Assembly: GCF_004010195.1 (NCBI RefSeq)
Contig: NC_057758.1
Location: 7,345,600-7,409,599 of the forward strand
Direction of reading: 5' to 3'
From: Chiloscyllium plagiosum
Lineage: Eukaryota
Length of the DNA stretch: 64,000 nt
A program made the translations under genes and the position numbers. A model generated the notes under the pieces. It worked only from the letters and a program-made list of their open reading frames with translations, was not told where the DNA came from and made no database searches. Shown piece after piece: positions 1 through 64,000 of this stretch (position 1 is its first letter; each line of letters opens with the position of its first letter).

Positions 1-2550
1 GGGAGTGCCAGGGAATAGGTCAGTATTTACAGGGGGGCATGCAGGGGCCTGTGTCGCTTTTTACAGGGCCGTTCCCGGGGAGCGTGTTATTGTTTATGGT
101 GGTGTTTCCAGGAAATGTGTCAATCTTTACAGAGGATTCCAGTGCAGTGTGACAGTATTTACGTGGGTGCACCAGGGAGTGTGCCAGTGTTTTCAGGGGA
201 GTCGCTGGGCAGTGTGCCATAATTTGCAGGGGTGTGCTGAGGAATGTGCCAGCATTTACCGGGGTCCCCGAAGGATGCAAAAGCATTTTCAATGGGGCCC
301 TGGGGAGAGAGTATATTTTTAAAGAGGGTGCCACGGAGTGTGCCAGACTTTACAAGGTGGTCCCAGTGAGTTTGTCGGTATTTTCAGGGGGGTGCCGAGG
401 TATATGTCGATCATTACAGGGGAGTTCCGGTGGGAAATGTCGGTATTTACAGGGTGATCATGTTCAGTGTGTTAATATTTACAGGGGTTTCCTGATGAGG
501 CTGCCAGTATTTACAGGGGCTGTGCGGGTCTCGGGGACTGTGTCGGTATTAGCAGGAGGGTTCTCGGGAAGTATTTATAGTATAATGTCAGAGTATGTAT
601 CAGTACTTAGAGGGCTTTCGTGGGGGAAGTGTCGGTATTTACAGAGGGGACCCGGAGTGTGTGTCAGTGTTTACGGGGCACCCGTGGAGCGAGTCAGCAT
701 TTACGGCTGTGTCTCATGATGTCAGTGTTTACAGGGGGCTACTGGGGTGAAATTCGTTATATACGGGGGGGTCCCGTGGAGTGTATCAGTGTGTACGGGG
801 TGTTCTGTGGAGTACCTCAGTATTTACAGGGTGGTGTCCAGGGGATGTGACGCTATAGACATGTGCGTTCCCGGAGACAGTGTCATTATTTACGGGGTTG
901 TGTTGGGGAAGTGTGTCAGTAGTTATAGAGGGGTTCCAGGGCAGTGTGACAGTATTTACAGGGGTGCACCGCGGCATGTGTCAGCATTTACACGAACGTA
1001 CCCCGGGGTTATTTCTGTATTTACGGGAGGATGGAGAAGTCTCGAAGTGCGTGTTAGTATTCAGAGGCGAATTCGCGTGCAGAGTTCGGGAGTTATTAGG
1101 GGAACCGGGGGATATGCGACTATTTTTAGTGGAGTTCTTGAGCAGTGTGACAGTATTAGCAGAGGTATGCCGGGGAAAGTATTTACTGGGGTTTCGGGCT
1201 GTGTGTCAGTATTTCCAGTGGGTTACCGGAGAGGGAGTCGGTATTTATAGGGAATGACACATGGAGAGTATAAGCATTTACAGTGTCCCTGTGGAAAGCG
1301 TCAGTGTTTAATGGGTGGGCTTGTTGATTGTTCCAGTTTTTTCAGTGGGGATGCCGAGGAGCATGCCAGTGTTTACATGGGGCTCCCGTGGAGTGTTAAG
1401 TATTTGCAGGTGAATCCAAGGGAATGAGTCAGTAATTACAGGGAGGAACACAAGGACTGTATCAGTGTTGGGAGACTGTACCTGGGGAGTGTGAACTTAT
1501 TCCAGGGGTGAGTGCCAGGGAGAGTGTCTGTATTTAATGATTAGTCCCAGGGAGTGTGTTGGTATTAATGGGCGGGTCCAGGGAAATGTGTCAGTTTTTA
1601 CAGGGGAGTGTTGGGCATTTTGCCAGTATTTACAGGGTCCCTCCAGGCAATGTGTCAGTATTCACAGGGCGTCCTGGTGAGTGAGTCAGTACTTACAGGG
1701 TGATCCCAGGTAGAATGTCGGTATTCACAAATGTGGTCCCGCGGAGATTGTCAAAATTTATTGGGATGTCCCGGGGAGTATGTCTTTCTTTACAGGGCGG
1801 TGCTGGGATGTGCGTCCCAGCCAATATGTCAGTGCTTGCAGGAGGTTCTGCGGAATGCATCAGTATTTATAGGTGTGTCTCGCTAAAAGTGGCAGAACTT
1901 AAATTGGGAGCCCGGAGTCTGTGTCCGCATTTAAAGGAATGTGCAGAAGAGTGTGTCTTTGTTTACAGGTGCATTTCGGGGTGTGTGTCAGTATTTACAG
2001 TCATGTCCCAGAAGTGCGTCTATATTTACAGGAGTGGTGTGAAGAGTGCGTCAGTACTTATAGCGGAGCTCCTGTGCAGTGTGACGGTGTTTACAGGGGT
2101 GCCTTGGGGATGAGTAAGGTTTTACAAGGGATGCCCCAGGCAGTGTATCAGCATTTACAGGGGGTTCCTGGGAGAGAGGGTCTGTATTTATAGGGTGGGT
2201 TCCAGGGAGTATGTCAGTATTTACAGCAGGGGTCAAGGGGAGTGTGTAAATATTTACACGGGTGTCCCCGAGGAGTGTGCCAGTACTTAAAGGGGTGTCA
2301 CGAGGAATGTGTCGGTACTTACGGGGGTGACGTTACCAGGTACTGTGTCGGTATTAACTGGAGTTTACTGGGCAGCGTGTTAGTACTTACCGGGTGATGC
2401 CGTTAAATGTATCAGTATTTACAGGGGTGTGGCTGGGAAAGTGCTAGTATTTACGGGGGCGGGGTCTCGTGAAACATGTCCATATTTACAATTTACAGGT
2501 GCGTTTCGGATGTGAGTCCGAATTTAAAGGAAGGACCCTGGGGAGAATGT
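1..2550. repeat. Degenerate ~33-bp minisatellite (core gtgtgtcagtatttacagggg)
   Basis: Variants of the gtatttacagg motif recur at ~33-bp spacing throughout. The overlapping ORFs are repeat translations (VSVFTG). Confidence 0.9.
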
Positions 2551-2560
2551 TGGTATTGCA

Positions 2561-4405
2561 CATAGGAAATTACAGTGCAATACAGGTCCTTCGGCCCTCG
2601 TTGTTGCGCCGACCTGTCATACCAATCTGAAGCCCATCTAACCTACATTATTCCATGTATGTTCATATGCTTGTCCAAAGACGACTTCAGTGTACTTAAA
2701 GTTGGTGAATCTACTACCATTGCAGGCAAAGCATTCGATACCCTTACTACTCTCTGAGTAAAGAAACTACCTCTGACATCTGTTCTATATCTATCACCCC
2801 TCAATTCAAAGCTTGCCCTCTCGTGCTCGCAGTCACCATACTTGGAAAAAGACTCTCCCTGTTCTCCCTATCTAATCCTCTTATTACCTTATATGTCTCT
2901 ATTAAGTCACCTCTCAACCTTCTTCTCTCCAACGAAAACAGTCTCAAGTCCCTCAGCCTTTCCTCGTAAGAGCTTCCCTCCATAACAGGCAACTTCCCAG
3001 TAAATCTCCTCTGCACCCTTTCCAAAGCTTCTACATCCTTCTTATAATGCGTTGACCAGTACTGTACACAATACTCCAAGTGCGGCCGCACTAGGATTTT
3101 GTACAGCTGTAGCATAACCTCATGTTTCCGGAACTCGATCCCTCTATCAATAAAAGCTAAAACACTATATGCCTTCTTAACAACCCTGTCAACTTGGGTG
3201 GCAACTTCCAAGGATCTGTGTACCTGGACACCGAGATCTCTCTACTCATCTACACTACCAAGAACCTTATCATTAGCCCAGAACTTTGCATTCTGGTTAC
3301 TCAGACCAAAGTGAATTGCCTCACACTTGTCCACATTAAATTCCATTTGCCACCTTTCAGCCCTGCTCTGCAGCTTATCTATGTCTCTCTGTAACCTACA
3401 TCATCCTTCGTCACTGTCCACAACTCCACCGACCTTAGTGTCATCTGTAATTTTTCTAACCCACCCTTCTACGCTCTCATCCAGGTCGTTTCTAAAAATG
3501 ACGAACAGCAGTGGACTCAACACCGACGTTTGCGGTACACCACTCGTAACTGGACTCCATGATGAATATTTCCCATCAACCACCACCTTCTGCCTTCTTT
3601 CAGCAAGCCAATTACTGATCCAAAATGCTATATCTTCCACAATCCCATTTCTCCGCATTTTGTACAATAGCCTACTGTGCGGAATCTTATCGAACGCCTT
3701 GCTGAAATCCATATACACCACATCAACCGGTTTAATCTCATCTATCTGTTTGGTCACCTTCTCAAAGAACTCAATAAGGTTTGCGAGGCACGACCTACCC
3801 CTAATCAAATTATTCTTTTATTGATGATTATGAATCCTATCTCTTATAACCTTTTACAAAACTTTACCAACAACTGAAGTAAGGCTCACTGGTCTAACAT
3901 TACCAGGGTTGTCTCTCCTCCCCTTCTTGAACAGGGGAACCACATTTGCTATCCTCCAGTCTTCTGGCACTATTCCTGTAGACAATGACGATTTAAAGAT
4001 AAATGCCAAAGGCTCGACAATCTCCTCCCTGGCTTCCCAGAGGATCCTAGGATAAATCCCATCCACCCCAGGGGACTTTTCTATTTTCACACTCTGCAGG
4101 ATTTCTAATACCTCTTCCTTGTGAACCTCAATCCGACCTATTCTAATAGCCTGTATCTCAGTATTCTCCTCCACAACATTGTCGTATTCTAGAGTGAATA
4201 CTGTCGAAAACTATTCATTTAGTGCTTCCCCTATAGTCCTCTGACTGCACACACAACTTCCCACTACTCTCGTTGATTGGCCATAATCTTACTCTCGTCA
4301 TTCTTTTATTCCTTAAATGCCTACAGAAAGCCTTCGGGTTTACCCTGATCCTGTCCGCCAACAACTTCTCATGTCTCCTCCTGGCTCTTCTGAGCTCTCT
4401 CTTCA
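2561..4405 (-). mobile_element. CR1-type LINE, 3' half of ORF2 (reverse transcriptase), defective
   Basis: Minus ORFs carry CR1 RT motifs: KSPGVDGIYPRIL, DWRIANVVPLFKKG, RPVSLTSVVGK, YMDFSKAFDKIPH, SGVPQTSVLSPLLF, LVRPHLEYCVQ, LERRRLRGDLIETYK. Broken by stops and frameshifts. Confidence 0.92.
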
Positions 4406-5199
4406 GCAATTCAGTCCTCGAAAAGCAGGAGTCTGTTCCTAGCTTTCAAAAATGATCCATGCCTAACATTGAAGTGATTCAGGCACAAATTTGTAAGGAA
4501 GCCACTTTGTGATCTAAAGTTTGCCCAACTTGCTAAGAAGCTATTTTGTAAAACAATTGTACCTGACCTGGGAGCTGCGCAAGTTTACCTTATGAACTCT
4601 CCAATTAGCTCAGAGTGGTACCTCTTGACGACAAGATTTTATCGCACTCACAGGCGTCTAACTCGGCTGGGTATGTTTGTTTCACCTGATGAATGGCTTA
4701 GGTCCTGTAGGAGTGATTAGTCAAGCACACAAAGAACTGTCAATTAACTTTCCTTCATTATGAATTCTGCATTTCTCTGTTGTCTGTCTAAGAACATGCA
4801 GTGATTTTGTAAGTTCGGTATAAAGGAAGCCACTGTGTATCAGTACAGCAGAGTAGCCTGCTGGGGCACTTGAAGAGCTGGTACCCTACTCGCCTCGGTT
4901 ATTCAAAACTAATTAGTTTAGCTTATCGGTGTCAGTGTTATGTTGTAACAGCGATGCTACTGTTAAATAATGGGGATGACTAAAATTAAACTAAACTGTC
5001 TGTAAGAGGGATTTATTCCAGACTTCAAAAGAGAATGATCTCTGCGACGTTCCTCGGGACTCAAGTCTGAGCCCACAAGGGATTCCCTGGGACATCTCAA
5101 ATCACTAGTTTAAAACTCGCTTGCCAATTCTGCCTACTGGTCCTAAGTGCGAGGTCCCAGGATCTTCACGAATGCAAATTCTTCTTATTCATAACTAAG

Positions 5200-7450
5200 A
5201 GCTATGCCCAGGCCTTTTTGCCACATTTAACCTTTGTGATCATTCCAGTTGATGACTAGGAGCTAGGCTTCAGGCTTAGTCTTTCCAGATCCTTGACACC
5301 TCAGCCCATCCAATGTGTGATGATGCAGTCGTCGTTGACATGGCCTCCCAGTGTTTCATGCCTGAGGATGGGATGGAATGTTCATGAGGCTGCCTGGCGC
5401 TTAGCAGCTTGCTGGAGGCCAAGTGCAGGGAGGTCACGATGCAGCACAGGTTGGCATCCGGGCTCTGGAGGCCTGTGATGGTTCACTGCAGCTGCTGGTG
5501 GAGGTGTGGCCCGGCCTTCTTCGGCTCCCCCACTCACCCAGGATACGATACAGGAGGGCAGCCAGGAGATATCAGGGGGCATGATGCTGACACAGCCGGT
5601 GAGCGGACTCCCAACCATCCAAATGGTTGACAGGACTGGGCGTGCAGGTAGCTGGAGGTGGGCATCTGGGGACCCTGAAGGGCCTTCGGCGACTCCTGCT
5701 GATCCACTCGCTGGGAGGGAAGGATGATGGGTCTCAGGGGTGGGGAGGCTGCACTCACCAGTTTCACAGTCGTGGCCCACAATGCCAGTTAGGCCGTGTC
5801 GAGGCCTCAGTCATAGACCCAGCTGATTGGTGAAGCAAGTCCAAAATGAAGCCTGAGCATTAATTTCCCTGCACTGAGCTCCTCAATCATCCTGTACGTG
5901 GATTTGCTCAGTCAGCACTAGGCCCATTATTCCGACTGGTCCTATATTTGCCCACATGTAATCCATAACTGGTGTGAAATGGGCGAACCCAGCTCTAGGC
6001 ACTTGAGGCATCATGATCCGATATTTTCTGGCATTGTGTAGGTATTGGCTAATTGACTAACTCAGCATTAGGCCTGAGATGCAACCTGAACCTTCATCAT
6101 GGCCAGGGTGGGAGTGGAATATTGCTCATTTAATCCACCACCATGAATCACATTGGCTGACGAGGCCCAAGACACAGCTTTAGCTCTGCGTGTATGGGTG
6201 CTGGAGATGACCACTGATCTGATACGGGGAGTGGAATTGGCTAATCCATTCCTCGGCCAAGATTCAACCTGGGCTGCATTGCCCTGATCTGTGGGTGTCA
6301 ACTAGCCTTCGTTCAACAGTAAACATTTGGTTCAGGATCTGCATCTCGTTCTAATTTTCCCCACACTGTGCTTCTCGATTCAGCCCACATCATCGAGTGT
6401 GAGATCAGTTTAGGAATGTGCCCAAGAATGGAGCCTGGGACTCTCCTGCTCTGTGTGCACATGTATCTGGCTGGGAGGGCGAGGAACCTTGGTTCCACAT
6501 TATTCCATCAGACCAACTAGCACGAGGCACACGATGAAGCCTAAGTTTACGTTTGCTTACGTTGTGGGTTTTGGTCAGTTCGAGAAGGAAAAGTCAGGAA
6601 AACTGGCAGATGAGGTATGTTGATCTGGGTCACCCGGTCTACTTCAAAACAGAGGACTAGTACATTTGCTTCCAAGGATTACTGGTTTTTATTCTCTCTG
6701 GTTAAGAATGAGCTTGGTTATCTCGGAAGTATTAAGCCAAAATGGAAGCTATGCACATCGTGCATGTGGGGCCTCTCAGTCCCAGATCTGATGAAGGATC
6801 AGCAAGCACTGGCCTGAGACTGAGCCTGCACCTTAATTACACAGTCTGGGTCTGCAGAAGTCCCACATTGGGTGGAATTAGTAAATTCAGTGCTGTACTG
6901 GCAATGGAGACTGAGGCTTACACTTCTCAGCATGGGACTCCAAAAGTCCCACATTAAATCATATAATTCCTGTAGCGTGGAAACTGGCCCTTCGATCCAA
7001 CAAATCCACAATGATCCTCTGAAGAGTATCCCACCCAGACCCATTCCCCTAATCTCTTACTCTTTATTTACCCTGACTATTGCACCTGACCTGCTCATCC
7101 CTGAACACTGTGGGTAGATTAGCATGGTCAGTTCATCTAATCTGCACATCTTTGGACTGGGGAGGAAACCGGAACACCCGGAGGAAACACACACAGACAC
7201 AGTGAGAACATACAAACGCCACACAGACAGTCACTTGAGGCTGGAATCGAACATGGGTCCCTGGCGCCATGAGGCAGCAGTGCTAACCGCTGAGATATTG
7301 CGCCACCCCATCACTGATCCACCGTGCCACATTGGGTGGAATTGTTACATTCAGAACTGGGTCCAAGATGGAGGCTGAGGTCCACATTAGCCCACATGGG
7401 GCTCGAACATCCCACACTGGATGAAATTGGGAAAAGCAATGCTAGTCCGT
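5200..7450 (+). repeat. Unclassified ~2 kb dispersed repeat, copy 1 (interrupted by a SINE)
   Basis: Homologous in reverse complement to ~53650-55420. For example gaaggaaaagtcaggaaaactggcagatgagg (~6583) matches cctcatctgccagttttcctgacttttccttc (~54117). Confidence 0.75.
6956..7326 (-). mobile_element. tRNA-derived SINE (HE1/V-SINE-like)
   Basis: Reverse-complement tRNA-like head (ggctggaatcgaac...gaggcagcagtgctaacc), core ctgcacatctttggactg...ggaggaaaccgga and a CR1-like tail. Flanked by ccacatt at 6949-6955 and 7327-7333. Confidence 0.85.
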
Positions 7451-7828
7451 GGATGGAGAAATCCCGTGTCTTTGCTGTGCATCGCCAGATGGGAGGAGGA
7501 TTTAGTTCCTGGCCAAACAACAATTCGAGGAATAATATCAATGATCAAGGGCAGAGATTAATCGCTTAAAACTCAGGAATAGGAAAGGTGAAACCACAAT
7601 GGTATACTACAGGCCACACAACAGGAAGCAGGAGACAGATCTTGGAAAGACGTAACATAAGCAGGGTTGCTGGTTTGGGTAATTTTCATTTCCTGTATAC
7701 TGATTTGGACTCACTATGTGTTCGGGGCAGAATTTGTAAGGATCATTCAAGAGGTTGTCTTGACATGATATGTAAACAGTCCAACCAGGGGAGGGATTAT
7801 ATGGAACCTGGTTTTGGGAAATGAGCCC

Positions 7829-8250
7829 NNNNNNNNNNNNNNNNNNNNNNNNNNNNNNNNNNNNNNNNNNNNNNNNNNNNNNNNNNNNNNNNNNNNNNNN
7901 NNNNNNNNNNNNNNNNNNNNNNNNNNNNNNNNNNNNNNNNNNNNNNNNNNNNNNNNNNNNNNNNNNNNNNNNNNNNNNNNNNNNNNNNNNNNNNNNNNNN
8001 NNNNNNNNNNNNNNNNNNNNNNNNNNNNNNNNNNNNNNNNNNNNNNNNNNNNNNNNNNNNNNNNNNNNNNNNNNNNNNNNNNNNNNNNNNNNNNNNNNNN
8101 NNNNNNNNNNNNNNNNNNNNNNNNNNNNNNNNNNNNNNNNNNNNNNNNNNNNNNNNNNNNNNNNNNNNNNNNNNNNNNNNNNNNNNNNNNNNNNNNNNNN
8201 NNNNNNNNNNNNNNNNNNNNNNNNNNNNNNNNNNNNNNNNNNNNNNNNNN
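7829..8250. other. Assembly gap (N run), followed by a poly-G tract
   Basis: Run of N. Smaller gaps lie at 13537-13576, 56781-56818 and 60862-60972. Confidence 0.99.
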
Positions 8251-8640
8251 CGTGCGGGGGGGGGGGGGGGGGGGGGGGGTTGGGGGAGAGGTGGGGCATT
8301 TCGGGAGTAGTGACCATAATACTGTAAGATGCTCGTGGATTAGCAGCCCTCAGGTGAAGGCCTTAAATTAGAGGAAGGGGCACTACAACAAGGCAGGAAC
8401 TGGACATTATTGATCGGAGGCGGCTGTTTCAGGGTAAATCGACATCGGAGATGTGGGAGTTTTTCAAACAACAGTTGATAAGAGTTCAGGAGTGGCACAT
8501 TCCTGGGAGAATGAGGGATGCGTATCGCAAGATACGTAAACCTCAGATGACCAGGGATGTTAAGACCTTGGTCAGAACGCAAAATAAAGCCTTCCTAAGA
8601 TTTAATTTGGAGGTGCCAGGATTGGACTGTTGTGTACAAT

Positions 8641-10240
8641 GTTAAAAATCACACAACACCAGGTTATAGTCCAACAGGTTTAATTGGAACTCTAGCTACT
8701 TCATCAGGTTGTTGTGGAGTATAAGATTGTAAGACACAGAATTAAGAGCAAATATTTACAGCGTGATATAACTGAAATTATATATTGGAAATGATCTGAA
8801 TTGTTTATTAAGTCTCTTATTTTTTTGAATGACATGATGGTTTCAGTTCTTTCATATGCAAATTCCGGAACGTTCTAAAAGTTACATTCTCTCGGGAACT
8901 TTAACCCTCAGTGCCACGTTGGCCCAGATAATGCATTGGAGGTGTGAGGTGCGCTGTGTGAGGCTGTCTGTGCCCCAGTGTTCAGACTGATACTAATACA
9001 AAAAATGGATCTACAGAATCTTACATGGGCTTAAGCCGTTTTTGAGCAAAATAAAATGTAATTCTGCAAGTACAAATTCACACCACAAAGGTGTGTGTGT
9101 GTCTGTGTGTGTGTGTGGGAGTGTAACCTCTAGGGTCACATGAACCTAAGGTCTCGGTGGAGGCCATCCCCCGAGTACGTGGCAGGTAGTCATTTGATTC
9201 GGCCAACATAGTCTATCTCGTACACTGCAGGCAAGGATGCCCTGAGGTATGGCAAATTAGTGAGAGCAAGCATAGGCTACGGCAACGGTGAATGGGCACC
9301 GCACCACAATCAACAGACAGGAGTGTTCCCTCCCAGTCGGAGAACACTTCAGCAATCCAGACATTCGACCTCAGAACTTTGGGTGACCATTCTGCAAAGC
9401 AAACTTCAGGACGGGCAACAGCGAAACGTGGCCAGGCAGAGGCTGATAGCCAAGTTCTGTACCCATGGGGATGGCCTCAACCAGGAGCTTGGGTTCACAC
9501 GACAGGTGACCCCACTACGCCACACACACACACACATCTCCAGACACATTTGCACACAATTCTACAGACCAATACACTCCGCAAATCCTTTCTCATATGC
9601 AAGATGTTTCTCGTAAGCTCACACACACTCCCACACTCACACAAGCACTCTCTCACAGACTTTTACCCCTTTACACTGACACTCACACACATACACAGAT
9701 ACGCTATGTCTCACGGACACTCAACCTCACCCTGCAACCAAGTCCACATGCACGTGCCTACACACACACACATATCAGCATGTGGCGTGAATTTGTACTT
9801 GCAGAATTACATTTCATATTGCTCGAAAATACTTAAACCATGTACGATTCTGTATCATCATTTTTTAGATTAGAATCAGTCTGAACACTGGGGCATTGAC
9901 AGACTCAGGGCATCTCGGACTTTCAATGCATTATCTGGGGCGACACGGCACCGAGGGTTAAAGTTCATTTGAGATTGCACCTTCAAGAAACTACTGGAAT
10001 TTACACATGAAAGGAATGAATCCAACATGCCCATTCTAAAAGATGAGAGACTAAACAAGCAATCCAGGCATTTTTTTTCAACATATAATTTCAGTTACAT
10101 CACACTGTACACTTTTGAGATGAGTTCTGTATCCTATGATCTTATACTCCACAACCAGCTGATGAAGGAGCAGTGCGGAGAAAGCTAGTGCTTACAAATA
10201 AACCTATTGGATTATAACCTGGTATTGTGTGATTTTTAAC
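8641..10240. mobile_element. Non-autonomous Penelope-like element with long inverted terminal repeats and a GIY-YIG C-terminal remnant
   Basis: gttaaaaatcacacaacaccaggttatagtccaacaggttt (8641) is the inverse of aaacctattggattataacctggtattgtgtgatttttaac (ending 10240). The arms are ~450 bp. The centre encodes ILQSKLQDGQQRNVARQRLIAKFCTHGDGLNQELGF. Confidence 0.8.
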
Positions 10241-10799
10241 TTCCAAAGGTTTAGGAAGATGGAAAATGACAAAACCCTTGAAGTAAAGAAGGAAATTAGG
10301 AATTAACTTATCCAAGGAATTAGAAGGGGTGACGAAAGGTCATTAGCAAACAGGATTAAGGAGAATCCCAAAGCTTTTCACACATATATAAAAAAAACAA
10401 GAATGCAGCCGGGAAAGGGTTGTCCCACTCAAGGACATAGGAGGGGATCTATGTGTAGAGTCAGAAGAGGTAGGTGAAGTCCTAAACGTAGACTTTATGT
10501 CAGTATCCAGCAAAGATAAGGAATTGGTGGAGGATGATCTCAGGGAAGGGAATGGCAAGTTTCTAACCCAAGTTACTACTAAAAATGAATAGGTGTTGTG
10601 CGTATTAAACATATTAAGATGGACAAGACTCCAGATTCTGATGGGATCTGTCCCAGAGTATTGAGTGAGGCAAGAGAGCAATTTACTGGAGCATTCTATC
10701 AACAAACTCTACCAACAAATACTTTGAGTTAGAACCCATCTACCACCCCCTGAGAAAAGGAACAGGAAGTCACTTCACCACAGGAAATATTCCAATTCA

Positions 10800-11540
10800 T
10801 ATACCCATCATAATGCCTCTTAAATATTGCAATTGTACCAGACTCCACCACTTCCTCTGGCAGCTCATTCTATACGCGTACTACCCCATGCGTGAAAAGG
10901 TTGCCCCTTAGGTCTCTTTCATATCTTGCCCCCTCACCCTAAACCTATACCCTCTAGTTCTGGACTCCCCCACTCCAGGGAAAAGACCTTGTCTATTTAT
11001 CCTATTCATGCCCCTCTTAATTTTGTAAAGATCACCCCTCAGCCTCCGACGCTTCAGGGAAAACAGCCCCAGCCTGTTCAGCCTCTCCCCATAGCTGAAA
11101 TCCTCCAATCCTGGTTACATTTTTGTAAATCTTTTCTGAACCCTTTCAGGCTTCAAAATATCTTTTCGATAGAAAAGATACCAGATTGCATGCAATATTC
11201 TAACAGTGACCTAACCAATGTCCTGTACAGCCGCAACATGACCTCCCAACTCCTGTACTCAATACGCTGTCCTATAAAAGAAAGCATACCAAACGACTTC
11301 TTCACTCTCCTATCTACCTGCGACTCCACCTTCAAGGTGCTATGAATCTGCACTCCAAGTTCTCCTTGTTCAGCAACACTCCCTAGGAGATTACAATTAA
11401 GTGTATAAATTACTAGTCCTTTGTCCATACTAACTATACACCTTATGCTCACATCTAAATTATTTATATAAATTACGAAAAGTAGTGGACCCAGTACCGA
11501 TTTTTGTAGCACTCCATTGTTCACAGGCTCCCAGTCGAGG
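10800..11540 (-). mobile_element. CR1 LINE 3' fragment
   Basis: GVLQKSVLGPLLFVIYINNL, LRLYRTLVRSLLEYC, LFSLKRRRLRGDL. Confidence 0.88.
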
Positions 11541-12769
11541 ACCACAGTGTGTAATCTCATAATATTTGATCACTTATTTAAGAACGAGTTTAGGATTAAT
11601 TTCTTGTTATCACTGAAGACTGTTGAGGCTGGCGTATTAAGTGTACTGAAGCTGAGATGGACCGATTTTAATCAGGAAGGCAATCAACGGTTTTCGGGAA
11701 AAGTCAAGTCATTGGATTTGAGGGTTATCAGAATATCTGACCACACTTAGTGGGCTGAATGGTCTACTTTTGCACCCATGTCTTATTGTCCGTTGGTCAG
11801 AGTGAATTGACATTTTATTTTGGGAGTAGAGTCTCTTATTGTTGTTTATGTTAACACGTTAGTTATTAATCATGTGAATTCAACAGAGGGAAATGATTTT
11901 GCGGGCACTTTACTTTTTTCCCAACCTTGGATGGAGAGTCACAGTTCTGAAGTTATGCCTGTGAGTGAGAAGTCCTCTACATTTGGACTCCAGCTCAGCA
12001 TGGAACTTATTTGAAATTCGAGAAATTGCAGTATTGGACAATGCAGAAGCTGGAAAAAACTATCGACAAAAGCTCAAAGTAAAAATTTTCATTAGATTTG
12101 ACAAAGGCATTGACAACTGTGCATTCATAACATCAGAGTCGCCACTACTAAATTAATACAGGATAAAACAATCAATTACCAGTTCAGAAAAGAGCAAATT
12201 AAACCTCAGCATGATGTGGAGGAATCAAAGCGTTGAAAAGGAAACTGAAAAAACAAATTGAGGAAACTGTTGACTGAGAGTAAAATAGTGTTTATTCTGA
12301 ATGGGGGTCAGGGAAAAAAAAATCAATGCAGCCCCTTAAATATAAAAATGCATTGGAGCAATGTCACGAATGAAGATTGCAACCAACCATGAAAGAGTTG
12401 CAGGTGTTTTGACAGACAAACTGCTTTTATCCAAAGGGCTCTGACAACACAGGCAGTGGAACATTTGTAGAGAGAGAGAGCTCTGGAAATCTCCGGTTTC
12501 AGAATGAGAAACTGGGAAGAAATGGACATAAATTCCAGTGGGCAAAGGAAGACGTTTATGTTGATCTCTTTAGAAAGTGAATGAACCTTCAAGACTTCAT
12601 GAGATAAACATATTGGGCTGTAAAAGTAAAACAACTTCAAAGCATTGCAGAGATTGTTGATACAAATATTGTTTTATGTTAGGATGTTTCTGCGTTTAAC
12701 TTTTCATTCACATAATAAAGTTCATTTTTGTTAAATAGTGTGACCTGTGGTGCTCTGCATCTTTCAGTT

Positions 12770-13080
12770 AGAATAGAATCTTTACAAGCCCTTCGGTTCA
12801 ACAAGTCCACACCGATCCGCTGAAGAGTAACCCACCCAGACCCATTCCCGTACCCTATATTTACCCCTGATATACCTACCCTACACATCCCTGAACACGG
12901 GGCAATTTATCATGGCCAATTCAACTAACCTCACATCTTTGGATTGTGGGAGGAAACCGGAGCACCAGGAAGGAACCCACGCAGTCATAGGGAAAATGTA
13001 CAAACTCCACACAGCAGCCCAAGGCTAGAATCGAACCCATGTCCATGGCGCTGTGAGGCAGCAGTGCTAGCCACGGTGAC
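12770..13080 (-). mobile_element. HE1/V-SINE-like SINE
   Basis: Same head, core and tail as the copy at 6956-7326. Confidence 0.85.
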
Positions 13081-13439
13081 ACCCTCGCATTACTTATGAA
13101 TATTTGAAAGTATCTTTAAACATTGACTGTCCAGACAAAGTTTACAGGATTCTTGTTCCTGGAGACAAAAGGTGAGCAGGGTTAATCAGTGAGAATCTCC
13201 ACGCACAGTGAGAAAGCAGAACGCAGACAGGCTCTGGAAGTGATCACCAGATAAAGCACATATTCAAATGACTTCGGGCACAGTGTGATGCATTTGTTTT
13301 TGTTTGACACAGGGAGCATGTCTGAAGATTTTGGAAAATGTTTGAATGGGAGTTTGACATGCGAGGCGAGAATTGGATGCCCATCTCTGATTATCCCCAA
13401 AAATGATGTGAAGGAGCCGGTGTTTTCCTGGGGTGGGCA

Positions 13440-13576
13440 AAATGAAAATTCACACAACACCAGGTTATATTCGAACAGGTTGATACTCAATCACACTCAT
13501 GTGCACATTCTACCAAGCATGCACACACACACACACNNNNNNNNNNNNNNNNNNNNNNNNNNNNNNNNNNNNNNNN

Positions 13577-13641
<65 letters not shown>

Positions 13642-14168
13642 CAATTCTCTCTCACGTACACTCACACACACTCTTCCACATATGCACATATACAGATATA
13701 TGTCTATGTGGTGAATTTGCATTTGCAGATACATTCTATTTTTGCTCCGATAGCACACAGCCTGCAGGCAGTCAATTCCTATCACAGTTTATAAATCCCT
13801 ACTCTGGAAATTGAACCAGTCTGACTCAAGTTTGGGATACAGACAGACTCTAACCTCACACCGTTAATACATTGTCTGAGCTGAAATGTCCTTTTGTTTT
13901 ATAAAACCTTGGGTTATCTCTAGGATGTAACTTAAAAGAAGTTCTGGGATTTACATATTAATGAAGCGAAACCTGCAATACATTCTAAAAGGCGAAAGAC
14001 GTAACAGCAATCTAGGTTCGTTTAATATATCATTTCAATTGCATACCACTGTGATAGTTTACTATAAATTCAGTGTCTTAGGACCCCGCTGCACTCGTTA
14101 CCTGAAGTGGCAGCACTTGCAAATAAAAATTATGGACTATAACCTGGGGGTGCAGTAGGATTTTTAAC
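13440..14168. mobile_element. Deletion derivative of the inverted-repeat Penelope-like element, containing (CA)n
   Basis: Starts aaaattcacacaacaccaggttata and ends ggactataacctgg...atttttaac, matching the 8641-10240 termini. Confidence 0.75.
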
Positions 14169-14479
14169 TTTATCCCTGATAAGTAATGGTGTGACAGTCA
14201 GCTCCTTGAAGTGCTGCAGACTCTGCGACTTGGTGTCTGCCTTGCGACCATTAGAACCTACTTCTCCTGCAGAATAAACGTGGGTGTACTCCTTAAATTG
14301 GTATTCTTGCAAAGGGTCCCGATGAATGCATGATGAGCGGTAGGAGCTTGGGAGGAGCTTGGGAGAAAGCAGCACATCAGTTGAGTGTGGACTACCACTG
14401 ACAGGCCCTTCCCTCCATTCCTCTCTCCGCTGACACACACTCACACACATGCCCGAGAATTGAAACCCATACAGAGATT

Positions 14480-15355
14480 CCTCACTGCCTTGAGTATGAT
14501 GGGTGGGAGAGGTCAGCCCCAGAACCTGTTGCATACTCCCTTGTGGATGATTGGGGAGAGGACAGGGCAGACCCAGCTCCTGCTTCTCGCTCCCTTGTGG
14601 ATGATGGGTGGGAGAGGGAAGCACCGGATCATGTTGCACACTCCCTTGTGGATGGTCGGGAGAGAGGATAGGGCAGTCCGAGATCCTGTTGCACACTCCC
14701 TTATGGATGATGGGGGGTGGGGAGAGGACAGTCCCAGCTCCTGTTGCTCACTCCCTTATGAATGATGCGAGAGTGGAGAGGGCAGATCAAGCTCCTGTTG
14801 CTCACTCTTTTATGGAAAATGGGGGAGAGGGGAGGGCAGACCCAGCTCCTGCTTCTCGCTCCCTTGTGGATGATGGGTGGGAGAGGGCAGCACCGGATCA
14901 TGTTGCACACTCCCTTGTGGATGGTCGGGGGAGAGGATAGGGCAGTCCGAGATCCTGTTGCACACTCCCTTATGGATGATGGGGGGAGGGGAGAGGACAG
15001 TCCCAGCTCCTGTTGCACACTCCCTTGTGGATGATGGCGGAGGGAAGAGCGCAGTCTCAGGTCCTTTTGCTCACTCTCTTGTGGATGATGGGGAGGGGTT
15101 AGGGCACACCCAGCTCCTGTTGCTCATCCCTTATGGATGATGGGGGAGGGTAGAGGGCAGACCCAGCTCCTGTTGCTCACTCCCTTATGGATAATGGGGG
15201 AGGGGAGAAGGCAGACACAGCTACTGTTGCAAACTCCCTTGTGGATTATGGGGGAGGGGTGAGGACATTCCCAGCTCCTATTGCAAACTCCCTTGTGGAT
15301 GATAAGGGAGGAGAGATGGTAGTCCCAGCTCCTGTTGCTCATTCCCTTGTTGGGG
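14480..15355. repeat. ~59-60-bp minisatellite (cccttgtggatgatggggg...cccagctcctgttgctcact)
   Basis: About 15 units, with a higher-order block repeated at a 269-bp offset (14565 vs 14834). Confidence 0.9.
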
Positions 15356-15645
15356 ATGGATTTTCCAGAAATTGCCTGACTTGGGCGAAGACTGATCTGA
15401 CTGACTGGAATGGATGATTGGAAACGCAAGACTATTTGAACAATGGGATTCCCGCTTTTTGGAAACGTGTATGGACAGCATGATGGCCAATGAGCGATGG
15501 TGGAATGTACGGGCAAATGTGGAACTGTTAAATGAGAAAAATGAATGGGGATTGGCCAATGACAGGTGCGGAGTGTGCTGGGACTGAAGGTGTAATAGTT
15601 CAATAATGAAGGAAAGGGTGGGAGCGTCCCTATGGTTAGACATGC

Positions 15646-16221
15646 TGTGGGATATAGGTAAAGCAGTGTTACTTCTGCAACCATAATTGCTTCTGCAAGG
15701 TAAATGAACTAACACCAGTGTATAATTGGTTCAGCCAAGAATGAAAACTATATAAAGGAAATTCATAATTGCTTTTCATCAACTGAAATGTGCATACAAG
15801 AATGAAAAGTGCCTGCAAGCAATGGAAGATGTTGCAGACGAACAGTTGAGATGCAAAGAACATTGAGTTATGCCAGACTCGGCACGTTGCCCTCATATAA
15901 GACTGAAACGAGCCAAGATAGTTACAGGATAAATAAGAGTGAGGGTCGTCCGGCTTGGAGTAGGGGACAAAGTAAACAAGGGCAGAGTGCACCTAGGTTG
16001 GGGCAGAACACAATAAGTAATATTGATAGGTTTGAAGCCAGTGAGGTAAACGGGGAAGTACCGTGACAGACTCAATTAAACTGTATAAATTGTGAAATAA
16101 TTTTGGGATCGGGATGCCTATTTGCTAGACACCCATCTTGCAAGAACGTCTCAATAAAATTCGCTGTTTCAGAATTTGTCTTGGGCTGATATTTATTATA
16201 TTGTGAGCTCTGTTTCTCACA
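15646..16221 (+). repeat. 5' LTR
   Basis: tgtggg...tttctcaca, with TATAAA at 16084 and AATAAA at 16153. Homologous to 23827-24429. Confidence 0.92.
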
Positions 16222-16223
16222 AT

Positions 16224-16242
16224 TAGGGCGCTCGTCCGGGGT
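16224..16242 (+). promoter_or_regulatory. Primer-binding site, tRNA-Pro-like (degenerate)
   Basis: tagggcgctcgtccggggt lies just after the LTR and resembles the canonical PBS-Pro tgggggctcgtccgggat. Confidence 0.75.
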
Positions 16243-16531
16243 GTCCATCATCACCAGCGGGATAGACACTGTCAATCGCTAGTAAGACGTGTCCCATTCC
16301 TTTTAGTATGATCCCATGATCCTCGGTGGTGGGTTCCTCCTTCTGGTTGACTGATCAAGATCCGATGACAGTCTATCTGAATCAGGCGAAAGGTTGCAAG
16401 TAGGTACAGGGAGACATCGAGCCAGGCAACTCCGTGCATGGACCAAGGAAGGAAAACTGACTTTTAAGTACTGCCTTGGTGGCTGGGATTGAGCTCTTGT
16501 AGTTACTAAGGGACTAACGAAGGAACTCAAT

Positions 16532-18200
16532 ATGGGCTATGCCGAGGGTAAGGTAAAAATCCCCGGGAAGAAAAAAGGAAATCGAAATGGAGGCTGGGTC
16601 TCTGAAAACAGACCTCAAGAAAGTCCATTGGGCAGGATGTTGTGGAAATGGAAAAATAATATTTGTACAAGGGGAAACGATAGGAAAAAGATGATTAAAT
16701 ATTGTTGCTTTGTATGGACTGAGGAATCCATTCTTCATCCCGCCGTTTTCTGGCCAAAATATGGGTCGGACTAAGACTATGCTTGTACATAGTTGAATTT
16801 ATATGTCAATGGAAATCAGCTTTACAGTCAGGAGGAATCAGATTATGCTTCGTGTCGGAAGGGCTATTAGCTGAAGGACTACTGAGGGTAAACATCGCAA
16901 CTAAGTCATGGCCAGACATCCGAAAAAGGTTAAAAAAAAATAGAGGGCTGGAGGGAGAAGCCTCTAGAGGAGATGTTGTGGGAAGTTCAGAAAGTGTCTG
17001 TGAGATATGGTGTGTGTGTGTGAGAGAGAGAGAGAGTGAGAAAACAGCTGGACAGCTAATAGAAAGTTTAACTCTTTGTGAATCGGTTTGAATGCACATT
17101 TGTGTGTTGGTGATTGAATGTTTGTGCTTTGTTCCCTGGAGCTTGAGATCCGGGACTGTTTCGAATCTGATTTCGATTGTGGAAATTTAACATGATTTCT
17201 TTTAAGGTTAAGGATTTTACATTGATTATGAAATAAAATTTTAACTCCAATTCTTTTTACAGGCCATGAATGCCTTACTATCAGTTTGTAACTAATCTCT
17301 TTTATCCTGACATAAAAGCGATTTATGGAGGACAGTTGAAGTCTCAGTTCAACATTTGATTGTAATAAATTAAAAAAAAATCCTATGGTTAATTCCTGTG
17401 TCCTTGGATTCGGCCATTATTCTTGCATTATATTTTTTTTAAAAACTTGAGCAGACAAATACTTTTAAGGTAGCTCCAGTTATTTTACGACCTATAGCAT
17501 TATAAGTGAGCAATGACTGGTCAGGACTACTTAAGAAAACTAATTTTGGATTTAAATTAAGGAACTAAAACCGGTAATTATAGTGGATTTCGAAGTTGGG
17601 AACTGGATGCATTTTATATTTTAAATGTTAAATACTGAATAAATGAATTTATATTATATAAATATACATTTACAAGTAAGATTCCAAAATGTATAGTTAG
17701 GAACAGGCTTTAACTTTAGACAAGTATAAATTGATGTATCGGTATTTGAGGTGACAGGGAGGAAGAAATATTGCAATATTTCTTTAAAAAATCCAGATCT
17801 GAGCAAAACATCGGTTGATGAAGAATGGCCTTTACGAGGCCCTAAAGCTGTTCAATTGGTTAAATCGGCTCAGCGATTGATCCGGCAACGTAACATGAGA
17901 AGCAGAAACTAAAGGCAAAAAATAATGATAGCCACGGTTGATAAGGTAATAAAGAGAAGGCCAAAACTAAAAGCAGAAGGAAACCGGAATGGTGGCGGGC
18001 AGCATGTTGAAAATAACGGGAGGAGAAGAGATCGGGGAGGAGATGTTAAGTGGTCCGGTGGACAGGAACAAGGATCGACGTGGAAATCCCCACAGGCGGG
18101 ATGTTATTACTGTGGAAAGACAGGTCACTTTCAAAGGGAGTGTCCAGATCTGAAAAAGGAAGCAAAGGCAGTACCGTTTATGAACCTTGATGAAGAATAG
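16532..18200 (+). pseudogene. gag: ERV gag, disrupted (internal deletion and insertion)
   Basis: MA: MGYAEGK...SPLGRML...KKMIKYCCFVW...FWPKYGS. CA end: TKSWPDIRKRL. NC: CYYCGKTGHFQREC. Ends EE-TAG-G, a readthrough-type junction. Confidence 0.9.
17008..17895. mobile_element. ~0.9 kb AT-rich insertion in gag, possibly an antisense solo LTR
   Basis: The Gag peptide breaks at ...QKVSVR and resumes at EKQKLKAK. The minus strand of the insert begins tgttacg. Confidence 0.5.
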
Positions 18201-20808
18201 GGGTTTCAGGGGCTCCTTACCCCTGGGGACCCACTAGAAACCCTTGAGAAATTTGTAGGTGGTACCTTAAAAAAAGGATGTAGTTTTCCGAATCGATACG
18301 GGGGCAGCACGGTCATACATAAATTTTAAGCCCAAGGGAGTTTAAATCTCGAAAAGACTATTAACTCTTTCGGGTGTAAAAGAGGAGGGATTTACAGTTC
18401 CAGTTTTTGAACGTAAAATAATCGAAAGTGGGAAAGATATAGTCTAAAGTGAAATGTTATATATTTTTGATATCGGAAGTAATTATTGTGGAGGGATTTA
18501 ATCATACTCCTACGCTGGAGATTGGAGTAAGGGACCAGAGATTAGTGATACAAATGGCCGTCCTGACCGAGGAAGCAGAGAAGGAAATAGAACCCAGAGT
18601 GTGGGCACGGGAAGAGAATCGCGGGGGATTACATCTACCTCCTTTGGAGATCAGTTTAAAGAGAGAGGGAGACGTGGTTTGCAAAAGTCAATATCCGATT
18701 TCAATAGAGTGACGCTAAAAACTGCAGCCAGTAATTGAGGAAATAATTAAGGATTGATTACTAGAGCCCTGCATGTCTCCTTACAATACCCCTATCCTGC
18801 CAGTAAAGAAATCGGATGATAGCTATCGCCTGGTACAAAAGACCTAAGCGCAATGAACCAAATAGTAAAAGCCCGCCACCCTGTGGTCCCTCATCCCTCT
18901 ACACTACTGAGTAAGATTCCCCACGGCCATAAATAGTTCAGTGTTGTGGATCTGAATGATGCATTCTGGGCATGTCCACTGCGGAGGGTGTAGGAATCTG
19001 TTTGCCTTCGAGAGGGAAGATCCAAAAACAGGGTAAAAACAGCAGTACAGACGGACGGTACTCCCACAGGGACTTACTGAATCCCAGAATCTCTTTGGTC
19101 AGGTGTTGGAACAGGTCTTGGAGAAGTTCAATAGCCGCAAAGGAACTACTCTGTTAAAATATGTAGATGGTCTTCTGGTAACAGGTGAGAAAAGGGAATA
19201 AAACAATAGAAGCCACAAACGAATTAGTAAACTTTCTAGGACAACAAGGATTGAGGGTCTCCTAGATTAAATTGCAATACGCAGAGAAGAAAGTCGGATA
19301 TTTGGGACACCTATTCAGTGAAAGAAAACGAAAAACAAGTCCAGAAAGAATTGAGGGAATTGTGGAAATGCAGCTGCCTAAAACCAAAAGAGAATTACGA
19401 AAATTCCTGGGATTAGCGGGGTACTGTAGATTTCGGATAGACTCATATGCAAAGAAAACAAAGAAATTATACTTGAAACTATTAGAGGAAGAATCTAAAT
19501 TATTGATTTGGCCAGAAGAAGGGAGGGAATTAGTTGAGAACTAAAGAGGAATCTAATCTATACCCCTGTTCTTGCATTACCTTGCCGAGACAAGCACTTC
19601 CATTTTTTGTTATGGTCGGCAGTAGAGTGGCTCGAGGGTCCTAACCCAACGATTGGGGGCGGGGAGGTGGGGGGGAAGAAGCAACCGGTTGCCTACTTGT
19701 CTAAATTATTAGACCCAGTCTCAAGCAGGTGACGGAGTGTGTGCAGGCAGTGGCAGCAGCAACCGTATTGGTATAGGAGAGTCGGAAACTTCCTTTTGGG
19801 GGATCCTTAATATTCACCACCCCATGTCAGATACGGACCATACGAACGCTGAAAGCAGGACGATGGCTCACAGACTCTCGGATATTTCAATATGAGGCAA
19901 TCTTAATAGAACAGAATGACCTTGTGTCAGTCAAAGACAGTTGCTTGAATCCAGCTGCATTTCATTGGCAGGGAGAGGGGGTGGCCCTTGGCAATCCAGA
20001 ACACAACTGCCTTGATATTATTGAATTGACTTAAGGGACGGACCGTTGCAGCTCGCTTGTTTATCGATGGGTCCCCCCAGGTGATTGAGGGGAAAAAGCA
20101 CATTGGATATGCTGTAGTACATGAGATAGACGAAAGCGTTATCGAGGCTGAAAGACTGCCTATCGGCTGGTCAGCCCAAACTTGTGAACTCTCTGCCCTA
20201 GAAAGAGCTCTCAGAGCCTTAGAAGACAAGGAGGCAAAGGTGTACACAGATTCCAAATATGCATTTGGAGTGGTACAAATCTTCGGAAAGGTTTGGCAAG
20301 AAAGAGGACTAACAAATAGAAGAGGAAAAGAACTAACGAATGAGGAATTGATAACCAAGTGCTGGAGTGTCTGTTACACCCGAGAGAAATAGCGGTAGTT
20401 CATATAAACGGACATCAGAAGAGGAATGAACTGGAAGTCAGGGGAAATAAACTGGCCGATGAGGCACCTAAAGAAGCAGCCCTGAATTCACAGGGAGCAG
20501 TAATGTACTCCTTAATACGTGCAATTCTACATCTTCATGGTGCCCCGTCGTTTATTGAAAAGGATGAAAAGGAACTAAAACATTTTGAAGCTGCAAAGAC
20601 AGCGGATGGGAGCTGGATGTTACCCGATGGGAGGGAAATGTTAAATAAAATGCGAGAAATTATGGCTGTCTTACATGGGGGGAGTCACTGGGGAGTGCAA
20701 GAAATGTGCGATTTAGTCTTAAGGAAATATGGATGCAAAGGGATATACACAATAACCAAACAGATCTGTGAGGGAATCATAAGATTTCTATATTATATAT
20801 ATATAATA

Positions 20809-20869
<61 letters not shown>

Positions 20870-21745
20870 AAGAAGGTATTAAGGAAACAAGTCCCAGGAG
20901 GGAGAGGATCTGGGATAAGGCCATTTCAGAGAATTAAAATAGAATTTTCCGAATTACCCCGATTGGGAAGACTGATGTATATGCTGGTAATGGTTTATCA
21001 CCTATCTAGAGGGGTGAAGGCGTACTCTTTAGTCACTGCCACCACAAGTGAGGTGTCCAAGATAATACTTGAACATATAATCCCCAGGTGCGGGATAGTG
21101 GAATGCATAGATTCAGGTCAGGGAACTCATTTTACTTCCAGGGTGCTCCAGAGAGTGGTGAAGGGGTGAGGAACCTCCTGGGAGTTCCACAGCCCTTGGC
21201 ACCCAACTTCATCAGGAAAGGTTGAGAGAATGAACCACATACTCTTTAAGCAATTATCTAAATTAATAGAAGAAACAAGACTCCCTTGGACTAAGTGTTT
21301 ACATATCGCACTATTGCGAGTGCGAACGGCCCCAAGGAAAGATATGGGGATGTCCCCTTATGAGATATTGTTTGGCCTGCCCTATCTAGTAAAGAAAGTG
21401 GAACTGGCCACTCCGGAGACTAAAGATTTGTTCTTAAAGAATTATATACTGGGCTTGTTCTCCTCTTTGCCCTTTCTCAGGAAAAAGAGTTTATTGGCAC
21501 AGACTACATCCCTTAAATTAACTGTACATCCGATCCAACCGGGGGATTGGGTTCGAGTCGAATCATGGACTGTGACCAAATTGCAACCAGAATGGGAGGG
21601 GCTGTACCAAGCATTCTTAACCACTGAAACCCCGATAAGAATGGCAGAGATAGTCGGATTAAAGGGCCAGTGGAATGTCCAGTTGAGAGAGAAGTCTGGA
21701 CATCCGAATCGACAAAAGAAATACTTAAACTTCAGCTAAAAAGAC
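18201..21745 (+). pseudogene. pol: ERV pro-pol (protease, RT, RNase H, integrase), many stops and frameshifts
   Basis: DTGA (~18295), SPYNTPILPVKK, LPQG (~19061), YVDG for YVDD (~19160), LRKFLGLAGYCR, FIDGS, YTDSKYAFG, HINGHQ, HGGSHWG, DSGQGTHFT, SSGKVERMN. A (TA)n expansion lies at ~20790-20866. Confidence 0.93.
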
Positions 21746-21839
21746 TTTAAATAACTGATTATGCAGTAGAGATGCGAGCGCGTGATATTTTCTGTAGTAT
21801 TGTATGTTAAGTGTCTCGGTGATTCAGCACCACTGTAGA

Positions 21840-23656
21840 ATGGGAAGAACGTTTAGGTACACTATATTAGCTTTTCTCATCATAGGATTCTATCAGGCTA
21901 TTGTGTCGTCGTCTTACTTAGTGACAACAGTTCCCGAAAGTACAAATCTACAAGTCATAGAAGCTTATACCTACAGTCTGGTGCATTGTGGAGATGTAAG
22001 AAATCTTAGGCAATGCAGCAACTCAGAAATACATCTTAGTTTCTATTAAAAAGGTCCCGAAAGGGGGGCATGGGATAAGACGAAAGGGAAGAAATGTCCC
22101 GGAGAGAGAAGTATAAGGGAAATCTTTGAGTAAAGAATGGCGGAGGCAGGAAGCCCTCAGAGTTGATCTCTTGATTAATCCACTCGTTACAATACACCAA
22201 GGCCCTTTCCGGCCAGCTCTGGCCTGTACAGATAAAAAGTGTAACCCAATATATTTACCAACAAAGAAAACCTCATGGTATGAAGCAGTTTTAGGGGGAG
22301 AAACCTATCAGGTCCAATTAGATCAAATATTTGGAATAGAGATGAAAGCAGACAGAAGAATTTCCTGGAATTTTGTTTTAAAATACAGGTGAAAGACAGA
22401 ACCCGATTAGGAAAAAGGAATAGCAGAGTCACTTACTCTGAGTCTAAGGTGATAAAAATTGTGGAGGTAAAGGACTTAAAGCAGACCATTGAAGTAGAAA
22501 CAGCTGGGATACTAATGCCTGGTTTGAATGGGTAAAGCGCACTGTGAAAAGTTTGCATAAAAGCAATTGGTGTGCATGCGCCTCAGGGAGACCAATGCCC
22601 CAAGTAGTCCCCTTTCCACTCGGCTGGAAGCGAGACAGGAGAGGTATGACATGCACGATATCCCTCTATCAGGGTGAGACGACAAGGACTAATAAATATT
22701 GTATTCCCTTTCTATGAAAGTTCCCTCTTTTAAAGAAGAAACGCTGAAAGACCCCACCACCTCCGCCCCACCACCATCGGAAATCACACATCGTGTGTAA
22801 ACAGGCGAGGAACAAATCGGTCCAGATATTTGGGGGAACTGAAAGCATGTGCCGAAATTCAGCACGTGTCCGAAAAGGGAGGGAAATACTCCGCATTAAG
22901 GATTCCCCGAGCGGATCTGTGGTGGTACTGCGGAGGGAAAATATTGAGACCCACCCGACCTATAGATTGGAGGGGCATGTGTGCAATTGTATAATTGGCA
23001 ATTCCGTTCACCTGGGCATTTAAAAAGAAAGAGATCGTAAAGGAAGGGGGACGAAGAAAGAGATCACGATTGGGTACTTCGTTTGTGAGTCCCAAGAGGG
23101 GTACCTGATGAGTTCAAGGCTCGTAACTAGATCACGGCAGGCGTTGAATCAGCACTGTTCTGATGGGTAACTGTCAGCAAAAATGTGGACTGGATAAATT
23201 ATATTTTCTACAATCAGCAAAGCTTCATCAATTACTCTAGAGACGCAATAAAAGGTATAGCCGAACATCTTGATGCAACTAGCAGAATGGCATGGGATAA
23301 TAGAATGGCCATAGGTATGACCCGAGCAGAAAAAAGCGGGAGTGTGTGTAATGTTAGGAGGGAGCTGTTGTATCTTTATTCCAAATAACCCTGCCCTAGA
23401 TGGGTCAACGACTCGAGCCCTGCAAGGTCTAACACGAGCGGAAGAACGAGCTAAACATTCAGGAGTCATCACATCATTGACTGGGTGGTTACAATTGTGG
23501 CTTGGAAAGTGGAGGGGTGTGGTGGTTTCAGTCCTTACCTCCATGAGCGTAGTGGTGGTCGTTCTAATCGCAATAGGATGCTGCATCATGCTTTGCGCAC
23601 GGGGGTTAATCAAAAGGTTGATTGAAACAGCTTTGGACATGCAAATGCCCCTATAA
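21840..23656 (+). pseudogene. env: ERV env (gamma-type, HERV-I/ERV-Pb-like TM), defective
   Basis: Hydrophobic leader (YTILAFLIIGF), degenerate CxxC (~22565), furin site RRKR (~23052), PDEFKARN, NVDWINYIFYNQQ, ISD-like WDNRMAIGM, CX6CC (CVMLGGSCC) and a TM anchor. Confidence 0.9.
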
Positions 23657-23809
23657 AGCGATCGGGGGGAAAGGGCTCTACCTGTTAAACAATTGAGGGA
23701 ATAAGTGACCGCGGGGAGATTTCCAAAATAAATGAAATTTCGGAGAAGATGCTGGTCAATTTGGAAGCGAGATATAAGAAAAAAATGCATAAGATAACAA
23801 ATGATAATT

Positions 23810-23825
23810 AAAGAAAAAGGGGAAA
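23810..23825 (+). promoter_or_regulatory. Polypurine tract
   Basis: aaagaaaaaggggaaa lies just before the 3' LTR. Confidence 0.9.
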
Positions 23826-23826
23826 T

Positions 23827-24429
23827 TGTGGGTTATGGTAAACCAGTGTTACTTCTGTAACCATAATTGCTTATTAACATCAGTATATAATTGTTTCAGC
23901 CAAACTAATAATTGCTTATTAAATAAAATAATTAACACAGGAATGAAAACTATGTGTAAGGAATACATAGTTACTTTTCATTAGTTAAAATGTGCATACA
24001 GGAATGAAATGTGCCTGCAAACAATGGAGGATGTTACAGACAAACAGATAAGGTGAAAAAGAACATCATGATATGCCAAGCTCAGCACATTTCCTTCATG
24101 ACAGCATGAAAGCGAGCCAAGCCACTTAGAAATAAGGGACAGGATAAATACGGGTGAGGGTCGCCCGGCTTGGTGCAGGGGGAGAAGTAAACAAGGGTGG
24201 AGTGCAGCTAGGTAGGGGAAGATCACAATAAGGAATATTGATTGGTTTGAAAGCCAATGAGGTAAACGGTGAAGTATCGGGAATGAAACTGCATAACTTG
24301 TTGACTAATTTCTGGATTAGGGTGCCTACTTATTCGCAACCGTCCTTGCAAGAACGTTTCAATGAAATTCGCTGCTTCAGAATTTGACTCGGACTGAAAT
24401 CTATTCTATTGTGAGCTTTGTTTCTCACA
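23827..24429 (+). repeat. 3' LTR
   Basis: tgtggg...tttctcaca. The poly(A) signal position reads aatgaa. Confidence 0.92.
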
Positions 24430-24439
24430 CACGGTACAG

Positions 24440-27410
24440 GTGCTGTTGGCAGGGCTGAGGTGATGGAAGGGGGTGCTTTATTGATGAGGGCAAGTATTCA
24501 AGCAGCAGTCAAGATGGAATAACTGAAGCATCATCCACTTAGGCTTTGTGGATAGAGTTAAGCACCAAGCAGGGGATGGTGACGTTATAATATAAGCCCT
24601 TCAAACAGTCAATTAGAAGAACAAGTATGCAGGGTGACTGGGGAGACTTGAAGGAGCAATAAGGTTGTCATTGGAGGGGCTTTTAATTTCCCCAACATAG
24701 ACGTGGATTGCCTGAGCATGAAGTGCTTGGATAGTCTGGAATTTGTTAAGTACGTTCAGGAAGGATTCCTCAAACAGTATATAGACGATCCTACTACAGC
24801 AGGGGCAAAACTCTATTAACGCTTGTGAAATAAAGCAGGGCGTGTGAATGAGGTGACAGTGGGGGCGCACTTTGTGACCAGTAATCATTAATTTTAAAAT
24901 AGTTATGGAGAAGGACAAAACTGGTCCACAGACTCAAGTTCTAAATTGAGACAAAGAATTAGTCACGAGCTTGAAGGGCTTGATTTGAATACGTTGTTTA
25001 CAGGAAAAATTACATTTGGCAAGTTGGAGGCCTTTATAATTGAGATAACTGGAATTCAAGCTCTATCTATTCCTGTGTGGGTTTGGATGACAGGAATAGG
25101 GGGAACCTTGGATAATAAGAGATGCTGAGACTTTGTGAGATAAAAAGGAGGTGTGGCTCAGGTACAGACAGCTGGGATCAAAGGAATCCCTGGAGGGATA
25201 CAGGGAATACAAGAGTTAAAAAATGTGTTGCTGGAAAAGCGCAGCAGGTCAGGCAGCATTAAAGGAGCAGGAGAATCGACGTTTCAGGCATTAGCCATTC
25301 TTCAGGAATGAGGAGGGTGTGCCAAGCACGCAAAGTAAAAGTTCGGGAGGAGGGACTTGGGGAGGGGCGTTCGGATTGCGATAGGTGGAAAGAGGTTAAG
25401 GTGAGTGTGATAGGCCAGAGAGGAGGTGGGGGCGGAGAGGTCGGGAAGAAGATTGCAGGTGAAGAAGGCGGTGCAGAGTCCGAGGGTTGGGACTTAGATA
25501 AGGTGGGGAGGGGAAATGAGGAAGCTGGAGAAATCTGCATTCATTCCTTGTGGTTGGAGGGTTCCTCGGTAGAAGAGGATACAGGAGCTTACTTCAGAAG
25601 GAAATCAGGAGGGCGAAAAGGGAGCATGAGATAGCCTTGACTGAGAGTATCAGGGTAATCCAAAGAGATACTTTAAATATGTTAAAGGTAAAATAATAGC
25701 TAGAGAGAGAATAGGGCCCCTCAAGGACCAAAGCGGGCAAGTATGTGCAGAGCCGTAGCAGAGGGGGTGAGATTCTCAATGAATATTTCTCCTCTGTGTT
25801 TACTGTGGAAAAAGACATGAAATCTTGGGAAAGTGGGGAAGTTAGTGGTGAAATCTTGGGGAGAGTCCATATCACAGTCGAGGTGGTGTTGGATGCATTA
25901 GAATGTCCGAAGGTGAAAAAATATACTGGTCGTGACCAGTTATTTCCAGGAATACTGCAAAAGTCCAGGGAACAAATTGACGGGACTCTGGCTCACAGAT
26001 TTGCACCATCTTTAGCCACAGGCAGAAGACAGGAGGATAGCCAACGTTGTCTCCATATTTAAGAAGGGATGGAAAGATAAGCCTGTTAGCTTAACATCTT
26101 TGGTGGGGCAGTTACTTGAGAAGATTCTGAGGGATAAGATATGCATGCATTTGGAAAGACAGGGTTTAATTAAAAGTATACAACATGGCTTTCTGAGTGG
26201 GAGATGAGGCCTCACAGCTTTGTTAAGTGCTGACAAGGGCAGAGAGGTAAACAAAGTCAATATGGAATTTAGTTAGGCCTTTGATAAGGCTCAAAATGGT
26301 AGGCTGCTCTGGAAGGTTAGATTGCATGGAATCCATGGTGATCTGGGGAATTTGACTTACAATTCGATTGATGGTGGTAAGCATGCTTGGCGAACTGGAG
26401 ACCAGTGACCAGTGGAGTGCCTAAGGGGTTGCTGCTAGGCCCGTTACTGTGAGTTTACTATATCGATGATTTGGCTGAGAATGTATTAGTAAGGCATGAT
26501 TAGTAAGTTTCCTGATGATGCTGAAATAGTCCGTATCATGTACAGAGAGGGAGGTGTACGGAAATTTCAGCAGGACCTTGATCAGTTGGGGAACCGTGCC
26601 AAAAATTGGCAAATGGAGTTTAATATAGATAAATGTGAGCTGTTGCATTTTGGGAAGTCAAATCAAGGTAGGAAATTCATGGTGACTGGTAGTGCCTTAA
26701 GGAGTATAGTGGAACAGAGTGACCTTGGAGTTCTGTTTCACAGTCCACTTTAAGTGGAGTTACTGGTAGACAGGTCTGTGAAGCAGGCGTTTGGCACACT
26801 GGCCTTCATCAGTCAGGGCATTCAGCTTTGAAGTTATGATGCAATTATTCAGGATATTTGTGAGGCTGTATTTGAAGGATTGTGTTCAGTTCTGGTGACC
26901 TTGTTATAGGACGGATGCTAATAAACTCGAAAGATTGAAGGCGAAATTTACAAGGATGCTGCCTTTCCTCATTGGTCTGTGTTATCGGAAGAGATTGAAC
27001 AAGCTCGACGTTTCTCGTCCTCAGTCTAGTAGACTGAGGGGGGACCTTATATATATGTATAAGATCATGAGAGGCATAGGGAGAATGCATTCAATCTTTT
27101 TCTGAGTGTTGGGGAATCGAGAATTGGAGGGCATCAGTTTAAGGTTAGAGGGAAAGAATAAAAGGGAGCACGGGGGTCAACTTTTTTACACAGAGAGTGG
27201 TGTTCGAATGGAATGAGCTGCCAGTGGAAGTGGTTGAGACAGATACATTTACACGATATAAAAGGCATTTAGACGTGGATAGGAAAGATTGGAAGGATAT
27301 GGGCCAAGTATTGGGAAATGGAGTTAACCGGGACAGCTATTTTGGTCATCATGTATCAGTTTGGGGCAAAGGGCCTATCTCCGTGCTGTAGGACTCTATG
27401 ACTCTGTGAC
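24440..27410 (+). mobile_element. CR1 LINE ORF2 (endonuclease to RT to 3' tail), decayed, interrupted by a Penelope end
   Basis: FNFPNID-like endonuclease motif, EILNEYFSSVFTVE, ISKFPDDAEI, WQMEFNIDKCELLHFG, and a 3' tail gactctatgactct. Confidence 0.88.
25220..25570 (-). mobile_element. Penelope-like element 3' end/pLTR fragment
   Basis: Reverse complement of the 35650-35993 terminus (aaaaatgtgttgctggaaaagcgcagcagg). Confidence 0.85.
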
Positions 27411-28709
27411 TGAGCGTCAGTAGCTGAGATTACCTCCTGGACCCATCATCCAGAAGGGAGTGAAGAACCTCTGTATGAATTTCAGATCTGGGGCCAGTGT
27501 GTGAGTGTATGTCAGGTGAGAAGGGAAGGGAGGGACAGGCGATGCAGTCTGGATTCAACTCCTGTGCTGCTGCTTTCTATTCCACTAGCTCACACCACCT
27601 ACCCTTCCAATGCATGCATTCGTCAGATCCATTTGAAAGAATAGCAATTTACGCAGTAAGCTGACATTCATTCTGCAGGGACAGATGGAGATGGGCACCT
27701 CCTGCTGGCCTTGCCAGTGACACTCCCATTCAAATATTGTCAAAAAGCTTTCTTCGGGTACACTGCCTGTGTCAACCAAAAACAAATTCATCCCAGTGTG
27801 GGCTTCGTCATTTGAATATGTGTTTCATCTGGTCAACGTTGAAAACCCCACCACACTCGGTTATAGTCCAACAGGGTTATTGGGAAGCACTAGTTTTCCC
27901 AGCGCTGTTCCTTCATCAGGTCGCTTATTCGGTCATCACTTTCTGAACCTGACCAGCTTCTGCTGCCTCACTGTATATGGAAGATTCTCACTGAATAATC
28001 CTGGCCTCCTTTGGCCCGTGGAAACACAAATCCTGCCATCTTTGTCAGAACAATCAACGTAGAGTCATAGGCTTTCCAGCATGGTAACAGACCCTTCGGT
28101 CCAACCCGTCCATGCCGACCAGAGATCCCAACTCAATCTAGTCCCACCAGCCAACACCCGGCCCATATCCCACCAAACCCTTGCTATTCATTTGAAACTT
28201 TCAGCAAATACTTGCATTGCACCACAGGTCACTTTGTTAAAAAAATACTTTATTGTGCAAATGGGAAGCGAAACAAATCACCCTTATTTAACACAATCCT
28301 AATATCTCTTTGACGGTTTGAATTGAATTTCACTTTAACTGCCCAAGATGTTTATCTCGTGAACTCCTGAAGGGCCATTCACTTTCTGAAGGGATCAACC
28401 CAAACGTATGTCATAGCCCACTGGAATTTACACCGATTCCTCCCCAGTTTCTCATTCTTATGATTTCGAGTGCGCTCTGTCTGAAAATGTCCCAGCGTCT
28501 GTGTTGTCACAGCTTCCTGTCAAAAGACCTGCAACTGGTTCATTATTGACTCCCTCCTTCCTTGGTGATGTTATTCCCATGCCCTTTTACATTAAAGGGG
28601 CAAGTTTGCTATCTCGATTTTTTGTTATTTTCCTAATCCTAATTCAGAAGAAGAACTATTCACCTCTCAATAACGTCAACAGTTTTCTCAATTATAGAAT
28701 TTATTTTCT

Positions 28710-29625
28710 TTCCCGACTCTTCCCCAGGGCAGGGTTAACTGGCACGAGGGGTCATAGCTTTAAGATATTAGGAGAAATATATCGATGGGACATCAAAGGT
28801 TGGTTCTTTACTCAGAGAGCTGTGAGCGCATAGAATACTTTGCCAGTGGTGGTGGTGGAAGCAGTGCCATTAGGGAGATTTAAGTGACTGCTTAAATTGC
28901 AGTGAATTGAGGGGTGCACATGTTATTTTATTTTACATTAGGATTGATCCTCGGCACAACATCGTGGGCCAAAGGGCCCGTTCGGTGCTATACTTTTCTG
29001 TGTTCATATGTTCTACCACTTTAAATCTTCCACATCAGGCTGAGGTTTAAAATCTTTTCTACCTTCCCCCACTCTCCGCTCTGACCTATCACCTCCACAC
29101 CCACTCCCATTCACCTATTGTACTCTTTGCTACCTTTCCCCACCCTCCCCTCTGACCTATCGCCTCCATCCCCAAGCACATTCACCGATTCTACCCTTGC
29201 TACCCTTCGAGCCAGAACCAGCATCCATTATGATCATGCCTGATCATCCTCAATCAGTATTCTATTCCTGCCTTATCCCCATAATCCTTGATTCCACTAT
29301 CCTTAAGAGCTCTATCCAACTCTTTCTTGAAAGTATCCAGAGACTGGGCCTCCATAGCCTTCCGGGGCAGAACATTCCACACGCCCACCACTCTCTGGGT
29401 GAAAAAGTGTCTTCTCTACTCTGTCCTAAATGGCCTTCCCCTTTTTATTAAACTGTGTCCTTTGGTTCGGGACTCACCCATCAGCGGAAAGATACTTCCT
29501 GTCTCCAGAGTGTCCAATCCTTTAATAATCTTGTACGTTTCAATCAGATCCCCTCGCAACCTTCTGAACTCAAGGGTATTCAAGCCCAGTTGCTCCAATC
29601 TTTCAATGTAAGATAGTCCCGTCAA
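28710..29625. mobile_element. Cluster of short CR1 3' ends (+ strand 28710-29010; - strand 29220-29625) with an intervening Penelope-like pyrimidine tract
   Basis: TRGHSFKI...FFTQRAV on +; LEFRRLRGDLIETYKII on -. Confidence 0.75.
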
Positions 29626-32175
29626 GAATGTTACTTGTTTTTTTTGTCAACCCAAGCCCTGCACATTATCCAAATCTTGCTGCATTTGCGAATGAAATCC
29701 TTTCGTATCTGATTATTTGTGCTGTCTTCAGTAAACATTTCCATCCCTGGACCGTTAGTGGAGGGAAGCTCATTGATGAAACAATTGAAAATGTTTGGGT
29801 CTGGAACAGATTCTCACAGACATCCAGCTATATGTTAAGAAGCTGAGAAAACCAACTTCCAAACACGACAACCAACATCCTATTTACGAGGTAACCCTCA
29901 GCCCAGTGAAGAGGCGTCCCTCTAAATAATATCTGAAATGGAACAGGAATACGCCATCCACTCCCTCAAGCCTGCTATACCATTCAATCGGATCACCTCT
30001 GATCCAGTATTGTTCACATCCACGTTTCTACTCTTTCCTCTTTACCCTTGATTCAGTCACAGAACAAGAACTAACTCTTTCAGCGTGTAATAATCACAAA
30101 GGCTCTGTCCCCACACCTCTGTTTGTCACGCTGATACAAAGACTCTCAACTCTCTGAGAGAATAAACTCTTGCTCAACTCAGCCTGAAATTATTGCTTCT
30201 TTATTCTGCGTTTTACCCTCTTGTCCTAAATTCTCCTCTTGACGGGATACATCGTTCACCCATTTACTCTGTCCAGCCATTTACGATTCCGAGCTTTCTT
30301 TCATCCTGAAGACACGCAAGTTACTTTGGACTACGGTTTTCTGGAGTTGTGTCGATTTAAGTATTATTCTGTTCTTTAGTTCTCACTTCCAAAATGTGCA
30401 AGTTATCATTTTCTCACATTATACTCCATTGACGTCTGTATTATTCGGCTCCTCTGATGTCACATTACAACAGAAGTGACCGTCTAATGGAGGGCATTTA
30501 CTCTTACTTCAACTCTTTTTCTGTGTTTAGACCGACGTTGCAATGACGTCAGGAGCTGCGTGAGTCTTGAAGAACGCAACCTGAACTGTCTTGTGTCTAA
30601 TGCTGAGGAAGTGCGGCCTGATTACTCTATCACGTCCACTACCATCATTTTGCCAATGATCAAGATTTAACGAACAAGACAGAGCAGGACAAATATCCAA
30701 CTTGTCGAATAGATGTTAATGGTGTAACTCGACTGAAGCAGCTTGACTAGAAGACACGGAAAATATGGAGCACACTGAATCACTTGTGTTGGTGGATCGT
30801 AGCCTGCATCCTTTGCAGTATCCATTACCACCTGCTGTTTCTCAATAAGCACTTTTGGGGAAGATAGAGATTGACCAACCCCTCAACAGTTCTGGCTGAA
30901 GGTTGTTACAATTGCTTCAAACTTGTCCTTTGTACCATTCGATTACCTTCTCCCATCAATGGAAATGGCGATACTTGTGCAACAATTGGTGCCAATGTTG
31001 AAATGTTCTTCATTTTTAATACTGCCTATTATATATCTGCTTTGCTCACTTCGCTCTGTCTATCTGGCGTTGCGTATAATTAATTCCTGATTCAACGTCT
31101 TAATATTCCCATGCATCAACTGTCCGTGGCCCCTCGTTATTCGTCATCCTGTGTTTGGAACGTGCTTTCTCCATAGACGTTATGAATATGTGCTGAACAT
31201 CTTCTACATGTTGCACGTTGCTGCGGATGTGTATTGGAGGTGGAGTGAATATGTGTTTATTTCTAACTATTAAGAGATCTGCTTTACTGTAGATGGTGTC
31301 ACGCTTCTTAAGAGTTGTTGGAGCTGTACAAATTTAGGCAAGTCGAAAGTATTCCATCATACTCCTGACTTGGGGATGATAGGCCTGAGCGAATCGGGAG
31401 ATGAGCAACATGCTTGGTCTCTGCCCCTGAACCATCGAATTTCTTTGCTGAGTCCATTTCAATTTCTCGACAATGGTAATCCCCAAAATGTTGTTAGTAG
31501 CCGATTCAGTGATGTCGATGTTGTTCAAATGTCAAGGTGTCAGATTCTCTTTGATTGCAGGTGACGATTGTTGGCACCTTCTGGCGCAGATACTACCTGC
31601 CACTTTTCAGCACAAGCCTACTTGTTGTCCAAATCTTACTGCATTTGTATATTGAGCTCCTAGCTCAGCAAACCTTCCGGGTTCATTTACCCTCAGCGAT
31701 TCCAAATGAGCGATTCCATCTTTACAAATCCCCAACCACCCTCTGAGAAGCGCCGATGTCAATTAAACAAAACAACCGTCGAACGTGACCATCTCCATGC
31801 AAACGTAGCATGCTATTGGAGAAAATGAAATGCAGAGGAAGCTCGATTATCTGAAGACACGGGTGAGGAGAATTTTGTTCAGTTCATTGAATGCCGGAGA
31901 ACAGTTTAGTCAAGCATTGCGACCATGCAATCTTACCGGATAGTCCCATATTCGGATAATGGAATGCCGGATAATTGAGGTTCCCATTTCAGACTAAACA
32001 ACTTCTACCTTCCAAACCTTTCTTCCTTCTCTGCTTCACTGGAAGCAAAGGTGAGGGTGGCCAGTCCAGCAGAAAGAAACCCTCTGGCTGTCCACTTCAC
32101 CCACTGGCAGGATCAACAAAATTCAGTCCTGAACATGATGAGCAGCAGCACCTAAAGGAGAACACACTCCTGCAG

Positions 32176-33249
32176 TCACTGGTGATCTCGCTGGTGTTCC
32201 TGCAGGCTGGATACTCGAGTGTATCACTTCCCGCACTGAGAGTAGGTGAGTGGCCTCTCGCCGGTGTGAAACCGCTGGTGTCTCTGCAGGTTGGATAATT
32301 GAGTGTTACTTCCCTCACCGAGAGCAGGTAAACGGCCTCTCTGTGGTGTGAAGTCGCTGGTGTCAGTCCAGATGGGATAATTGAGTGTATCCCTTCAAGC
32401 ACTGAAAGCAGGTGAACGCCCTCTCCCTGGTGTGAATCCGCTGGTTTGTCTGCAGGTTGGATAATCGAGGTAACTTCTTTCTGCACAGAGAGCAGCTGAA
32501 CGGCCTCTCCCCGTGTGAACTCGCTGGTGTGTCTTCAGATGGGATAATTAAGTGAATTCCTTCCCACTCTGAGAGAAGGTGGGTGGCCTCTTCCTGGTGT
32601 CAACACGCTGATGTCTCTGCAGGCTGGATAATTGAATGAATCCCTTCCCACATTGACAGCAGATGAACGCCCTTTTTCCGGTGTGAATCCGTTCATGTCG
32701 TAGTATGGCGTACACATCCGAGAATCTGTTCCCACAGTGAGGCAGGGAAAAGGCCCCTCGCCAGTGTGAAGCCGTTGGTGAATAAACAAGCTCGATTACT
32801 GAGCGAATCCTTTCCCACACTGAGAGTAAGTGAACAGTCTCTCGCCAGTGTTCATCCGGTGGCGAATAACCAAGCCAGACGGCTGATCAAATCCTTTCCC
32901 ACACTCAGAGCAACACTACGACCTCTCCTCAGTGTCAACTCGCTTGTGACTCCGCACGTTAGCTGAACTTGTGAATTCCATCCCACAATCAGAGCAGGGG
33001 AATACGCTCTTGCTTGTGCGCCAACGGTGTGGATGTATCAGTGAGTCTCTTCCCACGGTCAGAGGTGCATAGCCTCTGCACAGCGTGAAATTTCTGGTGT
33101 GACAGCAGATTGGAGATAGCACAGAATCCTATCTCACTCACAAAACAGGTGAATGGCCTCTCCACCGTGTGACTGCGCTCATGAATCTCAAGAGCAGATG
33201 ATTAATAGAATCCCTTCCCACAGATCTCACATTTCCAGGGTTTATCCAT
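32176..33249 (-). pseudogene. Tandem C2H2 zinc-finger gene (~12-13 fingers), pseudogene
   Basis: Starts MDKPWKCEICGKGFY*. An 84-bp periodicity with HTGE(R/K)PF linkers, e.g. HERIHTGKRAFICCQCGKGFIQLSSLQRHQR. Multiple stops, frameshifts and lost Cys/His residues. Confidence 0.9.
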
Positions 33250-33370
33250 GCAGAAACTGTTCGTATTCCTCTCCAGGCTTAACAATCAGTGGAAGCCTCA
33301 TCCAAACATAGAACATGTGAATATTCTCTCTCGGCTGTGAATTGTGCAATTTTCATCTAAGGCTGTTTTC

Positions 33371-35993
33371 AACTTGTCCACCCCTCTCACCTACTCCAAC
33401 CTCTCACGCTCACAACTTGCAGCCCTCCACTCCCTCTGCTCCAACCCCAACCTCACTATCAAACCGGCAAACAAGGGAGGCGTAGTGGTAGTTTGGCACA
33501 CTCATCTTTACATTGCTGAGGGTAAACGCCAGCTCGCGGATATCTCCTGCTACTGCCCCTTGACCATGACCCCACCTCCCAACAACAAACCATCTCCCAG
33601 ACAATCCATAACCTCATCACCCCATGGGATCTCCCATCCACCGCCTCCAACCTCATAGCCCCACAACCCCGCACCGCCCGTTTCTACCTCCTGTCCAAAA
33701 TCCACAAACCTGACTGCCCCGGCCGACCATTGTCTCAGCCTGCTGCTGCCCCCACCTACGTTCGGGACACCACACACGCCCTTCACCTACTCCATGATTT
33801 TTGCCTCCCTGGCCACCAACGCCTTATCTTCACCATGGACATCCAGTTCCTAGACACCTCCATCCCCCATAACGAAGGCCTCAAAGCCCTCCGCTTCTTC
33901 CTTTCCCGCCGACCCAACCAGTACCCTTCCACTAACACCTTGCTTCGACTAACCGAATTGGTCTTCACGCTGAGCAACTTCTCTTTCTAATCCTCCCACT
34001 TCCTCCAAACCAAAGGAGTAGCCATGGACACCCGCATGGGCCCCAGCTATGCCTGCCTCTTCGTCGGATATGTGGAACAGTTCATCTTCCGCAACTACAC
34101 TCGCACCAAACCCCACCTTTCCTCTGCTACATTGATGACTGTATCGGCGCTACCTCGTGCTCCCACCAGGAGGTTGATCAATTCATCCACTTTACTAACA
34201 CCTTCCACCCCGCCCTCAAATTTACCTGGAACGTCTCAGGCTCCTCCCTCCACTTCCTAGACCTCGCTGCTGCCCCCACCTACGTTCGGGACACCACACA
34301 CGCCCTTCACCTACTCCATGATTTTTGCCTCCCCGGCCACCAACGCCTTATCTTCACCATGGACATCCAGTTCCTAGACACCTCTATCCCCCATAACGAA
34401 GGCCTCAAAGCCCTCCGCTTCTTCCTTTCCCGCTGACCCAACCAGTACCCTTCCACTAACACCTTGCTTCGACTAACCGAATTGGTCTTCACGCTGAACA
34501 ACTTCTCTTTCTAATCCCCCCACTTCCTCCAAACCAAAGGAGTAGCCATGGGCACCCGCATGGGCCCCAGCTATGCCTGCCTCTTCGTCGGATATGTGGA
34601 ACAGTTCATCTTCCGCAGCTACACTCGCACCAAACCCCACCTTTTCCCCTGCTACATTGATGACTGTATCGGCGCTACCTCGTGCTCCCACCAGGAGGTT
34701 GATCAATTCATCCACTTTACTAACACCTTCCATCCCGCCCTCAAATTTATCTGGAACGTCTCAGGCTCCTCCCTCCACTTCCTAGATCTCTCCATTTCTA
34801 TCTCGGGCAACAAACACAACACGGACATTTGCTACTAATCAACCGACTCCCACAACTTCCTAGATTACACCTCCTCCCACCCTGCCCCCTGAAAAGACGC
34901 CATCCCACATTCCCAATTCCTCCCAGGAGGACCAACTCCAATACTGAACAACACAGATGACCTCCTACTTCACAGACCACAATTTCCCCTCAGACGTGGT
35001 TGACGATGCTCTCCAACTCATCTCCTCCACTTCCCGCTCCTCCGCCCTTAAACACCGCCCCTCCAATCGCCACCTGTACGGAACCCCACTGGTCCTCATC
35101 TACCACCTACCAACCTCCAGAAACATGGTACCATCCTTTGACATTTCCGCCACCTCCAGACAGACCCCACCACCAAGCATATCTTTCCCTCTCCTCCCCT
35201 CTCAGCGTTCCGGATGGACCACTCCCTCCACGACCCCCTCGACAGGTTCTCCCCCCACCATTCCAACCTCCACTCCCGGCACCTTCCCCTGCAACCGCAA
35301 GAAATACAAAAATTGCCTCCACACCTCCCCCTCACTTCCCTCCAAGGCCACAAGGGATCCTTTCATATCCGTCACAACTTCACCTGCACCTCCACACGCA
35401 TCATTTACTGCATCCGGTGCACCCGATGTGGCCTCCTCTATATTGGGGAGACAGGCCGCCTACTTGTGGAACGTTTCAGGGAACACCTATGGGATCCCCG
35501 CACTAATCAACCCAACCGCTCCGTGGCGGAACACTTTAACAACCCCTCCCACTCCGCCAAGGTCATGCTGGTCCTTGGCCTCCTCAATCGCCAGTCCATG
35601 GCAACACGACGCCTGGAGGAAGAGCGCCTCATCTTCCACCTTTGAAACCTCCAACCACAAGGGATGAATTCAGATATCTCCAGCTTCCTCATTTCCTCTC
35701 CTCTCCAACTTATCTCAGTCCCAATCCTCGGACTCAGCACTGCCTTCTTGACCTGCAACCTTCTTCCAGACCTCTCCGCCCCCACCCCCTCTCCGGCCTA
35801 TCACCCTCACATTAACCTCCTTCCACCTACCGCATTCCCAACGCCCCTCCCCCAAGTCCCTGCTCCCTACCTTTTACCTTAGCCTGCTTGGCACACCTTC
35901 CTCATTCCTAGGGAAGGGATTCTGCCCGAAACGTCGATTCTCCTGCTCCTTCGATGCTGCCTGACCTGTTGCGCTTTTCCAGCAACACATTTT
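33371..35993 (+). mobile_element. Penelope-like retroelement (RT plus GIY-YIG), 5'-truncated, with an internal ~524-bp duplication
   Basis: IKPANKGG, FTMDIQ, MGTRMGPSYACLF, YIDD, IYCIRCTRCGLLYIGET, VAEHFN. TSD taaggctgttttc at 33358-33370 and 35994-36006. Confidence 0.93.
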
Positions 35994-36006
35994 TAAGGCT
36001 GTTTTC

Positions 36007-36250
36007 GGCTTTACCCACTGTCGGTGCACTCAAACACTCACACTGGGCGTGTATATATCGTAATGCTTTGTTTAAAATTCTTTGAAGCAGACAGAACAGA
36101 GAAACATTTCTCCCTCCACGGTGAAAGTTCCATGATTTTCAGATCCTGACAAATCAAGTGATTTCAGATCTTGACATGATGTTAATTTCAGATTTCTTTC
36201 TTCAAGTCAACTTCTCAGTGCAAGATAAAGCTTCAAAAGAAAATATTTGC
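36007..36250 (-). pseudogene. Upstream part of the zinc-finger gene's last exon, separated by the Penelope insertion
   Basis: Continues the finger-like sequence across the TSD (gagtgcaccgacagtgggtaaagc; gaaatgtttctctgttctgtctgc on -). Confidence 0.65.
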
Positions 36251-36329
36251 AAGGTGATGCACATTCGTGCGGATTGGTAGATTTCTATTTACTGTTAGTG
36301 CATAGGGATGGGCGGAACGTCGCCCTTTT

Positions 36330-38950
36330 TACCGCATGGTCGAATGCTTCTTATGGAGTCGTTCAGATGTCCAACATGAAAACAAATCTTTCTGGCCAGC
36401 TCGTCAATGCTGACCAGATAATTCAAACGAATTGACTCCCATTTGCCTGCACCTTGCCCATATACCTGTAAATCCTTCCTATTCATGTCCCATCCAAATG
36501 TCTTTTAAATGCTGCAACTGTGCCAGGTTCCACCACTTCCTCTCGCAGCTCATTCCATATGCACAGCACCGTCTGTGTGAAAACGTTGCCCCTTAGGTCC
36601 CATCTATACCTTTCCCCTCGCAGCCGAAACCTATGCCCTCTAGTTCTGCAATCCCCCACCCCACCCCTTGTCTATTTATCTTATCCATGCCCCGTGTAAT
36701 TTTATAAACCATTCCAAGTTCGCCCCTCAGCCTCCGAAGCTCCAGGAAAAAAAGCCGTAGTCTCTTCACCCTCTCCCTATCGCTCTAAACCTCCAACCTT
36801 GGCACATCCTTGTAAATCGTTCCTGAACCCTTTCAGGTTTCACAGCATGTTTCTGATAGGAAGGTGACAAAAATTGCATGCAATATTCTAAACTTGGCAT
36901 AACCAATATCCTGTAGAGTCGCATCGTGACCTCCCAACTCCAATACTCAATGCTTTGACCAATAAAGCAAAGCCCTTTCACTGTTCTGTCTACCTGCGGC
37001 TCTACTTTGTAGGAGCTACGAACCTGCAAACTTACGAATTATACGTCCCATGTTCACATCCAAATCATTCATATAAATAATGAAAAGTAGTGGACCCTGC
37101 ACTGATCTTTGCGTCGCTCCACTGGTCACGAGGCCTCCTGCCTGTAAAACAACCCTCCACCACCGCCCTCTTCGAACCAGTTCTTTATCGAAATGCCTAG
37201 TCCTCCCTGTTTTCCATGAGATCTAACCTTGCTAACCAATCTCCCATGGGGAACCTTTTCGAACGCCTTCCTGAAGTCCATACAGATCACATCTACTGCA
37301 CTGCCCACATCAATCCTCTTTGTTATTTCTTCAAAAACCTTAATTATGTTTGTGAGACATGATTTCCCACGCACAAAGCCATGCTGACTATCCATAATCA
37401 GTCCTTGCTTTTTAAATAAATGTAAATTCGGTGCCCTCCACCGATGCCAAGCTCACTGGTCTAAGGTTCCCTGGTTTTTCCTTACCACCTTGCTTAAAAC
37501 GTGGCACCATATTAGTCAACCTCTGGTCTGCCGGCACCTTACCTGTGACTATCTATGATACAAATATCTCAGCAAGGGACCGAACAATCACTTCCCTAGC
37601 TTCCCAGATATCTAGGGTACACCCTGGGGATTCTTGGGGATTTATCCACCTTTCTGCATTTCAAGTCAATAAATACCTCCTCCTCTATAATATGAACATT
37701 TTTCAAGATGTCACCATCTACTTCTCCACATTCTATATCTTCCATGTCTTTCTCCACAGGAAACACTGGTACAAAATACGTAGTGAATATCTTCCCAATC
37801 TCCTGCGGCTCCAAACGAAGACTGTCTTGCTGATCTTTGAAGGGCACTATTCTGTCTATAGTTACCCTTTTATCCTTAATGTATTTATAACAACCCTCTG
37901 GATTCTCCTTAAGCCTAATTGCCAAAGCTATTTCTCTAGCCATCCAGCATTCCCTGGACCTACCTGCTTTTCCTTTCACCCTAATAGGAATATACTCCCT
38001 CTCGGTATCTCATTTCTGAAAGCTTCGCATTTTCCAGCTGTCCCTTTACCTGCGAACATCTGCCCCCCTCCCCACCGCACCACACCCAAATTGGTTTTTG
38101 AAAGTTTTTGCCTAACACCCTCAAAATTGGCCTTCCTCCAATCTAGGCCTTCAGCTTTCAACCTTTTCCATAACTATTTTAAAACTAATAGAATTATGGT
38201 CGTTGGCCTCAAAGTGCAGCCCCAATGACACCTCAGTCACCTGTTCTACCTTATTTCTCAAGAGTGGGTCAGGTTTTGCACATTCTCTAGTAGGAACAGC
38301 CACACACTGAATCAGAAAGTTTTCTTGCACGCTCTTTCCACATTCCTCTCTTTCAGAACCCTTCACACTATGGCAGTCCCAGTCTATGTTTGTAAATTTA
38401 AAAGTCCCTACCATAACCACACTATTATTCTCAGAGATTATTGAAAATTCTTTACAAATTTGTTTTTCAATTTCCCACTGACTATTAGCGGGTCTATGTT
38501 TCAATCCCAATAAGGCGATCATCACTTTCATATTTCCCAGTTCCATCTAAATAATGTCACTGGATGTATTCCCAGGAGGATCCTAAGTACAGTAAGTAAC
38601 GCTATCCCTTATAAACATTGCTATACCTTCCCGCCTCCCCCCCTCATCTTGACCCCATTTCCAGCCATCCTAAAGCATTTTGTAGCCTGGAACATTAAGC
38701 TGCCAGTCCTATACATCCCCGAGTCACGTTTCTGTAATGAATATGCTATCCCAGTGCTATGTTCCTCATCATGTGCTAATTTCATCTGCCTTCCCTTTTA
38801 GGCCTCTTGCATTGAAGTAATTGCAGTTTAAGTTATCAGTCCAGTCTTGTTCTCTGCTTGGTTCCTTCCTGCCCTGAAATTTTGACTTGCTTCATTTCCC
38901 AACCAGACAAGTCTTAGACTGATCTCTTTCCTCACTATCGCCCTGGGTTC
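36330..38950 (-). mobile_element. CR1 LINE ORF2 (endonuclease plus RT, with deletions)
   Basis: VVMVGTFKFTNIDW, NDHNSISF, SQHGFVRGKSCLTN, MDFRKAFEKVPH, MRLYRILVMPSLEYC. Confidence 0.9.
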
Positions 38951-40195
38951 CCCCACGCAGCCACCCTCCCGCCCCGCACCCATGCAAGTCCTTAATGGAG
39001 TGGGAGGGAGAGATAAAGTGTTCAGCTACAAATCTTTTAGCCATGTCCTGAAGCAGAGTCGCTACCACAGCCGCATCATCTTCCTCAGTGCCTGCCTACT
39101 GATTCCGTATGGACTCCTGATACCGCACAGTGTCTGAACACTTCAACTCCCCCTTCACTCCACCAAGGACAAGTACGTCCTGGGTCTCCTCCATCGCAAA
39201 ACCCTAACCACCCGACTCTTGGAGGAAGAATGCCACATCTTCCGCCTTGAATCCTACAACCACACAGAATTAATGTGGATTTCACCAGCTTCCCCTTCCA
39301 TCAGGTTATCTCAGTCCAAGCATCCAACTCGGCACTGCCCTCTTGACCTGTCCATTTTCTTTTCCATGTATCCACTGCATCCTCCTCTCCAATCGATCAT
39401 TTTCTGCTTCACCTTCATCTACCTCTCACATTGTTACCAACCTTCCTCCAGCCCCAATACCGTCCCATTTATCTCTTAGCCCCGCGACCCACGAACCTCG
39501 TTCTTGATTGCAGTTTAAGTTATCAGTCCAGTCTTGTTCTCTGCTTGGTTCCTTCCTGCCCTGAAATTTTGACTTGCTTCATTTCCCAACCAGACAAGTC
39601 TTAGACTGATCTCTTTCCTCACTATCGCCCTGGGTTCCCCCACGCAGCCACCCTCCCGCCCCGCACCCATGCAAGTCCTTAATGGAGTGGGAGGGAGAGA
39701 TAAAGTGTTCAGCTACAAATCTTTTAGCCATGTCCTGAAGCAGAGTCGCTACCACAGCCGCATCATCTTCCTCAGTGCCTGCCTACTGATTCCGTATGGA
39801 CTCCTGATACCGCACAGTGTCTGAACACTTCAACTCCCCCTCTCACTCCACCAAGGACAAGTACGTCCTGGGTCTCCTCCATCGCAAAACCCTAACCACC
39901 CGACTCTTGGAGGAAGAATGCCACATCTTCCGCCTTGGATCCTACAACCACACAGAATTAATGTGGATTTCACCAGTTTCCCCTTCCACCAGGTTATCTC
40001 AGTCCAACCATCCAACTCGGCACTGCCCTCTTGACCTGTCCATTTTCTTTCCCATGTATCCACTGCATCCTCCTCTCCAACCGATCATTTTCTGCCTCAC
40101 CTTCATCTACCTCTCACATTGTTACCAACCTTCCTCCAGCCCCAATACCCTCCCATTTATCTCTTAGCCCCGCGACCCACGAACCTCGTTCTTGA
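38820..40195. repeat. Near-identical tandem duplication (~687-bp unit) spanning a CR1/Penelope junction
   Basis: attgcagtttaagttatcag occurs at 38820 and 39507, and both copies end gaacctcgttcttga. Confidence 0.92.
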
Positions 40196-40794
40196 TGAAG
40201 GACTTATGACCGACACATCAATGCTGCATGATCTGCTGTTTTTTGTTTTCAGCACCACACTCTCGAGTCTGACCTCCAACATTTGCTATTCTCACTTTCT
40301 CCTGGTGGATGTTATATTCGCATGATGTTACCAAATATGTACTGTATCACAAAACAAGGCATATCACAACATGATATTAATTTAATGCCTCATCACATTG
40401 TCAGCTATTGCCTGGAAATCACCCTTTTTTGATTGTAAACATTATGAAATGACATCATTTAGTTAACCAGACAAATGGATGCGCCAAACTGAGTCAGTCA
40501 ATGATGACAAACACACACAGACATTGCGAGAAACGTTCAGTGAGTCTGGCAGCATCAGTGGAGAGATATCCAAATGTATTTTTCGGGTCGGGGGGCCCTT
40601 CCTTTGAACAGTTACCAATGTTACTGTTTTTTTATACACAGCGGGAGACTTGGGATTCACTTTCTAGAAACTGTTCCCATCCCTGGATTCATTTCCCGAA
40701 CGTGCAATTCTTGCAAGTCAGCAATTTAATCCCGAATGAGAAAAGAACAGAAAAATCAATAAAATGCTCCCAGATGATTTCTCACAGGAGGATG

Positions 40795-40957
40795 GGCGAC
40801 TTATCATGGCCAATTTACCTGACCTGCACATCTTTGAAGAAGGAAACCCACACAGATAAGGGGAGAACGTGCAGACTCCACACAGACAGTCGCCCGAGGC
40901 TGGATTTGAACCCAGTTCCCTTGTGGTGTGAGGCAGCAGTGCTAACCACTGAGCCAA
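40795..40957 (-). mobile_element. HE1/V-SINE-like SINE fragment
   Basis: ctgcacatcttt...ccacacagacagtcgcccgaggctgg...gcagcagtgctaaccactgagcc. Confidence 0.8.
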
Positions 40958-42189
40958 GCCAGGTGTGGAAGCAAAGGCTTATTTTTGATGAGACATTAAT
41001 GTGAGTTTAATCCGGGAATTAGTTTTGCGGAACATATTTTAATCAAATGGAGAAGTGCATTTTCGTTCTTTATGTCTGTTACACTGGTTCCTGTATCTTT
41101 CTATCCCTGGGTCTGTCGCTCAAACAGATCATTGCTTCACAACTCAGTATTATTCAACTGCTGGATCTCAGCTTCCTCGTGTATGGGAAAAACCAGGAGT
41201 AATCTTTGTGCAATTAGAAATCTTTATCACTCTATCCCTCCCCATTGCGCTCTCTGATGCTATTGCTAGAGGAATCTCACCTCAACCCTACAGTCGGAAC
41301 TTGAGATTGAGGAGCAGGCGTCTGCAATTCAAGCCTTTTCCACCCTTTAATCTGACCGCGGTTGATCACACCTCGGCCCTAACTCCACATGTCAATCAGT
41401 TAGTAGTTAAAACTTTGCCTGTGTCCTCATTTCAGTTTAATCAATGCACTGACATCTAACACACTGTGATGAATGAATTCCATCGTTAAAAAACCAGTTG
41501 AGGGAATAATCCCTCCTCATCATTCTTTTAAATCTGATGCCTCTTAGCCTCAATCTGTTCTATTCTCTCATGGTCCATGGGCGTAGCAGTCTGGGATAGA
41601 ATAAATTCCCTATTCCTACTGGCTCCTGAAAATGTGGGGTGAGCTGCCTTCTTGAACCGCTGCAGGCCACGTGCTGTGGGTTAACCCACAATGCCCTTGG
41701 GGTAGGAATGCCAGTAGTTTAACCCATTGACGCTGAAGGAATCGCTGATATATTTCCAGGGTGGTGCCCAGCTTGAGAGTAACTTGCAGGGCTGGGGCTC
41801 CCATGTCTCTACTGGTATTATCCTTCCTTATGGAAGAGGTCGTGAATTTGGAAGGTACTGTCTGAGGATCGTTGCTGACGTTTTGCAGTACGTTTTGCAG
41901 ATCGTCCCCACTGCTGCTTCTGAATGTCCATGGTGGAAGGAGTGGACGTGACACCAATTAAGCAGGCCTGGTTGGTGTCAAGTTTTAGTGTTGTTGGAGC
42001 CGCAGCCATTCAGGCAAGTGGGACATCACACTCCCTGACAGGCAACAGCAAGACAAAAATGATGTTATCTGTGTTTTCTCTCACTCCCTCTGAGTCTTTT
42101 TGTTGCCCTTTCTGTCTCTCAATTGCCAAGTCTCTTGACTCTTTCTTTCTCTCGCTCTCTGTTGTCTTGATCTCTCTCACAGATCCTCT

Positions 42190-42935
42190 CTCTGGATAAA
42201 TGCATTTGTATTTTGGTACAACAGGCAAGGGTAGGTCTTCGACAATTAATAGCGGGGCTTTAGGTAATGTTGTAGAACAGAGGGACCGATGAGTTCACGT
42301 TCATTGTTCTTTAAAAGTTTGTGTCACAGATGGACAGGATGGTTAAAATGGTGTTTGGCACTCTTGTTTTCATTGGCTAGTTTTTTGTGTTTCAGATTTG
42401 GGATATTATGTTGAGATTGTACAGGATATTGGTGAGGCCTCCTCTGGTCTCCCAGTTATCGGAATGATGTTATCAAGGTGAAGGGGGTTCAGAAGATTTA
42501 CCAGGATTGTGCTGAGTCTGGAACGTTTGAGTCATCAGGATAGGCTGGGACTTTTGTCACAGGAGCATAGGAGTTGAGAGTGGTGATCTGACTTAAGTTT
42601 GGAAAAGAACGGGAGGCATAGATCAAGTTGATGATGGTTCTCTTTTCCCTAAGGTGGGAATTTCAAGAATAGGGGGCACATTTTTGAGGAGAGAAATTAA
42701 AAGCAGACTTCAGATATAATTTTCTTACTTCGAGGGTGGTTCGTGTGTGGAATGAATTTTTTAATGAAGTAGTTGATGTGGGTGCAATTGCAACATTTAA
42801 GTGACATTTGGATGGATATATGAACAAGAAAGGTTTGGAGGAATATGGAACAGCGGCAGGCAGGTGGGACTAGTTTAGTTTGGGATTATGTTTGGCATCG
42901 ACTGGTTGGACTGATCGGTCTGTTTCAGTCCTCTA
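42190..42935 (+). mobile_element. CR1 3' fragment, decayed
   Basis: ggttcagaagatttaccagg, gtggttcgtgtgtggaatg and gcaacatttaag..catttgga, shared with other CR1 tails in the window. Confidence 0.75.
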
Positions 42936-43709
42936 TGTCTATCTGTCCATCTCTCTCTCTGTCTGTCATTCTCTCTCATGTCTCTCTCTCTCTCTCCCTC
43001 TGAGAACAACAGTGTTGTTCTGACATGGATCAGAACTGTCCAGATTCCCACGCTGCCATTTCCTGGCCCGAGGTGACCTGAGCTGGAGTCCAAGTGCACA
43101 GGCTGTGTCTGTCCATGCCCATTCTTCTTTGGCTAAAATGTGCCAGACTAATGCAGGGGGTACAGAGTGGAATGAGGTGTAAACTGACTGTCACATCACA
43201 CAGCTAATCACACATGGCGCATCAGGAGTTGTGAACACACAGGTTTGCGATCTCTCTCAGTCTATCCACGATCTGTTTCACTCACTGAGTGTCTCCCTTT
43301 CTTGTGGTCACTATTTGTAACCCTACATCTCTCTGTCTGTCTTGATTTCTACCACAGTCCATCTTCCCTTGTCTCACTGATCTGCTCTCTTTCTCTCACA
43401 ATAGCTATCTTTCTCTCTCACCGCCTCTCCCTTTCCGTCTTATAGTTTGACATTGCCATCTCACTGCCCTCTTAATAATGATTCTCAATCCTTTCTTTGT
43501 CTCACATGTTCTGTCCATCCTTCTCTCTATCTCTAATTCACGGTCTCTACCTCTCGAGCAACAACAACGTCATACTTTGCATACCATTACCTCTCCTCAA
43601 ACACAATTTTTCATTCTTCATTTCCCAAACACTCACTGAGTAAAGTGATCTGCCTACTGCAATGCCAGCTTCTCCATCTGTCTCTCTTTCTACTTCACCA
43701 TTCATCCCT

Positions 43710-44220
43710 GCACTCTGACACTCGGTCCTAGAGAGTGCAAGGACAACATACCTAATGCACCGTGACACCCAGTCGCAGAGCGGGGAAAGGATAGTGTATC
43801 TAACACCATGACACCCAGCTGCAGAGCGGGAAAAGGATAGTGTGTCTAAAGTCGTAACATCAGTCCCAAAGCGGGGAACTAAAATGTAACTAATGCACTC
43901 TGACTCCCATTCCCAAAGGGTGGAAAGGACAATGCATCTAACACACTGTGACACCCAGTTGCAGAGCGGGGAAGGATATTGTGTCTAATGCACCATGATG
44001 CCAGTCTCAAAGGGGGGAAAGGACAGTGCATGTGATGCATTGTAACCCCCGATTCCAGAGGAGAGGAAGGACTCTCTACCTATTGTGCTGTAACCTCCGG
44101 TCCCAGAGTGGGGAAAAGACAAGCATGCAATGCACTCTGACTCCCGATTAAGGAGGAGGGAAACAAAAGTGCATCGAATGCAGATGACCTCTGGCTCCAG
44201 GGGAGTGAAAGGACGGTGTA
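43710..44220. repeat. ~60-bp minisatellite (gagcggggaaaggacagtgcatctaatgcaccgtgacaccc)
   Basis: About 8-9 degenerate tandem units. Confidence 0.85.
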
Positions 44221-44369
44221 ATTCACTGTGAATATTGCTTCTTTTGTGGCAAATGTATAATATGGGACTCAGTGAATGAGACCCTGGAACGAGTTTACGA
44301 TCTGTCAAACTGGTTAGCTCATGGTCCACCTCACCTCTGGACCTGATTGTTCGTATTTCTCAACCAACA

Positions 44370-46590
44370 CTACAATGCAAGAACAGGCCGTTAGGCCCTC
44401 CAAGCCTGCGCAACCATACCAATGCAATCTTCCCTTACAGGGTCCGTATACCTCCCCTCTCTTCCTATCGATGTGCTTCTTGAATGATTCCATTGTGTCA
44501 GCTTCCACCACCTCCTCTGGCTACAGCCTCCAGGCACTCAACATCCTTTATGTGAAAACAGGCCTCACGCAATTCTTTTAAACGTCCCCCACCTCATACC
44601 TTGAAACTGCGTGGCCTAATAATTGATCACCTCCACCCCGGGAGAAAAGCTCATTTTCCACTCTATCCATGCCATTCCCAATCTTGTAAACTTCTATTAG
44701 ATTGTCCCTCAATCTCCTGCGATCCAGTGAAAACAAACCTCGTCTCGCCAAACTTGCTCTATCGCTAAAATCTGCCACAGCACACAGCATCCTGGTAAAC
44801 GTTTTCGGTATCCTATCCAAAGGATCCACATCCTTCGGATAGTGTGGAAGCAGAGCTGTATGCAATATTTCAAGTGTGGCCTAATTTAAGCTGCAGCATA
44901 ACTTTGTCGAAGAGTGTGGTGCTGCAAAAACCCCAGACAGTCAGGCTGCGTCCGAGGTGCAGGAGAATCGATGTTTCGGGCATGGGTCCTTCATCAGGCT
45001 AGTGGACCAAAGGGGCAGAGAGATAAATGGGAGTTCTATGTGTCTGGGTGGGTGGGGGAGGTAGCTCAGAGTGCGATAGGCAAAGTGGGAGTGAAAACGA
45101 AAGGTCGGAGGGGGATTGGGGTCGATTGGTGGGAAGGAAGATGGCCAGGTGGGACAGGTCAAGAAAGCGGTGAAGAGTTGGAGGGATGGATCGGGGATAA
45201 GGTGGGGGAGGGAAAATAAGGGAACTGGTGAAATCCACATTGATCCCGTGTGGTTGTGGGGTCTCAATGTGGAAGATGAGGCATTCTTCCTCCAGGTGTC
45301 TCGTGGTTAGGGTTTGGCGATGGAGGAGGCCTAGGGCTTACATGTCTTTGGCGGAGTGAGTGTAAAAGTTAAAGTGTTCGACCACGAAGTGGTGGGGTTG
45401 GTTGATGCGGGTGTCCCAGAGATGTTCTCTGAAATCTTTCGCAAGTTGGTGTCCTGTCTTCTCAATGTAGAGGAGACCACATCAGGAGCAATGAACATGA
45501 ACATGTGTGGAAGTACAGGTAAATCTCTGTCAGATGTGAAAGGATCCTTCTGGACCTTCGACGGAGGTAAGCAAGGAGGTGTGTGTGCAGTATGTGCAAT
45601 TCTTGCCTTGGCTGGGGAATGTGCCTGGGCTGCAGGGTGGGATGGTGGGGTGGGGGTGCTTGGACTTAACAAGTGGGTCGCGGAGGGAATAGTCTTTACA
45701 GAAGGCAAAAGGAGTGGGCAAAATATCCCTGGTGGTAGGGTCTGTGTGAAGGTGGTAGAAATGGTGGAGATGTATCTGGAGGTTGGTGAGCTGGAAGGTG
45801 AGGGCTGGCGGGGTTCTGTTGTTGCAGGTGGAAGGGTAGTGTTCAAGGGCGGAGATGTGGGAAGTGGATGAAATGCACTAGAGGGCATTGTCGGCCACGT
45901 AGAAGGGGAAATTGTGGTCTTCCTCCCAACAGCATAACTTGGCTATCCTTATCCTCAATGTGCCGACAGTGATGGCAAGCATACCCTAAGCATTTTTCCC
46001 AACTACCTTATTTACCTGCGCTGACATATTCAGTGATCTGTGGACTCACACACCCAGACCCCTCCGCAAATCCATACTCCGAAGGATTCAGATATCCACT
46101 CTATAATTTCCACCTGCAGTTGACCTTCCAAAATGCATCACGACACATTTCACAGGATTAAACACCATCTTCCATTTTTTCTGACCGTGCCTCCAACTGT
46201 TCGGTATCCTCCAGTATCCTCTGACAATCCTCCTCACGATCTGCAGCTTCACCAATCTTTGTATCGTTTGCAAACTTACTAATTAGACCAGCTACATTTC
46301 CCTCCAAATCATTCACGTAGATCAAGAACAGCAGAGGTCTAATCGCCAAACCCTGTGGAATACCACCAGTGAAAACTATCCATTGTGGAAAGCATTTTTC
46401 CATCGCTACCCTGTTTCCTCCAACCAAGGCAGTGCTGGATCTATCTTGCCAGCACTCTCCGATTCCATGTGATGCCAACTTTTGTACCAGTCTGCCATAA
46501 GGGACCTTATCAAAGGCTTTACCGAACTCCATTTGAACAACGTCAATTACCTTTCCCTCATCAAACATCTTCACCACCTACTCAAAAGGA
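44370..46590 (-). mobile_element. CR1 RT/3' end, split by a Penelope insertion
   Basis: GKAFDKVPYGRL, GIPQGLAIRPLLF, ISKFANDTKIG, FSLDRRRLRDNL. Confidence 0.85.
44905..45929 (-). mobile_element. Older Penelope-like element (GIY-YIG end)
   Basis: KDYSLRDPLV...GTFP...CTYCTHT. Flanked by TSD cagcataactt (44894-44904 and 45930-45940). Confidence 0.85.
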
Positions 46591-46619
46591 GGTGGCTGTG
46601 GAAGGCCATTGTCAAGTGG

Positions 46620-46950
46620 TATAATTGATGAACTGTTCATCCACAAACACAGGCAATATACTGGGGAGCCCGTTCCAGTCCTGCCGTGACGGATGGTAGA
46701 ATTTGCATTTGATAAATATCTGGAATTAAGGACTGAATAATGACCATGAATCCAGTGCTGTAAAACCCATCTGGTTCACAAATATCTTTCAGAGAATGAA
46801 ATTGCCATCCATGCCCAGTCTGGCCTATATGTGACTCCAGACCCACAGCAATGTGATTGACACTCAACTGCCCTCTGTGCAATTAGGGATGGGAAATAGT
46901 TGCTGGTCTCGCCCGTGTCACCGTCATCCAAGGAATGAATAAATAAAAAC
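46620..46950 (+). mobile_element. SINE-like element with an A-rich tail (family uncertain)
   Basis: aaacccatctggttcac...tgtgactccagacccacagcaatgtg...gaatgaataaataaaaa, recalled as a chondrichthyan SINE body. Confidence 0.55.
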
Positions 46951-46969
46951 TTGATTCATGTTAGCGAGG

Positions 46970-48830
46970 AGAAAGTGAGGACTGCACATGCTGGAGATCA
47001 GAGCTGAAAAATGTGTTGCTGAAAAAGCGCAGCAGGTCAGGCAGCATCAAAGGAGCAGGAGAATCGACGTTTCGGGCATAAGCCCTTCTTCAGGAATGAG
47101 GACGGTGTGCCAAGCAGGCTAAGATAAAAGGTAGGGAGGAGGGACTTGAGGGAGGGGCGTTGGGAATGCGATGGGTGGAAGGACGTTAAGGTGAGGATGA
47201 TAGGCCAGAGAGTGGGTGGGGGCGGAGAGGTCGGGAAGAACATTGCAGGACAAGACGGCGGTGCTGAGTCCGATGGTTTGGACTGAGAAAAGGTGGTGGG
47301 AGAGGAAATGAGGAAGGTGGAGAAATCTGCATTCATCCCTTGTGGTTGGAGGGTTCCTCGGCGGAAGATGACGTGCTCTTCCACCAGGCGTCGTGATGCC
47401 ATGGTTTGCGATGAAGGAGGCCAAGGACCTGCATGTTCTTGCCGGAGTCCGAGGGGAAGTCAAAGAGTTCAGCCACGGGGCCGGTTGGGTTGGTTGGTGC
47501 GGGTGTCCCAGAGGTCTTCTCTGAAACGTTCCACAAGTAGGCGGCCTGTCTCCTCAAAGTAAAGGAGGCCACATCGGGTGCAGTGGATGCAGTAAATGAT
47601 GTGTGTGGAGGTGCATGTTAATTTGTGACAGATATGTAATGATTCCTTGGGGGCTTGGAGGGAAGTGAGGAGGGAGGTGTGGGCACAAGGTTTGCATTTC
47701 TTGCGGTTGCAGGGGAAGGTGCTGGGAGTGGACGTTGGGATGGCGGGGTGTGTGCACCTGACGAGAGAGTCGCGAAGTGAGTGGTCTTTCCGGAACGCTG
47801 ATAGGGGAGGGGATGGAAATATAGCCCTGGTTGTGGGGTCTGTTTGGAGGTGCCGGAAATGACGAAGGATGATACGATGTATCTGGAGATTGGTGATATG
47901 GTCGGTGAGGACCAGTGGGGTTCTGTCCTGGTGGCGGTTGGAGGGGCTTGGATCAAGGGCAGAGGAGCGGAAAGTGGAGGAGATGCGGTGGAGAGCATCG
48001 TCAACCACCTCTGAGGGGAAATGGCGGTCTTTGAAAAAGGAGGCCATCTGAGTTGTTCAGTGTTGGAATTGGTCCTCCTGGGAGCAAATGCGGCGGAGGC
48101 GAAGGAATTCTGAATATGGAATTGCGTTTTTAAAGAGGGCATGGTGGGAGGAGGTGTAATCTACGTAGCTGTGTGAGTCGGTCAGTTTATAGTAAACGTC
48201 CGTGATGAGTCGGTCGTCCGAGATAGAAATGGAGAGGTCGCGGAAGGGGAGGGCGGAGTCTGAGACGGTCCAGGTAAATTTGAGGTCGGTGTGGAAGGTG
48301 TTAGGAAAGTGGATTAACTGTTCAACCTCCTCGTGGGAGCACGAGGTCGCGCCGATACAGTCATCGATATAGAGGAGGAAAAGGTGGGGGGTGGTGCCAG
48401 TGTAGCTGCGGAAGATGGAACGTTCCACATATCCGACGAAGAGGCAGGCATAGCTGGGGCCCATGCGGGTGCCCATGGCTACTCCTTTGGTTTGGAGGAA
48501 ATGGGAGGATTGGAAAGAGAAGTTGTTCAGTGTGAGGACCAGTTCAGTCAGTCGAAGGAGGGTGTCACTAGAACGGTACTGGTTAGTTCGACGGGAAATG
48601 AAAAAGCGGAGTGCTTTGAGGCCTTCGTGATGGGGGATGGAGGTCTATAGGGCTTGGATGTCCATGGTGAAGATAAGGAGTGGGTGAAAGTGGTGGACAG
48701 ATTGAGGCAGTCAACGTCGCGGTGGCAGTGGGCTATGGAGAGATCGAGGGCGGGTATGAGGCCAGCACTTGGTGTCCAGGTGGATGGGATGTGTTTCAGG
48801 CGGGAGAAGGGGTCGTCAGATGGTCGGCAG
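46970..48830 (-). mobile_element. Penelope-like element, left arm of the inverted pair
   Basis: MGTRMGPSYACLF, YIDD, IYCIHCTRCGLLYFEET and the pLTR terminus, all on -. Confidence 0.92.
47061..47098 (-). ncRNA. Minimal hammerhead-ribozyme-like motif in a Penelope pLTR
   Basis: Minus strand reads cattcCTGAAGAagggcttatgcccGAAACGTCgattc: CUGAnGA core, stem II gggc/gccc, GAAA, palindromic ACGU and a GUC triplet. Stem I pairing is weak. Confidence 0.6.
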
Positions 48831-48879
48831 GCGTCATGGTTGAAACTGCCGCCGCGACGTTGTCCGCCTCAACCTGTCC

Positions 48880-50916
48880 ACCCCTCTCACCCACTCCAAC
48901 CTCTCACCTTCGCAATGTGCAGCCCTCCACCCCCTCCACTCCAACCCAACCTCACTATCAAACCGACAGACAAGGGAGGCACGGTGGCAGTTTGGCACAC
49001 CAATCTTTACATTGCTGAGGCTAAATGCCAGCTCGCGGACACCTCCTCTTCCTGTCCCCAAGACCAAGACCCCACCTCCCACCAACAAACCATCATCTCC
49101 CAGACCATCCATAACCTCATTGGCTCAGGCGATATCTCATCCACCGCCTCCAACCTCATAGTGCCACAACCCCGCACCGCCCGTTTCTACCTCCTGCCCA
49201 AAATCCACAAACCTGACTGCCCCAGCCGACCCATTGTCACAGCCTGCTCCTGACCCACCGTACACATCTCTGCATAACTCAACACGGTCCTGTTGCCTCT
49301 TAGTCCAAGAACTCCCAACCTACTTTCGGGACACCACACACGCCCTCCACCTCCTCCATGATTTTCGCTTCCCCGGCCCCAACGACTTATCTTCAATTCC
49401 ATCCCCCATCACGAAGGACTCAAAGCCCGCCGCTTTTTTCCTTTCCCGTTGAACTAATCAGTAGCCTTCCACTGACACCCTCCGTCGACTGACTAAACTG
49501 GTCCTCACTCTGAACAACTTCTCTTTCCAATCCTCCCACTTCCTCCAATCCAAAGGAGTAGACATGGGAACACGCATGGACACCAGCTATGCCTGACGCT
49601 TCGTCGTATATGTGGAACAGTCCATCTTCTGCAGCTACACGGACACCATCCCGCGCCTTTTCCTCCGCTACATCGATGACTGCATTGGCGCTACCTCATG
49701 CTCCAACGAGGAGGTTGAACAGTTCATCCACGTTATTTGCAACTTCCATCCCGACCACAAATTTACCTGGACCGTCTCAGACTCCTCCTTCCCCTTCCTA
49801 GACCTTTCCATTTCTATCTCGGACGACCGACTCAACACGGTCATTTACTATAAACCGACCGACTCCCACAGCTACCTAGATTACACCTCCTCCCACCCAG
49901 CCCCCTGTAAAAACGCCATCCCATATTCAGAATTCCTTCGCCTCTGCCGCATCTGCTCCTAGGACGACCAATTCAAATACCGTACAACCCAGATGGCCTC
50001 CTTTCTCAAAGACCGCAATTTCCCCTCAGAGGTGGTTGACGATGCTCTCCACCGCATCTCCTCCACTTCCCGCTGCTCCGCCCATGAACCCCGCCCCTCC
50101 AATTGCCACCAGGACAGAATCCCACTGGTCCTCACCTACCACCCCACCAACCTCTAGATACATCGTATCATCCTTCGTCATGTCCGACACCTCCAAACAG
50201 ACCCTACCACCAAGGATATATTTCCCTCACCTCCCCTGTCAGTATTCTGGAAAGACCATTCCCTCCGTGACTCCCTCATCAGGTCCACACACCCCCAAAC
50301 CAACGTCCACTCCCAGCACCTTCCCCTGCAAACGCAAGAAATGCAAAACGTGCGCCAACACCTCCCCCTCACTTCCCTCCAAGGCCCCAAGGTATCCTTA
50401 CATATCTGTCACAAATTTACATGCACCTCCACACACATCATTTACTGCATCCGCTGCACCCGATGTGGCCTCCTCTACATTGAGACAGGCCGCCTACTTG
50501 CGGAACGTTTCAGAGAAGACCTCTGGGACACCCGCACCAACCAACACAACCGCACCGTGGCAGAACACTTTAACTCCCCGTCCCACTACGCGAAGGACAT
50601 GCACGTCCTTGGCCTCCATCATCGCCAGACCATAGCAACCCGACGCCTGGAGTAAGAGCGCCTCATCTTCTGCCTCGGATCCCTCCAACTGCAAGGGATG
50701 AATGCAGATTTCTCCAGCTTCCTCATTGCCTTAACCTCCTTCCACCTATCGCATTCCCAACACCCCTCCGCCAAGTCCCTCCTCCCACCTTTTATCTTAG
50801 CCTGCTTGGCACACCCTCCTCATTCATGAAGAAGAGCTTATGCCCGAAACGTCGATTCTCATGCTCCTTTGATGCTGCCTGACCTGCTGCGCTTTTCCAG
50901 CAACACATTTTTCAGC
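48880..50916 (+). mobile_element. Penelope-like element, right arm of the inverted pair
   Basis: IKPTDKGG, FYLLPKIHK, RYIDD, IYCIRCTRCGLLYI and the pLTR terminus. Confidence 0.92.
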
Positions 50917-50959
50917 TCATGTCAGCGAGGCACAGATCCATGCGATCATGAACATGTCA

Positions 50960-53585
50960 ATTTACTCCTAACGTTGGTCCTTGAGAATCTTTTCCAATAA
51001 TTTCACTAACACTGATGTGCGATTTACAGGTCTGTCATTTCCAGGATTACCCCTACTGCCCTTCTTCAATGATGGGACTAGATTGGCTATTCTCCAAATC
51101 TCTGGGACATCACCTGTAACCAAAGAGTACACAAAAATATCTGTCAATGCTCTGACTTGTTCTCTTGCCTTCATCAATATTTTGGTATAGAATCATTTTT
51201 AATATGCATGACAACTCATCCTTTTTAATAGTAACTTGTCTTTGAAACTTGACGCTCCCTTCCCTGAGATTATCCTCCACCAATTCCTTCTCATTGCTGA
51301 ATATTGAGACAAAGTATTCGTGTCCGATCTCACCAAACTCTTTCGGTTACACCCATGTATTGTCTCCATAGTCTTTGAGTTAGCCAACTCTTTCCCTGGT
51401 TACATTCTTGCTTTTTTTTACATGGATAAAAAGCCTTTGAATTCTCCTTCATTCTATTTGCTAACAACGTTTCATGACCCCTTTTAGTCTTTCTAATTCA
51501 TTGTTTACGTTCTTTCCCACTTCCCTTACACACTTCATTGTCTTCATCAGTTCCCATCCTCCTCGACCTTCCAAAGACTTCCTTTCTCTTCCTGACTAAG
51601 GTCTCAACATCTCTGGTCATCCGAGGTTCATATAAATTGCCATACACCTCCATCATTCTCCCAGGTATGTGCTACACAAGAAATTTTGTCAACTGCTGTT
51701 TGATAAAATCCCAAATGTCCTAAGTCGATTTAGCCTCAAATACTTGCTTGCAAAATTTGACACTTCCTGCCTAATATTGTTGCAGTTTGCCTTCTCCCAA
51801 ATTAAGAGGACAGCTGTTATCACTATCCGTGAATATCTTTGAGTCAGAGAGTAATGGAGATGTACAGCATGGAAACAGATACTTGGGTCCAACCCGTACA
51901 TGCTGACCAGATATCCAAACCCAATTTAGTCCCGCCTGCCGGCACCCGTCCCATATCCCTCAAAACCCTTCTTATTCACATACCAATCCAAATGCCTCTT
52001 AAATGTTGCAATTGTACCAGTCTCCACCACTTCCTCTGGCAGCTCATTCCATACACGTCCCAACCTCTGTGTGAAACGTTTTCCCCTTAGGTCTTTTTTA
52101 TATCTTTCCTCTCTCACCCTAAACCTGTGCCCTCGAATTCTGGACGCGATGAACCCAGGGAAAAGACTTTCCCTATTTAATCTATCCATGCCCCTCATAA
52201 TTTAGTAAACCTCTATGAGGTCACCCCTCAGTCTCCGACGCTCCAGGGAAAGCAGCACCAGCCTATTCAGCCTCTCCCTATAGCTCAAATCCTCCTACCC
52301 TGGCAACATCGTTGTGAATCTTTTTCTGAACCCTTTCAAGTTTCGCAACATATTTGTGATAAGAAGGAGACGTGAATTGCGCGCAATATTCCAACAGTGG
52401 CCTAACCAATATTCTTTATAGCCGCAACATGACCTCCCAACTCCTGTACTCAATACTCTGACCAATAAAGGAAAGCATTCAAAACGTCTTAATTCACTAT
52501 CCTATCTACCTGCGACTCCACTTTCAAGGACCTGCGCTCCAAGGTCTCTTTGTTCAAAAACACTCCCACGGACCTTACCATTAACTGTAAAATTCTTTTA
52601 AGATTTCCTTTCCCAAAATGCAGCACCTCGCATTTATCTGAATTATGCTCCATCTGCCACTTCTCAGCTCATTGGCCCATCTGGTCCAGATCCTGTTGTA
52701 ATCTGAGGTAACCCTCTTCGCTGTCCACTACACCTCCAATTTTGGTGTCACCTGCAAACTTACTAACTGTACCTCTTATGCTCGCATCCAAATCATTTAT
52801 GTAAATGACAAAAAGTAGAGGACCCAGCACCGATCCTTGTGGCACTCCACTGGTCATCGCCCTCCAATCTGAAAAACAATCCGCCACCACCACCCTCTAT
52901 CTTCTACTTTTCAGCCAGTTCTGTAACCAAATGGCTAGTTCTCCCTGTATTCCGTGAGATCTAACCTTGCTGATCAGTCTTCCATGGGGAACCGTGTCGA
53001 ACGCCTTACTGAAGACCATCCAGATCACATCTACTGCTCTGCCTTCATCAATCGTCTTTGTTATTTCTTCAAAAAGACTCAATCAAGTTTGTGAAACAAA
53101 CTTACCCATGCACAATGCATTATTGATTATCCCTAATCAGTCCTTGCCTATCTAAACACTAAGACAACGGCGAGATTCAAACCCACGTGTGCAGAGTACA
53201 ATAGATAAGCAGTCCATCGCCTTAACCACTCGGCCACCTTGGCCTACCGAAACGGGCTCAGTATTATCGCCACTTCTCCCAAAATTCTCCCACAGTGAAA
53301 CTTCACTTACCTGGCCTGATTAAATTCCGAAACTCAGGTCCCTTCCTTGGTTGGACAGTTTATCTATTGTGTCAAGAATCCCTCCTGAACGAATCTTACA
53401 AATTCTGCCCATCCAAGTTCCTCGCGCGTTGGGGAAGTTAAAACCACCCACCACAACAACACTGCTTTTACATCTTTCCAGGATCTGTCTGCATGTTCTC
53501 TCCTCTCTTGTCTGCTGCTCATTGGGAGGCCTGTAGTATACACCCAACATTGTGATTTCACATTTTCTATTCCTGAGTCTTAAGA
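50960..53585 (-). mobile_element. Several CR1 fragments (linker/RT, RT to 3' end, endonuclease)
   Basis: WRIANLVPSLKKG, SGVPQGSVLGPLLFVIYINDL, KFAGDTKIG, GVYYRPPN...VGGFNFP. Confidence 0.88.
53162..53243 (-). tRNA. tRNA-Ser(GCT), degenerate, probably a pseudogene
   Basis: GCCAAGGTGGCCGAGTGGTTAAGGCGATGGACTGCTTATCTATTGTACTCTGCACACGTGGGTTTGAATCTCGCCGTTGTC. A-box intact and long variable arm present; T-loop reads GTTTGA and stems have mismatches. Confidence 0.8.
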
Positions 53586-53649
53586 AATTAATCTTGCACT
53601 GACCTTGCTTCTTTGAATCTGCTCTTGAGTGTTTATATTACACCTGGAA

Positions 53650-55420
53650 TTATTTCTTCACCGGGAACTAGATCCTTCTCCTCCACCCATTTTATAATGC
53701 CCTACAGAGACATGCCATTTCTCCATCTAAAGCCGAGTACTGATTTTACCAATTTCACCCGGTGTGGAATAGTTCTTGTCCCATGCAGGGAAGTGTAGGC
53801 TTCAGGCTCCATTTCCAGCCAAGCAATGAATTTAACAATTTCACCCAATGTGGGACTTCTGAAGACGCAGATAGGGAGATTTAGATGCAATCCCGATCAC
53901 AGGCTCGTGTTTGTTGATGCTTCATGGAGTCTGGAATTGAGAACCCCCACATGCATGAACGTCCGCAGCAGGAAAGTACCAGGTTCCATCTTGGCCTAGT
54001 ACTGCCGAGAATACCAATCTCATTCCTAACCTGAGAGATCAGAAACCCAGTAATCGTTGGAAATTGACATACTGGTCTTTTGTTTTGAAGCAAGCCAGGT
54101 GACTCAGACCAGTATGCCTCATCTGCCAGTTTTCCTGACTTTTCCTTCCGGGACAGACCAAGACCAACAATGTAGGGAAACATAAACCTAGGCATCACCG
54201 TGGGGAGTTGAGCTTACAGAATGATGTGAAACGAAGGACCACCACACTCACAGCTAGATACATGTACACACAGAGCAGCAGTGTCCCAGGCTCCCTTCTC
54301 GGGCCCTTTCGGAAACTGAGCTCACACATGATGATGTGGGATGAATTGAGACCCACAGAGATGGGACGTTTAGGTCTAAGATTCAGATCCTGGGCCTAGT
54401 ATTTACAGTTGATCTAGGGTTAGCTGAACCACACAAATCAGCGATAGAGAGCGCAGACTGAATATGGGCCTAACCATGACTGGGTCAACTTCACCCCTGG
54501 TGTCGGTTGGATGGAATAACCTTCCGCACCGCCCACACCATCACACATGGAGCAGGCACATAAAGGCTCAAGTTGAGGCCTGGGCCGAGTCAGCCAATGT
54601 CATTCGTGCTGCTGCATAAACTGAGCCACATCCCATTCGCACCCTGGCTATGATGTGTTAGGCATTTAGCCATTATCTCCACAATGCAGTGAAATATAGG
54701 CTCAAGATGCATCACGGGCCTATAGCTGGGAGAGCCAATTAGCCAGTTTCACTACTAGTAGTGGATTTAATGCAGTGGAATATAGGACTAGGCTGTCTAA
54801 CAGTCCTAGGACTCAGTGAGACAATCAGAGTGCAGGACCGATCTTGCCACTCAGTCCAAGGAAATCTTAGTTCTGCCTCTATTTAATTTTGCTTCCCCAA
54901 TTGGCTGTGCTTTTGGCTGAGGCCGCGATGATGCCCAATTGGTATCATTGGCCACTACTGCGCCACAGTTGAGTGCAGCCTCACCAGCTCAAGACCCCCA
55001 GTTTCCATGATTACCCTCCACGGCTCCTGGATGTTCACCTCCAGGCACTCGCTCGCTCACTCCTGGTAATAACATGGAGGATTGGGAGTCCATCAGCCAT
55101 CCGTGTCAGCACAGTGCCTCATGCACCATATCGTGGGTGAGCCGCAGTAGCTGAATGAGATCCAGCACCACCTCCACCAGCAGCTGCAGCTCACAATCAC
55201 CGTCCACTACTGGCTGGATGCCAACATCGAATCCGTCCTGACCTCGTAGGGCTTCAGCAAGGTGGAGGGCAATGAGCTGTCCCAAGGGGTCCTCTGGCCC
55301 ATCCTCGGCATGATGCACCAGGTGGCCATGCCAGTGCCTACATCATCACACACTGGGTGGGCAGAGTTGTCGAGGATTTGAAGCCTGGGACCTAGCACTT
55401 ACGGCCAGGAATTGGTTAAT
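53650..55420 (-). repeat. Unclassified dispersed repeat, copy 2
   Basis: Inverse homologue of 5200-7450, including ~88-bp internal subrepeats (aatttcaccc..tgtgg). Confidence 0.75.
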
Positions 55421-55649
55421 GTCAAGCATGGTTCAAAAGCATCAGGTCTAGTCATAATGAAAAAAAATAGAATTTGATCGAGGCCATTCTGACAAATCTT
55501 CCCTTCCCACACCCAGCACAGCAAGGGAGAGAGAATCACATCTGTTCCCTACCTGCAACTTTTCAACAAAAGCCCCAGACCCACAACACAAAAAATAACA
55601 GGGAAATTATGAAAAGCCTGGCCCTGGGTCGGGAACGAGGAGAAATAGG

Positions 55650-56850
55650 CTAATGGAGGGCGGGGTTTGGGAAAATGGGGGCGTGGGAGTAAGGTACTAG
55701 GTGTTGTGGTGGGGGCAGAGATAGAGTGCACGGTGCATGGCATTGTAGTTGGAGCAGGACTAAAGTTGCACTGGGTGTAGCATTGTAGTTGGAACAGGAC
55801 TTTGGATGCGCTGGGCAGAGCAGAGAGTTTGGGAGAGGTGTGTGGGGAGCAGCGGGCTGTGCACAGTGTTTGGGGTGGAGTTTGGGATTGACTGGGCGTG
55901 TCACAGTGTTTGGATGGGGTTTGGAGTGTGCTGAATGGGGCACGGTGTTTGGGGGTTGTTTGGGTGTGCTGGGTGGGACCCAATGTTTCTATCAGATTTC
56001 GGTTGTGCTGTGGTACAGCACACTGCGACTGGGTTTGGGGTGTGCTGGCGGGGCACAGAATGCGGGAAGGGATTTGTGGTTTACTGGACGGGGTACAGTG
56101 TTTGGAATGGTGTTTGGGGTGCGCTGTGTGGGTCACAGTGTTTGGGATAGGGTTTGCGCTCTGCTGGGTAGAGAACAGTGTGTGGAATGCGGTTTGGGGT
56201 GCGCTGAGTGGGGCACAGTATGTGGGAAAGATTTTGGGGTCTGCTGAAAGGGGCATAGGGTTGGGACAGGGTTTGGGATGTGCTGGGCGGGGCATAGCAT
56301 ATGGCGGCTCAGCGTGGGGTGTGCTGGGCGGGGCACAGTGTCTGTTGGGTGTTTGCGGTGTGTGGGGCGGGACACAGTGTTTGAGGGTGGAGTTTGGAGT
56401 GTGCTGGATGGGGCACAGTGTTTGGGCGTGGGGTTTGGGATGAGCCGGGCGGGGAACAGTGTTTGTGGGCGGTGTTTGCGGTTTGCTGGGCGGGGCACAG
56501 TGTTTGGGCGTTGGAGTTTCTGGTGTGCTGGTTGGGGCACAGTGTTTGGGGGTGGTGTTTGCGGTGTCCTGGGTGGGGAACAGTATTTGGGGTGGAGGTT
56601 GGGGTGTGCTGGGCGGGGCACAGTTTGGGGTCGGGCCTTGCTATGTGCTGGACGGGACATCGTGTTTTGGGGTGGAGTTCGGGGTATGCAGGGCAGGGCA
56701 CAGTGTTTGGGGTGGAGTGTGCGGTGTGCTGGGCTGGACACAGTGTTTGGGGTCGGGTTTGGTGTTGAAGATTGGGGTATNNNNNNNNNNNNNNNNNNNN
56801 NNNNNNNNNNNNNNNNNNGGGTACAGTAGTGAGGGCGGAGTTTGGGGAGT
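55650..56850. repeat. G/T-rich ~38-40-bp minisatellite (gtgtgctgggcggggcacagtgtttgggg)
   Basis: Many tandem units running into an assembly gap. Confidence 0.9.
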
Positions 56851-57744
56851 TGGTTCTGTCCAATGGAAAACTGAAAACAGCAAAGTATTGGAGACCACAG
56901 CGAGTCAAGGGCTGTATCCATGGAGAGGGAGGAAGCTCACGTTTTGAGTTTAGATGTTGACGTGTGGAGGGAGCAGCCTTTATGCAACATTGCTGGGGGG
57001 ATGGTTGGACTGCTGGGGCTTAGAAAGGATGTTGATAATTCAGATTAAATGATCAGACTGTGTGAATGGTAGAATAACTGTGTGTCTATCTGCCAAACTG
57101 GCAAGAGTAGACCGTCCTACTGGTGTGGGCACGATGGGAGAATGGGCGATAGAGAAGGTAAAAAGGAAAGCTGAAAGGCAATGAAGGAATGAGTTCACAA
57201 TTTGAAGGTGCTGAGCTCAACATTAGTCCAGAATTCTATGAATATGCCTAGTTTGAAATTGAGATGTTACTCCTCCAGTTTCCGCTTTGACCCACTGGAG
57301 TATGGTAGTGTGCTTAGGTGATACAGATGGGCTTGTGAGTAGAATGCTGTGTTAAAATGACTGGCCTACGAGAAGGTCAGGGTTATGCTTGTACACGGAC
57401 TGGAGGTATTGTGCTAATGGAGTGAAAAGTTAATGTTGAGCAGGGCTTGAGCCAGCAAGTGGAGTTTGAGAAAGAGGTGGGTTTATGAGATGGCGGATTG
57501 CGGGAGCCCTGAGCATCGCCTCTCAGCCTCAGCGAGCTGGGCCATCTGCAGAGGAAGATTCCGTCCCCTGGAGAAGCCAGAGTTGGCAACAGGAACAGAA
57601 CGTCAAGTTGTGAAGGAGGCAAGAGATGGGGAACAAGTCCCAGAGGCAGAATATCCGCCAGCTCCACGACCCCCACCCCATCCCACACAAATGCCAGGGA
57701 TGAACGATTGAAATCAAGGGATGGTCAAGGAGGCCAGAAACATA

Positions 57745-58030
57745 GGAATACAGAGATTAGATTCCCTAAAGTGTGGAAACAGATAATTCAGGGCAACAAG
57801 TCCACACCAATCCTCCGAAGAGTAACCCACCCAGACCCACTTCCCCTCTGACTAATGCACCTGGCAATTTAATATGACCAATTCACCTGACCTGCACATC
57901 TTTGTGACTGTGGGAGGAAACCTGCATAGACACGGGGAGAATGTGCAAACTCCCTATAGACTGTCACCCGAGGCTGGAATCAAACCTGGGACCCTGGTGC
58001 AGTGAAGCAGCATTGCTAACCACTAAGCCG
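57745..58030 (-). mobile_element. HE1/V-SINE-like SINE
   Basis: Same structure as the other copies. Confidence 0.85.
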
Positions 58031-58099
58031 CCCCAGGCAACGATCAGCGCAGACACGGCACTGTAGTTATTACATCCTTGCCAACACCAGCACGACACT

Positions 58100-58174
58100 T
58101 GGTAATTGCGTGGGATTGAACCCACGACCTTGGTGTTATTAACACCACGCTCTAGCCATCTGAGCTGACCGATC
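58100..58174 (-). tRNA. tRNA-Ile(AAT), degenerate, probably a pseudogene
   Basis: GATCGGTCAGCTCAGATGGCTAGAGCGTGGTGTTAATAACACCAAGGTCGTGGGTTCAATCCCACGCAATTACCA. Anticodon and T arms pair; the acceptor stem is broken. Confidence 0.8.
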
Positions 58175-58232
58175 AATGCAATCCAACAATCACCGACCAA
58201 CGATCTCGGTATGTCCTCAGAGGAAGCGAGAT

Positions 58233-58990
58233 GGAGATGGGTGTAGGGACATGATTTTCTTACAGACATGAGGGGAATTGGGGGCTGGATGAGGAGAAAG
58301 AAATAGTGGTGTGGCTTAGGTTTAGGAGATTACACAGAGAAAGCGGTGTAAGGTCTGGAGGAGTTTGCAGACACGGGACACAGATTGAAGTCAATTGTTA
58401 AGAGACTCAGTGGAGGCCAGCGGCGAATTGAAATTGACCCTTGCCTCCATCCCCAAACATCCACTGAGCACGAAAAGCCCAGGCTTCATTTCCGGCCTGA
58501 TATTGTGTGTGGGATCTTGTGAGTAAATAATGCTAGATGCAGTCGAACAACTGTTGCTACCATGTGACAGCACGCCGAATGAGGAAGGGGGTAAACTAAC
58601 CAAATATTCACGGAGATGGGTGTAGGGACATGATTTTCTTACAGACATGAGGGGAATTGGGGGCTGTAGGAGGAGAAAGAGATAGTGGTGTGGCTTAGGT
58701 TTAGGAGATTACACAGAGAAAGCGGTGTAAGGTCTGGAGGAGTTTGCAGACACGGGACACAGATTGAAGTCAATTGTTAAGAGACTCAGTGGAGGCCAGC
58801 GGCGAATTGAAATTGACCCTTGCCTCCATCCCCAAACATCCACTGAGCACGAAAAGCCCAGGCTTCATTCCGGGCCTGATATTGTGTGTGGGATCTTGTG
58901 AGTAAATAATGCTGGATGCAGTCGAACAACTGTTGCTACCATGTGACAGCACGCCGAATGAGGAAGGGGTTAAACTAACCAAATATTCAC
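58233..58990. repeat. Near-identical tandem duplication (379-bp unit)
   Basis: ggagatgggtgtagggacatg occurs at 58233 and 58612, and both copies end aaactaaccaaatattcac. Confidence 0.92.
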
Positions 58991-59689
58991 CAGTTTAATT
59001 TTCACATGCTGGTCCATCATCATATACATTGGTACTCATTGTCACTGCCTTTAACATCTGTGAAGTAGAGTTCTGGTTGTTAATATTTATTGGACTGACA
59101 ATGAAGTCTTTAATTTGTTAATATTGAGGGTGATATTTATTGATTGGCATGAGCAACATTCCTGAGGAGTTATGTAGTCCCCAGGCCTTGTGGTTGGAAA
59201 TGGTTGGGGAGGGGTTGGTGGTGGGTGTGATGGACAGCCATTTTGTTCATAACTTGTACTTCACCCTTTCACTCCCTCTCCACCACACACAACTACACCA
59301 CCCCAACCCAAATATAATGCCCAACCCACCCTACACGTTGACATTCGTGTGTGTGTGTGTGTATGTGTGTCTGTGTCTGTCTGTCCGTCCGTCTGTCTAT
59401 CTCTTTGTGTGTAATTGCTTTCAACGAGTGTTCGTGTGCGTTTGTTTTCAGTATGTGTGAATGTGTCTGTGCTTGGGTCTGTGGAGTTTGTATCCTCATA
59501 TGTGTGTGTGTACCTGTAGCCAGGCAGAGGAAGAAAGAAGCATGTGCTGTTTCACTGAGGGACTGACTCAACACCCTCCCGGAATGTTAATTTCAGGAAT
59601 GATCCTAATGCGAGTCTGGGGTATTCCGTCCAACTGTAGACTCAGCCATCATTTGCTATGTCTGAATCACTTCCTCCCTCAGGCTCCTC

Positions 59690-60620
59690 TGATCTAAGAA
59701 AAAAACACCTCACACTGTTTAACCTCTTCAAATAACTGAAACAACCAGGTCCGGAAACATCCTGGAAAATCTCCTCTCCAGTGTTATTGCATCCCTCCCT
59801 TTAATGTGGATTCCAGAACTGCACATGATACTCCAGCTGTTACCTGAACTGTTTTATCCTGTTGCAGCATCATCTCCCTACTCTTAAACTCTATGCCTCC
59901 ACTAATAAACCCAAGTGGACCACATGTATTCTTAACCACGTTATTCACCTGTCCTGGTACCTTAAGGGTGTCCACCCGATCGTCAATACTTCTCTGGTCC
60001 AACTTTCAATCATGTACATTCCTGCTTTGTTTTCCCTGCCCCAAAACATCAGCTCACATTTATCTCGATTGAATTCCATTTGCCACTGATAGTCCATCTG
60101 ACCAGCCAGTTTCTACCCTCTTGTAATCTATGGTGATCTGTCTCAATATTTGCCTCTGCATCAACTCTGTACTTCGTGAATTTACTGACCATCTGTCCTA
60201 CATTCAAGTCGAAATTATTGATGTCACTCACAAACAGCAGGGATCATGGGATCCCACTGGACGCAGACTTCCAGGCACAAAGACAGCTCTCAAACAATGC
60301 CCTCTGCTTCCTGCTTCGCAGCCAACTGTGAATTTAGTTCTCCAAATTGCTTTGGCTCTTTGGGCTCTTACGTTTCCTATCAGTCTCCCATATGGGACCT
60401 TTTCGAGAGCCAGGCTGACGCCCAATAGACAACATCAAAAGCATTACCGTTGTTGAAACACCTGGTCACCTTTTTGAAAAAAACACAATGATGTTGGTCT
60501 GACATGACCCCCCTCTAATGAAATCATGCTGACTGTTCCAGGTTCAACCCTGTATCTCCAAATGAAAATTAAATGTGTTCCTCTGAATTCCTTCCAATAG
60601 TGACTCCACCACCAAGTTTA
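59690..60620 (-). mobile_element. Old CR1 RT fragment
   Basis: ALEKVPYGRL, MVSKFTK, GIEFKSREMMLQ. Confidence 0.75.
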
Positions 60621-60812
60621 AACATTTTCTCTCTACATGCCTCTCTCTGTCTGCATCTCTCTCACACACTCGCTACCTCATTCACTGTCTCTGATTCATC
60701 TCTCTATTAACACCTCTCTATCTACTCCTCTCTCTGTCATTTTCTCTAACCCTTTCAAACTGTCTCTTGCTGGCTCTTTCCCAGTTTCTCTCTCTCTCCC
60801 TCAATTTACGCG

Positions 60813-60861
<49 letters not shown>

Positions 60862-61225
60862 NNNNNNNNNNNNNNNNNNNNNNNNNNNNNNNNNNNNNNN
60901 NNNNNNNNNNNNNNNNNNNNNNNNNNNNNNNNNNNNNNNNNNNNNNNNNNNNNNNNNNNNNNNNNNNNNNNNGTCTGTCAGTCTCGCTCTCATTCTCGCT
61001 CTCTATCTAACCTCTCTCTGTCTCTGTGTCAGACTGTCCTTACCTCACCAGTTTTCACTGCCATCCCCTTTTCCTGCTTTCACACGCTGGCACACAGCCT
61101 GACTCAGGAATCGTCTCGAGTCCAACCGTCCCCCACTCCAGGCCGGAACTACAGTTTTCTTCCACTCCCACCCTCTGTCCCCGGCCTCTCTCGGCCTGAG
61201 GCATGGCCGACACATCAAATCTTAC

Positions 61226-61874
61226 CTCAAAGACAGCATCCACCAGGCCATGAGCACTGCGAGCTGGGATGGGGGTGCAGCTGCAGCAACACTGGAGAAG
61301 TTCAAGGGCAAAGCAGCCTCTCCCAGTGTATGTGGTCACTGTGTGTTAGGTACACGGTCCTTCCCCACAGCGCCCAACCACGGGACTGGGTATCTTGGCG
61401 CAGTTCTGCCTCGCGTTTGGGATTGCTGGCCTGGAGAAATGGCGCATATTTCTGAATCGTGTGGATAGAGACGTCAGTATATCTTCTCTGACTCAGTGAC
61501 CTGGGGATAGAGAGTCCAGGTCAGTCACTGGCCACACACTAACTCCCTCTCCAGCAATTTCTGCCGATTACGGCTGGTTCCCAGTAGCTGGTTACAGACT
61601 GTCCATTGTCCTGGAACTGGGGGCTGGCATTGGAGTTTTGGTGGATTCTCCATGCATTGAATGCACAGGTTTACTCAATCATTGCTTCATCACTGGCCTG
61701 AGATTATTGCTGAGTCAGAAAGCAGCTCCCCGCTGAACTGGTTGCTGCTCACCTCCTCCTCCTCAGAGATTACTCAACTACGTCTTCCACCACAAACATC
61801 AGGGCCAGCATTTGCATTGGTGGAGCTGCATCGAAATCTCATTATTCTCCATCTCTGTCGACCAAACCATAATC
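61226..61874 (-). pseudogene. Two putative exons (61753-61874 and 61226-61500) of an unidentified, disabled protein-coding gene
   Basis: Canonical cag|...|gtgag and ccccag|...|gtaag boundaries with compatible splice phase. Three stops and one inferred 1-bp insertion. Confidence 0.55.
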
Positions 61875-61884
61875 CTGGCCAACA

Positions 61885-64000
61885 ATGCAGCACTCCCACA
61901 GCATTGACCCTCCAACAGTGTGACACTCCCTCAGCACTGAGAGTCCAACAGTGCGGCGCTCCCACAGCACTGACCCTCTGAAAGTGCGCCGCTCCCTCAG
62001 CAATTAGACACCAACAGTGCGGCACTCCCTTAGCTCTGACCCTCCGACAGTGTCCGATCCATCAGCACTGACCCTCTGACAATGCGCCGCTCCCTCAGCA
62101 CTGACCCTCCAACAGTGCAGCACTCCCTCAGCACTGAATCCAAAAGTGCGGCACTGCCTCAGCACTGACACTCCAATAGTGCGGCACTCCCTCAGTACTG
62201 ATCCTCCAGCTGTGCGGCACTCCCTCAGCACTGACTCTCTGAGAGTGCGATATTCCCGCAGCACCGCCCCCTCCAACAGTGCCCCCTTTCAACAGGACTG
62301 ACCCTCAGACAGTGCTCATTCCAACAGCACTGAACTTCAGCATGTCTGGAGCTCCTTCAGCACTGACCCGACACGAGTGCCGACTCCCTCAGCGCTGACG
62401 CTCTGATAGTGCCCACTCTCTCATCACTGACACTCCGACAATGCGCCGCTCCCTCAGCACTTAGACTCCAACTGTGTGGCACTCCCTCAGCAATGACCGT
62501 CCGACAGTGTCTGCTCCATTAGCCGTGACATTCCAACAGTGTCCACTCCCTCAGCACCATCAATTCAACAGTGCGGTTATCCTTCAGCACTGACAGTATG
62601 ATAGTGCGCCGCTCCCCAGCACTGATCCTCCGAGAGTACAGCACTCCCTCAGCACTGACCTTCCAACAGTGCGGCACTCTCTCAGCATTGACCCTCTGAC
62701 AGTATGGCACTCCCTCAGCACTGACCTTGCAATAGTGCAGCACTCCCTCAGCACAGACCGTCCAACAGTGCGGCACTCTCTCAGCATTGACCCTCTGACA
62801 GTGCGGCACTCCCTCAGCACTGACCTTGCAATAGTGCAGCACTCCCTCAGCACAGACCGTCCGACACTGCGACACACCCACAACACTGACTCTCTGAAGG
62901 TGCAGCACTCCCTCAGCATTGACCCTCTGACAGTTAGATGCTCAATTAGCACCTACATTCCGACGGTTTGGCACTTCCTCAGCACTGACACTACAATAAT
63001 GCAACATTCCCACAGCGCTGCCCCCTCCAACAATGCCCCCCTCCAACAGGACTGACCCTCAGACAGTGCCCAATCCAACAGCTCTGAACTTCAGCAAGTC
63101 TGGAACTCCTTCAGCACTGACCGCTTGATAGTGCTCACTCCCTCAGCATTGACCCACTGATCGTGCCCACTCCATCAGCACTGACCCTCCGACAGGTCCC
63201 ACTCCTTCAGCACTGACTCTCCAAAAGTGCCACCTCCCTCAGCACTGACCCTTTGACACTGCAGCGCTCCCTCAGCACTGACAGTCCGACAGTGTTGTAT
63301 TCCCTCAGCACTGACCCTGTGACAGTGCAGCAATGCCTCAGCACTATCCCCCGACAGTACGGCACTCCCGCAGCACTGACACTCAAACAGTGCATCACTG
63401 CCTCAGCACTGACCCTCCGACAGTGCAGCACACCCTCATCACTGATACCCTGACAGTGCGGCACCCCTTCAGCACTGACCCTCTAATAGTGCGGCACTCG
63501 GCAGCACTGATCCCCGACACTGCGGCACACCCTCAGCAATGATCCTCCAACAGTGCTGCACTTCCTCAGTACTGACCCTCCAACTGTGCCCACACCCTCA
63601 GCACTATATCTCTGACATGCACAATCCATCAGCACTGACACTCTGACAGTAAGTCATTCCCTCAGAACTGACACTCCAATAGTGCCCCCCCCCCCCCAGC
63701 ACTGACCCTTCGACATTGCGGCGCTCCCTCAGGACTATCCCTCTGACATGCGGCACTCCCTCAACACTGATCCTAGGACAGAATGTCACTCCCACATCAC
63801 TGGCCCTCCCATAATGTGGCACTCCCTCAGCACTGACCCTCTGACAGTGCAGCACTCCCTCAGTACTGACCCTCCAACAATGCGGTACTCCCTCAGTACT
63901 GTCCCTCCAACTGTGCCCACTCCCTCAGCAATGTCACTTCAACAGTGCAGCTCTCCCTCATCATTGACCCTCTGATGGTGCAGCATTCCCTCAGTACTGA
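61885..64000. repeat. ~33-bp minisatellite (cagcactgaccctccgacagtgcggcactccct)
   Basis: Continuous array to the end of the window, with a local 99-bp higher-order repeat at ~62650-62860. Confidence 0.93.

Follow-up and report, generated by a model that had tools for sequence, protein, structure and literature searches.

The window analysed here, a 64,000-nucleotide stretch of shark DNA, contains a two-LTR endogenous retrovirus, which raises the question of which retroviral lineage left it, how much of the virus survives and how old the insertion is. The reading that we favour, with a probability of roughly 0.8, is that a class I retrovirus of the HERVIPADP supergroup (HERV-I/ChiRV1-like), now dead, integrated once, long ago, into the germ line of a shark, probably a carpet shark.

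The two-LTR layout (Table 1) was observed directly. Both LTRs are bounded by TGTGGG...CTCACA, and the gag-pro-pol-env order is kept, with remnants of all four genes present in the sequence. The start of the 5' LTR is independently supported by 84 contigs from sequencing run X9 and 25 from run X20, which break at 15645/15646 into unlike flanks, and many insertion sites of the family are directly visible. One contig from run X2 (15370-15669, 12 letters differing) reaches only 24 bases into the LTR, fewer than the 31 required for bridging, and was not counted as evidence of orthology in other organisms. In the primer-binding site the matching bases are those of the tRNA-Pro site listed in the supplement of Vargiu et al. 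2016; the two tRNA-like matches from an Rfam search both lie outside the element. Comparison of the LTR flanks for a target-site duplication gave 0 of 4, 3 of 5 and 1 of 6 matching bases. The duplication may have decayed or been lost and, as none was found, it is not proven that both LTRs arose together. The original prediction had called the architecture complete, with every part from LTR to LTR identifiable. The LTRs, primer site, pro, pol, env and polypurine tract are indeed identifiable, as are remnants of gag, but the capsid is mostly deleted; with about 300 gag codons absent and every gene broken, the element is not complete.

Table 1 Features of the provirus (positions in the window).
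Feature	Position	Strand	Evidence
Provirus, two-LTR endogenous retrovirus	15646-24429	+	LTRs, primer site, pro, pol, env, purine tract
5' LTR, 576 bp, TG...CA ends	15646-16221	+	LTR comparison; boundary marked by contig loose ends
TATA-like motif in 5' LTR	16084-16089	+	
AATAAA in 5' LTR	16153-16158	+	
Primer-binding site, tRNA-Pro-like, degraded	16224-16242	+	15/17 aligned bases
gag matrix region, Met-Gly start, 2 stops	16532-16864	+	63% identity over 81 residues, armadillo Gag P0189
Junction of ~900-nt deletion (late-domain region and most of capsid gone)	16855-16867	+	P0189 residues 106-407 unmatched
Capsid C-terminal remnant, one frame change	16867-17005	+	Matches P0189, P0055, P0063, P0195
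Non-coding AT-rich insert, ~885 bp	17006-17890	.	No Gag match
gag C-terminus, one CCHC zinc knuckle, TAG end	17913-18200	+	PF00098, E 5e-07
Protease remnant, 5 stops in 88 codons	18232-18495	+	
pol (RT, RNase H, integrase), stops and frame changes, RT catalytic motif damaged	18560-21740	+	Collinear with P0002
(TA)40 microsatellite within integrase region	20789-20866	.	
env (SU-TM), immunosuppressive domain and CX6CC, 4 stops, at least 6 frame changes	21855-23653	+	Collinear with P0191 residues 10-590
Polypurine tract	23810-23825	+	
3' LTR, 603 bp	23827-24429	+	LTR comparison

The deletion and the insert in gag are apparent on direct comparison with the armadillo Gag (P0189). Residues 25-105 of this reference align with 16613-16855 and residues 408-453 with 16867-17005, while the residues between them (~906 nt), which take in 152 of the 196 residues of its Gag_p30 match, are missing. 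The element has a normal-looking length because the 885-bp insert accompanies the loss. In six-frame Pfam searches from 17006 to ~17890 there was no credible match, one of the six frames giving a sub-threshold hit to Imm50 (E 0.028), and within the insert lies repeated DNA that is transcribed at other sites of the genome, with transcripts ending in poly(A). Deletion and insert could instead characterise a non-autonomous subfamily that intact relatives copied in trans, and not be damage to this copy. Such a subfamily is suggested by one X9 contig, from another organism, that crosses the junction of the insert with the nucleocapsid region (17674-18131, 64 of 458 letters differing), and by a summed contig depth several-fold higher over 16354-18321 than over the RT in all three DNA-type runs. 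The contig may, however, be the orthologous locus, and summed depth is no measure of copy number; in addition, a high-copy repeat whose RNA reads end in poly(A) makes up part of the insert, which would fit a later insertion, and the deletion junction is crossed by no contig among the 15 of 207 joints listed. We consider a subfamily of this kind unlikely.

Of the remaining gag features, a stretch of the matrix shares 23 of 24 residues with a Hemiscyllium ocellatum protein, and the single CCHC knuckle that had been predicted was recovered. The predicted UAG at the gag/pro junction is present (18198-18200), but the protease match now lies in a different frame, so that in-frame read-through is not evident in this copy. 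A hairpin 3' of the UAG was rejected as a read-through signal, as its fold is no better than that of shuffled sequences (z -1.11; 31 of 200 shuffles equally good).

Retroviral Pfam families were matched at E<0.1 in 7 of the 18 pieces scanned (zf-CCHC, RVT_1, RNase_H, Integrase_H2C2, rve and MLVIN_C); the curated cut-off was reached by zf-CCHC and RNase_H alone. The MLVIN_C match (E 6.6e-06, below its cut-off) points to an integrase C-terminus of the MLV type (GPY/F-type), and no dUTPase family was seen in Pfam scans of the element pieces and their relatives. The best Env matches are Chiloscyllium punctatum proteins, which, like the Hemiscyllium ocellatum match of the matrix, speaks indirectly for a shark as host. 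The CX6CC motif was found in Env, as predicted, near 23340-23370, and the immunosuppressive domain, of the WENR type, is decayed in the element and clear in the nearest Env relative (P0191). The fucolectin exons of another relative, the chimeric gene model P0190, are absent from the 64-kb window, so this model belongs to another locus. The pro-pol and env remnants hold 18 stops in 1590 codons and there are at least 15 frame changes; the element is able to make no functional viral protein.

In a search of sequencing runs, 20 of the 24 listed rows contain part of the window, none of them half of its words, and no RNA run is listed as containing it. From the single-cell RNA run X21, of which ~2% was sampled, 804 reads were placed, 3 of them at >=99%, and 78% continue into unlike sequence; the reads derive from other copies and are uninformative on the expression of this locus. 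A scan of viral contigs with the Pol relative P0002 gave 5 pattern matches, none of which was confirmed.

The phylogenetic position was obtained directly from RT trees. A first, quick tree had 99 rows (of 194 proteins, 101 covered 230 or more of the 271 RT columns, and 3 duplicates were removed); a careful tree had 33, namely 32 chosen rows and the element, two rows being partial. In the latter, one skate-cluster, one stingray and four swallow rows join the element in a clade of 13 rows (100/100), within which it falls, together with both named cartilaginous-fish rows, in a subclade of 6 (86/91, unstarred). The same clade has 18 rows and support 100 in the quick tree. The node uniting the 13-row clade with the other gamma-like rows (90/94, unstarred) is partly open. 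The terminal branch of the element is 0.36, against 0.083 in its sister.

Most class I ERVs described from fish are epsilon-like, two elephant-shark lineages included, which speaks for an epsilon-like element; a gypsy element was considered along with it. When the six rows of the subclade, chosen after inspection of the tree, were forced with the walleye epsilonretrovirus WEHV1 and its sister, the AU test rejected the arrangement (p-AU 2.4e-5), which under the model used refutes an epsilon placement. The closest relative, P0002, shares 34.6% identity with WEHV1 Pol and 55-61% with the swallow elements. It scores 564 bits against the RT/RNase H p80 chain of the solved structure 4mh8, which we take to be that of MLV, and 121 against Ty3. 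An epsilonretroviral or gypsy origin can practically be dismissed.

The motifs point in the same direction. In a 69-residue RT piece, counted by hand, 44 positions equal the HERVADP consensus and 43 the HERVIP consensus (~63% identity), and the signature downstream of LPQG occurs only in HERVADP and HERVIP among 25 of the 39 passages of the Vargiu supplement. The matrix motif is also found in the HERVIP and HERVADP Gag consensus, and the Env region with the immunosuppressive domain and CX6CC is closest to HERVADP_a. The A content is 32.6%, and values >31% are given for the HERVIPADP groups, whose markers include one zinc finger and a primer site of type P or I (HERVIP) or F or H (HERVADP), similarity in Pol being the main criterion for grouping (Vargiu et al. 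2016, PMC4724089). Motif matches, RT tree and AU test thus support the assignment of the element to the class I, gamma-like HERVIPADP supergroup, its RT grouping with gamma-like and not with epsilon, class III or gypsy sequences, the link to the human groups coming from the supplement motifs, as the tree has no named HERVIP, HERVADP or ChiRV1 row. The original placement near HERV-I and away from epsilonretroviruses and gypsy is thereby upheld. Its more specific form had the matrix and TM motifs near HERV-I and ERV-Pb; the Env is closer to human HERVADP than to ERVPb1 or HERVIP_a.

Identity is 63% between the matrix and an armadillo Gag and 75-78% between the TM and bird Envs, as might be seen if avian or mammalian DNA, or a chimeric assembly, lay within the contig. 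The nearest relatives in Env, and the nearest named ones in Pol, come however from sharks, a skate and a stingray, and contigs of three organisms cover all 30 bins of the window, flanks included, which makes a foreign origin highly improbable.

The insertion is old and dead and belongs to a multi-copy family. The LTRs are identical in 455 of 552 aligned columns, with 8 gap openings, and their K2P divergence is 0.20, which is 0.10 per LTR. In simulations at d=0.10 the mean number of stops was 17.6, against the 18 observed, and the 95% ranges contain 18 for d=0.08 to 0.15; LTR divergence and stop density thus agree on ~10% decay per site. At published shark rates the LTR pair would date to ~200 to 460 Myr (460 Myr at 2.2e-10), and an age of ~100-200 million years or more is possible. 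These uncomfortably old dates would be avoided if the element were a mosaic, with LTRs from different subfamilies or loci brought together by recombination or gene conversion, and hence younger than their divergence implies. The missing target-site duplication would fit this, as would the gap openings, several of them long and mostly in U3, the U3 duplications that differ among copies and some X9 contigs that switch between 5' and 3' LTR type (joints 15710-23881 and 24212-16016). However, the density of stops in the internal genes is, independently, consistent with a decay of ~0.10, half the LTR distance, and identity is fairly uniform along the LTR (0.76-0.92 per 90 columns). A mosaic is judged improbable.

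The HERVIPADP supergroup (HERVIP/HERVIP10, the 'HERV-I' with LTR10, and HERVADP; PMC4724089) shares with the element the matrix, RT and Env motifs and the one zinc finger; it is likewise A-rich, with no dUTPase seen, an MLV-type integrase C-terminus and a Pro-type primer site (listed first for HERVIP), the site in the element being Pro-like and not Ile. The element differs in its cartilaginous-fish host, in an RT piece only ~63% identical and in the loss of most of the capsid. Its LTR divergence is at the top of the 10-19% range of human HERVIPADP, but in a slower-evolving host. Relatives in the same clade with collinear domains (an 882-aa Pol of Leucoraja erinacea, a 626-aa Env of C. punctatum, a Gag-Pol of Hirundo rustica and a Gag of Dasypus) keep long open frames, unlike the element. 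Pairwise identity is 99.5-99.9% among the six skate Pol records compared and 94-99% among the four Env records, which makes those bursts much younger than the element. The elephant shark CmiERVs (Han 2015, PMC4422223) are also two-LTR ERVs of cartilaginous fish, but they are epsilon-like or SnRV-like, with an LTR divergence of 0.024-0.033.

From knowledge of the family, reverse transcription in the living virus would have been primed by tRNA-Pro, Gag-Pol would have been made by read-through of the gag UAG, and SU and TM of a gamma-type Env would have been linked via the CX6CC motif. Integration was apparently into a LINE remnant; the flanks, which we take to be LINE on the basis of familiar motifs, match another copy at 38162-38426 at 69%, and Pfam gave no match in any of their six frames. 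Neutral mutation would since have reached ~10% per site, along with the loss of most of the capsid gene and the gain of the insert and the microsatellite. The element is best read as a fossil marker. The HERV-related sequence of the lemon shark is reportedly a pol fragment.

The suggestion that the lineage may be undescribed in cartilaginous fish is weak. A HERV-related ERV from the lemon shark is cited in a passage of Han 2015 (PMC4422223), as a single sequence, whereas the present element has two LTRs and env. ERVs from 6 cartilaginous fish, with orthologous groups in Chiloscyllium, include gamma-related ones with consensus sequences (Chen et al., bioRxiv 2021.11.23.469661). Two of these, ERV-GA.a-Cpu and ERV-GA.a-Ara (hosts, from the abbreviations, presumably bamboo shark and skate), resemble the element, by their description, in a gamma-related Pol, a gamma-type Env and a typical gammaretroviral layout; the element is heavily decayed. 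A dedicated description of a shark HERVIPADP provirus was not found in the literature searched, most subscription journals, Dfam and Repbase being outside its scope. Novelty is low, as the virus group has already been reported from sharks. The gamma-containing clade was said to infect only amniotes (Xu et al. 2018); the later evidence against this is extended by the element and its relatives from skate, stingray and bamboo shark.

As a dead copy, the locus alone matters little, beyond some value as a calibration point; the remaining interest lies in its possible age and in the 78-80% identity of the TM of a shark relative to bird Envs. Tentatively, the element may be a single integration of 100-200 million years or older, among the oldest two-LTR retroviral fossils seen in cartilaginous fish, from a HERV-I/ADP-like lineage present in sharks and rays since the Mesozoic and reinvading them (the young skate and bamboo-shark copies), with an elasmobranch branch that is either the sister group of the bird and mammal members or their source. 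If so, its presence in sharks would long predate the 30-40 Myr primate HERVIP insertions and would replace the view that the lemon shark sequence came from an isolated jump between species. Should a Mesozoic age be borne out by orthologues, the element would set a lower limit to the age of the HERVIPADP lineage and provide neutral sequence on which shark substitution rates could be tested over long time spans.

The provirus fills exactly the interval of the original prediction, its limits being the ends of two LTRs. The 5′ LTR start is confirmed externally because contigs end at 15645/15646 (84 in the DNA-type run X9 and 25 in run X20), all of which continue into flanks; these flanks agree with one another only at 0.35–0.40, which fits many separate insertions of the family. 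A purine tract lies directly 5′ of the 3′ LTR, and the primer site matches 15 of 17 aligned bases of the tRNA-Pro site as listed in the Vargiu 2016 supplement (PMC4724089). No target-site duplication is visible at the two ends of the element. Both flanks are presumably LINE endonuclease region, judging by their motifs; Pfam gave no support for a LINE nature of the flanks. A minisatellite with a higher-order period of 269 bp is found 300 bp upstream of the 5′ LTR.

Features of the provirus and of the surrounding window
Feature	Position (strand)	Details
Tandem array, degenerate	51-2460	32-33-bp units
Minisatellite	14483-15350	54-bp unit, ~16 copies
5′ LTR	15646-16221	TGTGGG start, CTCACA end
gag, armadillo Gag residues 25-105	16613-16855	63% identity
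MA stretch shared with P0190	16691-16762	
AT-rich insert	17006-17890	~885 bp
RNA read matches (X21)	17180-17240, 17716-17791	end in poly(A)
pro-pol	18286-21649	collinear with P0002
env	21855-23653	collinear with P0191
3′ LTR	23827-24429	TGTGGG start, CTCACA end
C2H2 zinc-finger array, decayed	32171-33008 (-)	84-bp spacing, frameshifted
RT-bearing element, several copies	33800-36000, 45200-46000, 47000-50900	RVT_1 E 1.8e-4
Match to 3′ flank of provirus	38162-38426	69%
Tandem duplication, near-perfect	38820-40136	period ~687 bp, 97-100%
tRNA-like match	53162-53243 (-)	low-scoring
Tandem array, degenerate	55829-56765	40-bp units
tRNA-Ile(AAT) call	58101-58175 (-)	low-scoring
Tandem duplication, near-perfect	58233-58911	period ~379 bp, 98%
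Tandem array, degenerate	61852-64000	33-bp units

Contrary to what had been proposed, the architecture is not complete. In gag, the next match to the armadillo Gag P0189 (residues 408–453) begins 12 bases after the first, leaving ~906 nt absent; the Gag_p30 match of P0189 spans 196 residues, of which 152 are lost here. The capsid remnant is followed by the AT-rich insert, for which neither Gag nor any protein family gave a credible match, and then by the gag C-terminus with one CCHC knuckle. As deletion and insert are similar in size, the length of the element (8.8 kb) looks normal. Both may have arisen either at this locus or in a copied subfamily; one contig from another organism crosses the insert/NC junction. 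Of the proposed UAG gag/pro junction, the UAG is present, but here the protease match is found in another frame; a hairpin sought behind the UAG was no better than in shuffles. The insert contains 3′ ends of repeats that are transcribed elsewhere, with matches to reads of X21, a single-cell RNA run.

Pro-pol and env, collinear with a 1163-residue relative (P0002) and a 626-residue Chiloscyllium punctatum Env (P0191), are both wrecked in this copy. Pro-pol has 14 stops in 1053 codons and at least 9 frame changes, and env 4 stops in 537 codons and at least 6 frame changes. The RT catalytic motif is damaged and the integrase is interrupted by a (TA)40 tract.

The LTRs differ at 97 of 552 aligned columns (56 transitions, 41 transversions; K2P 0.20), with 8 gap openings. 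At half this distance (0.10), simulation gave a mean of 17.6 stops, compared with 18 observed in 1590 codons, and the simulated ranges take in 18 for d=0.08 to 0.15, with piece boundaries set by eye and starting codons already mutated. The match argues for one old integration rather than a mosaic. Dates in years can be given only loosely and depend on the rate: 46 Myr with the mammalian rate, 101 Myr with 1e-9, ~200 Myr with 0.5e-9 (the catshark rate of PMC10699275), 460 Myr with the rate assumed in Han 2015 (PMC4422223), and 72–723 million generations with the pedigree rate of epaulette shark from PMC10587355. The oldest ages are difficult to accept: either long-term rates exceed those assumed, or the LTRs already differed in part before integration. 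Other copies show U3 variation and switches of LTR type, which is evidence for the latter.

In a 33-row RT tree, built from sequences other than named human HERV-I, the element adjoins P0002 (72% identity) within a 13-row clade (support 100/100) that includes one row each from the little-skate cluster and from a stingray, and four from swallow. Outside it fall the walleye epsilonretrovirus WEHV1 and rows that we take, on their motifs, to be cat MLV-like, class III-like and gypsy-like. Grouping the six fish-side rows, named after the tree was seen, with WEHV1 was rejected (p-AU 2.4e-5). Tree and test support a placement away from epsilonretroviruses and gypsy elements.

The proposed HERV-I/ERV-Pb placement is right at the level of the human HERVIPADP supergroup, since Vargiu et al. 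2016 (PMC4724089) link the Env of HERVIP_a with ERVPb1 and that of HERVADP_a with ChiRV1 of chicken. In comparison with the consensus sequences given there, an RT piece of 69 residues agrees with HERVADP at 44 positions and with HERVIP at 43 (hand count), the MA motif occurs in the Gag of both, and the ISD/CX6CC region best fits HERVADP_a. One zinc finger, the Pro-type primer site and 32.6% A agree with the listed HERVIPADP markers.

The Env search gave four hits, led by two C. punctatum proteins, then duck and nighthawk. The TM piece is 82% identical to P0191, 75% to duck and 78% to nighthawk; for P0191 itself, TM identity to these two bird proteins is 80% and 78%. Public annotation contains younger relatives, namely very young little-skate Pol copies (six records of the P0003 cluster, 99.5–99.9% mutual identity) and four 626-aa C. 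punctatum Env records (P0191 cluster, 94–99%). The only labels on these clusters are NYNRIN-like or uncharacterised. The entire stretch is covered by contigs of three coded organisms, mostly at <95% identity. In armadillo (Dasypus novemcinctus), the P0189 cluster comprises 43 near-identical Gag-like records with many LOC ids, an expansion of a HERVIPADP-like gag family with MA 63% identical to the shark element. P0190 (Hemiscyllium ocellatum XP_060681258.1) is a fucolectin-like isoform model whose other isoforms are shorter; 23 of its first 24 residues are identical to the MA stretch, and its fucolectin exons have no counterpart in this window, which suggests a putative ERV-derived first exon at another locus. 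The leading Env hits and this MA match make a carpet shark the likely host.

Elsewhere in the window, the copies of the RT-bearing element, whose motifs resemble those of Penelope-like elements, include an inverted pair (861-nt arms, 87%). Both tRNA-like matches are possibly pseudogenes or SINE heads, and the tandem duplications are either recent or assembly artefacts.

Layout, gene remnants, breaks and clade are direct observations. By analogy with gamma-like retroviruses, the living virus would have used tRNA-Pro priming, made Gag-Pol by UAG read-through and carried an Env with disulphide-linked SU–TM. The decay suggests that the provirus entered the germ line, apparently within a LINE endonuclease region, and then probably decayed neutrally.

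Han 2015 (PMC4422223) cites an ERV of lemon shark as a close relative of a human ERV and, for elephant shark, gives only epsilon-like and SnRV-like elements; Xu 2018 has the gamma-containing clade infecting only amniotes. Chen et al. (bioRxiv 2021.11.23.469661) describe 6 cartilaginous fish with gamma-type Env ERVs, class I lineages related to gamma and of typical gammaretroviral structure (ERV-GA.a-Cpu, ERV-GA.a-Ara; consensus sequences in S4 Data) and 46 orthologous groups in Chiloscyllium. PMC11089739, PMC4977317, PMC12287698, PMC9323773 and PMC4133949 were also drawn on. The literature covered, which takes in few subscription journals, yielded no study centred on a HERVIPADP provirus of sharks. 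Quite possibly the element belongs to a lineage that already has a consensus. This HERVIPADP-like provirus is real, old and dead, and its gag is gutted; that it belongs to an elasmobranch branch of the lineage dating from the Mesozoic is a tentative suggestion, which we hold to be rather unlikely.
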